From positions 121,228 through 185,227 of the forward strand of contig OZ246416.1 of the NCBI GenBank assembly GCA_965231095.1: a stretch of 64,000 bases of DNA, given 5' to 3'. This document shows, piece by piece, positions 1 to 64,000 of this stretch. A program made the position numbers and the translations under genes. The notes beneath the pieces were generated by a model. The model saw only the letters and a program-made list of their open reading frames with translations. It searched no databases and had not been told where the DNA came from. This DNA comes from an uncultured Gammaproteobacteria bacterium. GTDB lineage: Bacteria; Patescibacteriota; Patescibacteriia; XYB2-FULL-38-15. Position 1 is the first letter of the stretch. The number at the start of each line of letters is the position of its first letter.

Positions 1-2289
1 TTACGCGGTGGAGCGGAGAGGGAAATCGCCGCCGAGGAAGTTGTTTTAGGAGACGTTATTTTAATTGAAGCGGGAGATAAAATACCGGCTGATGCAAGAC
101 TTTTTAATGCGATAAATTTGGAAATCGTGGAAGCGGCGCTAACCGGAGAAGCCGCGCCTTCGGTAAAATCTATTGGAGAATTATCTCCCGGAACGGTTTT
201 GGCCGAACGGGAAAATATGGTTTATTGCGGAACGAATGTAGTGCGCGGCCGCGGAATGGCCGTAGTTTTTGCTACGGGGAAGGAAACGGAGATCGGGAAG
301 ATAGCTTTGATGCTCGGGAAGACGCCGGAAGAAAAAACTCCTCTTCAGGAAAAGTTGGCAAAATTTGCCCGCCGGCTTTCGGTTCTTTTGTTATCAATTT
401 GTTTTATAATTTTTATTGTTGGGCTATGGCAAGGGAGGTCGTTTGTTGAAATGTTGACGGTCGCGGTCGCGGCCGCCGTGGCGGCGGTGCCCGAAGGGTT
501 GATTGTCACAGTGACGGTTATTTTGGCTATTGGCATGCAAAGAATTTTAAAAGAAAAAGCCTTGGTTAGAAAACTTGTCGCGGCGGAAACGCTTGGCAGC
601 ACTTCAATTATCTGTACTGATAAAACCGGAACGTTGACGCTCGGGAAAATGATGGTTGACCATATTTTTACGGAAACGAAAAGCGAAGAGACGAAATCAA
701 AAATTTTGGAAATTGGTTTGCTTTGCAATAACGCGGTTATTGAAAATCCCGATGATGAACTTGAAGACTGGGTTCTTCTTGGGGATTCAACCGAGCAGGC
801 GTTGCTTTTAGCCGCGGTGCAGGGCGGGGTTGACCAGAAAAAAATTAAAAAAGATTTTCCGCGGCTTTGGGAAATTCCCTTTGACGAGGAGCGGAAATAT
901 ATGGCGACCGTGCACGCGAAAACAGGGGAGAAAGATGAAAAAATAATATTTGTAAAAGGCGCGCCGGAAAAAATTTTATCAATGTCGGAGTGGTTGGAAA
1001 TTGATGGGAAGACGGAAAAATTAACTTCTGAAAAAGTGAGAAAAATTAAAAAAGAGGTAGATGCTTTGGCGGGCAGAGGTTTGCGGATTTTGGCGTTTGC
1101 CCATAAAAATACGACGGAAGGAAAAATCAATGAAAGTGATTTGAACAAATTAATTTTTGTTGGATTTCTTGCTCTCCGCGATCCCCTGCGGAAAGAGTCT
1201 GCTCAAGCGATAAAGATGTGCCGCGCGGCGGGGATCAGGCCGATTCTTGTCACGGGCGACCATCGCCTGACCGCCAAGATGGTGGCGACGGAAATCGGGC
1301 TAGAGACGAGTGAAAAAAATATTTTGGAAGGGGGAGATTTGGATAAAATGAGTGATGAAGAATTCGGAAAAATTTTAAAAAATATTGATGTGTACGCGCG
1401 GGTTGAACCTCGGCATAAAATGAGAATAATTGATGCGTGGCAAAAAAGAGGAGAAGTGGTGGCAATGACCGGCGATGGAGTAAACGACGCCCCGGCATTA
1501 AAAAAAGCTGATGTCGGAGTGGCGCTTGGTTCGGGAACCGAGGTTGCCAAAGAGGCGGCGGACATAATTCTTCTGGACGATAATTTTAATTCCATTGTCA
1601 AGGCGGTCGAGCGGGGGCGGATAATTTTTGAAAATATAAAAAAAGTTGTTTTGTATCTTTTCTCCGATATTTTTACCGAGATGGCGCTTGTGGTCGCAAG
1701 TTTATTTTTTGGTTTGCCCCTGCCGATTCTTGCCGGGCAAATTTTATGGATTAATTTAATTGAAGACAGTCCGCCTTCCATGGCCTTGGCCTTTGACTCG
1801 GGAGAAGGAAGCGTGATGCAGAACCGGCCGAGGCGGAGAGAAGAACCGATTGTTGATTTGGAAATGAAGGCGTTGATCGCGACTATAAGTTCTTTCACGA
1901 TTTTGGTGCTCTTTGGATTTTTTTATTATTTTTGGCAGAGCACCGGCGACTTGGATTATACGCGCACCATAGTTTTTGTCGGGCTCGGCATTGATTCTCT
2001 TCTTTATGTTTATGCCTGCCGAAGCCTTAATTATCCGATCTGGAAAAGTAGCCCTTTTAAAAATAAATTTTTAAATTTATCCGTTGTGTCGGGATTTTTG
2101 ATGTTGGCATTGGCGCTTTATGTTCCATTTTTCGGGCGGATTCTAAAGACCGTTCCTCTGGGGATTTATGATTGGCTTTTACTTATTGGTTTTGGTATTA
2201 TTAATATAATTTTGATAGAGGTAGTAAAGCATATTTTTATGACGAAAAGGAAAAAATGGTTGAAGAAAGATTTTAAAATAGCAGCGTAA
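1..2289 (+). CDS. P-type cation-transporting ATPase (P2-type, Ca2+/Mg2+-ATPase-like); 5'-truncated by window edge
   Basis: Frame 1 is open from nt 1 (…GDVILIEAGDKIPADARLF…, actuator-domain motif) upstream of the annotated TTG at 118. Carries the DKTGTLT phosphorylation motif and the TGDGVNDAPALKKADVGVA hinge, plus multiple C-terminal TM helices. Confidence 0.9.
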   Translation, partial: LRGGAEREIAAEEVVLGDVILIEAGDKIPADARLFNAINLEIVEAALTGEAAPSVKSIGELSPGTVLAERENMVYCGTNVVRGRGMAVVFATGKETEIGKIALMLGKTPEEKTPLQEKLAKFARRLSVLLLSICFIIFIVGLWQGRSFVEMLTVAVAAAVAAVPEGLIVTVTVILAIGMQRILKEKALVRKLVAAETLGSTSIICTDKTGTLTLGKMMVDHIFTETKSEETKSKILEIGLLCNNAVIENPDDELEDWVLLGDSTEQALLLAAVQGGVDQKKIKKDFPRLWEIPFDEERKYMATVHAKTGEKDEKIIFVKGAPEKILSMSEWLEIDGKTEKLTSEKVRKIKKEVDALAGRGLRILAFAHKNTTEGKINESDLNKLIFVGFLALRDPLRKESAQAIKMCRAAGIRPILVTGDHRLTAKMVATEIGLETSEKNILEGGDLDKMSDEEFGKILKNIDVYARVEPRHKMRIIDAWQKRGEVVAMTGDGVNDAPALKKADVGVALGSGTEVAKEAADIILLDDNFNSIVKAVERGRIIFENIKKVVLYLFSDIFTEMALVVASLFFGLPLPILAGQILWINLIEDSPPSMALAFDSGEGSVMQNRPRRREEPIVDLEMKALIATISSFTILVLFGFFYYFWQSTGDLDYTRTIVFVGLGIDSLLYVYACRSLNYPIWKSSPFKNKFLNLSVVSGFLMLALALYVPFFGRILKTVPLGIYDWLLLIGFGIINIILIEVVKHIFMTKRKKWLKKDFKIAA

Positions 2290-2393
2290 ATTGGCGTAGC
2301 CCGTGTCGTTTTTTATCCTTTGCGGTTTAGAAGACGCCCTACGCCGTTACTATGATAGACGACGCCAGGTGGATAAATATTAAATCTTAAAAT

Positions 2394-3212
2394 ATGCCGG
2401 AATTGCCAGAAGTGGAAACAATAAGAAGACAATTGCTCGCGAGAATAAAAGGGAAAAAAATAAAATCAGTTGAAGTTAGGTTAGCGAGGATGGTGAACTT
2501 GCCGGCTAAAGAATTTGAAAAAAAAGTTGTTGGGGCGGCGGTTACGGACTTAAGGCGGCGGGCAAAAATTTTAATTTTAAATTTATCTAACGGCTGGAGC
2601 ATCATCGTGCACTTAAAAATGACTGGGCAGTTGATTTATGATGGCAGGGAAGGAATTGGCAAGCCGCACATTATTTATACTTTTTCTGATGGTCGCCAAT
2701 TAAAACATTATGATTTCCGACTTTTTGGCTACGCGAAGCTCGTGAAAACCGATGAGGTGGAAAAAAATTTAGCGAAAAATAAATTTGGCCCGGAGATTTT
2801 AGATAGAAATCTTACTCTTCGAAAATTCAATGGTTTGCTGGAAGGAAAATTAAACGCGAAAATAAAACCGCTTTTGATGGACCAGACTTTTATCGCCGGG
2901 GTGGGGAATATCTATGCGCAAGAAGCATGTTTTTGTGCTGAGATTTTGCCGACGAGAATTGTTTCCACTTTGACATCCGCGGAAATTAAAAATTTATACT
3001 TTTGTTTACGGAAAATTCTTGCGGCGGCGATTCGGCGGCATGGGACTTCAGTTGATTCTTATGTTGACGCGCTGGGGAAAAAGGGAAGTTATGTACCGCT
3101 TCTTAAAGTCTATGGGCGGGAAGGAGAGGAGTGTTTTGGCTGCAAGGGAAAAGTTAAAACAATTAAATTGGCCGGGCGGGGGACGAGCTTTTGCCCGTCG
3201 TGCCAGAAGTAG
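2394..3212 (+). CDS. mutM: Formamidopyrimidine-DNA glycosylase (Fpg/MutM)
   Basis: N-terminal MPELPEVE (catalytic Pro2/Glu3); C-terminal CxxC…CxxC zinc finger (CFGCKG…CPSCQ); length 272 aa. Confidence 0.9.
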   Translation: MPELPEVETIRRQLLARIKGKKIKSVEVRLARMVNLPAKEFEKKVVGAAVTDLRRRAKILILNLSNGWSIIVHLKMTGQLIYDGREGIGKPHIIYTFSDGRQLKHYDFRLFGYAKLVKTDEVEKNLAKNKFGPEILDRNLTLRKFNGLLEGKLNAKIKPLLMDQTFIAGVGNIYAQEACFCAEILPTRIVSTLTSAEIKNLYFCLRKILAAAIRRHGTSVDSYVDALGKKGSYVPLLKVYGREGEECFGCKGKVKTIKLAGRGTSFCPSCQK

Positions 3213-3220
3213 CATGATAT

Positions 3221-3742
3221 ATGGATTATTATTTTTTTCAACTCATTAACGATTTAGCCGGCAGGTGGCGGGCGCTGGATTGGCTTGGCATCTTTTGCGC
3301 CGAATATCTTATTTTTATTATGGCTTTCGCGATTTTTGCCTGGACTATTTTTAATAAAAATAATCGGCGGGCGGATACGGTTATAATCTTAGAAATTATC
3401 TTAGCGGCATTTTTAAGTTATTGTTTAAAAATTATAATCAACTTGGTTTATTTTCGTCCGCGGCCGTTTTCCGCCCACGACGTAGCTCTTCTTGTCGGAA
3501 AAATAGCTGACGGCTCTTTTCCTTCGGCGCATACGTTTCTGTCTTTTGTTATGGCTTTTGTGATTTTTATGTATAATAAAAAATTGGGTGCGGTCTTATT
3601 GGTTTTCTCATCGTTGGTTGGGATTTCAAGAGTTTATGTTGGGGTTCATTACCCAATGGATGTTTTGGGAGGAGTAGCGTTGGCGTGGTCGGCGGTTTAC
3701 GCGGTAAATAAAATTAATTGGAAAAAATTCTTTAAAATATGA
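3221..3742 (+). CDS. PAP2-family phosphatase (undecaprenyl-diphosphatase-like membrane protein)
   Basis: PAP2 motifs KxxxxxxRP, PSAH and SRVYVGVHYPMDV; multiple TM segments. Confidence 0.75.
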   Translation: MDYYFFQLINDLAGRWRALDWLGIFCAEYLIFIMAFAIFAWTIFNKNNRRADTVIILEIILAAFLSYCLKIIINLVYFRPRPFSAHDVALLVGKIADGSFPSAHTFLSFVMAFVIFMYNKKLGAVLLVFSSLVGISRVYVGVHYPMDVLGGVALAWSAVYAVNKINWKKFFKI

Positions 3743-4800
3743 AAATTGTAATTCGGGCCGGCGGATCGGGAACTAGACTTTGGCCTGTTAGTCGCAAAAA
3801 TAATCCAAAACAATTTCAGGCGCTCTCGGGAAAAAATTCTTTGATTCGCGATACGGTAAATCGCGTAAAACCATTGTTTAAAAAGAGTGGTGATCTTTTT
3901 ATTTCCGTGAATCGGGGTATGGCAAATAGATTGAAAAAAGAAGTTATAAAATTGCCAAATAAAAATATTATTTTAGAACCGGCGGGAAGAAATACCGGGC
4001 CGGCGATTTGTCTTGAAAGTTGTATTTTAGCTCGCCGTTTTGGAGAAGATGTGATTGTCGCGAGTTTGCCTTCTGATGATTATATTTCCAATGCCGCCTC
4101 TTTTTGCAAGATGCTTTTAGCGGCGGAAAAATTTTTGAAAAAAAATCCGGAATATATTGTAACCCCTGGCGCAAAACCGACCTTTCCCGACACGGGCTAC
4201 AGCTATATAAAAGCGGGCGCACGGATGGAAGCTCGTCGTGGCGGAAATATTTTTAAAGTGGGGGGGTGGATTGAAAAACCGGCTCTGGCGCAGTGTAAAA
4301 AATTAATCAAGTCGGGAAGATATTTTGCCCACATGGGAATGTATCTTTGGAAATTAAAAACCGTGTTGGATTTATTCAGAAAATTTCAGCCGAAAATTTA
4401 TGAAGTTTGCAAAAAGTCTGCTGCCGGAGGAAATCCGAAAGATTATAGCAAATTAGAAAAAATTTCCATTGAGTCTGCCGTGACAAATCACGCGCCAAAA
4501 ATTGCCGTTGCCGTTTCAGAAAAATTTATTTGGAGTGATTTGGGAAAATGGCAGATTGTCGCGAAGATGATGCCCGGCGACAAAAAGGGAAATGTGGTAA
4601 AAGGAAACGCGGCGTTCCTTGACACAAAAAATTGTTTGGTTTACGGTCCGAAGAATAAGTTGGTCGCGACGTTTGGTATAAATGATTTAGTGATTATTTT
4701 GGCCGAAGACGCGCTTCTTGTTTGTCCGAAAGATAGGGCGGGAGAGATAAAAAAAATCGTAGACGAATTAGAAAAGAAGGGATTAAAAAAATATTTGTAA
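3739..4800 (+). CDS. Sugar-phosphate nucleotidyltransferase (mannose-1-phosphate guanylyltransferase-like)
   Basis: N-terminal GGSGTRLWPVSR nucleotide-binding motif typical of NDP-sugar pyrophosphorylases; 4-nt overlap with the upstream gene. Confidence 0.7.
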   Translation: MKIVIRAGGSGTRLWPVSRKNNPKQFQALSGKNSLIRDTVNRVKPLFKKSGDLFISVNRGMANRLKKEVIKLPNKNIILEPAGRNTGPAICLESCILARRFGEDVIVASLPSDDYISNAASFCKMLLAAEKFLKKNPEYIVTPGAKPTFPDTGYSYIKAGARMEARRGGNIFKVGGWIEKPALAQCKKLIKSGRYFAHMGMYLWKLKTVLDLFRKFQPKIYEVCKKSAAGGNPKDYSKLEKISIESAVTNHAPKIAVAVSEKFIWSDLGKWQIVAKMMPGDKKGNVVKGNAAFLDTKNCLVYGPKNKLVATFGINDLVIILAEDALLVCPKDRAGEIKKIVDELEKKGLKKYL

Positions 4801-4813
4801 TTTTTAATATTTT

Positions 4814-5845
4814 ATGAAAAAATTTATTTTTTTGGCGGCGTTGATTATTATAGTGGTTGCGGGTTGGTATATTTTTGTTCCGCCTTCGGAGGATCCGGCG
4901 GAAAAAAGTTTTGTGATAGAGAAAGGTGAGGGAGTGAATGAAATCAGCCAGCATCTTTTGGAGCAAAATTTTATAAAAAATAAATTTGTTTTTGAAACTT
5001 ACGTTTGGTTAAAAAAAGTTCAGGGTGATTTTAGGGCCGGCGAGCATATTCTAGGGCAGAATATGAGGATTTGGGAAATTGTTGAAGTTTTAACTTCTCT
5101 TGGTGAAACAAATGAGCGGGATATAAAGGTTCTTGAAGGATGGAATAACCGTGAAATCGCAGATTATTTAGATGAGGGAGGCGTGGTGGGCAAAGACGCG
5201 TTTTTTGGTGTTTTGGAAAATTACAATTCCGGCAACGATGAAAATTATGAATTTTTGGATGATCGGCCAACCGGAGCGACATTTGAAGGATATTTATTTC
5301 CCGACACATATAGAATTTATAAAGAATTTCCCGCGGAATTTTTGGATGAAGGAAAAGACAAAGATTATGTAATGGCCGAGCATATTATTAAAAAAATGCT
5401 TTTAAATTTTGATCAAAAATTAACGGCCGATTTACGCGCGGAAATTTTTCGGCAGAAAAAAACTATTTTTGAAATCGTGACCATGGCGTCAATCATTGAA
5501 AAAGAAGCGCGCGGAGAAGACTTGGCAAAAGTCGCCGATATTTTTTGGCGAAGAATTGACGAAGGAATCGCCCTTCAATCTGACGCGACGGTAAATTACG
5601 CGACGGGAAAATATGAAACTCAGCCCAGCTTTGATGATCTAAAAATTAATTCTCCATACAACACTTATAAATATCGCAGCCTGCCCGAGGGGCCAATCGG
5701 GAATCCCGGACTCGCGGCGATTCGCGCGGCGATTTATCCGGAGGCAAATGATTATTGGTATTTCCTGCACGCCAAAGATGGGCAGACGATTTACAGCCGA
5801 GATTTCGAAGAACATAAAGCAAACAAGGCAAAGTATTTACAATAG
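4814..5845 (+). CDS. mltG: Endolytic murein transglycosylase MltG (YceG family)
   Basis: N-terminal TM anchor and YceG-like architecture (343 aa); conserved E…PDTY region; followed by a rho-independent terminator. Confidence 0.7.
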   Translation: MKKFIFLAALIIIVVAGWYIFVPPSEDPAEKSFVIEKGEGVNEISQHLLEQNFIKNKFVFETYVWLKKVQGDFRAGEHILGQNMRIWEIVEVLTSLGETNERDIKVLEGWNNREIADYLDEGGVVGKDAFFGVLENYNSGNDENYEFLDDRPTGATFEGYLFPDTYRIYKEFPAEFLDEGKDKDYVMAEHIIKKMLLNFDQKLTADLRAEIFRQKKTIFEIVTMASIIEKEARGEDLAKVADIFWRRIDEGIALQSDATVNYATGKYETQPSFDDLKINSPYNTYKYRSLPEGPIGNPGLAAIRAAIYPEANDYWYFLHAKDGQTIYSRDFEEHKANKAKYLQ

Positions 5846-5860
5846 ATAAAATATTTTTAA

Positions 5861-5889
5861 GACGGCACTTGACTAGCGCCGTCTTTTTT
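5861..5889 (+). terminator. Rho-independent terminator downstream of mltG
   Basis: gacggc-acttgactagc-gccgtc hairpin followed by TTTTTT. Confidence 0.7.
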
Positions 5890-5949
5890 GTTAACCTCTG
5901 GCCAAGAAGGTGTTGTCCAAACCGTTTCCCAAAAAGGAGGTAGGCGGAG

Positions 5950-6276
5950 ATGGCGAGTATTTCCGAGAAACAAGCAGCGGAACTTTTGGAGAAGGAGTTT
6001 CCAAAGGTCAGCCGCAAGCTTCGTTGGGTGGTAGTGAAGATTTTTGAACACCTAAGAAACCGGCAGTCAAACGTCATTCTTGGCCCGCGCCCTGCGTACC
6101 TTGCGCTCGTTGACCCCGAACTTACGAGAAAGTGCATGCTCTTCTTGATTCGGGAGGATCTTCGAGCCGGCGGCAATGCGCCGATTTACATCAGGACTAA
6201 TCCGGTTGATGATGTCGCGCGCGGCGGCGAGGGGCGGATTGAGATTGAATTCCAGGAGTGGAGAAGGAGAAGTTAG
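5950..6276 (+). CDS. Hypothetical protein (high-GC islet, SD-driven)
   Basis: 108-aa ORF preceded by aaaggagg SD, 8 nt upstream of ATG; local GC about 52% versus about 38% for flanks. No recognisable motif. Confidence 0.6.
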   Translation: MASISEKQAAELLEKEFPKVSRKLRWVVVKIFEHLRNRQSNVILGPRPAYLALVDPELTRKCMLFLIREDLRAGGNAPIYIRTNPVDDVARGGEGRIEIEFQEWRRRS

Positions 6277-6359
6277 CCCGGCGGACGCGCGCGTTTGCCG
6301 GATTTTTTTACTCATTCTTTTAAATATGGTAAAATAGATATAATTATCTATCCACAATT

Positions 6360-6542
6360 ATGGCGGAAGGAAAAAATTTATCGATAAAAGAGAAAATTTT
6401 GAAGGCAGAGGAAGCTTATCAAAAATTTTTGGATATAATGGCTAAATTGTCGCGGCGCCAGAGGGCGGTTCTGGAAAAAGCGATTGGAAACATAGAAGCG
6501 CGGCAAATGGAAAAAATACGCAAGAACTTGAATCTTGGCTAA
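6360..6542 (+). CDS. Small hypothetical protein (60 aa, helical)
   Basis: Short ORF with K/E-rich helical sequence; a DnaA-box-like cTATCCACA lies immediately upstream. Confidence 0.35.
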   Translation: MAEGKNLSIKEKILKAEEAYQKFLDIMAKLSRRQRAVLEKAIGNIEARQMEKIRKNLNLG

Positions 6543-6571
6543 GTTATTTTTAAATTTCTTAAATAAAATTT

Positions 6572-8029
6572 ATGGCACTTAGAGACTTTGGAACAGACGA
6601 AGCATTGGAAAAATATGAAAAAGAAAAAGGGGCAGCCGAGAAATCGGGCGAAGGTTGGGCAGCGGACAGAACGGAATTTGAAGCGGTCCAAAAAGAAAAA
6701 AAATTAAGAAAGCCCGGAGCGGTATCCAGATTTTTTAATCAGTTTGGGATTGGAAAATATTGGGAGAGAATGAATGATTATTTTGAGCAAGAAGAAAAAA
6801 TGGAAAAATCGGCGGCAGAAAAAGCGGCGGTCAAGGAAACGGTCGGCGATGTGAAAACCGCGGCCGGAGAAAAAGTTCAGGAAGTGAAGGGAGTCGGAGC
6901 GGAGATGCCGGTAAAAATTGAGGCGGCGGCGGCGCGAGCCGGAGCAGAGGCCCCGGAAGCGGCGCCGGTTGTTGCGGAAGCCAAAGTTGAGGAAGCGGCG
7001 ATTGAAGAGGAGGCAGAAGCAGCAAAAGCAGATTTAATAAAAGAGTTGCCACCGGTTGAGGAATTTGAAGAGATTGCGCGAGGGCATGAAGCTATGGCAA
7101 AAAAGGAGAAAGAAGAAGCGGAAGATGTAGAAATTGTTGAGAAAGAATCAATGGAAGATGAAGTAAGAAAAAAATACAAAGATACGCCGGTAAATGAGAT
7201 TGATGCGAGAATTAAATCTTTAAATTTTTCGATAGGCAAAGAAAGAGATTATGACGCGCGAGAATTATTAGAAGCCGAACGCGATATTCTGGCAAAAGTG
7301 AAAAAAGAAAAAATGCCGGCAAAAGCTCGGGAGAAAAAAATAGAGGTTAAATTGCCCGCCTGGGATGAAGAAGAAAATTTAGAAAATTTGCCGCCGGTTG
7401 AAGAATTTGAAGCCGTGGCAAAAGAACATGAAGAGCAGGCGGTTCCGTCTCCGGAAAAAGTTAAAGCAGCTGAGGTTTTGGAAGAAGAAGTGGAGGAACC
7501 AAAAGCGGAATTGCCATCGACTGAGGAATTTGAAGAAATTGCCAGAGCCCACGAGACGAATAAGGAAATGGCCAAGGCAAAAATTGAAGCGGTCCCATTA
7601 GATAAGAAAAAACAAAAAGAGGAGTTGGAAGACATTTTAATTGATTTTGGCTTTAGACGCGGCGACAAAGTTCCGGTGATAGACGAGTCCGGCAAAGTTG
7701 ATCCGAGCTGGGAGATAATAGGTATTGATAAAGACAAAGGAACGGCTTTTGTCACCAAAAAAGGTAAAGACAAGGAGCCAATGCTCAAAACCATAGATTT
7801 GGAAGAGCTGAAGCAATGGAAAAGAGAAGAAGAATTTTTTGGAAAAGGTAAAAAGGAAAGCAGGAAAAGAATGTGGCGCGGAGTTAAGAGTTTGGCCGGG
7901 GCAAGGGGAGAATACGCGGCGCAAAGGAAAAAGAAAGCGGAAAAAGCGTTTAAAATTTCCGAGCCGGAGGTTAAGCCGGAGATTAAGAAAAAACCCAAAC
8001 CGAAAAGGATTAAATTAAAAGTCGCGTAA
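6572..8029 (+). CDS. Acidic low-complexity protein with internal LPPVEEFEEIARxHE repeats
   Basis: 485 aa, E/K/A-rich. Three copies of the motif (E/N)LP(P/S)(V/T)EEFE(E/A)(I/V)A(R/K)xHE at about 7039, 7381 and 7517. Likely a disordered/coiled scaffold. Confidence 0.65.
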   Translation: MALRDFGTDEALEKYEKEKGAAEKSGEGWAADRTEFEAVQKEKKLRKPGAVSRFFNQFGIGKYWERMNDYFEQEEKMEKSAAEKAAVKETVGDVKTAAGEKVQEVKGVGAEMPVKIEAAAARAGAEAPEAAPVVAEAKVEEAAIEEEAEAAKADLIKELPPVEEFEEIARGHEAMAKKEKEEAEDVEIVEKESMEDEVRKKYKDTPVNEIDARIKSLNFSIGKERDYDARELLEAERDILAKVKKEKMPAKAREKKIEVKLPAWDEEENLENLPPVEEFEAVAKEHEEQAVPSPEKVKAAEVLEEEVEEPKAELPSTEEFEEIARAHETNKEMAKAKIEAVPLDKKKQKEELEDILIDFGFRRGDKVPVIDESGKVDPSWEIIGIDKDKGTAFVTKKGKDKEPMLKTIDLEELKQWKREEEFFGKGKKESRKRMWRGVKSLAGARGEYAAQRKKKAEKAFKISEPEVKPEIKKKPKPKRIKLKVA

Positions 8030-8129
8030 GAAGACATTATTCGGAAAATTATATTATAGAACCATATTGATAAAGGGAGATTTTCATATTAAAATATTCT
8101 AAGTAAATTTAATAAATAATTTTAATTTT

Positions 8130-8438
8130 ATGCCAGACAATGAAAGAGAAATCATGGGGAGGGAAGCAGTCAGATTGCTCAACGAACAAATTACTTCGGC
8201 AAAAGAATTGATTACCAAAGTCGAAGGGAGATTAGCAAGAGAGGAATCAACTAGGCCGGAGGAATGGGAGGGGCTCAGAAAGGATTTAGATAGAAATATC
8301 ATGGCGCTCTCTGGTTTAGAAGAGATGGGAATGTTGATTGAGGAGCAGAAAGGACTTCTTACAAAATTAAAAGCTCAGCAGGAGCAATTAGGTAGAGTGC
8401 TTGAAGAAAGAGAGAGGGCTATGCCAGAAGCCGCTTAG
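8130..8438 (+). CDS. Small coiled-coil hypothetical protein
   Basis: 102-aa ORF, heptad-like E/L/K-rich sequence. Confidence 0.5.
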   Translation: MPDNEREIMGREAVRLLNEQITSAKELITKVEGRLAREESTRPEEWEGLRKDLDRNIMALSGLEEMGMLIEEQKGLLTKLKAQQEQLGRVLEERERAMPEAA

Positions 8439-8461
8439 CGTTTAAAATTTTTTAGATAAAA

Positions 8462-8493
8462 AACGCCCTTGACTCAAGCAGAGTCGGGGCGTT
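8462..8493. terminator. Bidirectional hairpin terminator
   Basis: aaacgccc…(loop)…gggcgttt stem between the convergent genes 8130..8438(+) and 8493..8903(-). Confidence 0.6.
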
Positions 8494-8903
8494 TAAGTTA
8501 GAGCGATCTCGTAGCACGGAACCTGGTAGGACGACTCAGGCGACGCGTCTTCTGGAAATTCCGGTAAGTAGACCGCGAGAGTGCAGGGAGGATGTTCCCC
8601 GGCAAGCCGCAGGCGCAGAGTCAGCTTCGGGTGGTCAATGTTTCCCGCGATCAGGTTTTTGACCAGTCCCGGGCATCCCCGGCTCGTCGTGTTGTCCGGA
8701 TTTTGGACGTCAACAACATAGCACAGGCCGCAGAAGATTTTCAGGACTCGTTCCTGGTGGAAAACGAGAGTGAGAATTCTTTCTGTGGGGTTCCACACGG
8801 TGGAAGCGATTCCGTTTCCCAGAAGGAACATCATTATCTTGCTTTTTTCGCTCAAAGGGCGCCTCCTTTCTAGCCCGTTAACGTATGTCCTCTCCATGGA
8901 CAT
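8493..8903 (-). CDS. Hypothetical protein (high-GC islet)
   Basis: 136-aa ORF in a roughly 1-kb GC-rich patch, with its own TTGACA-17-TAAGGT-like promoter upstream and a terminator downstream. No recognisable family. Confidence 0.5.
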   Translation of the reverse strand: MSMERTYVNGLERRRPLSEKSKIMMFLLGNGIASTVWNPTERILTLVFHQERVLKIFCGLCYVVDVQNPDNTTSRGCPGLVKNLIAGNIDHPKLTLRLRLAGEHPPCTLAVYLPEFPEDASPESSYQVPCYEIALT

Positions 8904-9004
8904 TAAACCTTAGAGGATTTTGTTTATTTTGTCAAGGGATAGATAACTTTAGAAATATATTTTATAAATAAAAAAAGAGGCTTGCCTTGTTGGCCTGCCT
9001 CTAC

Positions 9005-9475
9005 CTATCCTCCTTTGTTTACTCCGATCGACTGTGCGGTCACTTCGTGCTCTTCGAGTTCGATCTGGATCATCCGGAGAATCATGGCGAAGTTGCGTTC
9101 AGCCCGCCGCTTGACATCGGGCGACGTGACTGATACGTCCAGAATAATTCTGAACTCGGCTTCGATGGGGGCGCGGAAGTCATCGAACTCTTCGCCATCC
9201 AAAACATTGTCGGGGGCTTCATGCAGTTCGGCCCATGCCTCGTTGGTCGTGGCCGCCTGAATGATGGGGAGGTTGCCCAAAAGTCTCACGACGCTTTCGA
9301 GCCCCTGGAAGATCGGCCACATTGCCGCCAGAAAGTCGTTTCCGGCGCCTCCCACGTCCCAGATCCGATAGATGATTCGCCGGATTTCCGGATTTTCGTC
9401 TCGGTAACGCATGATCTGTTCGGAAACGAAAGCTCGTCGACTATCTCTATCAAAGGTCCTCGCTTGCTCGCTCAT
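9005..9475 (-). CDS. Hypothetical protein (high-GC islet, SD-driven)
   Basis: 156-aa ORF; strong SD (aaggaggg) upstream of ATG; R/E-rich composition typical of high-GC donors; hairpin terminator downstream. Confidence 0.55.
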   Translation of the reverse strand: MSEQARTFDRDSRRAFVSEQIMRYRDENPEIRRIIYRIWDVGGAGNDFLAAMWPIFQGLESVVRLLGNLPIIQAATTNEAWAELHEAPDNVLDGEEFDDFRAPIEAEFRIILDVSVTSPDVKRRAERNFAMILRMIQIELEEHEVTAQSIGVNKGG

Positions 9476-9580
9476 CCTTCCCTCCTTTCTGATTTTTAAC
9501 TTTAGGACAAAGGCTCGCTTTTGTCAAACATCATTTTGTGATATAATTACGAAAAGATATTTTTAAAATAATTTGCTTTT

Positions 9581-10231
9581 ATGAAACTTTGGAAAAACAT
9601 AGATTGGCTAATGCTTCTTTTTCTTCTTGTGATTTTTGCCGTAGGAATTTACATGGCGCCGAATATGCCGGATCGCGTACCGACGCACTGGAACATTAGG
9701 GGAGAAGTGGACGGCTATGGTTCAAAATATATCAATTTATTTTTGATGCCGAGCATTGCTCTCGCGGCGTATCTTTTGATGACTTTTTTGCCGGCGATTG
9801 ACCCACTCCGAAAAAATTATGAAAAATTTGCCAAGCCGTATTTGTACTTTAAAATTTTTTTGGCGTTCTTCTTTGTTTATTTGGAAATATTTTTACTTTA
9901 TTCATCGGTTCGATTTAGCCCGCCGCAGGGAAGCTTGATGTTCGCGATTCCTTTTTCTTTGCTTTTATGTTTTATCGGTTGGATTCTGCCGCAAATAAAA
10001 AGAAATTTTTTTATCGGCATCAGGACGCCATGGAGTTTGGTCTCAGATGAAAATTGGAAAAAGACGCATGATTTTGGCGGGAAGGTATTTCTTCTCGCTG
10101 GCGTGGCGAGCATAATTGCCGCCTTTTTCGGCAGCATGGCGAGTTTTATAGTTTTGATCGCGAGTATTTTTATTGTGGTGATTACTTCTTTTATTTATAG
10201 TTATTTGGTATATAGAAAGGAGAAAAAATAA
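9581..10231 (+). CDS. Membrane protein, DUF1648 / SdpI(YhfL)-like
   Basis: N-terminal TM then PDRVPTHWNIRGEVDGYGSK (DUF1648-type HWN…G…D…G motif), followed by 4 more TM helices. Confidence 0.5.
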   Translation: MKLWKNIDWLMLLFLLVIFAVGIYMAPNMPDRVPTHWNIRGEVDGYGSKYINLFLMPSIALAAYLLMTFLPAIDPLRKNYEKFAKPYLYFKIFLAFFFVYLEIFLLYSSVRFSPPQGSLMFAIPFSLLLCFIGWILPQIKRNFFIGIRTPWSLVSDENWKKTHDFGGKVFLLAGVASIIAAFFGSMASFIVLIASIFIVVITSFIYSYLVYRKEKK

Positions 10232-10232
10232 T

Positions 10233-10505
10233 ATGGCCAAAGAAAACTTTACTGCGGAAGAGGCACAAAAAATTGGCGAAGAATTAGGAGTTGATTGGAG
10301 TAAATTTGACATTGAACAATTTAGAAGGGGACTGGATGTTGAATTAGAACATGGTGCGCGTGATCCTAGCACAAATGTTACAAATGACGATCCTCTTATG
10401 ACTGGGAAAATTGCCCTGGCTCATCTGAATGAATTTCAAGATTATTATACGAGGCTTGATAAAATGGAAAAAGAAGCAGACGAGTTTTGGGGGAAAGTAG
10501 AATAA
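10233..10505 (+). CDS. Small conserved hypothetical protein (possibly DUF5661-like)
   Basis: 90 aa; motif TNVTNDDPLMTGKIALAHLNEFQDYY; translationally coupled to the upstream gene (2-nt gap). Confidence 0.45.
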   Translation: MAKENFTAEEAQKIGEELGVDWSKFDIEQFRRGLDVELEHGARDPSTNVTNDDPLMTGKIALAHLNEFQDYYTRLDKMEKEADEFWGKVE

Positions 10506-10519
10506 AAATTTTAAAATAA

Positions 10520-10556
10520 AAACACGGCCCCTGAATGTGGAGCCGTGTTTTATTAT
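10520..10556. terminator. Bidirectional rho-independent terminator
   Basis: aacacggc-ccctgaatgtgga-gccgtgtt hairpin plus T-run between convergent genes. Confidence 0.65.
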
Positions 10557-10560
10557 TTTT

Positions 10561-12429
10561 TTATTGGACAGTGATGGAATGGTCATTGCTGTAGAAGACG
10601 CAACCGCCGCCGCCGTTGTAGGCGCAAACGCGGAAGTGGTAAGTGCCGGCTTCTTTGACGTCCCAGGCGTAACTGCCTTTCATGTCTGGCGAGGAGGTAT
10701 AATAATATTCATCTCCGGGATAAACGGGGTTTGGCTCAATGGATTTTACCAACTTGTATCCGTAAGGTGAATTTCCGGAAAGAGCCCAAGAGAGGACGAC
10801 GATTCTTCCGGTTTTTATCCAGCCGGTCAAAGATAGTGTTCCGTAAATTTCCCCCGAGGCCGCTCCGCTTGATTTCGCGACAATTTTCAAATTATTGCTG
10901 TAGGTTCCGCAAGCGCCGCCTTCATAAACGCAGATTCTGAAGTTCCAAGTTTTTCCATCCAAAATTTTCCAGGTGTAGCTTCTGGTGTCCGGGTTTATAT
11001 AAACCGCGGAATCTCCGGGATAGCTCGGATAAGCCGAGAGAGATTTTACGAGCTTAAATCCTTTTGGCGCGGTAATTCCCGAAAGCGACCAAGAAAGATA
11101 GATTCCGTCGGTTGAGGCATAGCCCTTGAGATAGAGCGGTGATGCGACGACGGCTTCGCCTTTTCTCGTGACAATAATTTTTTTGAGGGCGGCATTTCCC
11201 GACTCGTCTTTAGCTTTAACTTCAACTGTATTAGCGCCAACTTTCAGATCAATAATTTTTTCAAAATTTCCGTTGTCGTTTTTCGCTTCCATACCGTTCA
11301 CAAAAACCCTGGCGCCCGCTTCAGTCGTTCCGCGCACCGCGACGCGAACCAGCTCGGTAGTAATTCCGTCCAGCGGTTCGGAAATATTTACCTCTGGCGG
11401 TGTATTGTCTGATAAAACTCCGAGCGGATAATCTTTTTGGCTATCCTCCTCGCGATTCCAGACATAAAAGCCATCTTGTGCGGTTTCTTCTTTGGGTAGA
11501 GGAATTTTTTTTGCCACCTCTTCGATCGGTTTTGTCATGTCAACAACCAATTCTTCTCCCTCGCTTACTTCTTTTTCCAGAGTTTCATCATTTTTTACGA
11601 TTTTTACTTTTACTTTGCTTTCTACAACCTTAACAATAACTTTTTTCTCTCCCTTTTTAACCCAGTTTGATTTTTCCGCGGCTACGCCAAAAGCCGTGCC
11701 AAGCGCGGTTGTTTCCGCGTCGCCGGATTTTACTTTATAAGTTAAGCCGGAAGTTTTATTGACGCGGCTATAAGTTTCGCCGGCGATCTGGGCGACAGAA
11801 ATATTTTTATTATTTACTTCTTCCAAAATTACGTGAGTGTTTTCGTCAAGCCGCAGGGCGCTGCCTTCGTCAAACTCCAAAACTGCTTTGCTAGCCTCGC
11901 CGGTTCTGATCTGCGATTGGCCGGCTACAGTGGTTCCAACTGCAATCGCCTCCCAATCGCTTCCATTCCAAATTTCCACTTCTCCGTCGGCAACCGATAA
12001 ATGCGCCGCAAGCGCTCCGTTAAAAATTCCGCTGGTTCCAGCCGGGCCGCGGGTAAAATAAATTCCAAGAGCCAAGACTAAAACAACCACGGCCGCGCCC
12101 GCGAAGGCGAGAGTAGTTTTACTGAGTTTCCAAGGCAGAGTCATAGAAATTTCCTTTCTTGATTCTTGGGCTTTGGCTTCCTGCTTTATTAAATTTTGAG
12201 CAGTTGCGCTTCCACCAACAAGATTAAAATATTTATGATAAAAATTTTCTCTAATGCGATTTTTTTCCGTTGCTGAAACCGTAAACTCTCCCGGCCGCGC
12301 GATCCGAGCGCCTTGGATTTTTCCCGCCAGAGCGTAGAGAATTTTTTCTTTTACGCCAAGATCAGCCGAAGTTTTTTCTTCCCAGGCCCTGGATAATTTA
12401 TTTGATTTTTTATGTAAAAATTGAAACAT
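10561..12429 (-). CDS. Anti-sigma factor, FecR-like, with C-terminal tandem Ig/FN3-like domains
   Basis: N-terminal cytoplasmic segment, single TM (LAFAGAAVVVLVLALGIYF), then a FecR-like region (GEVEIWNGSDWEAIAVG…). Two homologous C-terminal repeats end in GGxCGxYSNxxxI. Sits directly downstream of an ECF sigma gene. Confidence 0.6.
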   Translation of the reverse strand: MFQFLHKKSNKLSRAWEEKTSADLGVKEKILYALAGKIQGARIARPGEFTVSATEKNRIRENFYHKYFNLVGGSATAQNLIKQEAKAQESRKEISMTLPWKLSKTTLAFAGAAVVVLVLALGIYFTRGPAGTSGIFNGALAAHLSVADGEVEIWNGSDWEAIAVGTTVAGQSQIRTGEASKAVLEFDEGSALRLDENTHVILEEVNNKNISVAQIAGETYSRVNKTSGLTYKVKSGDAETTALGTAFGVAAEKSNWVKKGEKKVIVKVVESKVKVKIVKNDETLEKEVSEGEELVVDMTKPIEEVAKKIPLPKEETAQDGFYVWNREEDSQKDYPLGVLSDNTPPEVNISEPLDGITTELVRVAVRGTTEAGARVFVNGMEAKNDNGNFEKIIDLKVGANTVEVKAKDESGNAALKKIIVTRKGEAVVASPLYLKGYASTDGIYLSWSLSGITAPKGFKLVKSLSAYPSYPGDSAVYINPDTRSYTWKILDGKTWNFRICVYEGGACGTYSNNLKIVAKSSGAASGEIYGTLSLTGWIKTGRIVVLSWALSGNSPYGYKLVKSIEPNPVYPGDEYYYTSSPDMKGSYAWDVKEAGTYHFRVCAYNGGGGCVFYSNDHSITVQ

Positions 12430-12436
12430 GGTCGTA

Positions 12437-13006
12437 TTACAAATTGATTTCTAAAAATTCTGGATTGCCGACAAGATGTTTTTTCATTAAACGAAGAGCG
12501 CGGTGAACTCTTACGGCTACGGCATTTTTTTGGCAGCCGATAATTTCCGCGATTTCATCATTATTTAATTCTTCAAAAAATTTCAGCGATAAAACCGTTT
12601 GATATTTTTCCGGAAGATTTTTCATGGTTTTTCTGATGAATAATTTTTTTTCGTCGTGCATGAGTCCGGCTACGGCCCCGGCTTCCGCGTGGTCCGGCTC
12701 AGGTTCAAAAGATTCTACGGCATCGGTTAAAATTTCTTTTTTCTTCCTAGTGTAATCAATTAAGGTATTTCGCGCGATTCTAAAAAGCCAGGCGGCAAAA
12801 GGCACGCCCCGGTCGTTAAATTTGGAAATATTTGCCAGAGCTTTGGCAAAAACTTCAGACGTCAAATCTTCGGCCAGTTCTTTTTGGCCAATGCGATTTA
12901 GGAGAAAGCCGTAGATTTTAGGAAGATAGTGGCTATACAATTCTTCAAAAGCAGCGGCGTTTTCCTTGGCTTTTTCGATTAATTGTCGCTCTAATTCGCG
13001 ATCCAT
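12437..13006 (-). CDS. ECF-type RNA polymerase sigma-70 factor
   Basis: Sigma-70 region 2 (YLPKIYGFLLNRIG…EDLTSEVFAKAL) and region 4 HTH (EEL…EIAEIIGCQKNAVAVRVHRALRLMKK). Confidence 0.85.
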   Translation of the reverse strand: MDRELERQLIEKAKENAAAFEELYSHYLPKIYGFLLNRIGQKELAEDLTSEVFAKALANISKFNDRGVPFAAWLFRIARNTLIDYTRKKKEILTDAVESFEPEPDHAEAGAVAGLMHDEKKLFIRKTMKNLPEKYQTVLSLKFFEELNNDEIAEIIGCQKNAVAVRVHRALRLMKKHLVGNPEFLEINL

Positions 13007-13070
13007 AAGGTTGTTTATTATCTTAAAACGAGTTTGCTTACAAATTATTTCATCTACTCCTATTTTTCAT

Positions 13071-13100
13071 TTGTTGACGCTAAAAGTCAATAGCGGTAAA
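13071..13100 (+). promoter_or_regulatory. Putative sigma70-type promoter for the holin-like gene
   Basis: TTGACG-17-TAAAAT about 35 nt upstream of the ATG at 13134; the -35 lies in a short palindrome ttgacg…gtcaa. Confidence 0.4.
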
Positions 13101-13133
13101 ATTGAAGAAGAGTTAATAAATAACGTAAATTTT

Positions 13134-13469
13134 ATGGGGCTTCTTATTCGTTGGTTAATTTATGCCGTGGCGATTATGCTGTTGACCTATATCGTGCCGG
13201 GCATTTCCGTCAGAAATTTTTATTCGGCATTGCTTGCCGCGCTTGTTTTGGGATTAGTAAATGCCGTAATCAGGCCGCTTTTGATTTTACTGACTCTACC
13301 GGTAAATATTTTGACCCTCGGACTTTTTACTCTTGTGATTAACGCCCTGATGTTATGGCTAGTCTCTTCAATCGTTAAAGGTTTTGATGTTAAAAATTTT
13401 GTGGCGGCGTTTTTGGGGGCGTTGGTTTTGTGGGTGGTGAGCTGGATTACAAATGCAGTGACAAAATAA
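13134..13469 (+). CDS. Phage holin family 4 / DUF360-like small membrane protein
   Basis: 111 aa, 4 predicted TM; motif ALVLGLVNAVIRPLLILLTLPVNILTLGLFTLVINALML typical of the YvlD/holin-4 family. Start taken at an internal ATG, since the long ORF overlaps the divergent sigma gene. Confidence 0.6.
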   Translation: MGLLIRWLIYAVAIMLLTYIVPGISVRNFYSALLAALVLGLVNAVIRPLLILLTLPVNILTLGLFTLVINALMLWLVSSIVKGFDVKNFVAAFLGALVLWVVSWITNAVTK

Positions 13470-13500
13470 CAATTGATAGTTAACAATTAACAATTGACTT

Positions 13501-13995
13501 ATGAAAAATTTTTTTATTGTGTTTTTGGTTTTATCATCATTGGTGCTTACGGGGGCGGGGTGCGTTTGGTTTAGGACTGACGTGGAGGAGATAAATGCCC
13601 CGCGGATAAACGTGAATGAAGAAATTCCCTCAGCCAATGTTAACGCTTCCGATGATCCGACCGCCGGATGGGAAACATATAGCGATCTGCCCTGGGCGAT
13701 TGAAATGAAATATCCGCCAAAATATAAAACAGTTTCTGACACTTATGGCTGGCCGCATGCCCTGATTCATTTTATTGAAGTGGCGCCGGGCGCGCAATCT
13801 TACCGAGCGCAAATTGAAACATGGGAGAATGAAGGAGATTTTCGTACGGCCTACGGGCGCGATCCGGCTTTCATTGCCGAACATCCAAACGGAAAAAATT
13901 GGGTGACAGTTGATTATAATCCAAATCCCGGCGACCGAACCGTGGCCGAGGAGTGGGAGTTAATTATTTCCACTTTTCGTTTTACCGCACTTTAA
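13501..13995 (+). CDS. Secreted/lipoprotein-like hypothetical protein
   Basis: N-terminal signal peptide ending …LTGAGC (lipobox-like), 164 aa. Confidence 0.55.
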   Translation: MKNFFIVFLVLSSLVLTGAGCVWFRTDVEEINAPRINVNEEIPSANVNASDDPTAGWETYSDLPWAIEMKYPPKYKTVSDTYGWPHALIHFIEVAPGAQSYRAQIETWENEGDFRTAYGRDPAFIAEHPNGKNWVTVDYNPNPGDRTVAEEWELIISTFRFTAL

Positions 13996-14028
13996 TTTAT
14001 TAGCTGTTAAAAGTTAATTATTAATTTT

Positions 14029-14235
14029 ATGCCGGACATCGATTCAATTTGGGAAGAACTGCTCGCGCGTTTTAATTACGCTGTGCCTGAAAGCCGCGAG
14101 GCCTTTATTGAAGAAGCTGAAGCCGCGATCGGCGAGCTTATGGATTTTGGGAAAATTACCCCTGATGATGATATCAAGACAATTATGGAAGCGCTTGAGG
14201 TTCGCTGGGGCGATTATTTGAAAGAAAAGAAATGA
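14029..14235 (+). CDS. Small acidic hypothetical protein (possible antitoxin-like partner)
   Basis: 68 aa, strongly acidic; 50 nt upstream of a small basic ORF. Confidence 0.4.
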   Translation: MPDIDSIWEELLARFNYAVPESREAFIEEAEAAIGELMDFGKITPDDDIKTIMEALEVRWGDYLKEKK

Positions 14236-14284
14236 GGCGCGAAGTTTTTTCCGATGAAGCCGCGAGAGAAAAGTTTGATGTTTT

Positions 14285-14605
14285 ATGAATTTAAAACCTT
14301 TTAAAGAGTCCAGGGAATTTTTTTGGACAAAAAACGCGATTGCCAAAATGTTTTTTTATGGACTCGCGCCAAGTCGCATCAAAAAAATTTTTCGTGCGCC
14401 GGATCGAACCGAAGAGGGGATTGCTGACGGAACAATCGCCATGATGCAGAAGGTGGGTGGTAAACGTCGGACGGAGATTTGGGTAATGTGGCAAAAAGGA
14501 AAGGGGGGACAGAAAAAAATTATTGCTGCCTGGCGGTATCCGGGAATTAGTCCAACAAAAGAAGTTCCTATTCCGCCGGAGATTTTAAAAGATTTGAAAG
14601 AGTAG
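14285..14605 (+). CDS. Small basic hypothetical protein (possible toxin-like partner)
   Basis: 106 aa, basic; GC rises toward its 3' end. No firm family assignment. Confidence 0.4.
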   Translation: MNLKPFKESREFFWTKNAIAKMFFYGLAPSRIKKIFRAPDRTEEGIADGTIAMMQKVGGKRRTEIWVMWQKGKGGQKKIIAAWRYPGISPTKEVPIPPEILKDLKE

Positions 14606-14706
14606 AAAAGGATTTAGGCAGATCGATGTGCGGATAAACGCGGAGAAAATAATTTGATGATAAAAAAGTACCTCGGCCTAATTAGGGTCGAGGTTTTGTT
14701 TCTCCT

Positions 14707-15132
14707 TCAGTCTGCGTCGCGCCGGTCGGGATTGTCGGTCGGTTCATAGAGCGGCGCACGGCGGGCGTCTTTCTCTCTTTCCATAAATGCGTAGTAGACC
14801 GGACATCGCCGGCAAGGAACCGGGCACCTTTCCCTTTCCGCGTCGCACGGGAGATCAACGACCAGACTATTTTCCAAAGAAGCGCCTCCTTCCCTTGGTT
14901 TGGTTTTTGGGGCGTGGTCGTTATTTCCGTGCCACCTTGCAAGCGAGGCGAGTTCAAAAATAAAAGTCGCAACGCCAGCCGCTACGGCCGCCCAGAGAGA
15001 AGTGATTCTACTCATGAGCCACCAGACGGAAAACGGGATGATCGCGAGAACGGCCAGTAAGGCGAGGCTAATCGCCCACATGGAGATGAGAGCGCGTAAC
15101 GGCTCTAAGCTCGGACGCCACCTGTTTGCCAT
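14707..15132 (-). CDS. Small membrane protein with C-terminal Cys cluster (high-GC islet)
   Basis: Start placed at the ATG preceded by caAGGAGGagcag. The longer ORF to 15153 is less likely. Two TM helices, then CDAERERCPVPCRRCP; flanked by hairpin terminators. Confidence 0.5.
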   Translation of the reverse strand: MANRWRPSLEPLRALISMWAISLALLAVLAIIPFSVWWLMSRITSLWAAVAAGVATFIFELASLARWHGNNDHAPKTKPREGGASLENSLVVDLPCDAERERCPVPCRRCPVYYAFMEREKDARRAPLYEPTDNPDRRDAD

Positions 15133-15244
15133 CTGCTCCTCCTTGTTTTTCATTTTATTCTTAGGTGGGGAAAAGTCAATAAAAAAATCCCGAACCGATG
15201 GCGAGTCATGGTTGGCTCAAACCTTCGGTTCGGGTTGGCGTTAT

Positions 15245-15661
15245 TCACGCAGTCGCCTTCAGACCGAGTGCGAACTTCCGTCCGCACTTGCGGCAGAAGG
15301 AGTTCTTCTGATCCGGGTGATCGGGACAGTGGTCCGTGATCTTGGGCACGCCGTACGCTGTCCAAAATTCGGTTTCCTGGACGAACTCATAGCTGCAGTC
15401 CCGGGGGAGATCCGGGCGGCTCTCGACCACGATCTGGTGGAGAATCTGCTTTGCCTCCGCTTCGCCAAGCAGGGTGTTGTCCGCATGCTGCAAGAGAATG
15501 TTGATCTTCCCCCAGATCTCCATCTCGGGCGCCTGGACTGTCGGCTTCTTTGGGTCGGCGAGCGTGCGCGCTTGCGGCGTAACTGCGTCCCGCTCTTTCG
15601 GCCGACGGATCACGATCGTCCATAGCTTGTACGGCCCGGAGACTTCGGATTTCTTGGCCAT
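15245..15661 (-). CDS. Hypothetical zinc-ribbon protein (high-GC islet)
   Basis: Start at the ATG preceded by gaaaAGGAGGagagct; C-terminal CPDHPDQKNSFCRKCG (CxxH…CxxC-like); terminator hairpin cccgaaccg…cggttcggg downstream. Confidence 0.5.
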   Translation of the reverse strand: MAKKSEVSGPYKLWTIVIRRPKERDAVTPQARTLADPKKPTVQAPEMEIWGKINILLQHADNTLLGEAEAKQILHQIVVESRPDLPRDCSYEFVQETEFWTAYGVPKITDHCPDHPDQKNSFCRKCGRKFALGLKATA

Positions 15662-15795
15662 AGCTCTCCTCCTTTTCCCTCGCCTCATCTTGGCATTTTG
15701 GTTTAATTTTGTCAATCCCATAAGAGAGTCTGGCGTTTTAGCGGAAAATTTAGTATAATGAAAAGTAGGGAGGAGTTAATTTTTGTAAAAATTAT

Positions 15796-17718
15796 ATGCT
15801 CAAAAAAATTTTTTTCATTTTCGCGATTCTGGCGATTTTTTTATTTTCCGGTGGCCAAATTTTAGCGGAGGAAACGCCGAGCAAGTGGTGGGATTTTGAA
15901 AAATGGACAGTGGATATAAATATAAATGAAGACAGTAGCTTTCTTGTCCGGGAAACGCAGATTTTTAATTTCCAGGGAAATTTTCATTGGACAGTCAGGA
16001 ATATTTCTAAAAATAAAGTTAGGTCAATAAGCGATGTAAAAGTTTTTGATGAGAATGGCCGAGAACTTGTTCCGCCGGAAGTGGAAATTATTGAAGATAC
16101 AAATGCTGTTAATGTCAGATTGAATTTTGATTTGACTGATACCAAAATGACGCGGACTTTTGAGTACAAGGTGCACGGTGGTTTGGGCTATTTTCCCGAT
16201 TACGATGAACTTTATTGGAACGCGGTTTCGGAAAATCGGGATGTGGCGATCGGGGAAGTGGAAGTTACGGTGCGTTTGCCGTCCGCGGCTGATGTTGGCG
16301 AGTTAAAGCAAGCGCTTTATACCGGCGAGGAGGGAAGCCGCGAATCTTCCGGAACTTACCAAATTGTTGACGACCAAACTTTTAAATTTTTAGGAAACAA
16401 TATTCTCCCTTACGAAAATTTTACGGTGGTCGCGGGCTGGCCAAAGGGAATTGTTTTTTCCGCGGGCGTCCTGAAAGTTAATTCTGATCCGGCGGGTGCT
16501 ATTGTGGTTTTGGACGGGCAAAAAACAAATCTCCGCACTCCGGCCGTGCTTGAAGAAGGTTATGAGATCTCTTTGGGAGAACATAAAATTTCCTTAGAAA
16601 AATTTGGTTTTGAGGCGGAAGGTGATGGAGAAAAAACAGTGGAAATGGAAACGGGGAAAGTTAATACCTTGGATTTTAAACTTAAAAAAACAACTTGGTT
16701 TTTTGTTTTGGATAAATTAAGTTATCTCATCCCGATTTTACTTGGAATTTTTCTTTTTAGAAAATATCAAAACGCGCCAAAACTTAAAAAGACGATTATT
16801 GCCCAATACGATCCGCCGAAAGATTTGCTGCCGGCAGAAATGGGCGGATTAGTTTTTAATAGCGTCCGCTCCAAAGATTTTTCCGCCACGCTTGTTGATT
16901 TGGCTTATCGGGGATATTTTAAAATTGTTGAACGGGAAGAAAAAGTTTTATGGATAAAAAATAAAAAATATACGCTGATTAAAAGAAAAGAATTTGTGGG
17001 CGACGTAAGCCTGGCTGATTATGAAAAAGATTTTTTGGAAGCGATTTTTGGGGCATCAGAGGAGGTGGAGCTCGGTGATTTGAAAAATAAATCGTCGTTT
17101 AGAAAAATGATTACTAAATTGCCGAAAGAAATTTTGGAGAAACTGGTTGAGGAAAAAGAATATTTTCTTTCTACTCCAATGGCTCGCGAAACAAGTTTAA
17201 TTTTGGCGGTTGTCGTAGCCGCGCTTGGTTTTATTTTTGTTCCCATGATCGGGATAATCCTTATAAATTTTTCGTTTTCCGTAATAATAGCGCTTTTGAT
17301 TTCTTTGGGTTTATGGATTCTCTATTTATTTATCAAACCGCCGCCGCTTACGGAAAAAGGAATTGAAGAAAAATGGCACGCGTTGGGTTTTGAGGAATAT
17401 TTACAAGTGGCGGAAAGATTTCGGCTCGGCGGCCTGACCCCGGAAACTTTTGAAAAATATTTGTCTTATGCCATGGTTTTTGGGGTGGAGAAAAAGTGGG
17501 CCGAAAGATTTGCCGATATTTATAAAACGCAGCCGGATTGGTACGAGAGTGGGACGCCGGGCGCGTTTAACAGCGTTGTTTTTGCAAATTCTCTTTCAGG
17601 AATGGCAACGAGTGTGAGTTCGGTCATAAGTTACAGTAATCCTTCCGGTTCGTCCGGATTTGGCGGCGGGGGCGGAGCTGGCGGCGGAGGCGGCGGGGGA
17701 GGATCAAGCTCTGGATAA
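15796..17718 (+). CDS. DUF2207-family membrane protein with PEGA-like domain and Gly-rich tail
   Basis: Signal peptide, large extracellular domain, PEGA-like VLKVNSDPAGAIVVLDGQ, 3 TM, cytoplasmic domain, and a C-terminal GGGGGAGGGGGGGG tail characteristic of DUF2207. Confidence 0.6.
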   Translation: MLKKIFFIFAILAIFLFSGGQILAEETPSKWWDFEKWTVDININEDSSFLVRETQIFNFQGNFHWTVRNISKNKVRSISDVKVFDENGRELVPPEVEIIEDTNAVNVRLNFDLTDTKMTRTFEYKVHGGLGYFPDYDELYWNAVSENRDVAIGEVEVTVRLPSAADVGELKQALYTGEEGSRESSGTYQIVDDQTFKFLGNNILPYENFTVVAGWPKGIVFSAGVLKVNSDPAGAIVVLDGQKTNLRTPAVLEEGYEISLGEHKISLEKFGFEAEGDGEKTVEMETGKVNTLDFKLKKTTWFFVLDKLSYLIPILLGIFLFRKYQNAPKLKKTIIAQYDPPKDLLPAEMGGLVFNSVRSKDFSATLVDLAYRGYFKIVEREEKVLWIKNKKYTLIKRKEFVGDVSLADYEKDFLEAIFGASEEVELGDLKNKSSFRKMITKLPKEILEKLVEEKEYFLSTPMARETSLILAVVVAALGFIFVPMIGIILINFSFSVIIALLISLGLWILYLFIKPPPLTEKGIEEKWHALGFEEYLQVAERFRLGGLTPETFEKYLSYAMVFGVEKKWAERFADIYKTQPDWYESGTPGAFNSVVFANSLSGMATSVSSVISYSNPSGSSGFGGGGGAGGGGGGGGSSSG

Positions 17719-17759
17719 AAATTGGAATTGGAGTTAAAATATTTTAAAGGCAGGGTTTT

Positions 17760-18353
17760 ATGAAGAGAAAACTCACAATAGTTTTTATTATAATTTTGAT
17801 AGCTGCGGCGGCGGCGATGTTTTTTGGGTATCTTGGGGGAATGAAGGAGGCAAGCGCCGATTTGGCGGGCGCGGTGGAAGTGGCTAAAAAAGTTGAAGCA
17901 AAAGAAACAACGGTAAAAATATTTTTTGGAAATAAAATAATGAATCAAAATCCGGGCGACTGCAAAGTGGTCTTTCCGGTAGAGCGGACTGTTTCTGGCG
18001 ATCTCATCGTGAAACGCCGGACAATGGAAGAAATTTTGCTCGGTCCGACCGCCCAAGAAATTCAAGCAGGATATTTTTCGGCCCTGCCCAGTAAGGAAGA
18101 AGTTATAAATTATCGTGAAAAAATAAAGGGGGAAACGGGCGCGGCGCCCTACGATGGCGATGAAATATTGTTGAAGGGCGTGAAAATTTCCATCGGAATG
18201 ATTTACGCGGATTTTTCCAAAGAAATTTTTGCCATAAGCGGTGATGATTGCCGGATACAACTTTTAAAAGCGCAACTTTCTCAAACCGCCAAACAATTTC
18301 CAAAAGTTGGGGGAACGATTATTACCGTGGGCGGGATGGAAAAAATATTTTAA
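17760..18353 (+). CDS. GerMN-domain protein
   Basis: N-terminal TM; motifs VKIFFGN…PGDCKVVFPVERTV…EEILLGPT typical of GerMN/Gmad2. Confidence 0.55.
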   Translation: MKRKLTIVFIIILIAAAAAMFFGYLGGMKEASADLAGAVEVAKKVEAKETTVKIFFGNKIMNQNPGDCKVVFPVERTVSGDLIVKRRTMEEILLGPTAQEIQAGYFSALPSKEEVINYREKIKGETGAAPYDGDEILLKGVKISIGMIYADFSKEIFAISGDDCRIQLLKAQLSQTAKQFPKVGGTIITVGGMEKIF

Positions 18354-18365
18354 ATTTATTATGTT

Positions 18366-18491
18366 ATGAAAAAATATTCTTGCGCCAGATGCGGAAAGGG
18401 GAGAACGCGATATCGCACGCCCTCGCCGTTTAAAGTGATGGCGGCGGAACGGGCGAAAAGAGATAAAATTTACGTTAAAAAGAAAATTTAA
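18366..18491 (+). CDS. Small basic CxxC protein (41 aa), unannotated in ORF track
   Basis: MKKYSCARCGKGRTRYRTPSPFKVMAAERAKRDKIYVKKKI; highly basic, single CxxC; sits between two operon genes. Hand-indexed coordinates. Confidence 0.3.
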   Translation: MKKYSCARCGKGRTRYRTPSPFKVMAAERAKRDKIYVKKKI

Positions 18492-18507
18492 GATATAATT
18501 TTTAAAA

Positions 18508-19185
18508 ATGAAAACATTAATAGTTTCCCTCGGGGGATCGGTTATCGTGCCAGAGCGTGTGGACACGATTTTTTTAAAAAAATTTAGGAAGACGATTTTG
18601 GATTTTGTTAAAAGGGGAAATCGCGCGGTAATCGTCGCCGGCGGGGGAGGAACAAATAAAAAATATAACGCGGCGGCAAACAAAGTGGCAAAAATTAAAA
18701 ATATTGATTTGGATTGGTTGGGAATTGCTACGACAAAGTTAAACGCGGAATTATTGCGAGTGATTTTTGGCGAGGCGGCGTATCTGAAAGTAGCAGTTGA
18801 TCCAACGCGGAAAATTAAAACTAATAAAAAAATAATTGTGGCCGCGGGTTGGATGCCGGGCTGTTCGTCTGATAATGATGCCGTCCTTTGGGCAAAAAAT
18901 TTCGGGGCGAAAAAAGTTATAAATTTGTCCAACATTGATTATATTTACGATAAAGACCCGAAAAAATTTAAAAACGCCCGGCCGCTTAAAGATTTAAAAT
19001 GGGCGGAATATAGAAAAATGGTTGGAAGCGAATGGATTCCCCGGATGCACGCGCCTTTTGATCCGATCGCCTCATGTCTCGCGGAAAAATGGAAGATGGA
19101 AGTTGTAATAATGAAAGCAAATCGGTTGGATAATTTCAATAATTTTTTAAGGGAGAAAGAATTTAAGGGAAGCGTGATAAAGTGA
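18508..19185 (+). CDS. pyrH: Uridylate (UMP) kinase, archaeal/short type
   Basis: Amino-acid-kinase fold: VSLGGSVI…, VIVAGGGG, nucleotide-binding region. 225 aa. Confidence 0.8.
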   Translation: MKTLIVSLGGSVIVPERVDTIFLKKFRKTILDFVKRGNRAVIVAGGGGTNKKYNAAANKVAKIKNIDLDWLGIATTKLNAELLRVIFGEAAYLKVAVDPTRKIKTNKKIIVAAGWMPGCSSDNDAVLWAKNFGAKKVINLSNIDYIYDKDPKKFKNARPLKDLKWAEYRKMVGSEWIPRMHAPFDPIASCLAEKWKMEVVIMKANRLDNFNNFLREKEFKGSVIK

Positions 19186-19218
19186 TCTTTTCCTCTGTGG
19201 ACAATTAAACTTGACAGG

Positions 19219-19377
19219 TTTTCACCCATGTTGTAGAATAGATAAATTACCAAAGACAGCAGGCGGTCGAGAAATTTGGCCTTAATTTCCTGCCGAGGTA
19301 AAACCGTGATTTTTTCGGTTTTTCTATCGTGTTCTGTGGTAATTCCACAGTTTTTTATTTATATAATTTAAAACAAT
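19219..19377 (+). promoter_or_regulatory. rplJ promoter plus L10-leader-type attenuator
   Basis: TTGACA-17-TAGAAT promoter (about 19220-19248), then a roughly 120-nt leader ending in the hairpin ctgtgg-taatt-ccacag followed by TTTTTT immediately upstream of rplJ. This is the expected position of the L10(L12)4 autoregulatory leader. Confidence 0.55.
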
Positions 19378-19905
19378 ATGCCTAAAACCAAAGAACAAAA
19401 GAAACAAACACTGGCGGAATTGGAAGATAATTTTACTAAAAGCAAAGCCGCGGTTTTCGTTAATTTTAAAGGTTTAAATGTTAAAGATACGACCGCGCTT
19501 CGTAACCTCCTGCGCAAAGAAAAAATTGAGTATGAGGTAGCGAAAAAGACGCTTCTGAAATTGGCGGTAGAGAAAACCGGCCAGGCGGGAGTTGATCCAA
19601 AAAGTTTTGACGGAAATGTCGCGGTGGCTTTCGGCTTTGAAGATGAGGTGACGCCGGCAAAAGTTTTAAACCAATTTCGAGCGACGCACGACGCGCTAAA
19701 AATTATTGGCGGAACGCTTGAGAAAAAATTTATTGACGCGGCCAAAGTAATGGAGCTCGCGCAGATTCCCGGCAGACAAGAACTTTTGGCGAAATTGGTT
19801 GGCAGCATTAATTCTCCTGTTTCCGGATTTGTAAACGTCTTGGCGGGAAATTTACGCGGCTTAGTGCAAGTTTTAAAAGCAGTGTCAGAAAAGAAAACAG
19901 CTTAA
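19378..19905 (+). CDS. rplJ: 50S ribosomal protein L10
   Basis: 175 aa; typical L10 N-terminus (KEQKKQTLAELEDNF…AAVFVNFKGLNVKDTTALR). Confidence 0.92.
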   Translation: MPKTKEQKKQTLAELEDNFTKSKAAVFVNFKGLNVKDTTALRNLLRKEKIEYEVAKKTLLKLAVEKTGQAGVDPKSFDGNVAVAFGFEDEVTPAKVLNQFRATHDALKIIGGTLEKKFIDAAKVMELAQIPGRQELLAKLVGSINSPVSGFVNVLAGNLRGLVQVLKAVSEKKTA

Positions 19906-19938
19906 AAATAATTTAATTATTAATAATTAAAAAATCAT

Positions 19939-20346
19939 ATGGCAGACGAAAAAAAAGAAGTGCAAGTGCCGGAAAAATTCAAGGCGCTTGTCGAGCAGAT
20001 TGAGAAGTTATCAGTTTTGGATTTAGCCGAACTGGTAAAAGTTTTGGAAGAAAAGTTTGGCGTTTCCGCCGCCGCCCCGGTAATGGCCGTGGCCGCGGGA
20101 GCCGTGGCTGCGGGAGCCGCTCCGGCTGAAGAGCAGACCACTTTTAATGTGGAATTAACCGATTCCGGCGCCAATAAAATCGGCGTGATTAAAGTGGTTC
20201 GCGAATTAACCCAGATGGGTTTGAAAGACGCAAAAGACTTGGTCGACGGCGCGCCGAAAGTCGTGAAGGAAGGCGTTGGAAAAGCCGAAGCGGAAGAAAT
20301 GAAAAAGAAATTGGAAGCCGCCGGCGCCAAAGCTACATTGAAATAA
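19939..20346 (+). CDS. rplL: 50S ribosomal protein L7/L12
   Basis: N-terminal dimerisation helix, Ala-rich hinge, and C-terminal domain [31 protein letters not shown]. Confidence 0.95.
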
Positions 20347-20365
20347 CACAAAACACCACAAATAA

Positions 20366-20402
20366 AAAACGAAGTACCCAAATTGGCGGTACTTCGTTTT
20401 TT
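20366..20402. terminator. Bidirectional rho-independent terminator after rplL
   Basis: aaaacgaagtacc-caaattg-gcggtacttcgtttttttt. Confidence 0.75.
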
Positions 20403-20414
20403 TATCCGCGGCTA

Positions 20415-22739
20415 TTAGTGTTTTATCTCAATCTCGTAAATAAAATCCCCGGAAAGCAGATAAATTTTCTTTTCTTTTTCCGCTACGGAAAAATCTTTTA
20501 GATCATTAAATTTTTCGGAGAAATATTGAGTAATTATTTTTCCATTTTTGTCTAAAACAACGAGCCGCTTGGCGGACGGTTCAAGAACATAGAGAAAAGA
20601 AGATTCGGCCGAAGTCCAGATTTTTATCTCTGAGCTCGGTGCGGGATCGACTTCAACGTTAAAATCAAGTTGTTGCCCGGCGGAAAATTTTAGAATTTTT
20701 CCATCGGACATTCCAAGATAAATCGCGCCGTCAATGGCCAAGCTTTTGGCCTTTTCCAAATCAACTGTTAGGCGAAGCCAATTTACACCCGGGCCAAAAC
20801 CCGTCGGAGTTTGGGCGTGTCTGAAAATCTGGTCGGCCCCCACGTCCAAAACATAAAGTTTTTGGTTGTAAACCGCGAAGTCGGAAATTTCCGTTTCGTT
20901 GCCGTCCGTTACGACATTGATTTCGCCCAAAACATCGTTTTCCAAATTAAGTTTGAAGAATTTTTTCTCCGACCCATAAAGGAAAACAGTATCTAAATCT
21001 TCCAGAGAAATAATTTGGAAGTTCAGGTTGGAAACGCTTTGGTCAACTACGCCGCTGCCATCTAAATTTATTTTGTAAATAACGGAAGTGTTGCGGTCAA
21101 AAGCATAGATGCTGTTATTGGCAACAATAAATTTATCTACCACGGCGCCCGGATTGTATCCGGGGAAGTTCGCCGCCGCGACGGGATTTTCAATTCTCAC
21201 GGCGTGTCTTAATTTTTCCCGCAGAGTTTCAATTTCCGCGGAAATATTTTGATACGCGGTCTTTTCATTTTTCTTTTGTTGAGGAAAAGCGGCCAGGAGC
21301 GCGTCAATTTCGGCAAGAGTTTCCCTCGCGCTATTCTCGTCATTGTAAATCAAGCTGGCTTCGGCCACGCTTTTTTTGTCTTGAATAGCCGTAACTTTTT
21401 CTTGGATTGTTTTTGTCGCGACGTCGCTTTGATGTTTAAGGTAAAGAAAGCCGGTACTGCCGATAAAAAGAACAACAAAAATTACGGCGAAAACGAGCAG
21501 AGTCCTTGAAAGCTTTGGAAGTTTTTCCGTTTTTGGTAAAATTGCCGCCAAGCTTTTTTTAAAATTTTCCGCCGCGCCCGTGACGGCGGTTTTTCTCTGG
21601 CCGCGCCAATTTGTGATTAAATAGAAAAGAATTTTAAGGAGATTAAAAAGAAAGGAAAAAAATATTCTGATGAGAAAATAGGGGATGCGGAGAACGGCGA
21701 TAAAAAATAGAGAAGCCGATCTTAAAAATTTGCTGACCTTTGTCGGGGGATGAAATTGAGAGGAATAATATTCAAGGCGGGCATTGGACTTTATTTCATT
21801 TTTTCTGAAAATATTTGAGAGGCCGCCGAGAAATGAGAAAAGTCCGCTGCCGAAATTTATTCCAAGCGACGGGGTTAACATTTTTTCCGTGTCAGAGGCA
21901 GTTTTAAGTAAGCCGTCCATTGAATTTTGAGGGGAGGGAGAATCGTCGTGAGCCGGGGCGATCGGGGCCTGGGCGGGCGCGGCTTTTATTACCGGAATTT
22001 CCGAGCGCCGTTTTATAATCATAAAAACAAAAGACGTTCCGGGGTTGGCCGTTTCCCCGAGCAAATTTTCCAGGACATCTTTCGCTTCTTCCGGATTTGT
22101 CGCGGAAACTGTTTTACATATTTTTTCCAGAGAAAAATAATCTAAAATGCTTTCAGTCGTAAAAAATAAATAATCATTCGCGCCGATTTTCCCGCTGACG
22201 ATATTTGTAAAAAGGCTAAGTTTGCTTGCTCTCGCTTCTTTGCCCGTGGCGGTTTCCGTGATATTCATTATTCTGAAATTTCCCGGCTTTGTTTCATAAA
22301 TTAAAAAGGGCAGCATTTTTCCTCGTCCCGCGAGATGAAGATTTTTTTCGTCCAAAAAGGCGATGGTGGCGTTTATTTTCGGCAGACCGTCCGCCTCTTC
22401 GGCCGGGATCGCCGAAGATTTACTGCCAACAATTTCCAAATAGCGATAATTTGTTTTTTGAATAAAATTTTCAAAAATTTCTTCAAGCGTTTTTTGCCCC
22501 GGCTTTCCAAAGCTTGCTGCGGCGGCCTCTTTTATTTCATGGATTAAGGTGTCCAAAAAAGATAGGGATTTTTTATTGGCGGCGGTTTCAATTTGTATCA
22601 GGCCGAAGATTTGGTTTGCGGCATGCCGCGGGGCGCCTTCAGTTTCTTCTTTGCTGGGCAAATCAAAAACAAAAGACCGGGAAGCTGATTTTCCCACCGC
22701 AGAATCGGTTATTAATTGGCTATAATCAATTCTGGACAT
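20415..22739 (-). CDS. Large multi-domain membrane protein
   Basis: 774 aa: soluble N-terminal domain with a weak PP2C/SpoIIE-like pattern (no DGxGG, so uncertain), a cluster of TM helices in the middle, a coiled coil, then repeated hydrophobic/Gly/Asp strands resembling beta-propeller blades. Confidence 0.5.
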   Translation of the reverse strand: MSRIDYSQLITDSAVGKSASRSFVFDLPSKEETEGAPRHAANQIFGLIQIETAANKKSLSFLDTLIHEIKEAAAASFGKPGQKTLEEIFENFIQKTNYRYLEIVGSKSSAIPAEEADGLPKINATIAFLDEKNLHLAGRGKMLPFLIYETKPGNFRIMNITETATGKEARASKLSLFTNIVSGKIGANDYLFFTTESILDYFSLEKICKTVSATNPEEAKDVLENLLGETANPGTSFVFMIIKRRSEIPVIKAAPAQAPIAPAHDDSPSPQNSMDGLLKTASDTEKMLTPSLGINFGSGLFSFLGGLSNIFRKNEIKSNARLEYYSSQFHPPTKVSKFLRSASLFFIAVLRIPYFLIRIFFSFLFNLLKILFYLITNWRGQRKTAVTGAAENFKKSLAAILPKTEKLPKLSRTLLVFAVIFVVLFIGSTGFLYLKHQSDVATKTIQEKVTAIQDKKSVAEASLIYNDENSARETLAEIDALLAAFPQQKKNEKTAYQNISAEIETLREKLRHAVRIENPVAAANFPGYNPGAVVDKFIVANNSIYAFDRNTSVIYKINLDGSGVVDQSVSNLNFQIISLEDLDTVFLYGSEKKFFKLNLENDVLGEINVVTDGNETEISDFAVYNQKLYVLDVGADQIFRHAQTPTGFGPGVNWLRLTVDLEKAKSLAIDGAIYLGMSDGKILKFSAGQQLDFNVEVDPAPSSEIKIWTSAESSFLYVLEPSAKRLVVLDKNGKIITQYFSEKFNDLKDFSVAEKEKKIYLLSGDFIYEIEIKH

Positions 22740-22841
22740 TTGCTTTTCTCTATACTTATATTATAATAAAGAGTGTTCGGTATGTATTAAATTATAGAGT
22801 ATTTTTAGATTAAAGTAAACCCGTCCGCCAATGCTTGGTGG

Positions 22842-23552
22842 GTGGGTCAAAGACCAATGAAGGCAAAAAAGAAAGTAAAAAAACAACCGCCGAAAAATCG
22901 TGCTTGGGGACTTGAACAACTATTTGGTTCAAAGACCAGAGTTAAATTATTGAAATTATTTTTGAATAGCCCGGAAAAGACGTTTTTTGTGAGAGAAATC
23001 GCGAGGGCGCTTAATTCTCAAATCAATTCAGTCCGCCGCGAACTTTTAAATTTGAAAGAGTTGGGGATAATTTTAGAAGTGGAAGCGCCAAAAGAAAGTT
23101 ATCTTATCCCCGAGGTTGATAAGCAAAAGAAGTTTTCCGGAAAATTCAAGAAAATAAAAAATAAAGATGTTATAAAAAAGTTTTTTCAGGCTGATAGCGG
23201 TTTTGTTTTATTTCCGGAGCTTAAAGCCTTGCTCCTCAAAGCGGATTTTTTGTTGGAGAAAAATTTTGTGAACGCGATTCGCCGGGCCGGGAGCGTGGAT
23301 TATTTGGCCTTGACCGGACAATTTGTCGGGACGCCGGGAATTTCCGTGGATTTGCTTTTGGTGGGCCGTTTCAATCGGCGAAAGGTGGCGCGCTTGATAA
23401 AAGTTTTTGAAAAAGATTTTGGCAGGGAAATAAATTACACGATGATGAGCCGCCAGGAGTTTAAATACAGAAAAGATATTACCGATAAATTTTTATATAA
23501 TATTTTGGAAAATAAAAAAGTAGTAATGGTTAATGAGTTAGGAGTGAAATAA
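22842..23552 (+). CDS. Winged-helix HTH plus minimal nucleotidyltransferase domain protein
   Basis: N-terminal KLLKLFLNSPEKTFFVREIARAL…SVRRELLNL (wHTH); C-terminal LALTGQFVGTPGISVDLLLVG, the hG[GS]x9-13DhD NTase signature. Confidence 0.55.
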   Translation: MGQRPMKAKKKVKKQPPKNRAWGLEQLFGSKTRVKLLKLFLNSPEKTFFVREIARALNSQINSVRRELLNLKELGIILEVEAPKESYLIPEVDKQKKFSGKFKKIKNKDVIKKFFQADSGFVLFPELKALLLKADFLLEKNFVNAIRRAGSVDYLALTGQFVGTPGISVDLLLVGRFNRRKVARLIKVFEKDFGREINYTMMSRQEFKYRKDITDKFLYNILENKKVVMVNELGVK

Positions 23553-23575
23553 TTTTTTAGGAGGAACGTTTTGTT

Positions 23576-24994
23576 ATGAATATGATCCGCATAATAAAAA
23601 ATTTATTTTTTGTGGCAGCCGCGGGATTTTTGTTGGTTCTGCCGGTTAATTTTGTCCACGCCGCCGGTTTAGTTTCGGAAGTAAAGATTTTTAACGCGGC
23701 AAGTTTTGTCCCGGAGAAGGGATTTTTTATTTCTTTTTCAAAAATGGATGAAGCGCCGACCATGGCGATGATTGATCTTGGGGGAGACGAAATAAATGAA
23801 ATTGTGCTTGGAGCGCCGCGCGGGAAAAAACCGGAAGTGAAAATTTATCGGGAAGATGGGTCTTTGGTAAATTCTTTTTTGGCCTACGATGAAAAATTTT
23901 TGGGAGGAGTCGCGGTCGGGGCCGGGGATTTTGACGGAGATGGAAAAGGTGAAATCATAACCGCGCCGGCCGAAGGGGCGGCGGCGGAGATAAAAATTTT
24001 TGACGGTTATGGCCAGATGGAAAGTTCTTTGGGGTTTTTTGCCTTTGATAAATTGGAGTTTGGAGCAAATCTTGGCGCGGGAGATGTAAATAATGATGGC
24101 CGGGACGAAATAATTGTCGGCAGCGGACCGGGACAAGAGCCGGAAATAAAAGTTTTTAATAGTTTGGGCGTCGCTTTATTTAAAATTAATCCGGAAGGAA
24201 TAAATAAGTGGAGCGGGGTGCGGGTTGCCTCAGGCGAGCTGCTCGCAGAGCTCGCGGGCGAAGAAATTATTGCCGCTCCGGGATGGGGAAGCGCTCCGGA
24301 AGTTCAGATTTTTGGGGCGGATGGAAGATTTATCAAAAAGTTTTTAGGGTATGATAAAAGTTTTCGCGGCGGCGTGAATGTGTCTCTGGGAAATATTGAC
24401 GATGACGAACAAGAGGAAATAGTTTTGGGCGCCGGATTTACCGGCGGGCCGCATGTCCGCATCTTTTCCGGAGAAGGAAATCTGAAAGATCAGTTTTTTT
24501 CTTTTGACCAAGGGTCGCGAAGCGGGACGCTGGTTGGAGTAGGGAAGTTTATTGGTGGAGAAAATAAAATTGTGGCCATGCCCAATAAAACCGCGCCGGG
24601 CGGCCGGACTGATTTGTATAAATATATTGACATTGATATCAGCGAGCAAAAGATGAGAATTTTTGAAAATGGTTTTAGTCTTGGGGAATATTTGGTTTCC
24701 ACCGGCACGACAAAAATGCCGACCCCGATTGGAACTTTTAAAATTTTATCCAAATCAGAATTAGCCTATTCTAACGCCTATTCTCTCTACATGCCGAACT
24801 TTATGTTGTTTACGAAAAGCGGCGCGGGAATTCATGGTCTGCCTTTTTGGAAAAATGGCAGCAAAGTTGTTTATGAAGGCGTGAACCATTTGGGAAAACG
24901 AGTTTCGCACGGCTGCGTGCGCTTGGCACTTGATAACGCAATAATGATTTTCGCTTGGGCGGACAAAGGCATGCCCGTCGTTGTCCACCAGTAA
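23576..24994 (+). CDS. Secreted FG-GAP/VCBS-repeat protein with C-terminal L,D-transpeptidase (YkuD) domain
   Basis: Signal peptide; repeated GDFDGDGKGEII / GDVNNDGRDEIIVG motifs; C-terminal …HGLPFW…GKRVSHGCVRL catalytic motif of L,D-transpeptidases. Confidence 0.75.
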   Translation: MNMIRIIKNLFFVAAAGFLLVLPVNFVHAAGLVSEVKIFNAASFVPEKGFFISFSKMDEAPTMAMIDLGGDEINEIVLGAPRGKKPEVKIYREDGSLVNSFLAYDEKFLGGVAVGAGDFDGDGKGEIITAPAEGAAAEIKIFDGYGQMESSLGFFAFDKLEFGANLGAGDVNNDGRDEIIVGSGPGQEPEIKVFNSLGVALFKINPEGINKWSGVRVASGELLAELAGEEIIAAPGWGSAPEVQIFGADGRFIKKFLGYDKSFRGGVNVSLGNIDDDEQEEIVLGAGFTGGPHVRIFSGEGNLKDQFFSFDQGSRSGTLVGVGKFIGGENKIVAMPNKTAPGGRTDLYKYIDIDISEQKMRIFENGFSLGEYLVSTGTTKMPTPIGTFKILSKSELAYSNAYSLYMPNFMLFTKSGAGIHGLPFWKNGSKVVYEGVNHLGKRVSHGCVRLALDNAIMIFAWADKGMPVVVHQ

Positions 24995-25020
24995 AAGGTG
25001 ACAGATAGCGTTGTGCATTA

Positions 25021-25449
25021 ATGAAATCAAAAAATAAAAAAATAATTTTGGCAATAAATACGGCGGCCGAGGAAGAGTCGGCGGTTTTTTTGTTTGATGG
25101 AGAAAAAAATATAAAAGAAAAAATTGGCAGCCAAAAAGACAAGTTATTATTTTCGGTTGATAAAATTTTGCGGAAAAGAAAAATAGCCGCGAAAAATATA
25201 GGGGGGATCGCGGTTGTCTCCGGGCCGGGAGCTTTTACTGCCGTCCGCCAGGGAGTGGTTTTGGCCAATGCTTTTGGATATTTACTCAATGTGCCAATCG
25301 TGGGCGTAAAAGCGGAAGAGTTTAAAAGTGAAAATGAATTTTTAAAAATAGGTTACGAAAAAATGACAAAAACCAAAAAGGGAAAAATAATTTTGCCGGC
25401 TTACGGCAGGGAGCCGAACATTACAAAACCTAAGAAATGGAAATTATAG
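25021..25449 (+). CDS. tsaB: Short TsaB/YeaZ-like protein (Kae1 paralog N-terminal domain)
   Basis: ILAINTA… and IGGIAVVSGPGAFTAVRQGVVLANAFGYLLNVPIVGV match the TsaB N-lobe; 142 aa, truncated relative to the 230-aa E. coli protein. Confidence 0.6.
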   Translation: MKSKNKKIILAINTAAEEESAVFLFDGEKNIKEKIGSQKDKLLFSVDKILRKRKIAAKNIGGIAVVSGPGAFTAVRQGVVLANAFGYLLNVPIVGVKAEEFKSENEFLKIGYEKMTKTKKGKIILPAYGREPNITKPKKWKL

Positions 25450-25488
25450 GTTAGCGCCAAGATATCCACAAGCTTAAGTTAAAATATA

Positions 25489-25521
25489 GAAATCCACTTA
25501 TGCACAGCAGTGGATTTTTTG
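25489..25521 (+). terminator. Rho-independent terminator after tsaB-like gene
   Basis: aaatccac-ttatgcacagca-gtggattt plus TTTT. Confidence 0.6.
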
Positions 25522-25570
25522 TTTTATTTAAAAGGAAATAAATTCGTTGACAGAGTGGTTGACAAGTTTG

Positions 25571-25660
25571 GAAAAGTGGTGTAAAATGGATGTATAAGAT
25601 ATAAAAGTGGATAAAAGTGGGGATAGACATGGTTCTTTGTGGATAACTCGAAGTTAATCT
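25571..25660 (+). promoter_or_regulatory. 10-bp-periodic AAAAGTGG direct repeats (MraZ-operator-like) with DnaA-box-like TTATCCACA matches, upstream of mraZ
   Basis: Repeats gaaaagtggt / gtaaaatgga / ataaaagtgg / ataaaagtgg at 10-nt spacing about 200 nt upstream of mraZ. Overlapping sequences on the minus strand read TTATCCACA (perfect, about 25640-25650) and TTTATCCAC. Confidence 0.4.
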
Positions 25661-25830
25661 GGACCAAAGGATTCTGAGGAAAACTTCAGAATTCCTTAAT
25701 CAAAAGTTCAGAGAGTAACTTCGAAGTTAATTGGCCAAGACATTTCTCGCCAATTCCGCGAAACCAAACAATCAGTACCCAAACCCCGACTTCCACTTTT
25801 GTTTCTTCTGCGAAATATTAAATCACTTCC

Positions 25831-26262
25831 ATGTTTATAGGAGAATACAACCATACAATAGACGAGAAGGGAAGACTGGCCGTGCCGGTTAAGTTTAGAA
25901 ATAAACTCGCGAAGGGCGCAGTTGTGACCCGAGGTTTGGACAACTGCCTTTTTTTATACACGGAAAGCGAATGGAAAATCTTGGCGGAAAAATTAGCCAA
26001 GCTTCCTATCAGCCGCGCCAACACTCGCGCGTTTTCCAGATTAATGCTCGCCGGAGCAATGGACGTTTCTTTAGACAAACAGGGAAGAGTCGTCTTGCCT
26101 GATTATCTAAGAAAATATGCCAGTCTCGGAAAAAATGCTATTGTTGCCGGACTTTACAACCGTTTGGAAATTTGGGACGAAGCGAAATGGAATACTTACA
26201 AGAGCGGCACGGAAAAATCGAGCGGCGATATTGCCGAGCAGTTGGGGGAGTTAGGGGTTTAA
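25831..26262 (+). CDS. mraZ: Transcriptional regulator MraZ
   Basis: MFIGEYNHTIDEKGRLAVP…; duplicated MraZ/AbrB-like halves; first gene of the dcw block. Confidence 0.92.
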   Translation: MFIGEYNHTIDEKGRLAVPVKFRNKLAKGAVVTRGLDNCLFLYTESEWKILAEKLAKLPISRANTRAFSRLMLAGAMDVSLDKQGRVVLPDYLRKYASLGKNAIVAGLYNRLEIWDEAKWNTYKSGTEKSSGDIAEQLGELGV

Positions 26263-26263
26263 T

Positions 26264-27214
26264 ATGGTAACAAATTCCGGGCACGTTCCAGTACTTTTAA
26301 ATGAAGTTATAAAATTTCTTGATCCAAAACCAAATCAGAATTTTGTTGATTGTACTTTGGGCGCCGGCGGCCACACGATAGAAATTTTAAAACGCACCGC
26401 GCCAAACGGAAAGATTCTGGGGATTGATCTGGACATGCGGGCGATTCTCATCGCCAAGCAAAAAGTTTTGAAAGCAGGGATTGAAAGTTCCAGGTTAGTC
26501 GCAACTCGGGGTAATTATAGAAATATAGGGGACATCGTTCTTCAAAATAATTTTAAAAATATTTCCGGTATCTTGATTGACCTTGGATTTTCCTCAATGG
26601 AAATTGAGGATCCGGAAAAAGGTTTTTCTTTCCAAATTGACGCGCCGCTTGATATGCGTTACGGGCAAGTCGGGGAGACAGCCGCGGATATTTTAAATCG
26701 AAGCAGGGAGCAAGAGCTGGTAAGAATTTTCAAAGAATACGGCGAGGAAAAGTTTTCCGGACGAATTGCCAGAAGAATTTGCGAAATCAGAAAAAATAAT
26801 CCAATAGACACGACTTTTAAACTGGTAAACGCGATCGCCGAAGTTGTTCCCAAAAAGTTTCAATTCGGCCGAGTCCATTTTGCCACCAAAGTTTTTCAAG
26901 CCTTGCGCATCGCGACAAATGACGAACTGGGAAATCTGGAAAAAGTTTTGCCGGAAGCCGTGGAGCTTTTGCCCCGTGGCGCGCGCCTCGCGATTATTTC
27001 ATTCCATTCTCTGGAAGACAGAATCGTTAAACAATATTTTAAAAAAGAATCAATTGACTGCGTTTGTCCAAAAAGTATACCGGTCTGCAACTGCGGCCAC
27101 AAAGCGATTTTAAAAATTTTAAATAAAAAACCAATAGTACCCAGTGAGGAGGAGGCAACCCAAAATCCGCGATCTCGGAGCGCGAAGCTTCGAGTCGCCG
27201 AGAAATTGAAGTAG
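26264..27214 (+). CDS. rsmH: 16S rRNA (cytosine1402-N4)-methyltransferase RsmH
   Basis: HVPVLLNEV…DCTLGAGGHT…SFHSLEDRIVK signature; 2 nt after mraZ. Confidence 0.92.
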   Translation: MVTNSGHVPVLLNEVIKFLDPKPNQNFVDCTLGAGGHTIEILKRTAPNGKILGIDLDMRAILIAKQKVLKAGIESSRLVATRGNYRNIGDIVLQNNFKNISGILIDLGFSSMEIEDPEKGFSFQIDAPLDMRYGQVGETAADILNRSREQELVRIFKEYGEEKFSGRIARRICEIRKNNPIDTTFKLVNAIAEVVPKKFQFGRVHFATKVFQALRIATNDELGNLEKVLPEAVELLPRGARLAIISFHSLEDRIVKQYFKKESIDCVCPKSIPVCNCGHKAILKILNKKPIVPSEEEATQNPRSRSAKLRVAEKLK

Positions 27215-27228
27215 CCGAAAAACAAATT

Positions 27229-27591
27229 ATGTCAAAATTCCTGGCATTGATTCAAAACAAAAATAAAAGGGAAAGACTTGAGGCCAAGCCGCGCGTTTGG
27301 TACAAATTTTTCTCAAATGTCAAAACCATAAACATCGCGCTTCTCGTTTTTATTTGTTTGTTTGGCGTGCTTTATCTCGCCGAAATAAACAGCATGGCGA
27401 TTAAGGGTTTTGCCATCAAAGATTTGGAAGACAAGCAATCCGCGCTTAAAGAAAATATCAGAAAAGTGGAATTTCAAGTCGCGGAAATGCAGTCCACGGC
27501 GAAAATTCAGGAAAGGATTAATAATTTGAGCATGGTTGGCGTGGCGAAAGTTGATTACGCGAAGACGAGCGGCACGGTCGCGGTCAAATGA
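27229..27591 (+). CDS. ftsL: Cell-division protein FtsL-like (single-pass membrane, coiled coil)
   Basis: 120 aa, one TM (INIALLVFICLFGVLYLA) then a coiled coil; conserved dcw-cluster position after rsmH. Confidence 0.55.
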   Translation: MSKFLALIQNKNKRERLEAKPRVWYKFFSNVKTINIALLVFICLFGVLYLAEINSMAIKGFAIKDLEDKQSALKENIRKVEFQVAEMQSTAKIQERINNLSMVGVAKVDYAKTSGTVAVK

Positions 27592-27902
27592 CGCGTGATG
27601 TTATTCCCTGAGCGAGCACAGCGAGTCGAAGGATTTCATTATTTATAAACAAATATTTCGTAGTTTTTTCGGAGGTGTAGCAAGAGTTTAACCCTCTGGC
27701 GAACTTTGATAAAAACTACGAGTTAACAGCTTCTTTTTACCTTTGTTTAAGGATCAAGAAGCTGTTTTTGTTTCGCAAAACGAAAAAGTGTCCACGAAGA
27801 CGAAAAAAATAGTTATTTTCTCTTAAATTAAAAACAAATTAGTAAAGGCTATGGAGCCCTTTATAGTTTATGATAGATGGGGTATGATTAATATGATTCA
27901 GA

Positions 27903-28843
27903 TCGTATAAAATTTAAGTGAAGATGGTAAAATATTAAATTTAACTATTATGAATTTACAGAAAAAAATATCCGAAATAAATAATCGTTGGAAAATAGAC
28001 GATGGATATTCTGAAGAAAAAGAGTTTCAGAAATTTAAAACGAGGATTATGAACTCATTTTCAGATATTGATAATCACGTAACAAATAAAAGTATTGCCG
28101 ATTTTTGCAATGTCCTAGGTATTAAGGAGGTTTGGCATGATGCAGATTTCATCGGCCATAAATGGAGCGCAAATATTACAAATTCTTTAATAGAAGAAAA
28201 CGATTCGAAAAAATTCTATAGATTACTAGAAATAATATTTGCTTTAGATATAAGGGGAACCGTAGGACATGATGGTCGTTATACTTATAACAAAGAAATT
28301 TTATATGACAAAGTAGAGGAAGCAATTAGCTTTTCAAAAGTAAACGTCCGCATTACAAAAACTGAAAACGATATAATTTTATATCCCAGCGGCGAGAAAA
28401 TTCTTGACAAAGAATTAGTAAACAAGACCTTAACTTTCTTAGACGATAAACCAGAATCGCATTTTATTGACGCATTAAAGTCTTTTGGCCAAAACTCTCC
28501 CAGAAGTCGAATAAAGTCCATCGATAGTTTAAGAAGATGTTTAGAAGAATTTTTTCGTCTGTTGCTAAATAATAACAAAGGTTTAACTGTAAATATTAAA
28601 GAAATCAGCAATATTTTAAAAATGAAAAAGGCGAATAATGACATTCGTAATCATATCGTTAATACAATAACTTATCTCGATAATCCAATTTTTAATAATA
28701 ACAGCAAGCATCGAGATGGTGATATTAGTGAATCAGAAAATGAGCTCATGATTTACCAGGTTGCCTTGGTAATGAGATATCTGGACAGGGCAATTAATGG
28801 TTGAATTTAATATTTTGCCATCTTCAATTAAATTTTATACGAG
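27903..28843 (+). mobile_element. Single-gene cassette bounded by 41-bp terminal inverted repeats
   Basis: IR-L tcgtataaaatttaaGtgaagatggTaaaatattaaattTa (about 27903-27944, ending 5 nt before the ATG) and IR-R, whose reverse complement is tcgtataaaatttaaTtgaagatggCaaaatattaaattCa (about 28802-28843, starting at the stop codon). 38/41 identical. No recombinase inside. Confidence 0.6.
27950..28804 (+). CDS. AT-rich hypothetical protein (284 aa) inserted in the dcw cluster
   Basis: GC about 26-28% versus about 38-40% for neighbours; N/K/I-rich; no recognisable catalytic motif; exactly bracketed by the 41-bp IRs. Confidence 0.7.
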   Translation: MNLQKKISEINNRWKIDDGYSEEKEFQKFKTRIMNSFSDIDNHVTNKSIADFCNVLGIKEVWHDADFIGHKWSANITNSLIEENDSKKFYRLLEIIFALDIRGTVGHDGRYTYNKEILYDKVEEAISFSKVNVRITKTENDIILYPSGEKILDKELVNKTLTFLDDKPESHFIDALKSFGQNSPRSRIKSIDSLRRCLEEFFRLLLNNNKGLTVNIKEISNILKMKKANNDIRNHIVNTITYLDNPIFNNNSKHRDGDISESENELMIYQVALVMRYLDRAING

Positions 28844-28847
28844 ATAA

Positions 28848-29951
<1,104 letters not shown>

Positions 29952-29996
29952 TTTGCGGTTTCTCTAAAAACGTTTTTTGTGCTAAAATAATTTAAT

Positions 29997-30365
29997 ATGG
30001 CGCAGAAGGTTACGGCTGGATTATTTAGAGACATTTCGCTGGATATTATCCGGGAAATTTTGTATTTTCCGATTTGGTGGTATACAAAGGGGCTTGGCAT
30101 GGCGGCGAATTTTTCCTGGCAGAGAATAAAGAATATGGAAGTCCGTCTTGGCGTTAAAGTTTGGATAGTAAATATTTTTAAGCCGATGTTTGGCCAACAT
30201 GATATTGCCGGCGTGCTCATCAGTTTTTTCATGAGAATTTTCCAGATAATCGGCCGGACGCTGGTTTTAATTTTATGGACCGTGATAATGATCTTGGTCT
30301 TTTTTGTTTGGATTGTTTTACCGTTCTTCGTAGTTTTGGGAATTATTTTAAATTTGGCAGGATAA
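29997..30365 (+). CDS. Small membrane protein (hypothetical)
   Basis: 122 aa, hydrophobic helices; immediately upstream of and possibly co-transcribed with the ClpC-like gene. Confidence 0.5.
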   Translation: MAQKVTAGLFRDISLDIIREILYFPIWWYTKGLGMAANFSWQRIKNMEVRLGVKVWIVNIFKPMFGQHDIAGVLISFFMRIFQIIGRTLVLILWTVIMILVFFVWIVLPFFVVLGIILNLAG

Positions 30366-30369
30366 TTTT

Positions 30370-33135
30370 ATGGCGTCTAACCAAAATATTCTAATTTGCC
30401 CCGCCTGCAACGGCAGCGGAAAAGTGGGAGCGGGAAAATGCCTGGCTTGCCAGGGTTTTGGCGCGGGCGTTTGGCGCAACGGCAGATTTCTCTATTGGAA
30501 CAAAATAATTACCAAACGCGAACTGCAAAAAAAGAAAATAGAGAAATTTTTAAAATTTATACTTTTTAGCGCCACCTTGCTTTTTGGTTTTGGCGCGGTT
30601 TTATTTTTAGCCTGGCGAGTTTGGGAAATTGGTTTTATTTCAATTTTTGATGCTGCCTTCTGGATTTCCGGGCGGCCGGAGATAGTTTTATTTTTATTAT
30701 CGCTTGTCGGAGATTTTTATTTGATTTATCGTGTTTTAGAAGAGCGGGCACTAACCGGAAAAGTGGAAAAGAGGGAATACGCGAAAAAGGAAGATGAAAG
30801 AATAAAAACGGCGCCGGTCGGAGAAATTACCGACTGGATGGCGGTTCGGCAATTGCCGGCCAAAGAAAAAATTGATGTGGTAAAAACTTTGAGTTTGGAC
30901 GCGGAGCACGCGCTCGTTGACGCTTGGAAGGCGGCGCTGAAATTCGGCCACGCGGAAGTTTTGCCGCTCCATATTTTTGGCGCGCTTCTTTTTTCCGGAA
31001 AAGCGGCGGTGGTTTTTGGGCGGCTGGGAATTAATTTAAAAACTTTACAAGAAAAAATTATAAAACAGCTGACGGGCCTTCAGGCGAGTTTGGCGGAAAG
31101 AGACGAGCCGACAATTTCTCCGGCGGGAATTTTGGTTTTCTTTGATTCTTATTTTAAAGCGTACGCCGCGCGCCGCGAACAAATTGATATTGCCGAACTG
31201 CTTTTGGCGACGGCCGAGTCGGAAGAAATTATTCAAGAAGTTTTGTATTCGCTTGAAGTTGATTTAACAAAACTTGGAAACGTCGTGGAGTGGCTGAAAA
31301 TTTCCGAACTTCTGCGGAAGAAATGGAAACAGTCGCGGGCTCTGGCGCGGCTTCGACCGGGCGGAACAATGTCTCGGGCCATGACCGCGATGGCTACGCC
31401 GTATTTGGATCAATTCAGCCGAGATCTGACTTTGATGGCAAAATTTGCGTATCTCGCGCCTTGTATCGGCCGGGAAAAAGAAACGGATGAAATAATGAGA
31501 ATAATTGAAGGCGGACATCAGAGCGTGATTTTAATCGGCCATCCCGGCGTGGGAAAAAATACAATCGTGGAAGGCATTGCCGAACGGATGCTTGAAGAAG
31601 ATGTGCCAAAAATTTTACAGGATAAAAGATTAATCAGTTTAAATGTCGGCCAGCTTGTGGCCGGCGCTTCGGCCGCCGACGCCCAAGAACGGCTTTTGGT
31701 AATTTGTAATGAAATTGCCCGCGCCGGAAATATTGTTCTTTATATCCAAGGGATTGAAGGATTAATCGGCATTACCGCGGGCGCGGAAGAAAGCGTTGAT
31801 CTCTCGCGCGTTTTGGCCGACGAGCTCGCCAAAGGATATTTCTTTGTTTTAGCGACGGCGACGTCCGCGAATTGGAGCCGGCATATTGAAACTTCGTCGC
31901 TCGGAAATGTTTTGCAAAAAGTTGAAGTGCGGGAGCCGGAAGTAAATGAAGCGATTCAAATTTTAGAAGCAAAAGTTGGCGGGGTGGAATATCAAAACAA
32001 AGTATTTTTCTCTTACGACGCCCTGGAAAAAGCCGTGACCTTGTCGGACCGGTATTTGCACGAAAAATTTTTACCGGAAAAAGCCATAGAAATTTTACGT
32101 GAGTCGGCACATTACACTCATGGTAAAAAAGGCGAGGGCGCGGTTGTCGCCGGAGAAGACGTGGCTGAAGTGGTGGCGCAAAAAACAAAAATTCCGGTGA
32201 CCGCTGTCACCGAAGGTGAAACCGAAAAACTTTTGCGGCTGGAAGAAGTAATGCATCATCGCGTTGTCGGTCAAGACGAAGCCGTAAAAATGGTAGCCGC
32301 GGCGCTCCGGCGTTCCCGGGCCGAACTTCGCGAAGGAAAACGGCCGATCGCGAATTTCTTGTTTTTGGGGCCGACTGGTGTTGGTAAAACTGAAACCGCG
32401 AAAACCGTGGCTGAAGTTTATTTTGGCAATGAAGAAAATATGATTCGGCTCGATATGTCGGAATACCAAGATCAGGCGAGTATTTATAAATTAATCGGCG
32501 CGCCGGCGGGGGAGTCAGCCGGGTTTTTGACCGAAGCAGTCCGAAAAAATCCTTTCACGCTTTTACTTTTGGATGAAATTGAAAAAGCTCACCCGGATAT
32601 TTTAAATGTTTTCCTGCAAGTAATGGACGACGGTCGCTTGACTGATAATCAGGGGAGAACAATTGATTTTACGAGCGTGATTTTAATTGCGACTTCAAAC
32701 GCCGGATCGCCGGCGATCCAGGAGGGGATTAGGGGCGGATTATCAATTGAAGCCATTAAAGACCGCCTGATTAACACGGAATTGAAACCATATTTTCGTC
32801 CGGAATTTTTAAATCGTTTTGACGGCGTGATTGTTTATAAACCGCTCGCGGAAAATGAAATTGAAACCATCGCTCGTTTAATGCTTGACAAAATCGCTCA
32901 GAGATTGGAAGATAAACACGGAATTACTCTTGAAGTGACCCCTGAGGCCATCTCGGCGCTCGCGAAGGCCGGCTTTGATCCGGTTTTTGGCGCGCGTCCG
33001 TTGCGCCGCGTGATCCAGGAAAAAGTGGAAGATGGTTTGGCGAATTTATTGCTTACAAAACAAGTCGGGCGGCGCGATAAAATTATTCTGGAAGCCGACG
33101 GAAATTTTAGAGTAGAGAAAGCGAGGGAATTATAA
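30370..33135 (+). CDS. ClpA/ClpB/ClpC-family double-AAA+ ATPase with N-terminal zinc ribbon and TM helices
   Basis: N-terminal CPACNGSGK…CLACQGFG zinc ribbon and 2-3 TM helices; a Clp-N-like region; AAA1 GHPGVGKNTIVEGIAERM; AAA2 LFLGPTGVGKTETAKTVAE…LLLDEIEKAHPDILN; C-terminal Clp D2-small domain. Confidence 0.8.
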   Translation: MASNQNILICPACNGSGKVGAGKCLACQGFGAGVWRNGRFLYWNKIITKRELQKKKIEKFLKFILFSATLLFGFGAVLFLAWRVWEIGFISIFDAAFWISGRPEIVLFLLSLVGDFYLIYRVLEERALTGKVEKREYAKKEDERIKTAPVGEITDWMAVRQLPAKEKIDVVKTLSLDAEHALVDAWKAALKFGHAEVLPLHIFGALLFSGKAAVVFGRLGINLKTLQEKIIKQLTGLQASLAERDEPTISPAGILVFFDSYFKAYAARREQIDIAELLLATAESEEIIQEVLYSLEVDLTKLGNVVEWLKISELLRKKWKQSRALARLRPGGTMSRAMTAMATPYLDQFSRDLTLMAKFAYLAPCIGREKETDEIMRIIEGGHQSVILIGHPGVGKNTIVEGIAERMLEEDVPKILQDKRLISLNVGQLVAGASAADAQERLLVICNEIARAGNIVLYIQGIEGLIGITAGAEESVDLSRVLADELAKGYFFVLATATSANWSRHIETSSLGNVLQKVEVREPEVNEAIQILEAKVGGVEYQNKVFFSYDALEKAVTLSDRYLHEKFLPEKAIEILRESAHYTHGKKGEGAVVAGEDVAEVVAQKTKIPVTAVTEGETEKLLRLEEVMHHRVVGQDEAVKMVAAALRRSRAELREGKRPIANFLFLGPTGVGKTETAKTVAEVYFGNEENMIRLDMSEYQDQASIYKLIGAPAGESAGFLTEAVRKNPFTLLLLDEIEKAHPDILNVFLQVMDDGRLTDNQGRTIDFTSVILIATSNAGSPAIQEGIRGGLSIEAIKDRLINTELKPYFRPEFLNRFDGVIVYKPLAENEIETIARLMLDKIAQRLEDKHGITLEVTPEAISALAKAGFDPVFGARPLRRVIQEKVEDGLANLLLTKQVGRRDKIILEADGNFRVEKAREL

Positions 33136-33254
33136 GAAATTTCTAATTTCCAATTTCTAATTTCTAATAAAATCCAAAATCTAAATGTCAAATGACAATT
33201 TTGGCATTAAGCATTGAACATTTATTGGGAATTGGTAATTAGAAATTGGGAATT
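33136..33254. repeat. Large nested inverted repeat between clpC-like and GT4 genes
   Basis: Arms gaaatttctaatttccaatttctaatttc and ggaattggtaattagaaattgggaatt (about 17/19 complementary) enclose a loop containing the perfect palindrome tgtca-aa-tgaca. Confidence 0.5.
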
Positions 33255-33259
33255 TTTTT

Positions 33260-34345
33260 ATGTACTTTATTTCATTCTCCACTACATTTATCATCGCGGC
33301 AATTTTGACTTGGCTCGTTCGCCGGGTTGCTTTAAAATATAAAATTGTTGACGAACCGAACGAATCAAGAAAAATTCATAAATCGCCGATGCCGCTTCTG
33401 GGCGGGTTGGCAATTTTTTTATCTTTTTTTGCGGTCTTAGCTTATTACATTTTTTTCACCGACAAAATTTTGGGGAACGAGTTTGTTGTAAAAAATTTGA
33501 TCGGCGTGTTTTTGGGCGGCGCGCTCTTGATGATTGGCGGATTTTTGGATGATAAATATAAATTGGCGCCGAAATATCAAATCATCTGGCCAGTGCTCGC
33601 CACAGCAGTCGTAATTGTAAGCGGCGTCGGGATTGATCAAATTACAAATCCTTTCGGCGGACTTTTGCATCTTGATTCCTGGCAGAAAATTCTTTTTTGG
33701 TGGGACGGGGTTCCGTATAAAATTACAATTCTTGCCGATCTTTTTACTTTTGTCTGGTTGATGGGCATGATGTACACAACAAAATTTTTGGACGGCTTGG
33801 ACGGTTTGGTTTCCGGAGTTTCAACCATCGGCGCGGTGATAATTTTCTTTGTGAGTTTAATGGCTGAAGTCGCCCAGCCGGGGACAGCAATGCTCGCGAT
33901 AATTTTTGCCGGAGCCTGCGCGGGATTTTTGGTTTGGAATTTTAATCCGGCCAAGATTTTTTTGGGGGAGGGCGGAAGTTTATTCACCGGGTTTATTTTG
34001 GGCGCCCTGTCCATTATCGCCGGCGGTAAAATCGCGACTACGCTTTTGATTATGGGCTTGCCGATTTTGGATGCCGCGATTGTAATAATCAAACGACTTA
34101 TCTCGCGGCGGAGCCTTGTTTCGGCTGACCAAAAACATTTACATTTTCGTTTGCTTGATGCCGGGATGAGCCAGCGTCAAGCCGTGCTTTCCTTGTATTT
34201 TGTGACCCTGGCTTTTGGCACTTCAACTTTATTTTTAAAGTCGGGCGGTAAGGTTTTCGCCTTGGTGGTTTTGGGAGTTTTGGGCGTGGCCTGGACAATT
34301 GTTTTAATAAAAGGCCGCCGGAATGTGCAGAAAATAGGGGAGTAA
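33260..34345 (+). CDS. Glycosyltransferase family 4 (WecA/MraY superfamily) undecaprenyl-phosphate sugar-1-phosphate transferase
   Basis: About 10 TM; motif HKSPMPLLGGLAIF (WecA/TagO-like rather than the MraY KxGTPTMGG); DDxxD-like LDDKYKL. Confidence 0.75.
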   Translation: MYFISFSTTFIIAAILTWLVRRVALKYKIVDEPNESRKIHKSPMPLLGGLAIFLSFFAVLAYYIFFTDKILGNEFVVKNLIGVFLGGALLMIGGFLDDKYKLAPKYQIIWPVLATAVVIVSGVGIDQITNPFGGLLHLDSWQKILFWWDGVPYKITILADLFTFVWLMGMMYTTKFLDGLDGLVSGVSTIGAVIIFFVSLMAEVAQPGTAMLAIIFAGACAGFLVWNFNPAKIFLGEGGSLFTGFILGALSIIAGGKIATTLLIMGLPILDAAIVIIKRLISRRSLVSADQKHLHFRLLDAGMSQRQAVLSLYFVTLAFGTSTLFLKSGGKVFALVVLGVLGVAWTIVLIKGRRNVQKIGE

Positions 34346-34351
34346 AAATTT

Positions 34352-34772
34352 CCCCTCCTTTCTAAGGAGGGGATTAAGGGGTGGTTATGGACAAAATATT
34401 TAATCGTAAATCACAAAAGTTAACGCGTCAAAATCTTCGCAACCGTCCCACGTGTTCTGAAAAAATAATTTGGCGTTATTTGTGTGGAAGTAATTTGGGT
34501 GGTTATAAATTTCGCCGCCAACAAGGAATAGGGCCGTATGTTGTTGATTTCTATTGCCCGGAAGCTAATTTAGCGTTGGAATTTGACGGGGATAGTCATT
34601 ATCAAACCGGAGCCGCTAAACGCGACAAGGTGAGACAAAAGTTTATCGAAAAAATGGGTATAAGGGTTGTGCGTTTTACGGACAATGATGTACGGGATAG
34701 TTTAGATGAAGTGCTGGCAACGGTTTTACAAAAATTACACACCACCCCTAACCCCTCCTCAGAGAGGAGGGG
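34352..34772 (+). mobile_element. DUF559 endonuclease-like gene flanked by about 34-bp palindrome-containing inverted repeats
   Basis: Left cccctcctttctaaggagggg-attaaggggtgg (about 34352-34385); right ccacccctaa-cccctcctcagagaggagggg (about 34742-34772). These are reverse complements of each other, and each contains a perfect CCCCTCC…GGAGGGG hairpin. Confidence 0.5.
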
Positions 34773-34785
34773 GAAAATTGGTTAA
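34387..34785 (+). CDS. DUF559 (Vsr-like endonuclease fold) protein
   Basis: …GYKFRRQQGIGPYVVDFYCPEANLALEFDGDSHY…RDKVRQKFIEKMGIRVVRF typical of DUF559; the C-terminal residues are encoded by the right IR. Confidence 0.75.
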   Translation: MDKIFNRKSQKLTRQNLRNRPTCSEKIIWRYLCGSNLGGYKFRRQQGIGPYVVDFYCPEANLALEFDGDSHYQTGAAKRDKVRQKFIEKMGIRVVRFTDNDVRDSLDEVLATVLQKLHTTPNPSSERRGKIG

Positions 34786-34818
34786 CCTTAGCGAAAATAT
34801 TAAAATAAGATATAATAA

Positions 34819-34862
34819 ATCTGTCAAAAGCTCTTGACAGATTGTTGTTTTTATGGTATACT
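34819..34862 (+). promoter_or_regulatory. Consensus sigma70 promoter overlapped by a perfect palindromic operator
   Basis: ATCTGTCAA-aagctc-TTGACAGAT (9-bp perfect IR, about 34819-34842); its right half-site is the -35 TTGACA, followed by a 17-nt spacer and -10 TATACT (about 34857-34862). Confidence 0.6.
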
Positions 34863-34868
34863 AATCTG

Positions 34869-35000
34869 TTGACAATGAAATAGGTCGGTTTGAGAGAGAC
34901 CCGCCATTCATCTGCTTTTTGGCGAGATGAAGACGGGAAAACCACCCTAAATTATTTGTACAAATAATTTAATTTCGGGCGGATTCTCTCCGCCCGTTTT
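34869..35000 (+). promoter_or_regulatory. Structured leader RNA ending in an intrinsic terminator (attenuator / candidate riboswitch)
   Basis: A roughly 130-nt transcript from the strong promoter contains the hairpin TTCATCT…AGATGAA, a 7-codon uORF (MKTGKPP), and the terminator gggcgga-ttctc-tccgccc + TTTTT (about 34975-34998). Three further perfect hairpins follow (agccagaac…gttctggct; ccgcac-g-gtgcgg; ctccgca-gga-gtgcggag) before the first SD. Confidence 0.45.
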
Positions 35001-35178
35001 TGTTTGTACTTTGACAATTTAGTTAGCCAGAACTAAGCAAGAAATTGACTGGTTCTGGCTAGGACAGAAGCGCAAGTTTCTGCCCGAAAAATTTCCCAAA
35101 CCGCACGGTGCGGGGAGGGGACAAGAGTATTCTAGATTTGCTCCGCAGGAGTGCGGAGCGAGGGAAGGGAATGAGGCA

Positions 35179-35454
35179 ATGAGCGTGTTCATTTTCGTCG
35201 CTTGGTTCGTATTGGCTCTCGTGTTCGGGATTCGAGAGATGATCATCATGAAGCGTAGCGGCGTTCGCAAGGAACTCTTCCTGCTCATCGCAGTTCTCGT
35301 GGTCATAGCGTTCGCGGGCGTGACGTCTCGTGCGATCGTCGAACTCGGACTCGGGATCGAGACATTGCCAGCGTTGGCGATGTCAGTGCTCGCCTGTATC
35401 GCCGTGGCGTACTTCTTACTGGAAGTTGCCTGGAACAAGATACGCCGTCCGTAG
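35179..35454 (+). CDS. Small 3-TM membrane protein (high-GC operon gene 1)
   Basis: 91 aa; SD tgagg 5 nt upstream; GC about 55%. Confidence 0.6.
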   Translation: MSVFIFVAWFVLALVFGIREMIIMKRSGVRKELFLLIAVLVVIAFAGVTSRAIVELGLGIETLPALAMSVLACIAVAYFLLEVAWNKIRRP

Positions 35455-35609
35455 TTCCTTCCAAATGTCCTGGCTTCCAAAAGTATGCCGGAAATCGTCC
35501 GAGTCCTTCGGACGGTGGCTCGTAGATTTTCCTAAATCACCGCAAGGTGACAACAAGAAAAAATACGAGCTTCGCGGAACTTGCAATGAGTTCCGCCTTC
35601 TTTCGAGAG

Positions 35610-35679
35610 CATCTGTTATTCTTCGAGCGAACGAAGTGAGTCGAGAAGTTCTCGACTTCGCTAACGCTCCGCTCGAACA
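35610..35679 (+). repeat. Dispersed palindromic repeat, copy R2
   Basis: atctgttattcttcgagcgaacgaagtgagTCGAGAAGTTCTCGActtcgctaacgctccgctcgaacag; related copies at about 27600-27640 and, inverted, at about 43925-43995. Confidence 0.6.
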
Positions 35680-35762
35680 GTAAACAGGTGAACTCGAAGA
35701 GAGGAAAGTTCATTTCGTAAATTTCTCCGCCTTTGGCGGGGACAAAAGAAGGGAAGGAAGAG

Positions 35763-35960
35763 ATGAAGATGGATCGTCAGACGAAGATCGCGATCGTGAT
35801 CAACGTGGCGTTCATGGTGTTCGTGTTCGCGTTCGTGGCGCTGACCACGGTGGGTTGTACCAACACGTTCATCGACCTGACTCCGCCGTGCGAGGCGGAT
35901 GCAGGATGCGATGACGTGGTCGACGCCTGCGACGGCGACGACGGCGAGGATTGCTCCTAG
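35763..35960 (+). CDS. Small membrane-anchored protein with acidic Cys-rich tail (operon gene 2)
   Basis: SD ggaaggaag; one TM/signal-like helix, then TPPCEADAGCDDVVDACDGDDGEDCS (4 Cys in 22 aa, net acidic). Start could be the ATG at 35769. Confidence 0.5.
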   Translation: MKMDRQTKIAIVINVAFMVFVFAFVALTTVGCTNTFIDLTPPCEADAGCDDVVDACDGDDGEDCS

Positions 35961-35989
35961 TTCATCCGACCAAGAGGAGGCAAGAAAAT

Positions 35990-36184
35990 TTGTCCACGGC
36001 CAGGGTGATTCTGGGAATTTTGGTGGTAGGCGCGGACGTCTACATCATCATGAAAGGAGTCAAAAAGTTCGAGCATCGCCGGCTTATGGTGGTCGGCGAG
36101 ATGGAGGGAGCCGGAGAAGGCCACGTGTTCTGGCTCGGCTTGTTCTTCGCTTTCGTTGGATCTTTGCTGGTTTTCGGCGAATAG
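35990..36184 (+). CDS. Small 2-TM membrane protein (operon gene 3)
   Basis: SD aagaggagg, then TTG 9 nt downstream (alternative GTG at 36005); hydrophobic helices ILGILVVGADVYII and FWLGLFFAFVGSLLVF. Confidence 0.45.
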   Translation: MSTARVILGILVVGADVYIIMKGVKKFEHRRLMVVGEMEGAGEGHVFWLGLFFAFVGSLLVFGE

Positions 36185-36201
36185 AAAGGAGACAGAAGAC
36201 T

Positions 36202-36381
36202 GTGAAGACGGCATGGGAGATCGCCAGTGCGGCGATTCTCGTTTCGATGGTGCTCGTGGTCGGAGCCGCCGACCAGATTGCGCCGCAGACGACGGTCCGG
36301 TTCATGCAGCGGTACGAACCGCAGCTGGACCAGTTCGTCAAGTTCCTGCTCGGCGAAGAGGAGGAGGTAGGCGTGAGATAG
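36202..36381 (+). CDS. Small signal-anchored protein (operon gene 4)
   Basis: SD aaaggagac, then GTG 7 nt downstream; AILVSMVLVVGAA helix; the overlapping longer ORFs in other frames are R-rich junk. Confidence 0.4.
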   Translation: MKTAWEIASAAILVSMVLVVGAADQIAPQTTVRFMQRYEPQLDQFVKFLLGEEEEVGVR

Positions 36382-36742
36382 ATAGCCGCTATCGCTTGAC
36401 CGCAAGGTCAATGTTCGCCGGCCGCGATGGAACGCGTCACCTGCGCAGTGGTGAGCCAAGAGGAAGCAGAGCCTCCGGGTTTCGGCCTAGACAAACCGAA
36501 CGGGGAGCGAAAGGTGAAAACCGATCGTTCCCCACCTTTTTTGAGAACATCGCAAAAGCGGTGGCCTCAAAAGATGTTTGAATCCTGAAGCGAGTGAATA
36601 ATCTTCGTTCAGCAAACAAATCTCTCTCTATTTCGCTGGACATCCGAGGACTATTCACTCACTCCAGGGTTTTTATTTTAACTTGCAGTTATTGGATAAA
36701 TGCGTTATTATAAATAAAAGAAAATACATTAATTCTACAAAT

Positions 36743-37183
36743 ATGGAACGTTTTTACTCAGTAATTTTTATTGTAATTTTGGCGGCGGCGGGATTTTTAA
36801 AAGCCGGCCAATACGCGGCGGACCACGGTTTTGTTACTGTTGATGACATAAAAGTTAAAGTGGAAATTGTCGATGAGCCGCTCGAGATGGCCAAGGGTTT
36901 GAGTAATCGGAAAAGTTTGGATGAAGGTCGTGGCATGCTTTTTGTTTTTGCCGAGCCGGGCCAGCCGGCTTTTTGGATGAAAGACATGGAATTTCCCATT
37001 GATATTATTTGGATTAAAAATGATGTAGTTATTGATATCGCACCAAATCTTCCGGTTGTGGCCGCGGAATTTTTATCAACTTACAGCCCGAAAGAGCCCG
37101 CAAATTATGTTTTGGAAGTTAACGCCGGTTTTGCCGAAGAGAATGGAATTAAAGTGGGGGACACAGTTGATATTAGAATTTAG
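36743..37183 (+). CDS. DUF192 (COG1430) protein
   Basis: GMLFVF…PAFWMKDMEFPIDIIWI signature of DUF192; N-terminal TM. Confidence 0.65.
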   Translation: MERFYSVIFIVILAAAGFLKAGQYAADHGFVTVDDIKVKVEIVDEPLEMAKGLSNRKSLDEGRGMLFVFAEPGQPAFWMKDMEFPIDIIWIKNDVVIDIAPNLPVVAAEFLSTYSPKEPANYVLEVNAGFAEENGIKVGDTVDIRI

Positions 37184-37216
37184 AAGTCGGAATTAATTTT
37201 TTTAAATAAAACTAGT

Positions 37217-37639
37217 ATGGGAGAATTAAGTTTTGAAAGAATAAATGAATCAATGAGGCAGGCCATGGAAAAAAATCCAGAAAAATTTCCCTTTCAGCCT
37301 GGGCAGCAAGTTTGGATTAGGGGTGATAGAACGCCGTGGGAATTTACCGGATTTGATCCGGAATCCGGCGATGCAGTTGTTAAGCGGGGAGAGAATATGG
37401 GGATGAAGGTGCCGGTGGAAAAATTGTCAAACACCAACACTGTTCCGGAAGAAGAGGGGCGCGAAGAACTTAATTTTGAATCGGGAGAAAAAGTTTTGGT
37501 CACTGATCCGGTAACTTATAAGCAAGTAGTAGAAACGTATATTGGGTTGGATCCGACAACCGGTTTGGCGATTGTCACGGTTGAGGGCGGTAAGGGGATA
37601 AAAAGAGTTGATAGAAAAAATTTGGGAAAAGTTTCTTAA
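37217..37639 (+). CDS. Hypothetical protein with two KOW/SH3-like repeats
   Basis: 140 aa; duplicated G(Q/E)xV(W/L)(I/V)… beta-rich segments. Confidence 0.5.
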   Translation: MGELSFERINESMRQAMEKNPEKFPFQPGQQVWIRGDRTPWEFTGFDPESGDAVVKRGENMGMKVPVEKLSNTNTVPEEEGREELNFESGEKVLVTDPVTYKQVVETYIGLDPTTGLAIVTVEGGKGIKRVDRKNLGKVS

Positions 37640-37717
37640 GGCTCTTGGCGGTTGACAGAATTTAGAGGAGATGGTTAAATTGTTAAATGATAATTTTTTA
37701 ATACTCAAAAGAAGATT

Positions 37718-38029
37718 ATGTTTGCAGTAATCAAAACAGGCGGGAAACAATACAAAGTAAAAGAGGGTGAAATTTTAAAGATTGAAAAAATCGCCGGAGC
37801 GGCCGGAGATAAGATTGATTTTGAAGTTTTGCTTTTAGCCGACGAAGACGGCAAGGACGTTAAAGTCGGAAAACCGATCGTTTCTGGCGCGAAAGTTGGC
37901 GCGGAAATTTTGGAGCAGGGCCGGGCGAGAAAAGTTGATGTTATTAAATACAAACCAAAAGTTCGCTATCGCCGAAAAGCCGGGCACCGACAGATGTATA
38001 CGAAGGTGAAAGTGACTAGCGTGAAGTAA
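37718..38029 (+). CDS. rplU: 50S ribosomal protein L21
   Basis: MFAVIKTGGKQYKVKEGEILKIEKI… canonical L21 N-terminus; 103 aa. Confidence 0.92.
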   Translation: MFAVIKTGGKQYKVKEGEILKIEKIAGAAGDKIDFEVLLLADEDGKDVKVGKPIVSGAKVGAEILEQGRARKVDVIKYKPKVRYRRKAGHRQMYTKVKVTSVK

Positions 38030-38094
38030 TTGGTAAATAAAGTAAAAATCCGCCGATTGGGCGGATTTTTGGTATTCGCAAATTGATTTGTGTA

Positions 38095-38706
38095 TCAAAT
38101 TTCTTTTCTTCCTTTCAGCGCGTCGGAGACGGTAACCTCGTCGGCGTATTCCAAGTCACTTCCCATCGGCAGGCCGCGAGCCAGACGGGTAATTTTTATA
38201 TTTTTTCCAAAAGATTTTATAAGTTTTGTAAGATAGAGCATTGTAGTTTCGCCCTCAAGATCGGGATTCAACGCCAAAATAATTTCTTTGATCGCGCCTT
38301 TCGCATTTTGGATTCGCGCCACCAGTTCTTTAATTTTAAGTTGGTCCGGAGTGATACCGTGGAGGGGATCAAGTACGCCGCCCAAAACATGGTAAGTCCC
38401 ATTATGGACGCCGGTGTTTTCAATGACCGGCAAATCCTGGTGTTCGGCCACGACGCAAATTGTTCCATGGTCGCGGCGGGAGTCGGCACAAATCGCGCAA
38501 GGATTATTTTCAGAAAAATTTTGGCAAATGGCGCAGGTGGAAATGGAATTTTTTAAGACGCCAAGCGCCGCGGAAAAATTTTCCACTTCAATTTTCGGCT
38601 GTTTTAACAAATAAAAAATAAACCGGAGAGCGGTTTTGGGGCCGACGCCCGGGAGGCGGGAAAAGTGGTCGATGAGAGATTGTAGGGGAGGTGGAAATTT
38701 ATTCAT
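38095..38706 (-). CDS. recR: Recombination protein RecR
   Basis: HhH (LPGVGPKTALR), C4 zinc finger (CAICQNFSENNPCAICADSRRD), Toprim domain; 203 aa. Confidence 0.92.
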   Translation of the reverse strand: MNKFPPPLQSLIDHFSRLPGVGPKTALRFIFYLLKQPKIEVENFSAALGVLKNSISTCAICQNFSENNPCAICADSRRDHGTICVVAEHQDLPVIENTGVHNGTYHVLGGVLDPLHGITPDQLKIKELVARIQNAKGAIKEIILALNPDLEGETTMLYLTKLIKSFGKNIKITRLARGLPMGSDLEYADEVTVSDALKGRKEI

Positions 38707-38744
38707 GTTTTCAATTTTGAAAATTGAGCCTTGAAAATTGAAAA

Positions 38745-40112
38745 TTAACCATTTTGTTCTTCCGCGCGGCGGTCCAGATTTTTAAAACTCACCCGGTTTT
38801 CGTCAAAATAAAGATTCACGATGCCGGTCGGGCCGTTTCTGTGTTTGGCAATATGAATTTCCGCGATGTTTCTTTCTTCGGGCGTGACTTCGCGGAAATT
38901 ACGATCCATGGCTTTGCGATAAATAAACAAAACCACGTCGGCATCCTGTTCAATTGATCCCGATTCACGCAAGTCGGCTAATTTAGGAATAGCCGGCGAC
39001 CGCGCTTCGACAGCGCGGGATAACTGTGACAAGGCAAGCACGGGGATATTTAATTCTCTGGCAATACCTTTTAGCGATCTTGTGATTTCCGCGATTTCCT
39101 GAACGCGGTTGTCGGTTTTTTGCGAACGAGATTCCATCAATTGCAGATAATCAATAATCAAAAGTCCCAGGCCATTTTCAATTTGCAGCCGGCGGGCTTT
39201 TGTTCTGATTTCCATAATATTTGAAGTTGCGGAATCATCAATAAAAATCGGGGCTTCGGAAAGCGTTCCCATGGCGTGGCCAATTCTCGGAAAATCATCA
39301 TCCTCGTCGCGGTCGGACAATTTTCCCGTACGCATTTTCCAAAGATCAACTCCGGCTTCGGAACAAAGCAGGCGGTCAACCAATTGTTCTTTTGACATTT
39401 CCAAACTAAAGATGCCGACCGGAACTTTTGCTTTGGTGGCGACATTTCGCGCGATGTCTAGGGCAAGCGAAGTTTTTCCGACTGAAGGGCGGGCGGCCAA
39501 AACCACAAGATCCGATTTTTGAAGTCCGGCCAAGAGATTATCTAAATCGTGGTAGCCGGTTGTGAGGCCGCGGAGTTTTCCTTTTTCTCGATGCAATTCG
39601 TCAATTCGGTCAAAAGCCTCGGTCAAAATATTTTTAATCGGAATGAAAATTTGTTTCAGGTATTTTTGGGAAACGGAAAAAAGTTTTTGTTCAGCTCTGT
39701 CCAAAACGACTTCCACATCTTCTTCTTCGTTGTAGCCAAGCGAGGTAATTTCTCCGGCGGCAGTGAGCAAGCGCCGCAGAGTCGCTTTTTTTTGGACGAT
39801 GTTCGCGTAATGGACAACGTGCGAGGCGGTCGGAACAGAATTCGCAAGCGTCATCAAATAACTTCTTCCGCCGATCATTTCCAGTTTATTATGCTCTTCC
39901 AATTTTGAAGTCAAACTTAAAATATCAATCGGTTCGTGCCGGCCAAAAAGGTCCAGGATCGCTTCATAAATTACGGCGTGACTTTCTTTATAAAAATCTT
40001 CGGTTCGGACAATATCGGCCACGCGGATGACGGAATCTTTATCAATCAAAAGCGAGCCTAAAAGAGATTGTTCGGCTTCTATATTTTGCGGCGTGATTTT
40101 TTCCGTAGTCAT
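38745..40112 (-). CDS. dnaB: Replicative DNA helicase DnaB
   Basis: N-terminal domain (PQNIEAEQSLLGSLL), Walker A GARPSVGKTSLAL, Walker B LLIIDYLQLM; 455 aa. Confidence 0.92.
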   Translation of the reverse strand: MTTEKITPQNIEAEQSLLGSLLIDKDSVIRVADIVRTEDFYKESHAVIYEAILDLFGRHEPIDILSLTSKLEEHNKLEMIGGRSYLMTLANSVPTASHVVHYANIVQKKATLRRLLTAAGEITSLGYNEEEDVEVVLDRAEQKLFSVSQKYLKQIFIPIKNILTEAFDRIDELHREKGKLRGLTTGYHDLDNLLAGLQKSDLVVLAARPSVGKTSLALDIARNVATKAKVPVGIFSLEMSKEQLVDRLLCSEAGVDLWKMRTGKLSDRDEDDDFPRIGHAMGTLSEAPIFIDDSATSNIMEIRTKARRLQIENGLGLLIIDYLQLMESRSQKTDNRVQEIAEITRSLKGIARELNIPVLALSQLSRAVEARSPAIPKLADLRESGSIEQDADVVLFIYRKAMDRNFREVTPEERNIAEIHIAKHRNGPTGIVNLYFDENRVSFKNLDRRAEEQNG

Positions 40113-40353
40113 AGATGGCGATTTAGGTTCTTAAATCTTAAACAATCCCGAGGAAAAAAGCAAATGGATTTTTGCACATTTTGTCCACCGCACCAGCTCA
40201 AATCTCAAATGTCAAAAATCAAAACTACAACTCAAAACTAAAAAGTTTTACGGCTTTAATCTTTGACTTTGAACTTTGCGTTTTGCGCTTTGAATATGTT
40301 TATGATTATGCTATAATAATTCAATTATCCAAATGGTTTAATATCATAAAAAT

Positions 40354-41490
40354 ATGAACAAAAGATTCTATCATGCCATTGCCATGATGGTGGGCATGAT
40401 TGTCGGAGTGGGGATTTTTGGCGTGCCTTACGCTGTGGAAAAGGTTGGGTTTGCCCTGGGCGCGACTTACATTTTTATTTTAGGAATGTTGCTTTTGCTT
40501 GTCCATATTCTCTACGGGGAGATAACTCTTCGGACAGAAGGTAAACATCGGCTGGTTGGCTACGCGGAAATTTATTTGGGGCAAAAAGGAAAAATCGCGG
40601 CGGCTCTTGCTCAGATTTTTTCTTTTTATGGGGCGCTGATTGCCTACATTGTAATCGGCGGACAATTTCTACATATGTTTTTGGCGCCGGTTTTAGGCGG
40701 AACGGTTTTGATGTATCAACTCGGATTTTTTATTTTTATGTCTTTATTTGTCGGGGCCGGGTTGAAACTTGTGGCTTCGATTGAGTTTGTCATGACAATT
40801 TTTCTTTTGGCGATTGTGGGAATTATTTTAGCTTTTGGCCTGCCCTACGTTTGGTATCCGAATTTATACGTGATGAATTTGAAAGAAATATTTTTTCCGT
40901 ACGGGGTGATTTTATTTGCCCTGGGCGGGGCGGCGGCCGTTCCGGAAATTCGCGATCTTTTGCGCGGTCAGGAAAAGAAAATGAAAAAGGCGATTATCTG
41001 GGGTACGGCGATTCCGCTTGCCATCACCATTCTTTTTTCTTTTGTGGTGATTGGCGTTTCCGGAGAACACACCAGCGCTGAAGCAATCACGGGTTTGATT
41101 GGGCCTCTTGGTAATAACATTGTTGTTCTTGGCGCAATTTTTGGATTTTTGGCGATCGCTACGTCCTTCCTGGTTTTGGGTTCGAATCTTAAAGATATTT
41201 TTTGTTGTGATTATAAAATTAATAAGTGGCTGTCGTGGCTTTTGGCTTGCGCCGTGCCATTTGTAATTTTTCTCTTAGCCAAGCCGTCGTTTATTTCAAT
41301 CGTAGGTTTTACCGGAGCGGTGCTCGGCGGGGTTGAAGGGCTTTTGATAATTTTGATTTGGTTAAAAGCGGAGAAAGAGGGGAAACGAACGCCAGAATAT
41401 AAAGTTAAAGTTTCCGAGTGGGTTTTGAGTTTGGTCGCCTTTGTCTTTGTTTTGGGAATTATTTACAAAATAATTTATCCGGAGATTTAA
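40354..41490 (+). CDS. Amino-acid permease (aromatic amino acid/HAAAP-like transporter)
   Basis: 11 predicted TM; N-terminal MVGMIVGVGIFGVPYAV typical of the amino-acid transporter family. Confidence 0.6.
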   Translation: MNKRFYHAIAMMVGMIVGVGIFGVPYAVEKVGFALGATYIFILGMLLLLVHILYGEITLRTEGKHRLVGYAEIYLGQKGKIAAALAQIFSFYGALIAYIVIGGQFLHMFLAPVLGGTVLMYQLGFFIFMSLFVGAGLKLVASIEFVMTIFLLAIVGIILAFGLPYVWYPNLYVMNLKEIFFPYGVILFALGGAAAVPEIRDLLRGQEKKMKKAIIWGTAIPLAITILFSFVVIGVSGEHTSAEAITGLIGPLGNNIVVLGAIFGFLAIATSFLVLGSNLKDIFCCDYKINKWLSWLLACAVPFVIFLLAKPSFISIVGFTGAVLGGVEGLLIILIWLKAEKEGKRTPEYKVKVSEWVLSLVAFVFVLGIIYKIIYPEI

Positions 41491-41547
41491 GGCAATTTAG
41501 AAAAAATAAAAACACGGCTTTGCGGCCGCGTTTTGTTTTTGGAAAAT

Positions 41548-42372
41548 TTATTTTTTCGCAAGATTCAAAACGTTTTGCAGAAGTTCTGCCACGGTCATTG
41601 GTCCAACGCCGCCGGGAACAGGCGTGATGGCGCCAGCTTTTGGGGCGGTGGAATCAAAATCAACATCACCAACGGTCGCGCCGTCTTCCAGTCGTGTCGT
41701 GCCCACATCAATTAAAATCGAGCCGGGCTTTATCGCTTCAGTCGTGATAATTTTTGGCCGGCCGAGAGCGGTGATTACAATATCGGCGTCGGAAATATCT
41801 GCAGTCAATTTTTCCGGCGCGATTATCGTTGTAACATCATTGTCTTCCAGAATTTTTTCCAAGGGTTTTGCCAGAATTTCGCTGTTGGCCAAGATGGTGA
41901 TTTTTTTATTTTTCAATTCCGCGCCGGTTGATTCAATGAGTTTTAAAATTCCCGAAATAACCGGCGGAACAATTTTCGGCTCGCCGGCCAAGAGTTTCGC
42001 GATATTTTCCGGATGAAAACCGTCGGCGTCTTTTTTGGGATCAATCGCCGCCACGATTTTATTTTCGTCGTAATTTTGAGGCAGAGGAAGCTGGACAATA
42101 ATTCCGTGAATAGCCGGTCGGGCGTTTAATTCTTTTATTTTCGCGATGATTTTTTCTTCCGGTTCAGTAGCAAAAAATAAAGATTTTTCAAAATGAATGC
42201 CAACTTCGGCAGCGGCTTTTTCTTTCAAACCAACATATAAATGCGAAGCCGGATCAGCCCCAACTAAAATCACGGCCAGGCCGGGAGTAATTCCCAGTTC
42301 GGCGATTTCTTTTTTTATTTCGGCGCGGATTTCCGCGGCGATTTTTTTGCCGTCAATAATTTGTGCGGGCAT
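41548..42372 (-). CDS. folD: Bifunctional methylenetetrahydrofolate dehydrogenase/cyclohydrolase
   Basis: MPAQIIDGKKIA…; Rossmann GxSxxVG-like VILVGADPASHLYV; 274 aa. Confidence 0.9.
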   Translation of the reverse strand: MPAQIIDGKKIAAEIRAEIKKEIAELGITPGLAVILVGADPASHLYVGLKEKAAAEVGIHFEKSLFFATEPEEKIIAKIKELNARPAIHGIIVQLPLPQNYDENKIVAAIDPKKDADGFHPENIAKLLAGEPKIVPPVISGILKLIESTGAELKNKKITILANSEILAKPLEKILEDNDVTTIIAPEKLTADISDADIVITALGRPKIITTEAIKPGSILIDVGTTRLEDGATVGDVDFDSTAPKAGAITPVPGGVGPMTVAELLQNVLNLAKK

Positions 42373-42420
42373 TGATTTTTATATTTAAAGTGATAGGCTG
42401 AAATTAGAAGGAGGGTAGAG

Positions 42421-42624
42421 ATGAGGGCAATTCTAGCCGTGATTATCGGCGTCGTAATGGCGTTTGTGGTCGCCGGAGTTTGCTCCGCAGTTACACCGGA
42501 ACAGCCGCAGTGGGAAGCAGTAATGGGGCTCAATCAGGGAGGGGAAAAACTCGTTCCGGGGATTTTCGGCGTTACTGTCTGGGCATTGATAATGGCATGG
42601 GTTTTGAACGCTCTGGACAAGTAA
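42421..42624 (+). CDS. Small 2-TM membrane protein (high-GC, SD-driven)
   Basis: Strong SD gaaggaggg 7 nt upstream; GC about 52%; 67 aa with two hydrophobic helices; inserted between folD and glyA. Confidence 0.5.
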   Translation: MRAILAVIIGVVMAFVVAGVCSAVTPEQPQWEAVMGLNQGGEKLVPGIFGVTVWALIMAWVLNALDK

Positions 42625-42634
42625 CGCAGTCCAA

Positions 42635-43921
42635 TCAATCCACAAGGACCGAGAGGCCCGGGTAGATCGGAAACTTCATCACAAGTTCGCGAACGCTTTC
42701 GCGGACTTCTTTTTTTATATTTTCATCGTCAATGTTTTTAATAATTTTTACAATCATCTGGCCAACTAATTTCATTTCTTCTTCTTTCATCCCGCGGGTG
42801 GTTAAGGCCGGAGTGCCAAGGCGGATGCCGGACGGGTCAGTCGGTTTTCGGCTATCGTAGGGAATCATGTTTTTATTGACATAAATTCCTACTTCGCCCA
42901 GAGCGTCTTCAACTTGTTTTCCGCCAAGTCCGGTGTCGGTAAGATCAATTAAAATTAAATGATTGTCCGTGCCGCCCGAAACCAAATTCAGCCCGCCGGC
43001 CAAAAGTGTGTCCGCCAAAGTTTTGGCATTTTTTACAATTTGTTTTTGGTATTCAATAAAATCAGGCTGGAGCGCTTCAAGGAAAGAAACAGCCTTGGCG
43101 GCGATAATGTGTTCAAGCGGGCCGCCCTGGATTCCCGGAAAAACAGCGCTATCAATTTTTTGCGCCAGATTTTTTTTATCTTCCGGGCGAAGGCGGTCGG
43201 CGATTTTAGACAAAATTAAACCGCTGCGCGGACCGCGCAAGGTTTTATGAGTTGTAGTCGTCACAACATCGCAAATCGGAATTGGATCAGGATGAATTTT
43301 TGCGGTGACTAATCCGGCGATGTGGGCAATGTCAGCCATTAAATACGCGCCAATTTCGTCCGCAATTTTTCGGAAAGCGGCAAAATCAATTTCGCGCGGA
43401 TAAGCCGAAGCGCCGGTCAAAATTAACTTCGGTTTTTCCGCCAGAGCGATTTCCCAGACTTCATCCATATCAATCCGACCGGTCTTTTTGTTTACGCCAT
43501 AAAAAACAACATTATAAAATTTTCCGGAAAAATTTACCGGCGCGCCGTGCGAGAGATGTCCGCCGTGAGCCAGATTCATCGCGAGGATTTTATCACCGGG
43601 ATTTAAAAGCGCGAAATATGCCGCGGCGTTGGCTTGCGAGCCGGAGTGCGGCTGAACATTGGCGTGCTCGGCGCCGAAGATTTTTTTCGCGCGGTCAATG
43701 GCCAGATTTTCCGAAACGTCAATAAATTGGTTTCCGCCGTAATAACGCTTGCCCGGGTAACCTTCGGAATATTTATTAGTGAGCGGCGTGCCCATTGCTT
43801 CCAAGACCGCGCGGCTTACGATATTTTCCGAAGCGATCATTTCCAAACCAGACCGCTGGCGGTTAATTTCGTTTTCAATTGCATTGGCAATTTCGGGATC
43901 GAATTTTGATAGGTGTGACAT
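42635..43921 (-). CDS. glyA: Serine hydroxymethyltransferase
   Basis: Start placed at [18 protein letters not shown] (residue 45 of the track ORF). PLP-lysine motif [14 protein letters not shown]. The 44-codon N-terminal extension in the track translates the R3 repeat and the promoter. Confidence 0.9.
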
Positions 43922-43924
43922 TGA

Positions 43925-43995
43925 ATTATTGTTCGAGCGAGGCCGTTGGCCGAGTCGAGAACTTCTCGACGCGCTCACTTCGTTCGCTTGCTCGA
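43925..43995 (-). repeat. Dispersed palindromic repeat, copy R3 (in glyA 5' leader)
   Basis: Reverse complement reads cttcgagcaagcgaacgaagtgagcgcgTCGAGAAGTTCTCGActcggccaacggcctcgctcgaacaa, closely matching copy R2. Confidence 0.6.
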
Positions 43996-44108
43996 AGAGT
44001 AAAATTGGAGTTAAAAGTATTTTTATCTTATCATCACTATTGACAAAAAGCAAAAAATATTGGATAATTTTATATTCGCCAAAGTCGGCGATAGAAAGAG
44101 GGATGAGG

Positions 44109-44603
44109 ATGAGCGGACCACATCTTGTCGGTTTTATTCTTGTTGTGGCCGGGGGCTTGGCATACGGGGGGAACCACGCGGAGAACCGGAAAATCCCGAA
44201 GAGGGCCTGGGATGTGGGAGAATTGTGCCTTCACTACGGTGGGTTGGCTGGTGTTTTTCTCGGGTTAGCGTTGCTTGTCTTCGGTTGCGGCGCGAGCGTG
44301 CCAGAACCGACCGATCCGGTTACGGTCGAAGTAGATGGTCCGACAACGGAATTGGCGCCGACCGTGAACTTCTATTTGCGTCTATCCATGGCGCGTGTAG
44401 GCTTCGCGGCATGTGAAGCCGCACAGGTGCCGCTCGAAGAAAGAAGTGCCATCAGAGCTGAGGCTCGGCAGGAAGTGCAATTACTTCACGACGAGCTGGT
44501 CGCTTACGTCAAAAGCGGCCAGACCGGAGAGTACTGCGGGCCGGTTTGCGAGGAGATATTCAATTTCCTTGCGAACGTCGACGAGAGTATTTGCGAGGAG
44601 TAG
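44109..44603 (+). CDS. Membrane protein with Cys-containing C-terminal domain (high-GC islet, SD-driven)
   Basis: SD aaagaggg; two TM helices, lipobox-like LLVFGCGAS, then a soluble domain with AACEAAQ…YCGPVCEE…ICEE; GC about 58%. The long track ORF 43779.. is antisense to glyA upstream of this start. Confidence 0.5.
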
Positions 44604-44606
44604 GGA

Positions 44607-44700
44607 GGTGCTGCGGATTCTTGGTTTCAAACCTTGAATCCGCTTTTTATTTTTGTGAAAGTACAGAAAAAAAACCCGCCGGAGAGGCGGGTTTGTTTAG
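44607..44700. terminator. Two tandem hairpin terminators (convergent genes)
   Basis: gcggattc…gaatccgc + TTTTT, then aaacccgccggagaggcgggttt serving elp3 on the opposite strand. Confidence 0.7.
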
Positions 44701-46280
44701 AAATTTTTTACCATGTAAGTTCCTTCTCTCTTGTATCCAAGTTTTTTGTAATATTCGCGGACGCCGATGCCGGAAATGACGGCCATCTTTTTGATCTTTG
44801 ATTTTCGCACAATTTTTTCCGCTTCGACCATTAATTTTTTTCCAAGTCCAAGATGCTGTGTCGCGCCGGGAGAATTTTTATCAATTGGCACAAGATGTCC
44901 GTAAGTATGGAGTTCGCGAATCAATGCCGCGTCTTTTAATTCTGGTAAAATGGGCGGTGTTTTGAAATTTGGGATTCGGAGACGGACAAAAGCGTAGAGG
45001 ATTTTTTTGTCGGGTGATGCGAAACTGATAAAATATTCCATGCCGCCCGATGCTTGGTATTTTTTGATAAACATTTTAGGTGGCTGGCGCAGACTTAAGT
45101 CTACTATTCCATTTTTTTGGTGTCCGATTTCTCGGCAGCGGATGCATTTGCAAGCGAGACCGCGTCGCGCCATTTCCGCGGTAACGACTTCGCGCAGATT
45201 AGAAACTTTATTTCCCGCGGCAATACTTGGGCCTGGGATATCGCGGATCAAGCGATTTACGCGAACGTAAGGCGGAATTATTTTTTTAATATTGATAAGA
45301 AGCTCCACGAGTTGTTTTTCTGAATACGGTTTGTATTTTTTTTGTTTCCACCATGCGTAAATTTCCGAACCGCGCGTCACAACGCAAGGATAAATTTTAA
45401 TCATGTCCGGCTGGAAGTCGGGATTAGAAAAAATTTCACGAAACATTTTTAAGTCGCGAGCCGTAGTTGATCCCGGAAGATTTGGCATTATGTGATAGCA
45501 AATTTTAAATCCGGCATCTTTCAAAATTTTTGTGGCGCGGATAGTTGCGGCAACATTGTGTCCGCGGCGATTTCGCTGTAAGATAGAATCATAAATACTC
45601 TGGACGCCGAGTTCAACGCGGGTCGCGCCTAATTCACGCATTTTTAAGATTTCTTCGGGGGTAATATAATCCGGCCGGGTTTCAAGAGTGATGCCAATAA
45701 TTCTGTGTTTGGCGGTTTCATTTATTTTTTGGGCCGCGGCGAGTGTTTTGCTTTTTCGGCCATTGGCGCCGTCAAAACATTTTTGGATAAACCATTTTTG
45801 GTAGCGATCGGGAAGCGCGGACCAAGTTCCACCGATGACGATTAATTCCAATTTGTCGGTCGGGTGGCCATTCATTTCTAAAACTTGGATTCGTCCGGCA
45901 ACTTGTTTTTTGGGATCAAAATTAAAAGTGATCGCGCGCATCACGGCCGGTTCATTGGACAAATAACTTTTTGGCATGTTTTTTTCCGTCGGGCAGTAAG
46001 CGCAGCGGCCGGGGCAAGGATAGAATTTTGTTAGAACCGCAATCGGCGCTACGCCGGAAATTGTCCGCACTTCGCGTTTTTTAAGGAGCATTTCCAGTTT
46101 CAGATCGCGTTTGATTTTTTTCTGTCGCAAAAGTTTTTGATAGATTTTAAAAATATCGGCGGAGAGCGGAGGGGGCAATTTAAATTTACCCGCGGCTTGC
46201 CGTTTTAAGTCGGAAAGATTTCTGCGAGTTTCGGGTTTGTCTTTAATCAGTTGTCTTGTGATGATTTCTAAGGTTTTCAT
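44697..46280 (-). CDS. elp3: Elp3-family radical-SAM/GNAT protein (tRNA wobble uridine modification, archaeal/eukaryotic type)
   Basis: Radical SAM CxxxCxxC (CPGRCAYCP), central TIM-barrel, C-terminal GNAT fold (…HLGLGKKLMVEAEKI…); 527 aa. Confidence 0.8.
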   Translation of the reverse strand: MKTLEIITRQLIKDKPETRRNLSDLKRQAAGKFKLPPPLSADIFKIYQKLLRQKKIKRDLKLEMLLKKREVRTISGVAPIAVLTKFYPCPGRCAYCPTEKNMPKSYLSNEPAVMRAITFNFDPKKQVAGRIQVLEMNGHPTDKLELIVIGGTWSALPDRYQKWFIQKCFDGANGRKSKTLAAAQKINETAKHRIIGITLETRPDYITPEEILKMRELGATRVELGVQSIYDSILQRNRRGHNVAATIRATKILKDAGFKICYHIMPNLPGSTTARDLKMFREIFSNPDFQPDMIKIYPCVVTRGSEIYAWWKQKKYKPYSEKQLVELLINIKKIIPPYVRVNRLIRDIPGPSIAAGNKVSNLREVVTAEMARRGLACKCIRCREIGHQKNGIVDLSLRQPPKMFIKKYQASGGMEYFISFASPDKKILYAFVRLRIPNFKTPPILPELKDAALIRELHTYGHLVPIDKNSPGATQHLGLGKKLMVEAEKIVRKSKIKKMAVISGIGVREYYKKLGYKREGTYMVKNF

Positions 46281-46283
46281 TTT

Positions 46284-47015
46284 ATGAAAGAAGAAGTCGT
46301 AAAAAAAATTTTAGACGAAGTAAGAAATAATTACGCCCTGATCGCGCCGCATTTTTCAAAGACGCGGCAAAGATTTTGGAATGAGATGCGCGATTTTGCG
46401 GAAAGCATGGCGCCCGGCGATCGCGTGCTTGATTTGGGATGCGGCAATGGAAGATTGTATGATGCTCTGAAAGATAAGTCAATTGATTATACCGGCATTG
46501 ATAATTCTCCCGAACTTTTGGATTTTGCAAAAAAGAGATGGGGGGAAAGTGAATCGCGGAAGTTTTTGTTGGGCGACGCGACAAATTTGGATTGGTGGAA
46601 GGGGGAGAAATATAGCGTAGTGTTTTTGATCGCCACTCTGCACCATATTCCGTCGGAAAATTTGCGGAAAAAAGTTTTAGAAAATGTTAGCAAGGTGCTC
46701 GCGCCAAACGGATTTTTGATTATGACCAACTGGGCGTTGTTTAGAAAAAAATATTTGGCGTTTTTGGCAAAAAATATTATTTTAAAATTATTTGGCCAAA
46801 GCGAGTTAGATTTTGGCGACGCCATGGTCCCCTGGAAAAGCAATGAGGGGGGCGGAGTTCTTGCGAAAAGATATGTTCACGCTTTTACTTTACGGGAATT
46901 GAGGCGTCTCGTCAAAGGTGCGGGGTTTGAAATTTTGGAAAATTTTTATATTAGAAAAGGGAAAAAGGTGCACACCTGGGACGGATGGAATATTGTCACA
47001 ATCGCGAAAAAGTGA
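46284..47015 (+). CDS. Class I SAM-dependent methyltransferase
   Basis: Motif I VLDLGCGNGR, motif post-I IDNSPELL. Confidence 0.75.
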   Translation: MKEEVVKKILDEVRNNYALIAPHFSKTRQRFWNEMRDFAESMAPGDRVLDLGCGNGRLYDALKDKSIDYTGIDNSPELLDFAKKRWGESESRKFLLGDATNLDWWKGEKYSVVFLIATLHHIPSENLRKKVLENVSKVLAPNGFLIMTNWALFRKKYLAFLAKNIILKLFGQSELDFGDAMVPWKSNEGGGVLAKRYVHAFTLRELRRLVKGAGFEILENFYIRKGKKVHTWDGWNIVTIAKK

Positions 47016-47033
47016 TAGGATAAAAATTAAAAT

Positions 47034-48410
47034 ATGGATTTAAAAACGGCGAAGAAAATTTATTTTATTGGTATAAAGGGCGCGGGCATGACCGCCATTG
47101 CCCAAGTTTTGAAATTGCGAGGGGCGGAAGTCACGGGCTCGGACACGCATGAGAAATTTTTTACTGATGAAGTTTTAGAAAAAAGCGGAATAAAATTTTA
47201 TGAAAGTTTTGACGCGGGGAATTTGGCGGCGGAAAAACCGGATTTGGTAATTTATTCTACGGCTTACACCGAGGAAAATATAGAGCTCGCGGCGGCGAGG
47301 AAAAGCGGAGTCGCGATTTTAAGTTATCCCGAAGCGCTGGGAAAAATTTTGAAAGAAGGATTTGGAATTGCCGTTTGTGGAACGCATGGAAAAACGACGA
47401 CCACCGCGATGCTGGGATTTGTTTTGCAGGAACTGGGCGCGGACCCAACAGTTGTTGTTGGTTCATCTGTACCGCAGCTTGGCGGGAACGCGCGGAATGG
47501 CGGTGGAAAATATGTAGTAATTGAGGCCGATGAATATCAAAATAAATTTTTATATTTTGATCCGCGGGCCGTGGTTTTGACGAGCGCGGAATATGATCAT
47601 CCGGATTTTTTTAAAACGCCGGAAGAATATAATGACGCTTTTCGGAAATTCGTGGCAAAAATTCCAACAGATGGATTTTTGGTGGCCTGTGCTGATGATA
47701 AAAATGTTTTGGAAATTGCGAAGTCGGCGAAGTGTAAAATAATTTTTTATGGATTAGCTGGCGGGGAGTGGAGCGCAAAAAATATTGTGGCGCGAGATGA
47801 TGGAATGGAGTTTGAAGTTTTAGAAAAGGGTGAGTCGCGCGGAATTTTTAAAATTCAATTAGTCGGTGAGCATAATGTGGCGAATGCTTTGGCAGTAATT
47901 GCTGTGGCGGTGGAACTCGGTTTTGATTTAGAAAAAATTCGCGAAGCATTGGAAAAGTTTTCCGGCGCGGTGCGGCGGTTTGAAATAAAAGGTGAGGCGA
48001 ATGGGGTTTTAGTAATTGACGATTATGGCCATCATCCGACGGAAATCAGAGTGACGCTTGAAGCGGCGCGGCAGAAATATCCGGACCGGCGGATTTGGTG
48101 CGTTTTTCATCCGCATACTTTTACTAGGACAAAAGCGTTGCTCCGGGATTTTTCAAAATCATTTGGCGCGGCGGATAAAACAATTGTGATTGATATTTAC
48201 GGTTCAGCGCGCGAAGCCACGGGAGGCGTGAGTTCAGGGGATCTTGTGGAGGCAATAAAAAAAGAGGGCAAGGATACTCTCTATGTTCCGACAATTAATG
48301 AAGCGGCGGATTTTTTGGCGCGCGAAATCAAATCTGGCGATGTAGTAATCACTATGGGCGCGGGTGATGTTTGGCGAATCGGAGAGGTGTTACTCAAAAG
48401 ATTAGTATAA
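47034..48410 (+). CDS. murC: UDP-N-acetylmuramate--L-alanine ligase
   Basis: IGIKGAGMTAIAQVL, GTHGKTTTTAMLG (P-loop), Mur ligase middle and C-terminal domains; 458 aa. Confidence 0.9.
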   Translation: MDLKTAKKIYFIGIKGAGMTAIAQVLKLRGAEVTGSDTHEKFFTDEVLEKSGIKFYESFDAGNLAAEKPDLVIYSTAYTEENIELAAARKSGVAILSYPEALGKILKEGFGIAVCGTHGKTTTTAMLGFVLQELGADPTVVVGSSVPQLGGNARNGGGKYVVIEADEYQNKFLYFDPRAVVLTSAEYDHPDFFKTPEEYNDAFRKFVAKIPTDGFLVACADDKNVLEIAKSAKCKIIFYGLAGGEWSAKNIVARDDGMEFEVLEKGESRGIFKIQLVGEHNVANALAVIAVAVELGFDLEKIREALEKFSGAVRRFEIKGEANGVLVIDDYGHHPTEIRVTLEAARQKYPDRRIWCVFHPHTFTRTKALLRDFSKSFGAADKTIVIDIYGSAREATGGVSSGDLVEAIKKEGKDTLYVPTINEAADFLAREIKSGDVVITMGAGDVWRIGEVLLKRLV

Positions 48411-49181
48411 TGGCATTTTACCGCGGTGCGGCGAATCTTGGACGTAGGTCGGAAGACAAATTCCGGAAATTTTTTTGCGCAATTGGCGCATTATTTTTTT
48501 ACCATTTTTTATATTTACCCAATATTTTTTCGTGCCGCGGGCCGGATCGCACTGGTGCAAATAGTATGGCTTCACGCCGAGCTCTACGAGGCCGTAAAAT
48601 AATTTTTTTAAAATTTCAAAATTGTCATTTACGCCGCGAAGCAAAACTGATTGAGAGAGGAGGGGAATGTTGGCCGTTCGTAATAGCGCGACGGCTTTTT
48701 TAAATTGGGGAGTAATTTCTTTTGGATGATTTACATGAATTACAATCCAAAGCGGCGCGGCGTTTTTTAAAGTGGTCACGAGTTTTTTTGTGATGCGTTT
48801 CGGAAGCGTAACCGGAATCCGGGTGTGGATGCGTAAAATTCTGATATGCGAAATGGCATGAAGTTTTTTTAAAATATCCGACAAAGTTTTGTCGTCCAAA
48901 AACAGGGGATCTCCGCCGGACAAAATTACCTCGCGGATGGATTTATCTTTTTTAATATAGCTAATCGCCGCGACCATCTCTTTTTCCGCGAGCGCTCCAT
49001 TTTTGCCATCCACTAAATTTTTTCTAAAACAAAAATCGCAGTACCTTGGGCACTCGTAAGTCGGGCAAAAAATTACGCGATCAGTATATTTTCTGACAAT
49101 TCCCTTGACTGGCGAATATTTTTTTTCGGCCAGCGGATCATCGGATTCATAAATAGTTGATTTTATATTTGTATGTTTCAT
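48402..49181 (-). CDS. KamA-family radical SAM protein (lysine 2,3-aminomutase/EpmB-like)
   Basis: CPRYCDFCFRK (CxxxCxxC) and ILSGGDPL motifs characteristic of KamA/EpmB; 259 aa (short). Confidence 0.6.
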   Translation of the reverse strand: MKHTNIKSTIYESDDPLAEKKYSPVKGIVRKYTDRVIFCPTYECPRYCDFCFRKNLVDGKNGALAEKEMVAAISYIKKDKSIREVILSGGDPLFLDDKTLSDILKKLHAISHIRILRIHTRIPVTLPKRITKKLVTTLKNAAPLWIVIHVNHPKEITPQFKKAVALLRTANIPLLSQSVLLRGVNDNFEILKKLFYGLVELGVKPYYLHQCDPARGTKKYWVNIKNGKKIMRQLRKKISGICLPTYVQDSPHRGKMPLY

Positions 49182-49241
49182 ATGCTAAATATTAAAGGAT
49201 TTTAAAAGACTTTTCAACAGTCTTGTATTTTAGATTATTTT

Positions 49242-50237
49242 TTGTTAAAATTAAGAAGATTTATGATTAAAGAATTGCGAGAAAAATTAGGCGAGGGAGT
49301 TTTGGAGAATGAGGCACTTTCACGCCATTGCACTTTTAAAATCGGCGGACCGGCGAAGTATTTTTTTGTCGCAAAAAATTCCGAGGAAATTGTGAGGGCG
49401 GCGGAGGCGGCGAATGAATTGGGATTGAAAGTTTTTGTTTTGAGCGGCGGGAGTAATGTGCTTTTTGCGGATACAGGGTTTGATGGATTAGTGGTGAAAG
49501 TTAATAGTTCACAGCTAGCAGTTCACGGTGCAGATTTTAAGATTGAAGCAGATGCGGGTGTAATGTTAGCCGAAGTGGTCGCGGCCGCGGCGGAAAATAG
49601 TTTCACCGGCCTTGAATGGGCAGCCGGGATTCCGGGGACAGTCGGCGGAGCGGTGCGAGGAAATGCCGGAGCGTATGGAAAAGCGACAGGGAGCGCGGTG
49701 GAAGAAGTTGAAACGCTGAGAATGGAAAAGGGAAAATGGAAAGCGGAAAAGTGCAAAAATAATGATTGCAAGTTTGGGTATAGAGAAAGTGTTTTTAAAC
49801 GCGAGGGTGGAATTGTCTTGAAAGTAATTTTTAAATTGGCAGCGGGAGATAAAAATAAAATAAAAGAGGAGATGGATAAAATTTTCGTGGCGCGAGACGG
49901 GAAAATTCCCCAAGATCCTTCCGCCGGATCATTTATGAAAAATGTGGTGGTGACAGACGAGATTGTAAAAATAGTAAAGGAACATACTCACGAAGACGTG
50001 CCGGTCGATTATATCCAAAAAGGAAAAATTCCCGCGGCGTGGCTTATAACCCAGTGCGACTTGAAAGGTAAACAAATCGGCGGGGCGAAGATTTCAGAAA
50101 AGCATGCCAATTTTATCGTGAACGCGGGAGGCGCCTCGGCGGCTGATGTTATTGCCCTCGCGAGTTTGGTTAAAATGAAAGTGAGAGACGAGGTTGGAGT
50201 GCAGTTGGAAGAAGAGATTGAGTACGTGGGATTTTGA
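49242..50237 (+). CDS. murB: UDP-N-acetylenolpyruvoylglucosamine reductase
   Basis: FAD-binding (FKIGGPAKYF…LSGGSNVLF) and MurB C-terminal domain; 331 aa. Confidence 0.85.
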   Translation: MLKLRRFMIKELREKLGEGVLENEALSRHCTFKIGGPAKYFFVAKNSEEIVRAAEAANELGLKVFVLSGGSNVLFADTGFDGLVVKVNSSQLAVHGADFKIEADAGVMLAEVVAAAAENSFTGLEWAAGIPGTVGGAVRGNAGAYGKATGSAVEEVETLRMEKGKWKAEKCKNNDCKFGYRESVFKREGGIVLKVIFKLAAGDKNKIKEEMDKIFVARDGKIPQDPSAGSFMKNVVVTDEIVKIVKEHTHEDVPVDYIQKGKIPAAWLITQCDLKGKQIGGAKISEKHANFIVNAGGASAADVIALASLVKMKVRDEVGVQLEEEIEYVGF

Positions 50238-50315
50238 TTGAAGTAACTGGTAATTAGTAATTGGTAATTGGTAAATTGAATAATCTTTTAAATCTGCTAT
50301 AATAATCTAAATTTT

Positions 50316-50744
50316 ATGAAAATTTCCCTAAAGTGGACAAACTTAGAACCGATTGAGAGTATTGATGTTTTTGTTGAAGAAAAAATCGGCGGACTGGCAA
50401 AATTTATTCCGACCTATGATGCCGACGGCGTGGCCGAGGCCTGGGTTGAAGTGGCGCGGACAACAAAGCATCACAAAACCGGAGAAATGGTTTATCTTGC
50501 CGAAGTAGACATCCGTTTGCCAGGAAAAGTTTTGCGGGCCGAGGAAACGCATAAAGATTTGAGGCAGGCGATCGTGCTCGTGAAAAAAGAATTGGAGCGG
50601 CAGATAAAATCTTATAAAGGCGCCAAAGACGCGAAAGTAAAACGCGGCGGGCGGTTGGCCAAGAGAATGACGGTCGTGGCAAAAGGGGTGCGGCCGGGAG
50701 ACGAAGAGATAAAAGGAAAAAGAGAAAGAGAAGAAGGAATATAA
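50316..50744 (+). CDS. hpf: Ribosome hibernation-promoting factor / RaiA family
   Basis: MKISLKWTNLEPIESIDVFVEEKIGGLAKF… matches the sigma-54-modulation/HPF fold; 142 aa. Confidence 0.6.
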   Translation: MKISLKWTNLEPIESIDVFVEEKIGGLAKFIPTYDADGVAEAWVEVARTTKHHKTGEMVYLAEVDIRLPGKVLRAEETHKDLRQAIVLVKKELERQIKSYKGAKDAKVKRGGRLAKRMTVVAKGVRPGDEEIKGKREREEGI

Positions 50745-50819
50745 ATTAATTTTTAATTTTCAATTATCAATTTTCAATAAATTTCAAAATTCGTAATTCT
50801 TAATTCATAATTCACTAAA

Positions 50820-51362
50820 ATGGTTCCAACAAAAGTTTTTTTTACGAAAGGCGTCGGACGGCACAAAGAAATGCTCCAATCTTTTGAGGCGGCGTTGCGC
50901 GACGCGGGGATTGAAAAGTTTAATATTGTTTGCGTTTCCAGTATTTTTCCGCCAAGCTGTAAAACAATAAATAAAACTCAAGGGCTTACTGAGCTTAAAG
51001 CCGGAGAAATAGTTTATTGCGTGATGGCGAGAAATTCCACCAACGAACCAAATCGGCTAATTGCCTCGTCAATTGGTTTGGCGCTGCCGGCCGATCCGAC
51101 GCACTATGGTTATCTTTCCGAACATCATCCATTTGGCGAGACCGATCAAAAAGCCGGGGAATACGCCGAAGATTTAGCGGCATCAATGCTTGCCTCAACG
51201 CTTGGCGTGGAATTTGATTGCAATCAGGCTTGGGATGAGCGCGAACAAATTTACAAAGTTAGCGGAAAAATAGTTAAAACAACAAACATTACTCAATCAG
51301 CCATTGCCGACAAAAACGGTCTCTGGACAACAGTGATTTCCGCGGCCGTATTTGTTCCATAA
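50820..51362 (+). CDS. pdaD: Pyruvoyl-dependent arginine decarboxylase
   Basis: [17 protein letters not shown]…[11 protein letters not shown] (Ser for pyruvoyl formation in the VSSI context); 180 aa; archaeal-type enzyme. Confidence 0.8.
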
Positions 51363-51371
51363 TATTTTTTT

Positions 51372-54083
51372 ATGTCATTGCTCGAAAAGATCCTTGGTGA
51401 TCCAAATAAAAAAACAATAGAAAAAATAATGCCGATTGTCGGGCAAATAAACGAACTCGAAGGAAAATTCGAGTCGTTTTCTTTTGATGAATTAAAGGGG
51501 ATGACGGCAAGTTTTAAAGAACGCTTGGCAAAAGGTGAGGCTTTGGAAGATATTTTGCCCGAGGCATTTGCCGTAGTACGCGAGACGGCAAAGCGCGTTT
51601 TGGGCCAGCGGCATTTTGACGCGCAGTTAATCGGCGGCGTTATTTTGCATCGCGGTCAGATCGCGGAAATGAAAACCGGTGAAGGAAAAACTTTGACCGC
51701 GACACTGGCCGTGTATTTGAATGCGCTCGCGGGCGGCGGAGTTCATGTTGTCACCGTTAATGATTATTTGGCGAAAAGAGATGCGACTTGGATGGGAAAA
51801 ATTTATCACGCATTAGGAATGTCGGTTGGTTGTATTGGGCACGACGCGGCGTTTTTGTATGATCCGGAATATAAGAATGAGGCGGCGGCGGGAGATGGCA
51901 GCCAAACGGCCAGTTTCAAAGTTGCGGAAGAATTTTTGCGACCGGTAGCGCGAAAAGAATCTTACGCCGCGGATATTCTTTATGGCACAAATAACGAATT
52001 TGGTTTTGATTATTTGCGCGACAACATGGTGACGAGTTTGGAAAATATGGCGCAGCGCCAGTTGAATTTCGCGATTGTTGATGAAGTTGACAGCATTTTA
52101 ATTGATGAAGCGCGAACGCCTTTGATTATTTCCGCGCCAGCCGAGGAGTCGGGAGAACTTTACGCGAAATTTGCCGATCTCGTGCGGCGGCTAAAAGAAA
52201 ATGAAGATTATAATATTGATGAAAAAATGCGCGCGGCGACACTGACCGAAGCGGGTATCGCCAAAATGGAAAAATGGTTGGGGGTGGGAAATATTTATAC
52301 CTCGGGCGGAATTACCATGGTTCATCATATTGAGCAAGCGTTGCGCGCCGAGACTTTATTTAAACGCGACCGGGATTATGTTGTCCGAGAGGGAGAGGTG
52401 ATAATTGTTGATGAATTTACCGGACGGTTGATGATTGGCCGGCGGTACAGCGAAGGCTTGCATCAAGCGATTGAAGCGAAAGAAGGCGTGCGCGTTCGCG
52501 AAGAATCAAAAACTTTGGCCACCGTCACTTTTCAAAATTTATTTCGGCTTTATAAAAAACTTGCCGGCATGACCGGTACCGCCCTAACCGAAGCGGAAGA
52601 ATTTTCCAAAATTTATAATTTGGAAGTTGTTTCCATTCCGACCAACAAACCAATGGTCCGCGCTGATTTGGCTGATAGAATTTATCGGACGGAAATGGGA
52701 AAATTTGCGGCGGTGGTCCGCGAAATTAAAGAACGCCATGAAAAAGGTCAGCCAGTTTTGGTGGGCACAATTTCCATTGAGAAAAATGAAATTTTAAGCC
52801 AGATGCTCGAGCGCGAAGGAATTACGCACCAAATTTTGAACGCAAAAAATCACGAAAAAGAAGCGGAAATTATTGCTCAAGCCGGACGAGCAGGCGCGGT
52901 GACCGTCGCGACCAATATGGCCGGCCGCGGCGTTGATATTATTTTAGGAGGAAACCCGGCTAATCCAGAAGAAGCAAAAAAAGTTCGGGAATTTGGTGGT
53001 TTGCATATTCTCGGCACTGAACGTCACGAATCTCGCAGAATTGATAATCAGTTGCGCGGTCGTGCCGGACGCCAGGGCGATCCTGGTTCATCGCAATTTT
53101 ATCTTTCGCTTGAAGATAATTTGATGAGAATTTTTGCCGGCGACCGATTAAAAGGTTTGATGACGCGGCTCAATATGCCGGAAGATATGCCGATTGAAAA
53201 TAAAATGGTTTCTCGCTCGCTTGAATCGGCACAGCGCCGCGTGGAAGGTCATAACTTTGATATCAGAAAACATTTGCTTGAGTACGACGATGTCATGAAT
53301 AAACATCGTGAAGTGATTTATAAAAAACGCCGCGACATTTTGGCGGCGGAAAATAGCAAAGATAAAGTTTTGGAAATGGTGGAGGATGAAATTGAACAAG
53401 TTGTTTTATTTCATACCGCTTCAGAACAGGAAGGGGATTGGAATTTGGAAGAAATTTATGAAGTGGTTGGGACAATTTTCCCGGTGCCGCTGGAAGTGCG
53501 CATAAAAATGGAAGATCTTAAACGCTGGGCTGGTGATAAGGCACACGACGCGGCGGTTCGCACGCGCATCATCGAATATTTGATGGAACTCGCGCGTGGA
53601 GCTTATGAAAATTTAGAAAAGAGAATTTCCGAGCAGGCGGAAAAAATAAAACAGGATGGAGAAAAAATAATGCGCCAAATCGAGCAGGCGATGATGCTTC
53701 GGGCGATTGATTCACTTTGGGTTGATCACTTAAGCGCGGTTGATTATTTGCGCACGGGAATTGGTCTTCGCGGTTATGGCCAGCATGATCCGCTTGTTGA
53801 ATACAAAAAAGAAACATACAGAATGTTTCAGGAATTGATGCATTTTATAAATCGGGAAGTTGTTTATAATATTTATAAAGTCGGCTTGGAAACAAAAACC
53901 GCGCCGTCACTTTTAGATCGGCAAGGAGTAAAAATGTCCGCTCCGGCAAAAGAAGGAGATAGCCGAAACGCGCCGGCTGATATCAAAGCCAAACCTCGTA
54001 CGGCCGAAGGAGAAAAAATCGGCCGCAATGATCCATGTCCTTGCGGGAGTGGGAAAAAGTATAAAAAGTGTCATGGGAAGTAG
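51372..54083 (+). CDS. secA: Protein translocase subunit SecA
   Basis: DEAD-motor Walker [10 protein letters not shown], preprotein cross-linking domain, C-terminal zinc-binding [14 protein letters not shown]; 903 aa. Confidence 0.95.
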
Positions 54084-54132
54084 GAGCTGACAAATAGAGC
54101 CGTTTCCGTCCGCAAACTGCGGATAAAGGGAA

Positions 54133-54163
54133 AAACCCCGTGCGATGAGCACGGGGTTTTTCT
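54133..54163 (+). terminator. Rho-independent terminator after secA
   Basis: aaaaccccgtgc-gatga-gcacggggttttt. Confidence 0.75.
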
Positions 54164-54265
54164 ATGCCAAAATCCCGATCTCGAAAAAATAAATACTGCT
54201 CGTCGAAGGTCGAGGTACGCGGCACCAGAGTCCGCAAGCTTACAAAAGTTGACACAACACCGAGT

Positions 54266-54526
54266 ATGAAAAACATCACACAAGTGAAGAAAAACATACG
54301 CGAAGAAGTTCGCGGAAAGGTCATGCGGGAGCGTATCCGGGCCGTCGCCGAAAGTTTGGCCAAAGACCTCGAAGACAATATCGCCGATGAGGTCGGCAAC
54401 CTAACTGGAAAGCTGACGACGGACTTCCTGGATGGAGGATCAGAAATCGAATCGGAGCTCATGGGCTACGCCTTCGATCAGATCAACGACGCCCTGCTCG
54501 GTGAGATCAAGAAAGAACTCAAATGA
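54266..54526 (+). CDS. Phage-island hypothetical protein
   Basis: Start uncertain (track ORF begins at 54164); helical, acidic C-terminus. Confidence 0.4.
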   Translation: MKNITQVKKNIREEVRGKVMRERIRAVAESLAKDLEDNIADEVGNLTGKLTTDFLDGGSEIESELMGYAFDQINDALLGEIKKELK

Positions 54527-54623
54527 CCACGGGTCGATTGATAGCTCAATCGAAGTCTAGTCAGAGACTTGGATGCGACAACAAACAGAGCTACATCAAC
54601 GACCCCGACGAGCAACCAAACGT

Positions 54624-54815
54624 ATGAACGCAATCACTTACGAGCAAGCGAAGAAAACCTTCACCATAGCATCCGAAGCCATCGCCTTCCTGGTGACTCT
54701 CGACATGCTAATCCTCTTCGCATCGCTCGCTCAAATCATGGTGGAGGGCCAGACCGGACACTGGAGTCCTTTCTGGCGGGCACAAGCGGATCTGGTGTTG
54801 AGACTCTTCACATGA
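54624..54815 (+). CDS. Small hydrophobic protein (63 aa)
   Basis: TM helix IAFLVTLDMLILFASLAQIMV; stop overlaps the next start in ATGA. Confidence 0.45.
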   Translation: MNAITYEQAKKTFTIASEAIAFLVTLDMLILFASLAQIMVEGQTGHWSPFWRAQADLVLRLFT

Positions 54816-55135
54816 GAGATCTCAAGCCGACCCGCGCGGTCACCTACCGCAGATACGGAACTCCAGCAGTGATCCTTGAAGGGAAATGGCTTACGGATCG
54901 CTACAAATTGAAGATAGGTGACCGCATTGATGTGGAGTTCCTGGATAAAGAAATACGGCTCCGGAAGTCGAACCGGGCCGCTCAGAAAAAGAAAATCTCC
55001 CCGAAGGGAGATGATCAGCAAATTAATTATATCAATCCACCTTCGGGCAAGTCAAATAACAATTATGAACAACCAAGCACAACCAACAGCAACGAGGGTG
55101 CGACCGAGAGAAACGGAGAAGGAAACGACAGATAG
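54812..55135 (+). CDS. SymE-like / AbrB-fold (SpoVT-AbrB) protein
   Basis: RAVTYRRYGTPAVILEGKWLTDRYKLKIGDRIDVEFLDKEIRL parallels E. coli SymE (Y…YP…IP.ItLkGqWLe.aGF..G..VdV); low-complexity N/S/G tail. Confidence 0.45.
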   Translation: MRDLKPTRAVTYRRYGTPAVILEGKWLTDRYKLKIGDRIDVEFLDKEIRLRKSNRAAQKKKISPKGDDQQINYINPPSGKSNNNYEQPSTTNSNEGATERNGEGNDR

Positions 55136-56321
55136 CTTCTTCGCGCCGATTGGCAACACCAAGCCCTACTTCAAAGCGGCCTTCCAAGGCTTCGCGGGTA
55201 GCGGCAAAACATTCACCGCAGCGCAGGTCGCGGTCGGACTGCACAAGCGAATAGGTTCGAAAAAACCGATCGTAATCTTCGACACCGAACAAGCATCAAA
55301 ATTCCTCAAGCCGCTTTTCGCGGAAGCCGGAATCGAAGTGCTCGTCCGCGAATCGAAGTCACTGGCCGACCTACGGCAAACGATGGAAAAGATGCGCTCC
55401 GGAATATCGGACATCCTTCTCATCGATTCCATCTCGCACGTATGGGAGGGGTTCCTCCAATCCTACGCAGAAAAAGTTCACCGGACACGCCTGGAATTCC
55501 AGGACTGGGGAATCATCAAGCCGACATGGAAGCGGGAATTCTCCGACCCATTCGTGAGCGACGGGTACCACGCGATCTTCACCGGCCGCGCTGGGTACGA
55601 GTACGACAACGAAAAGAATGCCGACACCGGCAAACGCGAAATCTTCAAGTCCGGAATCAAGATGAAGGTCGAAGGCGAAACCGCCTACGAGCCGGACATG
55701 CTCGTCCTCATGGAGCGCTTCGAAGAAGTGCTCGGAGACGACAAGAAGGTCTGGCGCGAAGCCACGATCATCAAAGACCGAAGCACCCTGCTCGACGGCC
55801 GGACTTATAAAAACCCGACCTATGAGAACTTCGCGCCGATAGTAGAAGCCCTGCTCACCGATCCAATTCCGAGAGACACGGTAGTCATGCCTGAATCGGA
55901 CACCGGCTTACTCTTCCGAACCGAGGAGGAAAAAGCCGAATGGCGCAGAGAGCGCGACAAATGGATAGAGGAACTAGATGGTCTCCTTATCCGCATCGCA
56001 CCCGGCGCGGTCGGCCGAGACAAGCAGCTAAAGCTTGACCTACTGGATCGAGTATTCGGAACGACCTCAATGACAGCAATCGGCGAGCTCCGGCCTGAAC
56101 GCCTGGCCGACGGCTATAAGAAGCTGGGCCTTGAAGCCGTGTCGATGGGCATCGCAGAAATTGTAGAACTCCCGGATGGGCGCAAACGCCTAGTCTCAAA
56201 GCTGCCTCCTAATGGCAACGGGAATGGAAACGGAAATGGGAATGGGAATGGGCACTCTCACACCGAAGAAAAGTCGAAGCCCGCTCCGGTCCCAGCAAAG
56301 AAAGGAACTAAGAAAAAGTAA
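55065..56321 (+). CDS. Phage P-loop ATPase (AAA_24 / Sak4-like) with C-terminal extension and (GN)7 repeat
   Basis: Walker A AFQGFAGSGKTFTAAQ, Walker B-like ILLIDSISHVW; the C-terminal about 170 aa are unassigned; ends with PPNGNGNGNGNGNGNGH. Confidence 0.55.
   Translation: MNNQAQPTATRVRPRETEKETTDSFFAPIGNTKPYFKAAFQGFAGSGKTFTAAQVAVGLHKRIGSKKPIVIFDTEQASKFLKPLFAEAGIEVLVRESKSLADLRQTMEKMRSGISDILLIDSISHVWEGFLQSYAEKVHRTRLEFQDWGIIKPTWKREFSDPFVSDGYHAIFTGRAGYEYDNEKNADTGKREIFKSGIKMKVEGETAYEPDMLVLMERFEEVLGDDKKVWREATIIKDRSTLLDGRTYKNPTYENFAPIVEALLTDPIPRDTVVMPESDTGLLFRTEEEKAEWRRERDKWIEELDGLLIRIAPGAVGRDKQLKLDLLDRVFGTTSMTAIGELRPERLADGYKKLGLEAVSMGIAEIVELPDGRKRLVSKLPPNGNGNGNGNGNGNGHSHTEEKSKPAPVPAKKGTKKK
56207..56250 (+). 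repeat. In-frame hexanucleotide tandem repeat (GGNAAY)x7 encoding (Gly-Asn)7
   Basis: aatggcaacgggaatggaaacggaaatgggaatgggaatggg. Confidence 0.8.
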
Positions 56322-56404
56322 CCACCGGCGTTAGCTTCCGACTCTGCCCTCATCGCGGAAGCGTGAGGTCAGAGATCGGAAGCCGACAAAGGATCAAACA
56401 TCTT

Positions 56405-56779
56405 ATGGGAATAGACATCTACGCGCGCTGGAAAAACCAGACGCCAAAGCAAAAGAAAAAGCAGATCACTGGCTTCTCAGTGGAGCACGGCAATGTCGGG
56501 TACTTGCGTGAAGCGTACCGGGGAGAGCACTTCGCAACGCGATACTTGTGCCGCGAAGCCTTCGGGAAAAACAACGAAGCAAAAATCCCGGCCAAGCTTC
56601 TACGCGAACGATTGCCAAGAACTCTCGAAGTGGTCGAACAACGAGAGCGAACGATTTATAAGCAAACGGATCAAAAGAAAATCGACAAAGTGAAGCAAAG
56701 CTTCGTTGACTTCGTGGATCTCTGCGAACGGAAAGAGAAAGAAACCGGAGAGCCATGCACGATAATCGCCAACTACTGA
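56405..56779 (+). CDS. Phage-island hypothetical protein
   Basis: 125 aa from the internal ATG; no recognisable motif. Confidence 0.45.
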   Translation: MGIDIYARWKNQTPKQKKKQITGFSVEHGNVGYLREAYRGEHFATRYLCREAFGKNNEAKIPAKLLRERLPRTLEVVEQRERTIYKQTDQKKIDKVKQSFVDFVDLCERKEKETGEPCTIIANY

Positions 56780-56781
56780 CC

Positions 56782-57057
56782 ATGAAATACGCATTCAACC
56801 TCGAATGGAACGAGCTTCCAGAAGAACTAAGGGAAGCAAAAATCCGGGAGTACATCCTCGCCGGAGACAAGCGTGACTGCGAAGAATGCGATGGCGTGGG
56901 AGAGATTCCTACGGCAATGGAACGAGGCGACATAAAAGCCAGCAAGCCATGCAGCAATTGCAGTGGAACCGGCCGAGTCAATCCTGACCCGGACGACCTG
57001 CACCAGCAAGAGGAAGCAGAAGAAGACATCCGCATTCACTTCCCGATTTACTTCTAA
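56782..57057 (+). CDS. Small DnaJ-type zinc-finger protein (two CxxCxGxG motifs)
   Basis: CEECDGVG and CSNCSGTG; acidic C-terminal tail. Confidence 0.5.
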   Translation: MKYAFNLEWNELPEELREAKIREYILAGDKRDCEECDGVGEIPTAMERGDIKASKPCSNCSGTGRVNPDPDDLHQQEEAEEDIRIHFPIYF

Positions 57058-57136
57058 CGGCTCTCGATTCTGTCCTGACCGCGAGAGCGTCAGGCCAGAA
57101 ATCGGGGAGCTGTTTCCCTTTCGTCCAACAAAAAAC

Positions 57137-58087
57137 ATGGAAAACGAAACAACCTCAATAATTCCAAACTCGACTCAAATCCCGCACCTCATTATCCGGG
57201 AGTGGATGCCACTCCTGAGCGATGTAGATCTGAGGATTCTTCTTGTCGTTGCGGACCAGACGTTGGGATGGATTGAAGATCCGGAAACAAAACGCCGCAA
57301 AGAGAAAGATTGGATTAGTCAGGGTCAGCTGATGAAGAAAATAAACCGCAGCGATCGCGCCATTCAAAACTCACTCAAGAGATTGGTAGACGAACTGAGA
57401 ATTATCCAAGCCCACGACGAAGCGGGTGTACTCCTAGACTCGCCACAAAAGCGCATGAAGTGCGGAGGAAAAATCTTCTACCGCTTGAGTCTTAAACGGC
57501 CACAACAACCCACCCCCGAAACAAGTTCGGGGGCAGGAAAAACCTCAAACTTTTCACCTCCCCCGAAAAATCTTCGTGCGAAGAATTTTCGGGCTACAAA
57601 AGAAACCGGTTTTACAAAAGATAAGTCCTTCGGACAAGCAAGCTTGATTCAAGAATTTAAAAAGGATGTGGATAAGCCTGTGGATAAACCAATCCTGCCA
57701 ACGCGCTACTTCTTCGGGAAATTCTCTCAACTCACCTGGGGCATTCGGCATACTCGGCCGATCTTCGTGAAGTTCAAAGACGGCAATCTGCTCAAGCATG
57801 CGCTGCGCCATCTCACTGAATTTCAACTTGAGATGGAGCTCGTGTGGTTTTTGCAAAACAAGCGAGAGATGAAACCGACAATCGGTGCGGCTTTATGCAA
57901 AGAAGTCATCGACGATTTTATTCAGGCAAGCCTAAAAGAGTACGGATTCTACAACACGCTAGAGCGAACCGCGCTGCAGTACAGCCGACGCGAACCGGAA
58001 GAAGTCCGTGGCGAAGCTGCCGCAATGGTCGAAGCGCTGAAGAAGCTGAAGGACTCATTTTCAATGAGGCAAACAAACAGCATATGA
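57137..58087 (+). CDS. Putative phage replication-initiation / DNA-binding protein (winged HTH)
   Basis: LRILLVVADQTLGW…ISQGQLMKKINRSDRAIQNSLKRLVDE resembles DnaD/RepA/phage-O type wHTH domains; ends in ATGA overlap with the MTase start. Confidence 0.4.
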   Translation: MENETTSIIPNSTQIPHLIIREWMPLLSDVDLRILLVVADQTLGWIEDPETKRRKEKDWISQGQLMKKINRSDRAIQNSLKRLVDELRIIQAHDEAGVLLDSPQKRMKCGGKIFYRLSLKRPQQPTPETSSGAGKTSNFSPPPKNLRAKNFRATKETGFTKDKSFGQASLIQEFKKDVDKPVDKPILPTRYFFGKFSQLTWGIRHTRPIFVKFKDGNLLKHALRHLTEFQLEMELVWFLQNKREMKPTIGAALCKEVIDDFIQASLKEYGFYNTLERTALQYSRREPEEVRGEAAAMVEALKKLKDSFSMRQTNSI

Positions 58088-59319
58088 GACACATCGATTT
58101 ATTTTCAGGCATCGGCGGATTCGCTTTGGCGATCGAAAAAGTGTGGCCGAATTCCGATCACATCTTTTGCGATAACGATTCCTACTGTCAAAAATTACTA
58201 AAACTAAGATACCCAAACTCAAAAATCTATGGCGACATCAAAGAGATCAAATCTATTACCGACTCCGACTGGCTCGGACTACAAAAGCCGGGGAAGAAAC
58301 AGCAAGCAGTTAGGCGTCGACAATTATTTAAAGTCGATATCCTCACGGGGGGATTCCCATGCCAGCCATTCTCTCAGGCCGGAAAAAGACGAGGGACGAG
58401 CGATGACCGCTACCTCTGGCCGGAAATGCTTCGAATCATTCGACTCACGAATCCGCGATGGGTCATCGCTGAAAACGTGCGTGGGTTACTTACTATGCAA
58501 AACGGGTTGGTATTCGAACAAGTGTGCCTTGACTTGGAAGCCTCCGGCTACGAAGTCCAACCGCTCATTATTCCAGCTGTCGCCGTCAACGCTCCGCATC
58601 GAAGAGACAGGATCTGGTTTATTGCTCACGCCATCAGCGATCCAGCCGATCGAAAGAAAAAAAGCGGAAAGCTACCTGAAGCGCCAAATAAGCAGAAACA
58701 AAACGGGTCGCAATACAGTCCCGCCCGGCAATCTTTACGAGCAACTCTTGGCTGGGGGAGCAACCGACCTGAGGAAGACATCATTGTGGCCGGTGCTTTT
58801 GGGCACGCCGAAAGCACAAGACAGCCGTGCGGCAATGAGAGATCGGGGAAAACACAATATGGGGGAACAGGTTCAAGAAGCCATCAACGCTCTGCTTCCC
58901 ACACCGAGAGTAAGCGAGGTCGAGGGGGCGCCGGTAAAGAACGCGGAGTTAAAGAATGGGCGATGGAGCAGGATGAATCAAAAGGGCGTGAGATTCGGAG
59001 TAAAGGTGAAAGACGTACTGGCCGTATTGCCTACGCCACGAGCGGGGAATCCGGGAAGCAGGCCAAACAAAAAAGGCGGAAAGATTTTGAACGAGGAAGT
59101 TGGGAAAGGAATTGGCTTGAAGTTGCAGCCGAACTTTGTGGAATGGATGATGGGCTACCCGCAAAACTGGACGAATTTGAATTATCAAAATCAAGACATC
59201 GGATAGAGAGACTTAAGGCTCTAGGGAATGCGATCGTGCCGCAAGTCGCGACAAAGATCATGCAGGCAATCAAAAAGACGGAAGAAAACTTTGGCCTCAC
59301 TCGAAGCATTCGGAATTGA
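58084..59319 (+). pseudogene. DNA (cytosine-5)-methyltransferase disrupted by two frameshifts (or phase-variable)
   Basis: Frame A has motif I DLFSGIGGF, IV GGFPCQPFSQAG, VI ENV and VIII RRDRIWF. After the A7 tract at about 58657-58663 the protein-like sequence continues only in frame B (+1): PTP-type TRD motifs LLTPSA, LWP…TPKAQDS, LPTPRVSE, and motif IX FVEWMMGYPQNWT. Motif X (RLKALGNAIVPQV) is back in frame A after about 59180. Both frames are open for about 980 nt. Confidence 0.7.
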
Positions 59320-59415
59320 ATGTCCGTGTTTTTCGAGTGGGGCTAACCCACTGTTCGCCTGAGGTCGACAGGCGGTCAAGAAAAGATAAAGAAATTATAA
59401 AGAAAAGTTAAAGCT

Positions 59416-59697
59416 ATGGAACAAGATCAGAATTTACTAGAAACGATTCTGCGGGCAATAGTCAACCACCCTGAACAGGTGGAAGTGACAAGGCACGTAG
59501 ACGAGATGGGCGTGCTCCTCTCGGCGAAGCTTGGCGAGGGCGATGCGGGAATCGTGATCGGCAAAGAGGGACGCGCAATTAAAGCGATCCGCTCAGTCAT
59601 GAACCTCGTCGGCCGCAGAAGCAAAGCTCGTGTCAGTGTTCGGCTCAATGTCCCGGATCTGCCCCGCAATGCGGGATCGGAGTCGGTCTCGGCCTAA
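59416..59697 (+). CDS. KH-domain RNA-binding protein (KhpA/YlqC-like)
   Basis: GxxG loop context VIGKEGRAIKAIR typical of type-II KH (KH_4) proteins; 93 aa. Confidence 0.6.
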   Translation: MEQDQNLLETILRAIVNHPEQVEVTRHVDEMGVLLSAKLGEGDAGIVIGKEGRAIKAIRSVMNLVGRRSKARVSVRLNVPDLPRNAGSESVSA

Positions 59698-59763
59698 CAG
59701 CACATCGGCGACCCCGCCGCTACGAACGGGACAAAGACACAAAACCCGTTAACTCAAACAGCT

Positions 59764-60069
59764 ATGAACCGTACCCAAAAAGGAAAAATCATTGAACAAA
59801 AAGCCCAGGCCCTTCTCGTTCAGGAAGGCTACTGGATCGAGAAGGCTCGGCGCGCAAAGTTCCAACAGCAAGACCTATTCGGGTGCTGGGACTTGATGGC
59901 TGTCGGCAAAAAAGAAATTCGCTTTATTCAGGTTAGCTCGGAGCGTTTCAGTTCCAGGTCGAGGGCAGACCAAGAGCGAATGCTTGCATTCCCAAAGCCA
60001 GTAAACACCACAAAGGAATATTGGCGATGGAATGAAAAGACGGACAAATTCGAAATTATAACGATATGA
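59764..60069 (+). CDS. Putative PD-(D/E)XK-fold nuclease (Hjc/VRR-NUC-like)
   Basis: EGYWIEKARR…QDLFGCWDLMAV…IRFIQVS spacing resembles E…D…(E/Q)xK resolvase cores, but the final Lys is not conserved. Confidence 0.3.
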   Translation: MNRTQKGKIIEQKAQALLVQEGYWIEKARRAKFQQQDLFGCWDLMAVGKKEIRFIQVSSERFSSRSRADQERMLAFPKPVNTTKEYWRWNEKTDKFEIITI

Positions 60070-60362
60070 AAACAAGACTAGAAACACTCGAGTCAATTCA
60101 CGACTCATTGCTAGAAGAAAAAGTGCGGCTGGAGATTGCGATACGCAACCTTGAAGACCGCGGCGACGATGACGTGGTGATCCCGCGCCTGACTCCATTC
60201 AACACGGAGGGCCAAAAGACCAAGAAAGAATTGGTGGTGGAATATCGGGAACGGATCGAAAAAGTCGAACACGCCATCTTAACAACTGAAAAATTAATTG
60301 AAGAAGAACATGACCAGACTCGACAACCCAAAAAAGAACCCGCTGGCACGAAGAAAGAATAG
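60066..60362 (+). CDS. Small coiled-coil phage protein
   Basis: 98 aa, heptad-rich, ATGA overlap with the upstream gene. Confidence 0.45.
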   Translation: MKTRLETLESIHDSLLEEKVRLEIAIRNLEDRGDDDVVIPRLTPFNTEGQKTKKELVVEYRERIEKVEHAILTTEKLIEEEHDQTRQPKKEPAGTKKE

Positions 60363-60524
60363 GCCACGGCTTATAGGCGGTGCATACATTCCGGCCGACC
60401 TGCTGGCCGAAGCTCAAAAGCGGCGTATTGAAATGGTCGAGCGCGAGATGACAACGCAGGCATACCTTGAACTCCCGCTTCGAAGAAGGGTCCGGATTCG
60501 TATCAAACTATTCTTCATAAACCT

Positions 60525-61796
60525 ATGGAAAAAAATACGAAGACAATAAAAATCACAGACCTCAAGCATCCGGCCTACAACCCGCGTGAGATAAAGCGCG
60601 AAGACATCGATGCCCTGAAGCGGTCAATTGAACGATTCGGATTGCGAGGACTGATTACGGTTAACACCAGCAAGGGACGCGACGGTTTCATTATCGGCGG
60701 CAACATGACCGTCATGGCCCTCAAAGAGCTGGGATGGGAAACAATACCGAAAGAGAATGTGGACTTGGTAGACATGCCGGAGAAGGAAGAAAAAGCACTG
60801 AGTCTTGCCTTAAACAAGATTGCTCAACGGCGCGATTGGAATGACGAGAGGCTGGCCGAACTCATGGTCGAGATCAATCACTCCGACTTTGACCTGACCC
60901 TCACCGGCTTCAATGAAGTGGAGATAAGCAATCTCCTCGACAGCCAAATGCTCGAAGAGCCGGATGAAGAAGATAAAACCGCCGAAGAAGAATACGAGGA
61001 AATAAAAAAACCTGTGTCGAAATACGGTGAAGTTTATAAGCTTGGCCGACACCGGCTTATGTGCGGAGACGCAACCAAGATCGAAGACATCAAGAAATTG
61101 CTCGGCACAACCAAGGTGGATATGGTTTTTACCGATCCGCCTTACAACGTGGCTCACGTCAGTCACGAAAAGCGCGGAAAGTTTCCAACCGAGCAAGGAA
61201 AGATTCTCGGCGATCAGCAGAGCCAAGAAGACTTCGAAGCCTTCAGCGAAAAAGTGTTCGCCAACTACCATGAAATTCTGAAGCCAGGCGCAACGATGTA
61301 CGTCTGCACGGGCTATACCAGCTATCCGCTGTGGTACTACGAAATGCTGAACGCCGGGTTTGAATTTTCCTCGACAATCGTATGGGTTAAACCGTCCTTC
61401 GCTATTGGCTGGGGAGACTACAAAAAACAATACGAACAGGTCATGAAAGCCAAGCGAAGCAAAGGCAAGACCAAAGCTCAGCCACTTATGTATGGGTGGA
61501 AGAAGGGAGAGAGGCACTTCTTCTACGGCGACAACAACGAAAGCGACGTGTGGGACATGCCTCGCAAAGCGATTACCAAGATGGCTCATCCGACCGAGAA
61601 ACCGGAGTGGCTCATTATGCGCGCCATAAAGAACTCAAGCCGAGTCGGAAACGTCGTGGTCGACTTCTTCGGTGGATCAGGAAGCACACTATTCGCCGCA
61701 AACAAACTGGAACGCACCTGCTATCTGCTTGAGCTCGACCCGCGTTGGTGCGATGTGATTCGCAATCGCTGGGAGAAGGTCAAAGTGAAAAGTTAA
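60525..61796 (+). CDS. ParB-like nuclease domain fused to N6-adenine/N4-cytosine DNA methyltransferase (beta class)
   Basis: N-terminal ParB/Srx fold (GLRGLITVN…GGNMTVMALKELG); MTase motif IV FTDPPYN; C-terminal motif I VVDFFGGSGST. Order IV then I implies a beta-class amino-MTase. Confidence 0.8.
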   Translation: MEKNTKTIKITDLKHPAYNPREIKREDIDALKRSIERFGLRGLITVNTSKGRDGFIIGGNMTVMALKELGWETIPKENVDLVDMPEKEEKALSLALNKIAQRRDWNDERLAELMVEINHSDFDLTLTGFNEVEISNLLDSQMLEEPDEEDKTAEEEYEEIKKPVSKYGEVYKLGRHRLMCGDATKIEDIKKLLGTTKVDMVFTDPPYNVAHVSHEKRGKFPTEQGKILGDQQSQEDFEAFSEKVFANYHEILKPGATMYVCTGYTSYPLWYYEMLNAGFEFSSTIVWVKPSFAIGWGDYKKQYEQVMKAKRSKGKTKAQPLMYGWKKGERHFFYGDNNESDVWDMPRKAITKMAHPTEKPEWLIMRAIKNSSRVGNVVVDFFGGSGSTLFAANKLERTCYLLELDPRWCDVIRNRWEKVKVKS

Positions 61797-61820
61797 AGAA
61801 AAGATAAATAGAAAAGCAGT

Positions 61821-62384
61821 ATGACAAAGTCCACACTCACGACCACAAAGATGCCGAAAGAGACAGAGCAGCAATATACTGCGTGGCTTTTATATTGCGA
61901 AGTTGGAAGTATCGGCAAGCTGATGCGCGTGTGGGAAGGGGTTGGACAAAACTTGGATGAAACTTGGATGATTTTCTCCCAAAAGCTAGGCAAGATGCCG
62001 AGTCATACCACCATAGGAAATTGGTCAAAACAATATCGCTGGGTAGATCGCAAAGACCTTAAACTCATCGAAGACCTTGAAGGTATTCGAAAAAAGACGC
62101 AAGAGATTAAGCAAAGAAAGGTTGGAGTTATTGCGGAAATATTCTGGGACAAGATGCAAGCTCTACGCAAGCAAATTAAGAAAGGAGAAGGAGCTACGAC
62201 CGACGAGATCAAGAAATGGTGGGAAATGTTCAGGACTGAAATGGGAGAGTCGCTTGGCAAGCACGAACTTAGCATCAACGAAGACGAGCAAAAGCCTCCG
62301 ACTCCGGAGCAGGAGGAACTGGGCCAAGCAATAGACGAAACCATCAAAGCTTTTTATGGACGAAAAGGAAAAACAAAAAAGTAG
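61821..62384 (+). CDS. Putative terminase small subunit
   Basis: 187-aa helical/basic protein immediately upstream of and overlapping terL. Call is positional, with no diagnostic motif. Confidence 0.4.
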   Translation: MTKSTLTTTKMPKETEQQYTAWLLYCEVGSIGKLMRVWEGVGQNLDETWMIFSQKLGKMPSHTTIGNWSKQYRWVDRKDLKLIEDLEGIRKKTQEIKQRKVGVIAEIFWDKMQALRKQIKKGEGATTDEIKKWWEMFRTEMGESLGKHELSINEDEQKPPTPEQEELGQAIDETIKAFYGRKGKTKK

Positions 62385-63897
62385 CATCCTGTATTGGATC
62401 AAGCAGAATGGAATAAAAAGCGAAAGCGGTGATCCGATCGAGTTCGCCGACCACCGCTTCATGTTGGATATTTATTCCGACCGCACGCCGATACAGGTGA
62501 TACGCAAGGGATCGCAGATCGGAGCGAGCACGATGGAAATCCTGCGATCTGTTCATGCCGCACGCTTTTGGGGCATCAACCAAATTTATACGCTCCCAAC
62601 CGTGGATGACGTGGCCGAGTTCGTAAAAAGCAAAGTGAACCGTATCGTGAAAGTGAATCCCTGCATGCTCGAAGGCGTAAGCGGAAAAGACGTGGACTCG
62701 GTGGAACAAAAACAGATAGGCAAGTCCTTCCTGTTCTTCAAAGGAACCTACACGGAAAAGGAGGCAATTATGCTTACCTCCGATCGCAACATCCACGATG
62801 AGCTCGACAAGTCCAAGCCGGAAGTTATCCGAGACTTCACTTCTCGCATGGGCTTCTCAAAAATAAGAAGCCAACATTATTTCTCGACCCCAACCATTCC
62901 GGACATGGGCGTCGACAAACTATTTGGGCAATCGGATCAGAAACACTGGCGATTCAATTGCCCTCGTTGCAACTACGAGCAGCACATGGATTGGGAAAAG
63001 AACGTTGACCGTGAACGCAGAATATACGTCTGCCAAAAATGCCACAGTGAAATTACATCGCGGCATGTAAACGACACGGGCTGGTGGGAGGCCAGGTATC
63101 CAGGAGAGCCAATAAGCGGCTACTGGATAAGCCAAATGATGTGTCCGTGGCGCACCGCATCCGACCTACTCACCGAAGAAGCCAATGCCGAAGACCAGCA
63201 ATACTTCTACAACTTCGTGCTGGGCCTGCCTTATATCGCATCGGATCAGAAAATTCCGCAGAGCCTATTCCTTCGCAACACAACGAGTGAAGAAGTGGAA
63301 ACATCGGGTTGGAATGTAATGGGAGCGGATACCGGAGACGAAAACCACATAGTCATCGGCAACGCTAAAGGAATATTCTGGATCGGAAAAATAAAAGACC
63401 GGCCGAACAAGACACGCTGGGAATACATGGCCGAGCTGATTCAATTCTACGATGTGCGGGTTTGCGTTATTGACGCAATGCCATGGACGGAAGAAGCATT
63501 GCGCCTGGCCCGCAAATTCCCGTATCGCGTCTACGTGAACTTCTACAAAGACGATCCGAAAATGTTAGAGGTTGTCCGCTGGAACGATGAGAAAGAAGAA
63601 GATGAAAAGCCGTTTGAAGAAGAAGTAAAAGTTCTCACCTCACGAAATAGGATTATCGACGACACGATATCGTCTCTCCGCCGAGGAGAAATAAAATTTG
63701 CCATGAAGCCGGATGACCCAACATTCAAGATGCTTATTGAACACGCGCAAACAATGTATGCACGAACAGTCACAAATCAGTATGGTCAAGAAAAACGTGA
63801 ATGGGAGTCGACGACTGGCGTCGATCACGCCTGGCATGCACTTCTATACTGGCATGTCGCTTTCAAAAAGAGACTCAAGTATGAACCAAACAACTGA
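62356..63897 (+). CDS. Phage terminase large subunit
   Basis: N-terminal ATPase with P-loop-like VIRKGSQIGASTMEIL; central CxxC…CxxC zinc ribbon (CPRCNYEQHMDW…CQKCHSEI); C-terminal nuclease-like region with acidic residues; 513 aa. Confidence 0.65.
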   Translation: MDEKEKQKSSILYWIKQNGIKSESGDPIEFADHRFMLDIYSDRTPIQVIRKGSQIGASTMEILRSVHAARFWGINQIYTLPTVDDVAEFVKSKVNRIVKVNPCMLEGVSGKDVDSVEQKQIGKSFLFFKGTYTEKEAIMLTSDRNIHDELDKSKPEVIRDFTSRMGFSKIRSQHYFSTPTIPDMGVDKLFGQSDQKHWRFNCPRCNYEQHMDWEKNVDRERRIYVCQKCHSEITSRHVNDTGWWEARYPGEPISGYWISQMMCPWRTASDLLTEEANAEDQQYFYNFVLGLPYIASDQKIPQSLFLRNTTSEEVETSGWNVMGADTGDENHIVIGNAKGIFWIGKIKDRPNKTRWEYMAELIQFYDVRVCVIDAMPWTEEALRLARKFPYRVYVNFYKDDPKMLEVVRWNDEKEEDEKPFEEEVKVLTSRNRIIDDTISSLRRGEIKFAMKPDDPTFKMLIEHAQTMYARTVTNQYGQEKREWESTTGVDHAWHALLYWHVAFKKRLKYEPNN

Positions 63898-64000
63898 TAA
63901 AAAAATAGCGAATCCAATCACGGAAGAACAAGCTCTTCTGCTTGTGGAAATCGCCAAAGACTTGGCGGCCGTCGAGGAGGAAGGATTCGGTCGTATTGTG
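63881..64000 (+). CDS. Phage structural-module ORF, 3'-truncated by window end (possibly portal)
   Basis: ATG overlapping the terL stop; 40 codons open to the window edge (MNQTTDKKIANPITEEQALLLVEIAKDLAAVEEEGFGRIV). Confidence 0.35.
   Translation, partial: MNQTTDKKIANPITEEQALLLVEIAKDLAAVEEEGFGRIV

What the first reader, a model, noticed from the sequence alone, without database searches (positions are those of the whole stretch)
34352..34772. DUF559 endonuclease-like gene framed by mirrored CCCCTCC…GGAGGGG hairpin repeats
The 5' flank (cccctcctttctaaggagggg-attaaggggtgg) and the 3' end (ccacccctaa-cccctcctcagagaggagggg) are reverse complements of each other. The right repeat encodes the protein's last residues. 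The structure resembles a miniature selfish element or homing-type cassette carrying a Vsr-fold nuclease. It lies directly upstream of the acquired small-protein operon.
Basis: seen in the sequence. Interest (0 to 1): 0.55.

Follow-up and report, generated by a model that had tools for sequence, protein, structure and literature searches.

The report
Nuclease gene framed by triplex-forming repeats
A small DUF559 nuclease gene sits between two mirrored copies of a known but unexplained bacterial repeat (a hairpin plus a G-rich tail that can fold into a DNA triple helix); the same arrangement surrounds DUF559 genes across many bacterial phyla, including E. coli ycjD, which points to this nuclease as the missing protein partner of these repeats.

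Summary
CCCCTCC-N7-GGAGGGG occurs exactly twice in the 64-kb window (0.01 expected), as inverted copies bracketing a 132-aa DUF559 ORF.

Each copy is hairpin + short linker + GGGGTGG. The tail is the mirror image of the purine arm, which makes these units "intrastrand triplex motifs" (TM/PIT elements; Holder 2015). That repeat class is known and dispersed, but has no known protein partner.

- **Association with DUF559.** In 85 DUF559 loci chosen by protein alone, from many phyla, TM units flank the gene about 100 times more often than in far flanks, with tails pointing inward. E. coli ycjD and N. gonorrhoeae NGO0050 (PDB 3HRL) show the same arrangement.
- **Presence/absence.** At two independent sites, close relatives lack both the gene and the TMs. 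One relative keeps both TMs around an ORF stub.
- **E. coli copy number.** ycjD+ genomes carry a median of 17 TMECO copies, against 3 in ycjD- genomes. This is confounded by phylogroup.
- **Fold.** The protein is Vsr-like and closest to a homing-endonuclease catalytic domain.

Most likely this is a compact selfish nuclease-repeat cassette, analogous to REP/RAYT. The anatomy is shown; the mechanism is inferred. The TM-DUF559 link appears undescribed in the literature I could search.

The parts
34346..34386 (+). Left triplex-motif (TM) unit, G-rich strand on +: (AAATTT) Y-arm CCCCTCC 34352-58, loop 34359-65, R-arm GGAGGGG 34366-72, linker ATTAA, mirror tail GGGGTGG 34378-84, then TT. It lies between the GT4 stop (34343-45) and the DUF559 ATG, and contains Shine-Dalgarno-like AAGGAGG and AAGGGG.
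34387..34785 (+). DUF559 (Vsr-like PD-(D/E)XK) nuclease ORF, 132 aa. An alternative GTG start at 34381 lies inside the TM tail. The core fold spans residues 1-118. Residues 119-132 are the translated right repeat and are predicted to be disordered.
   Evidence: Pfam PF04480 at 97.5 bits; PDB profile hits 3HRL at 2e-31 and 3R3P at 1e-3; AlphaFold pLDDT 86 overall, with the tail below 50; Foldseek
34740..34779 (-). Right TM unit, G-rich strand on -. On the + strand it reads tail' CCACCCC 34742-48, linker TAA, CCCCTCC 34752-58, loop 34759-65, GGAGGGG 34766-72, (GGAAAATT). It is inverted relative to the left unit, so both tails point inward.
34346..34782 (+). The whole cassette (about 435 bp). It is absent from the homologous site in L221 and L218 and reduced to TM-stub-TM in L215.

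Best explanation
The two repeats are inverted copies of an intrastrand triplex motif (TM, earlier called PIT element). Each is a pyrimidine arm, loop, purine arm, 3-5-nt linker, and a G/T tail that mirrors the purine arm. On a single strand, the hairpin plus the folded-back tail can therefore form a purine-motif triple helix.

Together the repeats bracket a Vsr-fold DUF559 nuclease gene in a cassette of about 435 bp. I propose that this cassette is a compact selfish nuclease-repeat partnership.

- **Shown:** the anatomy; its conservation around DUF559 genes across phyla; gain or loss of the whole block at two sites; and the existence of ORF-less derivatives.
- **Inferred:** DUF559 is the cognate nuclease of TM repeats and nicks or cuts at or beside them, as duplex or as folded DNA. 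Host recombination or repair between TM copies then copies, deletes or rearranges the cassette and scatters solo or paired TMs. This would work like RAYT with REP/REPIN repeats, or like a free-standing homing endonuclease whose homology arms are a dispersed repeat.

In this particular genome the cassette looks old and mostly vertically inherited.
For: **1. The unit is a TM.**
- The tail is the mirror of the purine arm, with A replaced by A or T, in at least 10 sequence variants. Examples are GGAGGGG/GGGGTGG, GGGGAGG/GGAGGGG, GGGGGAG/GAGGGGG, GGAGAGGG/GGGTGAGG, GGAGAAGG/GGATGAGG and GGGGGAC/CAGGGGG.
- Mirror tails outnumber direct-copy tails 189 to 39.
- In some lineages the linker is replaced by an extra mini-hairpin, which keeps the tail next to the arm.
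- This matches the published TM definition. The E. coli version (TMECO) forms a triplex in vitro (PMC4666352).

**2. TMs flank DUF559 genes specifically.**
- In 85 DUF559 loci picked by protein only, from many phyla, a + unit lies within 200 nt upstream in 48.
- A - unit lies at the 3' end in 46; any unit is present in 65.
- Far flanks hold 0.045 units per kb, which predicts about 0.005 per flank.
- Orientation is biased to tails-inward: 48 against 20 upstream, 46 against 23 downstream.

**3. The constraint is on DNA, not protein.** Homologue C-termini read the repeat in all three frames (TTPNPS / PPLTPP / HHP-stop) or stop before it. The tail is predicted disordered.

**4. Presence/absence polymorphism.**
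- At the window's site, L221 and L218 are empty with no TM, L215 is TM-stub-TM, and L224, L001, L002 and L134 are occupied.
- At a second site, L013 carries the block while L298-L301 are empty with no TM.

**5. Reference organisms.**
- E. coli ycjD ends in a TM(-) that is intact in strain KE47 and 12 nt shorter in K-12. TMECO #9 lies about 170 nt downstream.
- NGO0050 (PDB 3HRL) is flanked by repeats that contain TMs.
- In 60 evenly sampled E. coli genomes, ycjD+ strains hold 10-27 TMECO copies (median 17) and ycjD- strains 1-15 (median 3), p = 1e-9.

**6. The enzyme.** It has a Vsr-like fold with conserved D54/E65/D67/H71/D80. Its closest solved relatives are 3HRL and the catalytic domain of homing endonuclease I-Bth0305I.
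Against: - No activity data exist for any DUF559 protein on TM DNA.
- A lone PD-(D/E)XK nuclease of about 120 aa cannot perform strand transfer, so any mobility must rely on host repair.
- No target-site duplication could be defined.
- The cassette is syntenic in four relatives at 82-92% protein identity. The window holds no other TM in 64 kb, so there is no sign of recent spread in this genome.
- Most TMs are far from any DUF559: 2 of 120 viral contigs. ycjD-negative E. coli still carry up to 15 TMECOs.
- The E. coli copy-number contrast largely follows phylogroups, so it rests on few independent events.
- Left and right TMs of one gene are sometimes different variants, as in L137.
- Holder et al. 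did not detect the triplex in vivo by DMS footprinting.
- The subfamily is rare on plasmids (28 of 72,556) and absent from phage records at E 1e-10.
Confidence: 0.6

Rival explanations
1. Cis-regulatory framing of a toxic nuclease gene. The 5' unit (hairpin containing AAGGAGG, tail ending 2 nt before the ATG) would control translation initiation. The 3' unit would stabilise or terminate the mRNA, and the 5' GGGGUGG and 3' CCACCCC could pair across the mRNA. Under this view, dispersed TMs elsewhere are an unrelated phenomenon.
For: - The upstream tail ends a median of 14 nt before the start codon, and within 10 nt in 16 of 42 cases.
- The hairpin sequesters a perfect Shine-Dalgarno-like sequence.
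- There is no promoter between GT4 and DUF559, so the unit would lie in a polycistronic mRNA.
Against: - It does not explain why tail and arm are mirror images, which RNA pairing does not require.
- It does not explain why the same units are dispersed beside unrelated genes.
- It does not explain why TMs vanish together with the gene at empty sites, or why ORF-less TM pairs persist (L215).
- PIT/TM elements showed no promoter or terminator activity in earlier tests, as cited in PMC4666352.
- Neither unit is followed by a T-run on the sense strand.
Confidence: 0.15
2. The TMs are targets, not termini. A DUF559 gene cassette homes into the spacer of pre-existing inward-facing TM doublets, much as some IS elements insert into REP sequences. 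The flanking repeats would then be host repeats that pre-date the gene.
For: - Inward- and outward-facing TM doublets without any ORF exist in L019, L061, L120, L016 and L106.
- In L002/L224 the cassette lies between two outer half-hairpins, as if inserted into a hairpin loop.
Against: - Empty sites at both polymorphic loci carry no TM at all.
- The spacer of the L215 doublet resembles the 3' end of the ORF (local score 29 against a maximum of 28 in 500 shuffles), which suggests internal deletion rather than a virgin target.
Confidence: 0.12
3. Host maintenance nuclease. DUF559 would be a repair enzyme that removes or processes hairpin/triplex/G4 structures formed by TMs at replication forks. 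TMs would accumulate around its gene for reasons unrelated to mobility.
For: - The fold is that of a Vsr-family repair nuclease.
- TM loci are rearrangement-prone (PMC4666352).
- The gene is vertically inherited in this clade.
Against: - It gives no reason for the precise inverted, tails-inward framing of the gene.
- It gives no reason for the joint gain or loss of gene plus TMs.
- It would predict fewer, not more, TMs in ycjD+ E. coli if the enzyme removed them.
Confidence: 0.1
4. Generic hairpin or terminator motif whose position next to DUF559 here is coincidental.
For: The motif is widespread beside unrelated genes in contigs with GC from 0.34 to 0.72.
Against: - Enrichment at DUF559 gene ends is about 100-fold across 85 loci.
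- The only two copies in 64 kb are the two that flank the gene.
- There is no T-run, and the tail is conserved.
Confidence: 0.03

Closest known systems
Intrastrand triplex motifs (TM / TMECO; earlier 'PIT elements': Hoyne et al. 2000, recalled from memory; Holder et al. 2015, PMC4666352)
   Same: The block order is the same: pyrimidine arm, loop, purine arm, short loop, mirror G/T block (a class II purine-motif triplex). Both are G/C-rich, about 32-37 nt long, dispersed in many bacteria, and often found as inverted pairs. TMECO #9 of that paper lies next to ycjD.
   Different: The window's units have 7-nt triplex blocks (CCCCTCC/GGAGGGG/GGGGTGG) rather than the 9-nt CCCTCNCCC type. The published work found no associated gene or mobility function and never mentions DUF559. 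Here the units frame a nuclease gene, and one of them lies inside its coding sequence.
REP/REPIN repeats and their RAYT transposases (Bertels & Rainey 2011, PMC3116915; Nunvar 2010, from memory)
   Same: A usually single-copy, largely vertically inherited nuclease-type gene is flanked by inverted copies of a short structured repeat. That repeat is also dispersed through the genome as singlets and inverted doublets.
   Different: RAYTs are HUH/Y1 single-strand transposases related to IS200/IS605. DUF559 is a Vsr-like PD-(D/E)XK hydrolase with no covalent-intermediate chemistry. REPs are plain imperfect palindromes with a GTAG head, not hairpin-plus-mirror-tail units.
EDxHD homing endonuclease I-Bth0305I (PDB 3R3P; PMC3239194)
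   Same: It shares the Vsr-like catalytic domain (profile E 1e-3; Foldseek TM 0.79) with equivalent acidic and His residues, and its gene is selfish.
   Different: I-Bth0305I has an N-terminal NUMOD/HTH DNA-binding region, lives in a phage group I intron, and cuts a pseudopalindromic duplex site. The window protein is the bare domain, is chromosomal, and sits between repeats.
E. coli YcjD and N. gonorrhoeae NGO0050 (PDB 3HRL), uncharacterised DUF559 proteins
   Same: They belong to the same family (3HRL profile E 2e-31). Both genes are TM-associated.
   Different: They share 35-45% identity with the window protein. E. coli lacks the upstream unit, and Neisseria has direct rather than inverted flanking repeats.
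Vsr very-short-patch repair endonuclease
   Same: The same fold superfamily. Some data sources name these genes 'very-short-patch-repair endonuclease'.
   Different: The structural match is only weak (Foldseek E 0.16). There is no adjacent Dcm-type methyltransferase, and the intercalating Trp pair and Zn site were not examined. This is not a Vsr orthologue.
MITEs / small IS elements with terminal inverted repeats
   Same: The cassette has roughly 34-39-bp terminal inverted repeats, an ORF that fills the element, an ORF-less derivative (L215), and presence/absence polymorphism.
   Different: It has no DDE, serine or tyrosine transposase and no definable target-site duplication.

Membership tests
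DUF559 (PF04480), Vsr-like PD-(D/E)XK nucleases | Pfam model match above the gathering score | tested here: met
   97.5 bits against a cutoff of 20.6, covering model positions 3-108 of 109
DUF559 (PF04480), Vsr-like PD-(D/E)XK nucleases | Vsr-like alpha/beta fold with conserved acidic and His active-site residues | tested here: met
   AlphaFold model pLDDT 86. Foldseek hits 3HRL at 1e-7 and 3R3P at 4e-4. D54, E65, D67 and H71 are invariant and D80 is at least 90% conserved in 40 homologues. The mapping to Vsr D51/H64/H69/D97 was made by eye from PMC3239194.
DUF559 (PF04480), Vsr-like PD-(D/E)XK nucleases | Nuclease activity | not testable with these tools
   No biochemical data for this family was found in the searched literature
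Intrastrand triplex motif (TM, class II; Holder 2015) | Three consecutive blocks Y-R-R' of at least 6 nt, with the third block antiparallel-compatible with the second (G.GC, A.AT or T.AT) | tested here: met
   CCCCTCC / GGAGGGG / GGGGTGG gives 7 of 7 triads (6 G.GC + 1 T.AT) in both units
Intrastrand triplex motif (TM, class II; Holder 2015) | Short loops (1-6 nt in the ITxF definition) | tested here: met
   The hairpin extends to 9-10 bp with a 3-nt loop. The second loop is 5 nt (left unit) or 3 nt (right unit).
Intrastrand triplex motif (TM, class II; Holder 2015) | Mirror relation covaries across variants, i.e. it is not a chance feature of one sequence | tested here: met
   At least 10 arm/tail variants keep the mirror rule; mirror 189 against direct 39
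Intrastrand triplex motif (TM, class II; Holder 2015) | Located in intergenic DNA | tested here: not met
   The left unit is intergenic. The right unit lies inside the DUF559 ORF (34742-34772, against the stop at 34783-85). This departs from the E. coli description but is usual for DUF559 genes.
Intrastrand triplex motif (TM, class II; Holder 2015) | Actual triplex formation | not testable with these tools
   Shown in vitro only for TMECO by CD and NMR, and not detected in vivo (PMC4666352)
REP/RAYT system | HUH/Y1 (IS200/IS605-type) transposase | tested here: not met
   The protein is DUF559/PD-(D/E)XK and has no Y1_Tnp hit
REP/RAYT system | Gene flanked by inverted copies of a repeat that is also dispersed in genomes | tested here: met
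Homing endonuclease gene (EDxHD family) | Vsr-like catalytic domain | tested here: met
Homing endonuclease gene (EDxHD family) | Residence in an intron or intein, or free-standing in phage, with an N-terminal NUMOD/HTH DNA-binding region | tested here: not met
   A 132-aa single-domain protein in a chromosomal intergenic site, with no phage homologues at 1e-10
Homing endonuclease gene (EDxHD family) | Occupied and empty alleles at the same site | tested here: met
IS / MITE with terminal inverted repeats | Terminal inverted repeats | tested here: met
   34346-34384 against 34742-34779
IS / MITE with terminal inverted repeats | Target-site duplication | tested here: inconclusive
   The flanks AAATTT/AAAATT are part of the inverted repeat. 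Comparison with the empty L221 site gives no clear duplication.
IS / MITE with terminal inverted repeats | Recognised transposase class | tested here: not met
Intrinsic (rho-independent) terminator | GC-rich hairpin followed by a T-run on the transcribed strand | tested here: not met
   The left unit is followed by ATTAAGGGG and the right by GAAAATTGG. Only the antisense reading of the left hairpin is flagged.

The most novel reading that the evidence does not exclude
DUF559 proteins, including E. coli YcjD, are the cognate structure- or sequence-specific nucleases of intrastrand-triplex (TM/PIT) repeats throughout bacteria. TM-DUF559-TM cassettes would be the autonomous form of a mobile or recombinogenic element family built on a Vsr-fold hydrolase and triplex-forming DNA, and solo or paired TMs would be its non-autonomous progeny. 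This would explain both the origin of TMs and the genomic instability reported at TM sites.
Probability: 0.4. Interest if true: 0.85.

Novelty: new variant of a known kind. Interest (0 to 1): 0.76.

Why it matters
- **An open question about the repeats.** TM/PIT repeats have been catalogued since 2000 and were shown in 2015 to be abundant, conserved and linked to genome rearrangement. No protein, mobility function or common neighbouring gene was found for them.
- **An open question about the protein.** DUF559 is one of the most widespread uncharacterised nuclease families and includes an E. coli K-12 y-gene and a solved structure.
- **What the link offers.** Connecting the two gives each a candidate function.
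- **Why it is testable.** It turns an open question into simple experiments in E. coli: YcjD on TMECO DNA, and a ycjD deletion against TM-linked instability.
- **If confirmed.** It would add a second, mechanistically different example of the repeat-plus-dedicated-nuclease lifestyle known from REP/RAYT. It would possibly also be the first enzyme dedicated to a natural DNA triplex or hairpin motif.

Tried and rejected
- **Rfam.** No family matches the units or the cassette. The only gathering-level hit in the window is the L10 leader at 19232-19366.
- **attC (integron) sites.** Considered because of CCCTAAC/GTTAGGG. Rejected because the linker varies (TAA, CAA, TTG, CTG and others) and the R''/R' cores are not conserved.
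- **G-quadruplex.** GC-rich variants do have four G-tracts. However, the window's variant has only GG/GGGG/GGGG/GG, and the covariation at A/T positions fits triplex rules rather than G4. It is not excluded as an alternative fold.
- **A repeat specific to DUF559.** Rejected: 118 of 120 motif-bearing viral contigs have no DUF559.
- **A peptide function for the C-terminal tail.** Rejected: all three reading frames are used, some ORFs stop early, and pLDDT is low.
- **Carriage on plasmids or phages as the vehicle.** Little support.
- **MAFFT placement of the L215 stub.** This was uninformative. A local alignment gives only borderline support for internal deletion.
- **Literature.** Searches for any paper linking DUF559/YcjD with triplex, TM, hairpin or repeats found none. 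Subscription-only papers are not covered.

Full report
**Observation.** The sequence is as described.
- Immediately after the stop of a family-4 glycosyltransferase gene (33260-34345) lies CCCCTCC-TTTCTAA-GGAGGGG-ATTAA-GGGGTGG (34352-34384).
- Two bases later comes the ATG (34387) of a 132-aa ORF ending at 34785.
- Inside the ORF's 3' end lies CCACCCC-TAA-CCCCTCC-TCAGAGA-GGAGGGG (34742-34772), the reverse complement of the left unit apart from linker length and two loop bases.
- The inverted match runs outward to AAATTT/AAAATT.
- The hairpin pattern occurs only at these two places in 64 kb, against 0.01 expected. A relaxed structural scan also finds only these two.
- Each hairpin is stable as single-stranded DNA, about -10 kcal/mol with z about -2.9.
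- The ORF is DUF559 (Pfam 97.5 bits).

**What the repeat is.** Each unit is more than a hairpin, because a short linker joins the purine arm to a G-rich tail.
- Across many loci the tail is the mirror image of the purine arm, with A kept or replaced by T. Pairs seen include GGAGGGG/GGGGTGG, GGGGAGG/GGAGGGG, GGGGGAG/GAGGGGG, GGAGAGGG/GGGTGAGG, GGAGAAGG/GGATGAGG, GGGGGAC/CAGGGGG and GGGAGAAGGGG/GGGGATGAGGG.
- With equal search freedom, mirror tails outnumber direct-copy tails 189 to 39.
- In Hymenobacter and L155 the linker is replaced by an extra small hairpin, which keeps the tail beside the arm.
- A tail that follows the purine arm and mirrors it is the geometry of an intramolecular purine-motif triple helix (G.GC, A.AT or T.AT, third strand antiparallel to the purine strand).
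- This class is already described as 'intrastrand triplex motifs' (TM; TMECO in E. coli; earlier PIT elements). The E. coli consensus is CCCTCNCCC-N3-6-GGGNGAGGG-N3-GGGNGAGGG.
- MG1655 has 23 copies. Triplex formation was shown in vitro by CD and NMR but not detected in vivo, and the copies are often in inverted pairs and linked to locus instability.
- The authors explicitly found no associated mobility gene and no common flanking gene (PMC4666352). That paper does not mention DUF559 or any endonuclease.

- Only the roughly 32-nt unit was conserved.
- Some contigs held 5-6 co-oriented copies or inverted doublets.
- Only 2 of the 120 also encode a DUF559.

**But DUF559 genes almost always carry it.** I retrieved 80 DUF559 loci from GTDB species genomes by protein patterns only. 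They come from Patescibacteria, Bacteroidota, Cyanobacteria, Nitrospirota, Planctomycetota, Proteobacteria, Acidobacteriota, Elusimicrobiota, Desulfobacterota, Spirochaetota and others. Five more loci came from encoding contigs.
- A strict detector finds a + unit within 200 nt upstream in 48 of 85 loci.
- It finds a - unit at the 3' end in 46, both in 31, and any unit in 65.
- DNA more than 500 nt from the gene holds 47 units in 1.05 Mb. That predicts about 0.005 per flank, so the enrichment is about 100-fold. Several misses are visibly real units that the detector is too strict for, for example the Prevotella units with a central mismatch and those with long linkers.
- Orientation is biased to tails-inward: 48 against 20 upstream and 46 against 23 downstream.
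- The upstream tail ends a median of 14 nt before the start codon.
- The ORF may stop before the downstream unit (14 cases), in its tail or linker (9), in the hairpin (7) or beyond it (14), and enters it in all three frames.
- This explains the TTPNPSS.., PPLTPP.. and ..HHP-stop C-termini of homologues.
- The tail is predicted disordered. The conserved object is therefore the DNA, not a peptide.

**Reference organisms.**
- In E. coli K-12, ycjD (DUF559) ends ...SPSP* over CCCTCTCCC-TGAAA-GAGCGAGGG. A partial duplicate of its 3' end follows, then TMECO #9 of Holder's Table 1 about 170 nt downstream.
- In strain KE47 the ycjD 3' end carries an intact inverted TM (CCCTCACCCC-AA-CCCTCTCCC-TGAAA-GGGCGAGGG). 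K-12 has lost 12 nt of it, and the 12-nt difference is also reported in PMC12817139.
- With 23 TMECOs in 4.6 Mb, a copy within 200 nt of a given gene is expected with probability of about 0.002 (my arithmetic).
- N. gonorrhoeae NGO0050, the DUF559 protein solved as 3HRL, is flanked by roughly 110-nt direct repeats. Each contains a TM: CCTCTCTCCC-TGT-GGGAGAGAG-CTA-GAGAGAGGG.

**Presence/absence at the window's site.** Eighty loci were retrieved through the neighbouring GT4 protein. All share the downstream promoter region, and they show several states.

| Locus | GT4 identity | State of the site |
|---|---|---|
| L221 | 90% | Empty: gene stop, 12 nt, then the shared downstream sequence; no TM |
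| L218 | 74% | Empty; no TM |
| L224, L001, L002, L134 | 87% for L224 (DUF559 protein 82-92% identical in all four) | TM-DUF559-TM |
| L215 | 87% | Both TMs around a roughly 35-nt stub that starts with ATG |
| L216, L219, L217 | 87%, 90%, 76% | A different insert: a small GIY-YIG nuclease ORF (Pfam 2e-18) with its own flanking repeats, or only those repeats |

The 3' part of the L215 stub resembles the ORF's last codons (score 29 against a maximum of 28 in 500 shuffles).

**Presence/absence at a second site.** In Uhrbacteria L013 the order is FtsX, three perfect tandem TMs, DUF559, TM plus further TM-like repeats, then tRNA-Gln. Relatives with FtsX 71-77% identical (L298-L301) have FtsX directly followed by tRNA-Gln, with no DUF559 and no TM.

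Gene and repeats therefore come and go together. This argues against insertion into pre-existing repeats at these sites.

**E. coli population data.**
- ycjD is present in 3375-3377 of 5426 complete genomes. The rest carry the eefRABCD operon between sapF and fabI.
- A composite query (ycjD core plus TMECO consensus) gave both variables for 60 evenly sampled genomes. The 37 ycjD+ genomes hold 10-27 TMECO places (median 17). The 23 ycjD- genomes hold 1-15 (median 3). Mann-Whitney p = 1.2e-9.
- The contrast largely follows phylogroups (B2 has 1-4, O157 has 12). It therefore counts as a few evolutionary events, not 60.

**The protein.**
- The profile matches 3HRL (2e-31) and the catalytic domain of the homing endonuclease I-Bth0305I (3R3P, 1e-3).
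- The AlphaFold model (pLDDT 86) matches the same two structures by Foldseek. More weakly it matches the PvuRts1I/AbaSI nuclease domains and Vsr.
- D54, E65, D67 and H71 are invariant, and D80 is nearly so. By my reading these correspond to the Vsr and I-Bth0305I active-site residues described in PMC3239194.
- Unlike I-Bth0305I, there is no separate DNA-binding domain.
- The subfamily is rare on plasmids (28 records) and absent from phage records at 1e-10.

**Interpretation.**
- **Shown:** the repeats are TMs. TMs frame DUF559 genes, tails inward, across bacteria. The framed block is a unit of gain and loss, and ORF-less derivatives exist.
- **Inferred:** DUF559 acts on TMs by nicking or cutting at or near them. 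Host recombination between TM copies then spreads, deletes or rearranges the cassette and leaves solo or paired TMs. This resembles REP/RAYT in logic and free-standing homing endonucleases in chemistry.
- The direct duplications beside several cassettes fit repair-mediated copying rather than transposase chemistry. They are seen in E. coli, Neisseria and L013.
- In the window's own lineage the cassette is syntenic in four relatives and no other TM occurs in 64 kb. It is therefore probably an old, quiescent copy.

**Weaknesses.**
- There is no biochemical evidence for any DUF559 protein.
- No target-site duplication could be defined.
- TMs persist without DUF559.
- Left and right units can be different variants (L137).
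- The in vivo triplex is unproven.
- The E. coli correlation is phylogenetically confounded.
- The literature search cannot see subscription-only papers.

Noticed in passing
L219 1008-1277; L217 about 1378-1650; L216 4845-4935; remnant in L001 5925-5945 (all homologous to the site at window about 34346): In other relatives the same intergenic hotspot holds a small GIY-YIG nuclease ORF flanked by its own repeats (ttccctgagcggagcg..gtcgaaggg / ggccttcgacaagctcaggccataa), or only those repeats. L299 has another GIY-YIG gene near the second site. Two unrelated mini nuclease-plus-repeat cassettes therefore use one hotspot. The window has no copy of this second repeat.
   Followed up: partly
window 34818-35000: A perfect palindrome AATCTGTCAAAAG/CTCTTGACAGATT overlaps the -35 of a strong sigma70-like promoter (TTGACA-17-TATACT, 34834-34862). 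About 110 nt of conserved, structured leader- or sRNA-like sequence follows, ending in a terminator at 34976-34996. The stretch is conserved in L215, L216, L221 and L224. Rfam gives only sub-threshold hits (L20_leader, E 0.087). It contains ACCACCCTAA, which resembles the TM tail'.
   Followed up: partly
window 35100-36600: A GC-rich stretch (0.56-0.59 against about 0.42 around it) with small overlapping ORFs. The gene content between the promoter and the DUF192 gene differs in L001 (MopE-like, 362 aa) and L002.
   Followed up: no
L013 4880-4997: Three perfect tandem 42-nt TM copies lie directly before the DUF559 start codon. ARAGORN miscalls a tRNA-Gly inside them (4896-4978). The cassette is also bracketed by direct copies of a second, composite TM variant (4766-4875 and 5395-5475).
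   Followed up: partly
L167, L205 (Hymenobacter), L155: The 3-5-nt TM linker is replaced by an extra small hairpin (for example ACATTTTCACGAAGTGAAAATT). This keeps the tail adjacent to the purine arm and is a structural covariation in favour of a folded three-part unit.
   Followed up: partly
L214 (E. coli K-12, 1,351,040-1,351,860) and L295, L297: The ycjD + TM block and the 7.5-kb eefRABCD efflux operon are alternative occupants of the sapF-fabI interval. K-12 has a partial duplication of the ycjD 3' end between the gene and TMECO #9. TMECO copy number per genome is strongly bimodal across E. coli.
   Followed up: partly
E. coli TMECO 'A mm' copies; Prevotella L004/L193/L209: The hairpin carries the same central G.A mismatch (CCCCGCCCC against GGGGAGGGG; CCCTCGCCCC against GGGGAGAGGG) in distant phyla. 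This suggests the mismatch is copied or selected.
   Followed up: no
L001 4409-4786; L301 2578-2955: A 23S_rRNA_IVP / bAvd-like four-helix-bundle gene is variably present next to the same conserved genes. It lies between ClpB and GT4 in L001 and is absent in the window. This is another small accessory insert in these Uhrbacteria genomes.
   Followed up: no
L298 3920-3992 against L013 5548-5620 and L301 3990-4062: The tRNA-Gln(ttg) next to the second polymorphic site is inverted in L298/L299 relative to L013 and L301. This is a local rearrangement beside a TM/DUF559 hotspot.
   Followed up: no
window 19232-19366: Ribosomal protein L10 leader (Rfam RF00557, 59.4 bits), the only gathering-level RNA family hit in the window.
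   Followed up: no

What the first reader, a model, noticed from the sequence alone, without database searches (positions are those of the whole stretch)
34819..36381. High-GC, SD-driven four-gene operon of tiny membrane proteins behind a consensus promoter, a perfect operator palindrome and a terminated leader
A textbook TTGACA-17-TATACT promoter has its -35 embedded in a perfect 9-bp inverted repeat (ATCTGTCAA-n6-TTGACAGAT). A roughly 130-nt leader follows, with a 7-codon uORF ending in Pro-Pro, an intrinsic terminator, and three more perfect hairpins. Four ORFs of 59-91 aa follow, each with an AGGAGG-type SD and each predicted to be membrane-anchored. One ends in an acidic tail with 4 Cys in 22 residues. 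The whole unit is about 55% GC in a roughly 38% GC genome whose native genes lack SD sequences. It looks like a horizontally acquired, tightly regulated small-protein system. Candidate roles are toxin/immunity, a bacteriocin-like peptide, or metal handling. It could also be a riboswitch-controlled module.
Basis: partly seen in the sequence, partly recalled or inferred. Interest (0 to 1): 0.7.

Follow-up and report, generated by a model that had tools for sequence, protein, structure and literature searches.

The report
RNA-rich small-membrane-protein operon in Falkowbacteria
The flagged stretch is a real, conserved operon of a candidate-phyla-radiation bacterium (Ca. Falkowbacteria) that encodes a tiny cysteine-rich lipoprotein and three small membrane proteins, and whose untranslated parts are previously undescribed structured RNAs: a terminator-containing leader, a repeated five-helix spacer that appears to mask the next gene's ribosome-binding site, and a conserved 3' hairpin.

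Summary
The consensus promoter, the 10-bp perfect dyad over the -35, the terminated ~135-nt leader, the further hairpins, four SD-preceded ORFs of 59-91 aa, and a GC anomaly (GC3 0.72-0.85 against 0.37-0.50 in host genes) in a genome that almost lacks SD sequences are all present. The background is about 44% GC, not 38%. The 7-codon uORF lies in a window-specific insertion and is not conserved.

The unit is not a recent private acquisition. It sits at the same locus (GT4 gene ... DUF192 gene) in at least 12 Falkowbacteria lineages, always GC-rich. A conserved frame (promoter/dyad, leader, ORF3, ORF4, 3' hairpin) surrounds a variable set of Cys/Asp-rich lipoprotein cassettes. The window carries a minimal version. 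ORF2-4 evolve under purifying selection.

The non-coding modules are structured RNAs with compensatory base changes and match no Rfam family. The leader can fold as terminator or antiterminator, so it is a candidate riboswitch or attenuator. The intercistronic "E" module starts at the upstream stop codon with UUCCUUCC, which pairs with the downstream SD, suggesting translational coupling.

Toxin/immunity, bacteriocin and integron readings found no support. A metal/Ca-binding surface role is only weakly suggested. Ligand and cellular function remain unknown.

The parts
34818..34843 (+). Perfect 10-bp dyad AATCTGTCAA-n6-TTGACAGATT. Its right arm contains the -35 hexamer. Read as RNA from upstream it is a hairpin followed by GUUGUUUUU.
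   Evidence: The arms are invariant in 10 lineages while the 6-nt spacer varies. L005 carries a symmetric double change, AATTTGTCAA/TTGACAAATT. The RNA hairpin is -11.9 kcal/mol, z = -3.6.
34834..34862 (+). Sigma-70-type promoter TTGACA-17-TATACT with an extended -10 TG. Predicted transcription start is about 34869.
   Evidence: 11 of 12 matches. Nearly invariant in relatives. Same TTGACAG-type -35 as the promoters upstream of the L10 leader and the L21 gene.
34883..34947 (+). Leader hairpin, a candidate sensor. P1 is GGU(C)GGUUU paired with AAACC-ACC. It has an invariant internal loop GAGAGAGA (34892-34899). P2 is CCCGCC/GACGGG, carrying a window-specific inserted hairpin that holds the non-conserved uORF (34927-34950).
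   Evidence: P2 shows compensatory changes: GC:8/CG:4 at one pair and CG:8/GC:3 at another. P1 is invariant. No Rfam match.
34948..34971 (+). A/U hairpin (UAAAUUAUUU-GUAC-AAAUAAUUUA). Together with CCACCC (34942-34947) and GGGCGG (34977-34982) it forms the predicted antiterminator.
   Evidence: L092 replaces it with a different, longer hairpin at the same place, which supplies the compensatory pairs counted.
34976..35003 (+). Intrinsic terminator of the leader: 8-bp GC-rich stem, invariant loop UUCUC(UC), then UUUUUGUUUG.
   Evidence: Invariant in 13 leaders. The loop is complementary to the GAGAGAGA internal loop.
35006..35178 (+). Second half of the leader: four hairpins (35024-35061, 35062-35085 capped by GCAA, 35101-35113, 35140-35159), then the purine-rich SD of ORF1.
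   Evidence: The whole leader folds at -121.8 kcal/mol, z = -6.45. By inspection, the first and last hairpins keep pairing through different sequences in L002 and L006.
35179..35454 (+). ORF1, a 91-aa protein with three hydrophobic segments. It is a variable cassette gene.
   Evidence: GC3 is 0.73. Only itself is found among 5.8 billion proteins, but it is 33% identical to a 93-aa ORF at the equivalent place in L003 and L082.
35452..35762 (+). Intercistronic 'E' RNA module. It comprises the TAG stop of ORF1, the anti-SD-like UUCCUUCC (35455-35462), helices P1-P3a, the invariant P4 hairpin GCGGAAC/GUUCCGC with a pyrimidine tail (35574-35603), the long P5 (35602-35698), a small hairpin (35725-35741), and the SD GGAAGGAA (35752-35759).
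   Evidence: MFE is -139 kcal/mol, z = -7.75. Across 20 copies in 12 loci, 96.2% of cells are paired and 22 of 38 pairs show changes on both sides. No Rfam match.
35763..35960 (+). ORF2, a 65-aa prolipoprotein. The mature form is a 33-34-aa acidic peptide with four further Cys. It is the short form of the locus's large Cys/Asp-rich lipoproteins.
   Evidence: The mature part is almost identical in L002 8313-8462. dN/dS is 0.28. Larger paralogues hit PF11617, PF02412 and NF033662; ORF2 itself hits nothing.
35990..36184 (+). ORF3, a 64-aa two-helix membrane protein with the conserved loop KKFERRRLMVVGE. TTG start 9 nt after GAGGAGG.
   Evidence: 18 homologues among 5.8 billion proteins; 6 representatives among 1.84 billion. 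dN/dS is 0.16-0.33.
36202..36381 (+). ORF4, a 59-aa single-pass membrane protein with a conserved C-terminal helix and an acidic end. GTG start 9 nt after AAAGGAGA.
   Evidence: 16 homologues, including an identical one on an 886-kb NCBI contig. dN/dS is 0.37-0.54.
36502..36542 (+). First 3' terminator-like hairpin (GGGGAGCGA...UCGUUCCCC) followed by ACCUUUUUU.
   Evidence: -22.3 kcal/mol, z = -4.9. Conserved in relatives.
36580..36683 (+). Long conserved 3' hairpin with the invariant loop sequence UCUCUCUCU (36621-36629), followed by UUUUUAUUUU. It marks the end of the island.
   Evidence: -37.2 kcal/mol, z = -5.9. 94.5% of cells paired; 4 pairs with changes on both sides among 7 sequences.

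Best explanation
The region is one transcription unit, a clade-specific Falkowbacteria locus for cell-envelope proteins.

GENES. Relatives carry one to three large Cys/Asp-rich lipoproteins (MopE-type, TSP-3 and acidic double-disulfide repeats). This genome has only a 3-TM protein (ORF1) and a 33-34-aa lipid-anchored acidic four-Cys peptide (ORF2). Two small membrane proteins (ORF3, ORF4) are conserved at the end of the locus where that part of the contig is held.

EXPRESSION, three proposed layers.
1. A host-type consensus promoter. Its -35 lies in a selected 10-bp dyad. The dyad is either an operator for an unidentified dimeric regulator, the terminator of the upstream gene, or both.
2. A leader attenuator. 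A small hairpin (P1, the GAGAGAGA internal loop, P2) competes with an antiterminator (CCACCC plus the A/U hairpin pairing with GGGCGG) for the choice between a strong intrinsic terminator and read-through. The factor that decides, whether a small ligand, a protein, or the GA/CU loop-loop contact, is unknown.
3. Ahead of internal genes, a five-helix 'E' RNA domain. Its closing helix pairs the UUCCUUCC that directly follows the upstream stop codon with the downstream SD 200-300 nt away. A ribosome finishing the upstream gene would open that helix, which gives translational coupling. The invariant P4 hairpin with its pyrimidine tail probably acts as a partial terminator or a protein-binding site.

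Two hairpins with U-runs end the unit.

SHOWN: the sequence features, their conservation, the covariation, coding selection, lack of known homologues, and the compositional anomaly.
INFERRED: the attenuation switch, the SD-masking/coupling role of E, the operator role of the dyad, and the surface (Ca/metal-binding or adhesion) role of the proteins.
For: - Synteny and conservation of the frame in 12 or more lineages.
- Dyad arms are invariant while the spacer varies, and L005 has a symmetric double substitution.
- Leader: 95.4% of cells paired and 5 compensatory pairs, with 0 of 500 shuffles reaching this for four of the five measures and 1 of 500 for further pair types.
- In four lineages, a transcript that ends after the terminator's 5' arm folds into the CCACCC:GGGCGG antiterminator with P1 open. 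The full-length leader folds into P1/P2 plus the terminator in L002, L003 and L006; in the window the full-length fold shows the terminator but pairs GGUUU within the GAGAGAGAC run instead of P1.
- E module: 20 copies, 96.2% paired, 22 of 38 pairs compensatory, slid controls at most 7.
- P3a is capped by a GNRA tetraloop (GCAA, GCGA or GUAA) in the copies inspected.
- In 15 of 16 copies the first 17 nt (stop codon plus the following bases) pair with the SD region with probability 0.67-1.0.
- In the single-gene relative L005 the P4-like hairpin is followed by UUUUUUAUU and ends the unit.
- Coding status: GC3 > GC1 > GC2 periodicity, dN/dS below 1, lipobox and TM segments.
- Paralogue domains.
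- A known precedent for a long-range mRNA pairing next to a translation start, together with translational coupling, is the E. coli IF3-L35-L20 operon (PMC1888825).
Against: - There are no expression data. The transcription start, termination efficiency and coupling are all predictions.
- P1, the terminator, P4, the anti-SD/SD pair and the GA/CU loops are invariant. They carry no covariation signal, and their conservation could reflect protein binding or DNA-level constraints.
- The CM-derived alignments lean towards the modelled structure.
- Anti-SD/SD complementarity is expected to some extent for any CU-rich and GA-rich pair.
- One E copy (L002c) does not show the predicted pairing (maximum probability 0.15).
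- The host makes almost no use of SD sequences, so whether GGAAGG works as an SD here is unknown.
- No regulator gene is linked.
- All four proteins lack any characterised homologue, so the cellular role is a guess.
Confidence: 0.6

Rival explanations
1. The leader is a new class of riboswitch. The P1/GAGAGAGA/P2 hairpin binds a small molecule or ion, possibly with a loop-loop contact to the terminator loop UUCUCUC, and sets termination. Given the products, the ligand could be Ca2+ or a transition metal.
For: - Conserved small hairpin with a covarying P2.
- Invariant unpaired purines.
- Mutually exclusive terminator and antiterminator folds in four lineages.
- No linked protein regulator.
- The downstream genes encode membrane and metal-motif proteins.
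- This reading is compatible with the best explanation; it is one version of layer 2.
Against: - No match to any of 4227 Rfam families, even at E <= 10.
- The motif is tiny and was found in only about a dozen closely related lineages. That fits a protein-binding leader or a purely kinetic attenuator equally well.
- The P2 loop tolerates large insertions.
- No candidate ligand can be derived from the sequence.
Confidence: 0.25
2. It is a cassette array maintained by recombination. The E modules act mainly at the DNA level as recombination sites (attC-like, or as homology blocks) that let lipoprotein genes be swapped. The high GC comes from recombination-linked biased gene conversion or from repeated import of foreign genes.
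For: - Gene content between conserved E copies differs between close relatives, and homology breaks exactly at the E and leader borders.
- E is 90-92% identical between lineages whose flanking genes are about 72% identical.
- Synonymous divergence between the window and L002 is lower in the island (0.16-0.44) than in the flanking GT4 gene (0.83).
- GC3 is high in every lineage.
Against: - No integrase or recombinase lies within the gene lists of the long loci.
- E is not a single imperfect hairpin with R/L boxes. It has five helices, GNRA caps, strand-specific SD and terminator-like features, and it starts at a stop codon. These are features of an RNA.
- Homologous recombination between repeats needs no dedicated site, so cassette turnover may simply be a by-product of the RNA repeat.
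Confidence: 0.2
3. It is a toxin/immunity or bacteriocin-like module. The Cys-rich ORF2 peptide would be an exported antimicrobial or toxin, and the small membrane proteins would confer immunity or export.
For: Small membrane proteins next to a small secreted Cys-rich peptide; variable gene content among strains.
Against: - No hit to any bacteriocin, immunity, defence or phage family.
- ORF2 has a lipobox, so it is predicted to stay lipid-anchored rather than be released.
- Its larger paralogues are 190-490-aa repeat-containing lipoproteins.
- There are no modification enzymes, ABC exporter or protease in the locus.
Confidence: 0.07
4. The dyad is only the intrinsic terminator of the upstream gene and happens to overlap the -35. 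The leader transcript is a stand-alone small RNA, not a regulator of the downstream genes.
For: - The dyad as RNA is a 10-bp hairpin followed by GUUGUUUUU, and the scan calls it terminator-like on both strands.
- The leader has its own strong promoter and strong terminator.
- Its CU-rich terminator loop could pair with GA-rich translation start regions.
Against: - No conserved second promoter exists between the leader terminator and the first gene in relatives (inspection).
- The leader and the genes are always adjacent and on the same strand.
- The hairpin has only 3 G-C pairs.
- A terminator role for the dyad does not exclude an operator role.
Confidence: 0.15

Closest known systems
Rho-independent transcription attenuators and riboswitch expression platforms (terminator/antiterminator leaders)
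   Same: A strong promoter is followed by a conserved hairpin, a GC-rich terminator with a U-run, and an alternative pairing that sequesters the terminator's 5' arm.
   Different: No known aptamer family matches. The sensor candidate is a very small hairpin with a GA-rich internal loop complementary to the terminator loop. The effector is unknown, and the motif was found only in one Falkowbacteria clade.
Translational coupling through mRNA structure. The example cited is the E. coli infC-rpmI-rplT (IF3-L35-L20) operon (PMC1888825). The atpHA mRNA and the MS2/Qbeta phage RNAs are further examples from my own knowledge.
   Same: A long-range pairing occludes nucleotides at the downstream translation start. 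The partner strand lies where an upstream-translating or terminating ribosome would unwind it. Here that strand starts 0-3 nt after the stop codon.
   Different: Here the two strands are separated by a 200-300-nt autonomous five-helix domain. That domain is repeated before several genes of one operon, contains an invariant terminator-like hairpin, and is conserved better than the genes. No repressor protein is known. The host otherwise hardly uses SD sequences.
Integron gene-cassette arrays with attC sites
   Same: An array of same-strand, promoter-less, variable genes behind one promoter, separated by structured repeats whose structure is better conserved than their sequence.
   Different: There is no integrase, no attI, and no R/L core sites. 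The repeat is multi-helical with GNRA loops and carries translation signals. Several cassettes are paralogues that arose by duplication including the repeat.
MopE-motif, TSP-3 and acidic double-disulfide repeat lipoproteins (PF11617, PF02412, NF033662)
   Same: The large cassette proteins of relatives carry these repeats. ORF2 shares their signal peptide, their lipobox and the first Cys/Asp-rich module.
   Different: ORF2 itself does not reach any model threshold. It is only 33-34 residues after processing. None of these families has a function established for this lineage.

Membership tests
Any Rfam family (riboswitches, leaders, ribozymes, sRNAs) | Covariance-model match at or near the gathering score | tested here: not met
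   The only gathering-level hit in the window is the L10 leader at 19232-19366. In 34600-36900 at E <= 10 there are only chance-level miRNA/sRNA matches. There were no hits in 12 related loci or in the L005 leader.
Intrinsic-terminator attenuator | GC-rich hairpin followed by a U-run in the 5' leader | tested here: met
   34976-35003: 8-bp stem with 7 G-C pairs, then UUUUUGUUUG. Invariant in 13 leaders.
Intrinsic-terminator attenuator | Mutually exclusive antiterminator structure | tested here: met
   Thermodynamic folding of truncated and constrained leaders in 4 lineages gives CCACCC plus the A/U hairpin paired with GGGCGG. This is a prediction only, and both strands are invariant, so there is no covariation.
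Intrinsic-terminator attenuator | Condition-dependent read-through | not testable with these tools
   Needs Term-seq, in vitro transcription or reporter assays.
Riboswitch (generic definition) | Conserved aptamer with covariation-supported helices and direct ligand binding | tested here: inconclusive
   P2 covaries (GC:8/CG:4 and CG:8/GC:3). P1 and the loop nucleotides are invariant. Ligand binding cannot be tested here.
Structure-mediated translational coupling | The downstream SD is base-paired to a segment within the footprint of a ribosome ending the upstream ORF | tested here: met
   UUCCUUCC follows the TAG stop directly in most E copies. Predicted pairing probability with the SD region is 0.67-1.0 in 15 of 16 copies. 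This is computational only.
Structure-mediated translational coupling | Downstream translation depends on upstream translation | not testable with these tools
   Needs reporter fusions with premature stops, or ribosome profiling.
Integron / attC cassette array | Adjacent tyrosine-recombinase integrase (IntI) and attI | tested here: not met
   The gene lists and Pfam labels of the syntenic loci show TGT, ClpB-like, GT4, DUF559, DUF192, L21, RecR and DnaB. No recombinase is present.
Integron / attC cassette array | The repeat is a single imperfect palindrome with R''/L''-L'/R' boxes | tested here: not met
   E has five or more separate helices, GNRA caps and strand-specific signals.
Bacterial lipoprotein (ORF2) | N-terminal signal peptide ending in a lipobox with an invariant Cys | tested here: met
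   A PS51257-like pattern, FAFVALTTVGC, ends at Cys32 after a hydrophobic core and a basic N-terminus. Paralogues have AIGC, ALGC, MIGC or AFGC.
MopE-type metal-binding motif / acidic double-disulfide repeat proteins (ORF2) | Profile match above threshold | tested here: not met
   ORF2 has no Pfam or NCBIfam hit. Paralogues in L002, L003, L006 and L081 hit PF11617 (up to 2.5e-22) and NF033662 (3.3e-16).
Bacteriocin, toxin-immunity, anti-phage defence or phage lysis cassette | Homology of any product to a known family of these systems | tested here: not met
   Pfam, NCBIfam, PADLOC and PHROGs all returned nothing for ORF1-4.
Repressor-operator unit (TetR-, ArsR- or MerR-style) | Dyad-symmetric site overlapping the promoter and under selection | tested here: met
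   Arms invariant, spacer variable, and one symmetric double change in L005.
Repressor-operator unit (TetR-, ArsR- or MerR-style) | Linked regulator gene, or further operator copies | tested here: not met
   No regulator gene lies in the locus. There is no second exact half-site in 64 kb, and one-mismatch copies are at chance level. Each related locus has exactly one such dyad.

The most novel reading that the evidence does not exclude
The island may carry a set of new RNA devices that work together.
1. A new riboswitch or attenuator class whose GA-rich internal loop kisses CU-rich loops, both in its own terminator and in the 3'-terminal hairpin of the operon. That would amount to 5'-3' communication within one mRNA.
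2. A new class of intercistronic 'coupler' domains. These would fold the 200-300-nt spacer so that the upstream stop codon and the next start codon are held together. Downstream initiation would then depend on upstream termination (structure-mediated reinitiation) in an organism that otherwise initiates without SD sequences.
3. Selection for such mRNA structure, or recombination-driven biased gene conversion, would explain why the locus has stayed GC-rich for as long as the clade has existed.
Probability: 0.2. Interest if true: 0.8.

Novelty: new variant of a known kind. Interest (0 to 1): 0.62.

Why it matters
CPR/Patescibacteria are almost unexplored for RNA-based regulation. This locus offers three or four well-delimited structured RNA motifs that Rfam lacks: the leader hairpin with its terminator, the E module, the 3' hairpin, and a tRNA-like 'X' insertion in relatives. 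They can be synthesised and probed directly.

The E module would be an unusually clear natural example of a modular RNA that couples translation of neighbouring genes. It occurs in a genome that otherwise lacks SD sequences, so it bears on how such organisms start translation.

The locus is also a hotspot of variable Cys-rich surface lipoproteins in a presumably host-attached bacterium. That makes it a candidate for host-interaction or antigenic variation.

Finally, its persistent GC3 excess over a whole clade is an unexplained compositional anomaly. It argues against the usual reading of a GC island as a recent horizontal transfer.

Tried and rejected
- Known RNA families: Rfam at gathering and permissive thresholds on the window, 12 related loci and the L005 leader gave nothing relevant. 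ARAGORN found no tRNA or tmRNA in the window or in the relatives that carry the tRNA-like X insertion.
- 'Large non-coding RNA instead of genes': rejected by the GC3 > GC1 > GC2 periodicity, dN/dS below 1 and conserved protein alignments.
- Phage or plasmid origin: blastn against the phage and plasmid collections and a viral-contig scan with ORF1 found nothing.
- Remote protein homology: ORF1 is an orphan in the word-indexed search. A profile of the ORF3 family against 1.84 billion representatives found only its own small family. Pfam, NCBIfam, PADLOC and PHROGs were empty for ORF1-4.
- uORF-based attenuation: rejected because the uORF is not conserved.
- Third operator half-site at 34863: not conserved.
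- A regulon of the dyad: no other copies.
- RNAalifold on a plain MAFFT alignment of the leaders failed to recover P2 because of loop-length differences. This was resolved with covariance-model alignments.
- Exact-sequence look-ups of ORF1, the DUF192 protein and P0020 in the contig index failed.
- The metagenome pattern scan gave one chance locus pair (L089/L095) inside an unrelated high-GC coding region.
- Literature searches found no description of this locus.

Full report
1. WHAT IS IN THE SEQUENCE

The window is a Patescibacteria genome; its closest named relatives are Candidatus Falkowbacteria MAGs. It is 44.5% GC.

Between a DUF559 gene (34381-34785) and a DUF192 gene (start about 36743) lies a 1.9-kb unit whose ORFs are 54-62% GC.
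- A promoter TTGACA-17-TATACT with TG before the -10 (34834-34862; 11 of 12 matches).
- A perfect dyad AATCTGTCAA-n6-TTGACAGATT (34818-34843; 10 bp per arm).
- An intrinsic terminator at 34976-35003, about 135 nt downstream of the predicted start.
- Several further perfect hairpins.
- Four ORFs of 91, 65, 64 and 59 aa, each behind a purine-rich SD-like run.

Hydropathy gives three, one, two and one hydrophobic segments. ORF2 has a lipobox (FAFVALTTVGC), so it is a prolipoprotein with a 33-34-residue acidic, four-Cys mature part.

The remark that native genes lack SD sequences is correct. Only 4 of 40 host genes have even a 4-nt SD core upstream.

Corrections:
- The background GC is about 44%, not 38%.
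- The leader and spacer are only 46-48% GC.
- The 7-codon uORF (34927-34950) is real in this sequence but sits in a window-specific insertion.

2. ARE THE ORFS GENES?

Yes.
- They show GC3 of 0.72-0.85, with GC3 > GC1 > GC2. Host genes have GC3 of 0.37-0.50.
- ORF3 and ORF4 align with homologues down to 47-53% identity.
- dN/dS is 0.16-0.33 for ORF3, 0.37-0.54 for ORF4 and 0.28 for ORF2.
- ORF1 finds only itself among 5.8 billion proteins. It is nevertheless 31-34% identical to a 93-aa ORF at the equivalent position in L003 and L082.
- The ORF3 and ORF4 families are tiny: 18 and 16 proteins in the large collection, and 6 representatives among 1.84 billion for ORF3.
- None of the four hits Pfam, NCBIfam, PADLOC or PHROGs.

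3. COMPARATIVE CONTEXT

Loci fetched through the flanking GT4 gene, through ORF3 homologues and through a leader pattern in metagenomes show the same unit at the same place in at least a dozen lineages. That place is TGT - ClpB-like - GT4 - [DUF559] - island - DUF192 - L21 - RecR - DnaB.
- A reduced one-gene version occurs in L005.
- L007, at 63% GT4 identity, lacks the island.
- In every lineage examined the island is 54-57% GC, against 42-47% in the flanks.

The frame is conserved: promoter and dyad, leader, ORF3, ORF4, 3' hairpin. The interior varies:
- L002 has a 160-aa ORF, two large lipoproteins (490 and 359 aa) and a 49-aa mini-lipoprotein.
- L006 has three Cys-rich proteins plus an extra membrane protein.
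- L004 has one 283-aa protein.
- L003 has a 340-aa lipoprotein and an ORF1-like gene.

The large proteins carry MopE-type 'putative metal-binding' motifs (PF11617, down to 2.5e-22), TSP-3 repeats and acidic double-disulfide repeats (NF033662).

Window ORF2 is the short form of this family. Its mature peptide is almost identical to that of L002 8313-8462 and matches the first Cys/Asp module of the large paralogues.

So the window holds a minimal version of a variable lipoprotein-cassette locus. It is an old resident of the clade, not a private recent acquisition. Its GC3, its SD use and its uniform TAG stops are nevertheless unlike the host.

4. THE DYAD AND PROMOTER

Across lineages the two arms are invariant while five of the six spacer positions vary.
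- L005 carries AATTTGTCAA...TTGACAAATT, a symmetric double substitution.
- L096 has one mismatch, and L092 keeps only the inner 6 bp.

Dyad symmetry is therefore selected. Two readings fit, and they are not exclusive:
- An operator for a dimeric regulator centred just upstream of the -35. No regulator gene is linked, and no further half-sites exist.
- An RNA hairpin (-11.9 kcal/mol) followed by GUUGUUUUU that terminates the upstream gene.

The promoter resembles the TTGACAG-type promoters before the L10 leader and the L21 gene. It is a host-type promoter.

5. THE LEADER

Thirteen distinct leaders share these invariant blocks:
- GGUUUGAGAGAGAC
- AAACCACCC
- an A/U hairpin
- CGGGCGGAUUCUCUC(C/U)GCCCGUUUUU

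A covariance model (R2) aligned them. 95.4% of cells pair and five pairs have changes on both sides. No shuffle out of 500 reached the observed value for four of the five measures, and 1 of 500 did for further pair types. Slid controls gave at most 2.

The compensatory changes lie in P2 (CCCGCC/GGCGGG, CCCCCG/CGGGGG, CCCCGA/UCGGGG) and in the A/U hairpin, which L092 replaces with a different hairpin. P1 and the terminator never vary.

Folding four lineages gives these results:
- The full-length leader folds as P1/P2 plus the A/U hairpin plus the terminator in L002, L003 and L006. In the window the full-length fold has the A/U hairpin and terminator, but GGUUU pairs locally within the GAGAGAGAC run rather than forming P1. 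The isolated window hairpin 34886-34950 does fold as P1/P2.
- A transcript ending after the terminator's 5' arm folds as an extended hairpin in which CCACCC pairs with GGGCGG and P1 is open.

This is the classic attenuator logic.

The invariant internal loop GAGAGAGA is complementary to the invariant terminator loop UUCUCUC. It is also complementary to the invariant UCUCUCUCU in the loop of the 3'-terminal hairpin. I regard a loop-loop contact as a reasonable but untested idea.

No Rfam family matches.

The second half of the leader is a chain of hairpins that keep pairing through sequence replacement. In L004, L081, L094, L098 and L005 it contains an extra ~90-nt multi-helix 'X' module.

6. 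THE INTERCISTRONIC E MODULE

The 308-nt ORF1-ORF2 spacer is a copy of a repeat that precedes most internal genes of the locus. There are three copies each in L002, L006 and L081.

A covariance model (R1) collected 20 copies. The counts are:
- 96.2% of cells pair.
- 22 of 38 pairs have changes on both sides (82 cells).
- 0 of 500 shuffles reach any measure.
- Slid controls reach at most 7 pairs.

Two sequence types (CGUCCGA... and GUUCAACC...) fold alike. P3a is capped by GCAA, GCGA or GUAA in the copies inspected. P4 (GCGGAAC/GUUCCGC, then C(Y)UYUUUCGAG) is invariant. In the one-gene relative L005 the same hairpin is followed by UUUUUUAUU and ends the unit. P4 is therefore probably a weakened or conditional terminator.

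In most copies E begins at the TAG of the upstream ORF, directly followed by UUCCUUCC, and it ends with GGAAGG-type SDs. In 15 of 16 copies the partition function pairs these ends with probability 0.67-1.0. The window copy folds at -139 kcal/mol, z = -7.75.

The simplest functional reading is SD masking that is relieved when a ribosome reaches the upstream stop codon. This is translational coupling through structure, as described for the IF3-L35-L20 operon (PMC1888825). The compact domain would hold stop and start close together.

The ends are invariant, so this helix is supported by conservation and thermodynamics, not by covariation.

E is not attC-like. It is multi-helical and strand-specific, and no integrase is present.

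7. THE 3' END

There are two terminator-like structures:
- 36502-36542.
- A long hairpin at 36580-36672 followed by a U-run to 36683.

Both are conserved. Across the pairs of both structures, 94.5% of cells pair and four pairs have changes on both sides among seven sequences. The shuffle support is weaker here.

8. COMPOSITION PUZZLE

Flanking genes are saturated at synonymous sites between the more distant lineages (GT4 dS 1.9 between the window and L004). Even so, the island keeps GC3 near 0.75-0.85 everywhere.

Between the window and L002, island dS (0.16-0.44) is lower than that of GT4 (0.83). E is 90-92% identical where flanks are about 72% identical.

Three explanations are possible, and none was tested:
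- Selection on synonymous sites, for example for RNA structure.
- Frequent recombination between lineages with GC-biased conversion.
- Repeated import of cassettes.

9. VERDICT

The non-coding parts form a set of conserved, covarying RNA modules absent from Rfam, and the operon is the minimal form of a variable surface-lipoprotein locus.

Function at the cellular level remains unknown. My best guess is Ca2+/metal-binding or adhesive envelope proteins, with ORF3 and ORF4 as conserved membrane partners. That guess rests only on paralogue domains and topology.

Noticed in passing
window 54100-64000: A block of about 50% GC with a strong A-over-T skew starts right after secA (51372-54083). It encodes an AAA_24 ATPase, a phage replication-O-like protein, a C5 cytosine methylase, a ParB-N6/N4 methylase fusion and a large terminase subunit. 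This looks like a prophage or integrated phage in a CPR genome.
   Followed up: partly
L004 about 11405-11490; L005 about 11365-11450; also L081, L094, L098 (leader, second half): An extra ~90-nt 'X' RNA module with four to five helices and clear compensatory changes, for example CCUAGC/GCUGGG against CCGGUC/GACCGG against CUCAGC/GCUGAG. Its 3' half looks like a tRNA T-arm (GUGGG-UUCAAUU-CCCAC) stacked on a 7-bp acceptor-like stem. Neither ARAGORN nor Rfam calls it. It is absent from the window's leader. It could be a tRNA-like processing signal or a second sensor.
   Followed up: partly
window, whole (40 genes sampled): The genome initiates translation essentially without SD sequences. Upstream regions are A/T-rich, and only 4 of 40 have a 4-nt SD core. 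The four island genes are the exception.
   Followed up: partly
window 19232-19366: Ribosomal protein L10 leader (RF00557, 59.4 bits). It is the only Rfam gathering-level hit in the window. It sits behind a TTGACAG-type promoter like that of the island.
   Followed up: no
L082 about 7125-7150 and 7780-7805; L092 about 3050-3140; L098 about 2420-2560: Small palindromic insertions have landed in loop or apical regions of leader and E hairpins without destroying the surrounding helices. They include CCTGCCTACCGGCAGG and a GTCATCC...GGATGAC MITE-like element.
   Followed up: no
L001 (ENA contig k119_159690), equal to window 34838-35829: An independent 992-nt assembly fragment is identical to the window. 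It breaks inside the dyad at one end and inside ORF2 at the other, suggesting that assemblers fragment this locus at its repeats.
   Followed up: no
window 34381-34785, and the equivalent place in L003, L006, L081: A DUF559 (Vsr-like endonuclease fold) gene, flanked by CCCCTCC...GGAGGGG palindromes, is present between GT4 and the island in some lineages and absent in others (L002, L004, L082). It behaves like a small mobile insertion next to the island promoter.
   Followed up: no
window 35452, 35958, 36182, 36379: All four island ORFs end in TAG. The upstream ORFs of most E copies in relatives also end in TAG, directly followed by UUCCUUCC.
   Followed up: partly

What the first reader, a model, noticed from the sequence alone, without database searches (positions are those of the whole stretch)
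54165..64000. GC-rich phage-derived island inserted immediately 3' of secA
GC jumps from about 38% to about 50-58% directly after the secA terminator. Genes are co-oriented with ATGA overlaps. They include a SymE/AbrB-like protein, an AAA-ATPase, a wHTH replication protein, two DNA methyltransferases, a KH protein, a nuclease-like protein, and a small plus large terminase pair at the window edge. No integrase or attachment site is visible in the window, and the island is not next to a tRNA gene. Prophages are rare in CPR-like genomes, so a complete or remnant one with methyltransferases is of interest.
Basis: partly seen in the sequence, partly recalled or inferred. Interest (0 to 1): 0.55.

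Follow-up and report, generated by a model that had tools for sequence, protein, structure and literature searches.

The report
Prophage left arm inside secA's end
The GC-rich stretch after secA is the left arm of a tailed-phage genome integrated into the last codons of secA in a small-genome (Patescibacteria/CPR) bacterium; it is a real but fairly ordinary prophage, notable for its defence-gene cargo and an unusual two-frame methylase gene.

Summary
Host GC is 43.5%, not 38%. The island averages 50%, and AT skew jumps from 0 to 0.27 at the secA end.

Confirmed genes are an AAA_24 ATPase, a RepO-like initiator, a C5 methyltransferase, a ParB-N6/N4 methyltransferase, a KH protein, TerS and a full-length TerL. 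The "SymE/AbrB" and "nuclease" calls could not be verified.

An identical contig extends the window by 10 kb. It shows no capsid genes, only secreted proteins, an HTH_17 protein, a second MltG/YceG, a two-component system, Fic and DUF5655.

A sister contig is 93-96% identical across the left arm. I walked it end to end, and it continues with portal, SU10-type capsid and adaptor, tail fibre, amidases, a tyrosine integrase and attR. The attR core, AAAAAGTGTCATGG, repeats window 54063-54076, the last codons of secA. That prophage is about 50 kb.

At least three further lineages carry the element at the same secA site.

The finding is therefore the left arm of a very probably complete temperate SU10-like phage with a defence-gene hotspot between terminase and portal. 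Completeness in this exact genome is inferred, not shown.

Side finding: the C5 methylase is a nested two-frame gene like M.EcoHK31I.

The parts
54063..54076 (+). attL core AAAAAGTGTCATGG (secA codons K-K-C-H-G): the crossover region of site-specific integration
   Evidence: The same 14-mer occurs at attR of the sister prophage (L129 12802-12815), where it is followed by the displaced original secA tail GAAAATAA. L009's contig has the equivalent 18-bp core at both ends. Identity between window and L002 jumps from about 82% upstream of the core to 100% downstream.
54077..54165 (+). Phage-supplied replacement end of secA (GGAAGTAG stop), a conserved arm (GGAGCTGACAAA..GCCGTTTCCGTCCG) and an intrinsic terminator hairpin at 54132-54165
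   Evidence: The arm is conserved in five lineages, and the hairpin stem shows compensatory changes. Sequence read.
54266..54526 (+). 86-aa conserved hypothetical protein (the ORF may start at 54164)
   Evidence: Called in L001. Homologues in L002 (95%) and L009 (56%). No family match.
54624..54815 (+). 63-aa conserved hypothetical protein
   Evidence: Called in L001. Homologues in L002, L009 and L005.
54812..55135 (+).
   Evidence: No Pfam, PHROG or PDB match. Conserved only in L002. Not called by the collection's gene finder.
55065..56321 (+). AAA_24-type ATPase (418 aa), replication/recombination module
   Evidence: PF13479 at 3.2e-6, phrog_1366 at 7.7e-39, weak Sak4-like match phrog_124. 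L009 homologue at 79%.
56405..56779 (+). 124-aa conserved hypothetical protein
   Evidence: Called. L009 homologue at 73%.
56755..57057 (+). 100-aa CxxCxGxG zinc-finger protein
   Evidence: PF00684 DnaJ_CXXCXGXG at 5.2e-6 (below the curated cutoff) and phrog_6060 at 9e-6.
57137..58087 (+). Replication-initiator O-like winged-helix protein (316 aa)
   Evidence: phrog_678 at 1.1e-8 and phrog_18020 at 5.9e-7. PF04492 at 5e-4, below the cutoff.
58084..59319 (+). C5 cytosine methyltransferase, frame A ('alpha'): motifs I-VIII, an approx. 170-aa low-complexity linker, then motif X
   Evidence: PF00145 at 4e-47 over profile positions 1-324, and phrog_363 at 6e-65. Sequence.
58229..59206 (+). Nested +1-frame ORF (325 aa, 'beta'): LPTPxxxD repeats plus an FVEWMMGYPQNWT motif that resembles motif IX
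   Evidence: phrog_1008 'DNA methyltransferase' at 5.6e-25. 293 homologues, nearly all without PF00145. The same nested layout occurs in Bacteroides phage BKO1-TP3 and Paenibacillus phage Tadhana.
59416..59697 (+). KhpA-type KH-domain protein (93 aa)
   Evidence: PF13083 at 1.6e-17.
59764..60069 (+).
   Evidence: No family or PDB match. Conserved in L009 (70%) and in Woesebacteria elements (42%).
60066..60362 (+). 98-aa conserved hypothetical protein
   Evidence: Homologues in most related elements.
60310..60549 (+). 79-aa conserved hypothetical protein
   Evidence: Called. Homologues in L008 and L009 at 57%.
60525..61796 (+). ParB-N domain fused to an N6/N4 DNA methyltransferase (423 aa)
   Evidence: PF01555 at 1.1e-33, PF02195 at 4e-7, phrog_498 at 3.6e-123.
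61821..62384 (+). Small terminase subunit (187 aa)
   Evidence: phrog_6299 at 7.9e-10. Syntenic homologue upstream of TerL in every related locus.
62356..63897 (+). Large terminase subunit, GpA type (513 aa, full length)
   Evidence: PF05876 at 2.8e-18 and phrog_675 at 1.8e-101. 100% coverage against phage TerL. 469 homologues.
63881..64000 (+). Start of a 75-aa gene that runs off the window. The prophage continues beyond it, with cargo seen in L001.
   Evidence: L001 11293-11520. L001 is 100% identical to window 52589-64000.

Best explanation
Window 54063-64000 is the left arm of a temperate tailed phage integrated in a Patescibacteria (Parcubacteria-type) chromosome. The arm carries the replication module, DNA methylases and terminase. 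The phage is podovirus-like, with an SU10-type capsid and adaptor.

Inferred mechanism, from the att anatomy in relatives: a phage tyrosine integrase recombines attP with a 14-18-bp core inside the last codons of secA. This region encodes the conserved GKKYKKCHG zinc-finger tail. The phage arm supplies a replacement C-terminus, a stop codon and a terminator, so secA stays intact. The original secA tail is displaced to attR.

Gene order in complete relatives is: attL, replication (AAA_24 ATPase, RepO-like), methylases, TerS, TerL, small, secreted and HTH_17 proteins with YceG/MltG, variable cargo, portal, scaffold, SU10 capsid, adaptor, tail fibre, large ejection-type protein, holin-like protein and amidase, integrase, small HTH, attR.

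The slot between terminase and portal is a cargo hotspot of 5-20 kb with host-like GC. It holds restriction-modification systems, Fic (SoFic), DUF5655 (PDC-S18), a reverse transcriptase, AbiE and, in this genome, a two-component system.

Shown: gene identities in the window, identity of L001 with the window, full architecture with integrase and att repeats in two related prophages, and the same secA site in five assemblies.

Inferred: that this genome's copy also carries the structural arm and integrase beyond +10 kb, and that the element is still inducible.
For: - Composition break at the secA end.
- Phage gene content in the window.
- L001 is 100% identical to the window and extends it by 10 kb.
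- The sister contig is 93-96% identical over the left arm. It carries portal, SU10_MCP (3e-46), SU10_adaptor, tail fibre, LPD38 protein, two Amidase_2 proteins and a Phage_integrase (7e-27).
- The attL and attR cores, and the displaced secA tails, are present in two independent prophages of about 49.8 and 39.2 kb.
- The secA fragment or att core sits at the left end in L002, L009, L231 and L230.
- Identity between window and L002 jumps from about 82% to 100% at the core.
- L148 is 89-91% identical to L001 and shares DUF5655. It reaches the region just upstream of the portal about 10.6 kb after DUF5655.
- The closest GTDB relative has hpf-pdaD-secA followed by secDF. None of 80 secA loci carries island genes.
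- The phage core is 49-50% GC, while the cargo is 44-45% and the host 39-44%.
- All window genes are intact and conserved against L009, whose TerL is only 56% identical.
Against: - The structural arm, integrase and attR were not seen in this genome.
- No att repeat occurs within the 21 kb available.
- The 10 kb after TerL are cargo of host-like composition. A deletion of the right arm in this strain cannot be excluded.
- There is no read-level evidence of excision or circularisation.
- The att cores are short (14-18 bp).
Confidence: 0.8

Rival explanations
1. Defective prophage remnant. This strain keeps only the left arm (replication, methylases, terminase) plus cargo. The structural arm and integrase have been deleted, so the element is immobile.
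For: No structural gene lies in the 10 kb after TerL. No att repeat occurs within 21 kb. The cargo has host-like GC. The right arm could not be retrieved for this genome.
Against: Every left-arm gene is intact. Three related lineages with the same cargo layout (L002, L148, L009) all continue into a structural arm. The identical Logan contig runs 62 kb downstream of secA, which is long enough for the whole element.
Confidence: 0.13
2. Phage satellite (PICI-like island). It would carry its own replication module and terminase and hijack capsids of a related helper phage.
For: The compact 10-kb module with replication genes plus TerS and TerL, and no capsid genes nearby, looks superficially satellite-like. 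TerL is 83% identical to that of L004, whose portal and capsid follow about 5 kb downstream of TerL.
Against: There is no integrase or att at about 10-15 kb. In relatives the same left arm is contiguous with a full structural arm inside a single attL-attR pair. YceG and the cargo lie inside that pair.
Confidence: 0.04
3. Assembly chimera: a free phage genome wrongly joined to a host contig at secA.
For: There is an abrupt composition change. Several related contigs begin at or near the att core.
Against: The secA-phage junction recurs in independent assemblies from different samples (window source, Logan SRR8863431, IMG 3300025012, IMG 3300035208, Logan SRR10064596). The sister contig also has host genes beyond attR. 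The displaced secA tails at attR are what true integration predicts.
Confidence: 0.02

Closest known systems
Temperate tailed phages that integrate into the 3' end of a host gene with a tyrosine integrase, in the general manner of lambdoid and P4/P22-type prophages at tRNA or protein-gene 3' ends
   Same: A tyrosine integrase lies next to one att site. Short direct repeats flank the element. The phage arm rebuilds the 3' end of the target gene. The genome is modular: replication, packaging, head, tail, lysis, integration.
   Different: The target is the zinc-finger tail of secA, not a tRNA gene. The host is a CPR/Patescibacteria bacterium. No close relative exists among cultured phages; TerL is about 25% identical to the best matches.
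Escherichia phage SU10 (Kuravirus-type podovirus) structural module
   Same: The capsid protein matches PF17236 SU10_MCP (3e-46), the adaptor matches PF24175 SU10_adaptor (3e-9), and the portal is P22-like (weak). All were found in the sister contig.
   Different: This element is temperate, with an integrase. Its terminase is GpA type. Virion morphology is unknown. These matches come from the sister contig, not from the window.
Published CPR prophages and phages, for example the 27-kb Roizmanbacteria prophage (Chen et al. 2019, PMC6509639)
   Same: An integrated tailed-phage genome in a CPR chromosome, with integrase, terminase, capsid and lysin.
   Different: That prophage is smaller and carries a tail tape-measure and major tail protein, whereas this one has an SU10-type capsid and adaptor. 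The present family is 39-50 kb, sits at secA (or next to a truncated comM-type Mg-chelatase gene in Daviesbacteria and Woesebacteria) and carries a large defence cargo.
Defence-gene hotspots in prophages and satellites such as P2/P4 (from my own knowledge, not tested here)
   Same: A fixed slot between conserved core genes holds different defence systems in different copies. Here the slot lies between terminase/YceG and portal. It holds type II and III restriction-modification systems, SoFic, PDC-S18, an RT, AbiEii and HerA-like genes.
   Different: The position in the genome, the host phylum and the presence of a two-component system and an MltG paralogue differ. Defence activity is untested.
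M.EcoHK31I heterodimeric C5 methyltransferase (beta chain encoded in another frame inside the alpha gene; PMC2836561)
   Same: A long ORF in a different reading frame lies wholly inside the C5-methylase gene. The outer frame carries motifs I-VIII and X. The inner frame carries a motif IX-like segment.
   Different: The inner ORF here is much longer (325 aa) and seems also to carry the target-recognition region, since the outer frame is low-complexity there. In M.EcoHK31I the TRD is in alpha. Neither product has been shown to be made.

Membership tests
Integrated tailed-phage genome (prophage, Caudoviricetes) | Large and small terminase subunits | tested here: met
   TerL matches PF05876 and phrog_675 at 1.8e-101 and is full length. 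TerS matches phrog_6299 at 7.9e-10.
Integrated tailed-phage genome (prophage, Caudoviricetes) | Portal, major capsid and tail genes in the same element | tested here: inconclusive
   Absent from the window and from the 10 kb beyond it. Present in the sister contig and in L009's contig between the same att sites. Not retrievable for this genome.
Integrated tailed-phage genome (prophage, Caudoviricetes) | Integrase and flanking att direct repeats | tested here: inconclusive
   The attL core is present in the window at 54063-54076. The integrase (PF00589, 7e-27) and the attR core were seen only in relatives.
Integrated tailed-phage genome (prophage, Caudoviricetes) | Absence from related genomes (empty site) | tested here: met
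   None of the 80 best secA loci from GTDB species representatives carries island genes. In the closest one (79% SecA identity) secDF follows secA.
Phage satellite (PICI-like) | A small element (about 10-15 kb) bounded by its own att sites and lacking most structural genes | tested here: not met
   In relatives the single attL-attR pair encloses 39-50 kb, including a full structural arm. No att repeat occurs within 21 kb in this genome.
Degraded prophage remnant | Truncated or frameshifted core genes | tested here: not met
   All 15 called left-arm genes are intact and have full-length homologues in L009 or L002. The right arm was not examined in this genome.
SU10-like podovirus structural lineage | SU10-type major capsid and adaptor proteins | tested here: met
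   PF17236 at 3e-46 and PF24175 at 3e-9, in the sister contig only.
SU10-like podovirus structural lineage | Short-tailed (C3) virion morphology | not testable with these tools
   No virion data are available.
M.EcoHK31I-type nested heterodimeric C5 methyltransferase | Second ORF wholly inside the methylase gene in another frame | tested here: met
   58229-59206 (+1 frame) lies inside 58084-59319. Both frames are open. The layout is conserved in L009, Bacteroides phage BKO1-TP3 and Paenibacillus phage Tadhana.
M.EcoHK31I-type nested heterodimeric C5 methyltransferase | Outer chain has motifs I-VIII and X; inner chain supplies motif IX | tested here: inconclusive
   PF00145 aligns end to end on frame A across a large non-matching insert. 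Frame B carries FVEWMMGYPQNWT, which I read as motif IX-like by eye. It has no Pfam or PDB profile match, and the AF2 model has low confidence (pLDDT 59).
M.EcoHK31I-type nested heterodimeric C5 methyltransferase | Both polypeptides are made and both are required for methylation | not testable with these tools
   This needs expression and methylation assays.

The most novel reading that the evidence does not exclude
Two readings remain open.

1. The prophage family may be a vehicle that moves defence islands among Patescibacteria. The islands include restriction-modification systems, Fic, DUF5655, an RT, AbiE and even a two-component system and an MltG paralogue. The same core occurs at secA in Parcubacteria-type hosts and next to a truncated comM-type Mg-chelatase gene in Daviesbacteria and Woesebacteria. 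Portal proteins at least 90% identical turn up in bins named Nomurabacteria and Doudnabacteria.

2. Its C5 methylase may be a conserved two-frame gene. The whole small (target-recognition plus motif IX) domain would be translated from the +1 frame inside a disordered linker of the catalytic chain. The roughly 230-325-codon overlap is conserved from CPR phages to Paenibacillus and Bacteroides phages.
Probability: 0.45. Interest if true: 0.6.

Novelty: new member of a known kind. Interest (0 to 1): 0.4.

Why it matters
CPR/Patescibacteria have tiny genomes and few described prophages. A well-delimited temperate phage family with a defined integration site gives a concrete handle on lysogeny and gene flow in these uncultured episymbionts. 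The defined features are the secA zinc-finger tail as attB, an identified integrase and a recognisable cargo slot. The cargo slot shows that much of the defence repertoire next to secA in these genomes is phage-borne. The nested methylase is a clean, testable example of a long conserved overlapping gene. None of this overturns current ideas; prophages with defence cargo and 3'-end integration are standard biology.

Tried and rejected
- I searched for att-like direct repeats inside the 21 kb of L001 and between the left junction and L016. Only chance-level matches appeared.
- I tried to extend this genome beyond +10 kb. SecA and PdaD of the window are not on record by exact sequence. DUF5655 found nothing in viral contigs. 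The metagenome scan gave an 89-91% relative (L148), not the same strain.
- The 'SymE/AbrB' and 'nuclease' annotations have no Pfam, PHROG or PDB support. I dropped them as names and kept them as ORFs.
- The satellite reading was considered because the 10 kb after TerL lack capsid genes. I rejected it once the sister contig showed one att pair around the whole 50 kb.
- I first took YceG for the host right flank. I rejected this because YceG follows TerL in nearly all relatives, and the window has a separate mltG paralogue at 4814-5845 with 28% identity.
- The AlphaFold model of the nested frame-B protein had pLDDT 59 and pTM 0.28. That is too poor for a fold search, so none was run. A profile search of PDB sequences found nothing.
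- The codon-position test of dual coding between window and L009 rested on only 30 substitutions. They fell 14, 3 and 13 on frame-A positions 1, 2 and 3. This is suggestive but not decisive.
Full report
**1. Observation**

Composition changes abruptly at the end of secA (secA is 51372-54083).
- GC is 0.435 over window 1-54083 and 0.500 over 54165-64000.
- GC skew falls from 0.17 to 0.03 and AT skew rises from 0.01 to 0.27.
- Island 2-kb windows run 0.478-0.538, against a host mean of 0.434 with sd 0.029.

The shift is real, but the host is about 43-44% GC rather than 38%. All island genes are on the + strand. Two junctions are true ATGA overlaps, at 58084 and 60066, and others overlap by 25-53 nt. 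ARAGORN finds no tRNA in the whole 64 kb.

**2. Gene content in the window**

Pfam and PHROG searches confirm:
- an AAA_24 ATPase at 55065-56321 (phrog_1366, 7.7e-39);
- a CxxCxGxG zinc-finger protein at 56755-57057;
- a RepO-like initiator at 57137-58087 (phrog_678, 1e-8);
- a C5 methyltransferase at 58084-59319 (PF00145, 4e-47);
- a KhpA-type KH protein at 59416-59697;
- a ParB-N6/N4 methyltransferase at 60525-61796 (phrog_498, 3.6e-123);
- TerS at 61821-62384 (phrog_6299);
- a full-length GpA-type TerL at 62356-63897 (phrog_675, 1.8e-101).

TerL aligns over 100% of its length with TerL of SPO1-like and Vibrio phages at about 25% identity.

The ORFs called SymE/AbrB-like (54812-55135) and nuclease-like (59764-60069) have no Pfam, PHROG or PDB sequence match. 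The first is conserved only in the near-identical sister contig.

**3. Beyond the window**

An exact look-up of TerL returned Logan contig SRR8863431_5267 (62,440 bp). Locus L001 from it is 100% identical to window 52589-64000 and adds 10 kb. After TerL come:
- a 75-aa gene;
- three secreted or membrane proteins;
- an HTH_17 protein (3.7e-15);
- YceG/MltG (6e-67);
- a response regulator and a histidine kinase;
- a 455-aa protein;
- Fic and DUF5655.

There are no portal, capsid or tail genes.

**4. Relatives resolve it**

TerL has 469 homologues at E<=1e-10. Those that carry a source name are nearly all from Patescibacteria assemblies, and several sit on 0.2-1.1-Mb contigs.

The sister contig IMGVR_UViG_3300025012_001675 is 52,966 bp. 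Its TerL is 99% identical and its left arm is 93-96% identical in DNA. Its portal is recorded as KKS56514 from a 'Candidatus Nomurabacteria' bin. I walked it end to end through loci L002, L016, L021, L037 and L129.

After the same secreted-protein, YceG, two-component and Fic genes it carries, in order:
- two Dcm methylases, Vsr, a 906-aa ATPase and a reverse transcriptase;
- a 641-aa portal (weak P22_portal match);
- a scaffold-like acidic protein;
- an SU10-type capsid (PF17236, 3e-46) and an SU10 adaptor;
- a virion protein with an Amidase_2 domain and a tail fibre;
- a 1265-aa LPD38 protein;
- a holin-like protein with a 191-aa amidase;
- a tyrosine integrase (in L009's copy: PF00589 at 7e-27, phrog_1 at 1.5e-36) and a small HTH protein.

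Beyond these lie glyoxalase, dCMP deaminase and an M16 peptidase at 39% GC, which is host sequence.

Portal starts 20.6 kb after TerL in this contig. In L004, L012, L230 and L231 the gap is about 5-8 kb. L148 is 89-91% identical to L001 and shares DUF5655. It carries a type III restriction-modification system, a methylase, a HerA-like ATPase and a Cas4-like nuclease, and it reaches the region just upstream of the portal about 10.6 kb after DUF5655.

**5. Attachment sites**

The last codons of secA in the window, AAAAAGTGTCATGG at 54063-54076 (K-K-C-H-G), recur at L129 12802-12815, just past the integrase and HTH genes. There they are followed by GAAAATAA, the displaced original end of secA (…KKCHGK*). 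This overlaps the start codon of the glyoxalase gene.

L009's contig (39,370 bp; TerL 56% identical; left arm syntenic) has the equivalent 18-bp core GAAGAAATATAAGAAGTG at both ends. Its displaced tail reads …KKYKKCCGKQ*.

Prophage lengths are about 49.8 and 39.2 kb.

An alignment of five left junctions (window, L002, L009, L231, L230) shows a conserved phage arm right after the core (GGAGCTGACAAA…GCCGTTTCCGTCCG). It also shows a terminator hairpin whose stem varies by compensatory changes. Identity between window and L002 jumps from about 82% upstream of the core to 100% downstream.

The element is therefore inserted inside the secA 3' end. The stop codon and the 'secA terminator' are phage DNA.

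**6. Empty sites and host**

The 80 best secA loci among GTDB species representatives are Patescibacteria. The best is 79% identical, from a Falkowbacteria bin, followed by Uhrbacteria, Magasanikbacteria and others. None carries any island gene. The closest has hpf-pdaD-secA followed by secD-secF.

Related elements in Daviesbacteria and Woesebacteria lie next to a truncated comM-type Mg-chelatase gene instead.

**7. Interpretation**

The finding is the left arm of a temperate SU10-like phage that uses the secA zinc-finger tail as attB. The core modules are 49-50% GC. The slot between terminase/YceG and portal has host-like GC (44-45%) and differs in every lineage. This fits a cargo hotspot loaded mainly with defence genes.

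YceG follows TerL in nearly all relatives. The window has a separate mltG paralogue at 4814-5845 with 28% identity, so the downstream YceG is phage-borne.

Completeness in this exact genome is inferred from three related lineages and from the 62-kb length of the identical contig. I put it at about 0.8. The main rival is a right-arm deletion in this strain.

**8. Side finding: the C5 methylase gene is read in two frames**

Frame A (411 aa) has motifs I-VIII, then about 170 aa of K/R/G/S-rich sequence, then motif X. The +1 frame is open for 325 codons (58229-59206). It encodes LPTPxxxD repeats and FVEWMMGYPQNWT, and it matches phrog_1008 at 5.6e-25.

The same nested pair exists in Bacteroides phage BKO1-TP3 and in Paenibacillus phage Tadhana. 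In Tadhana both ORFs are annotated as cytosine methyltransferase. Of the best 120 of 293 frame-B homologues, only two carry PF00145.

The known precedent is M.EcoHK31I, whose beta chain lies in another frame inside the alpha gene (PMC2836561).

The window and L009 copies are 97% identical in DNA, while the flanks are 65-73% identical. L002 has an N4/N6 methylase in the same slot, so the cassette is exchanged between lineages.

The structure prediction was too poor to use.

**9. Verdict**

It is a new member of a known kind, of moderate interest.

Noticed in passing
window 58084-59319 (frame A) and 58229-59206 (+1 frame): The C5 methyltransferase gene contains a 325-codon ORF in the +1 frame. 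Both frames match methyltransferase families, and both stay open in L009, Bacteroides phage BKO1-TP3 and Paenibacillus phage Tadhana. This resembles the nested alpha/beta gene of M.EcoHK31I, but the inner chain is longer and seems to include the target-recognition region.
   Followed up: partly
window 58067-59356; L002 3872-5155; L009 3902-6005: The methylase slot between RepO and the KH gene is a swapped cassette. Window and L009 share the nested C5 methylase at 97% nt identity despite 65-73% identity in the flanks. The sister contig L002 has an SPPY-type N4/N6 methylase there instead.
   Followed up: partly
L001 11300-21309 (window-equivalent 63888-73897); L016 6104-21068; L148 10001-20569; L048 1-9500: The region between terminase/YceG and portal is a hypervariable cargo slot of 5-20 kb. 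It holds SoFic, DUF5655/PDC-S18, type II and type III restriction-modification systems, Vsr, a HerA-like ATPase, a Cas4-like nuclease, a UG17-like reverse transcriptase and AbiEii. It also holds a response regulator with a histidine kinase, and in one lineage a class-I tRNA-synthetase-family gene (PF00579) and a racemase.
   Followed up: partly
window 4814-5845 and L001 14411-15481: There are two YceG/MltG paralogues with 28% identity. One lies among host genes. The other lies inside the prophage, just downstream of TerL, and is conserved there in nearly all related elements. Its role (lysis, cell-wall remodelling or conversion) is unknown.
   Followed up: partly
L129 13209-13230 (sister contig, beyond attR): A second att-like 22-mer, AAAAGTGTCATGAGAAGTAGGA, matches 21/22 of window 54063-54084, including the phage-type arm. 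It lies after the 127-aa glyoxalase gene. This may be the scar of an earlier integration at the same site, which would make the glyoxalase gene a leftover of a previous element.
   Followed up: no
window 54082-54098 and 54240-54262; L129 12365-12385 and 12598-12625: GTTGACA/CTGACA-type motifs recur close to both att arms. They could be promoter -35 boxes or integrase arm-type sites. No statistics were done.
   Followed up: no
L012 2742-3353; L014 1472-1975; L015 1316-1975: Related elements in Daviesbacteria and Woesebacteria genomes (TerL 65-68% identical) begin next to a truncated Mg-chelatase (comM-type) gene. This suggests a different integration target in Microgenomates.
   Followed up: no
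P0273, P0337 (homologues of the frame-B protein): In two homologues, methylase motif I (FSGIGGF) is fused in frame directly to the frame-B-type region, with no catalytic motifs IV-VIII. They may be deletion or frameshift variants of the nested gene.
   Followed up: no
portal cluster of P0121: Portal proteins at least 90% identical occur in bins named Nomurabacteria, Doudnabacteria and even Anaerolineaceae. This points either to recent spread among CPR lineages or to mis-binning of phage contigs.
   Followed up: no
window 6572-8029: A 485-aa ORF extremely rich in E, K and A sits in a strongly purine-skewed stretch (GC skew 0.31, AT skew 0.30). It contains repeated 'LPPVEEFEEIARxHE' segments. 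Its function is unknown.
   Followed up: no
window 19232-19366: The ribosomal protein L10 leader (RF00557, 59 bits) is the only Rfam match in the window. No tRNA gene occurs in 64 kb.
   Followed up: no
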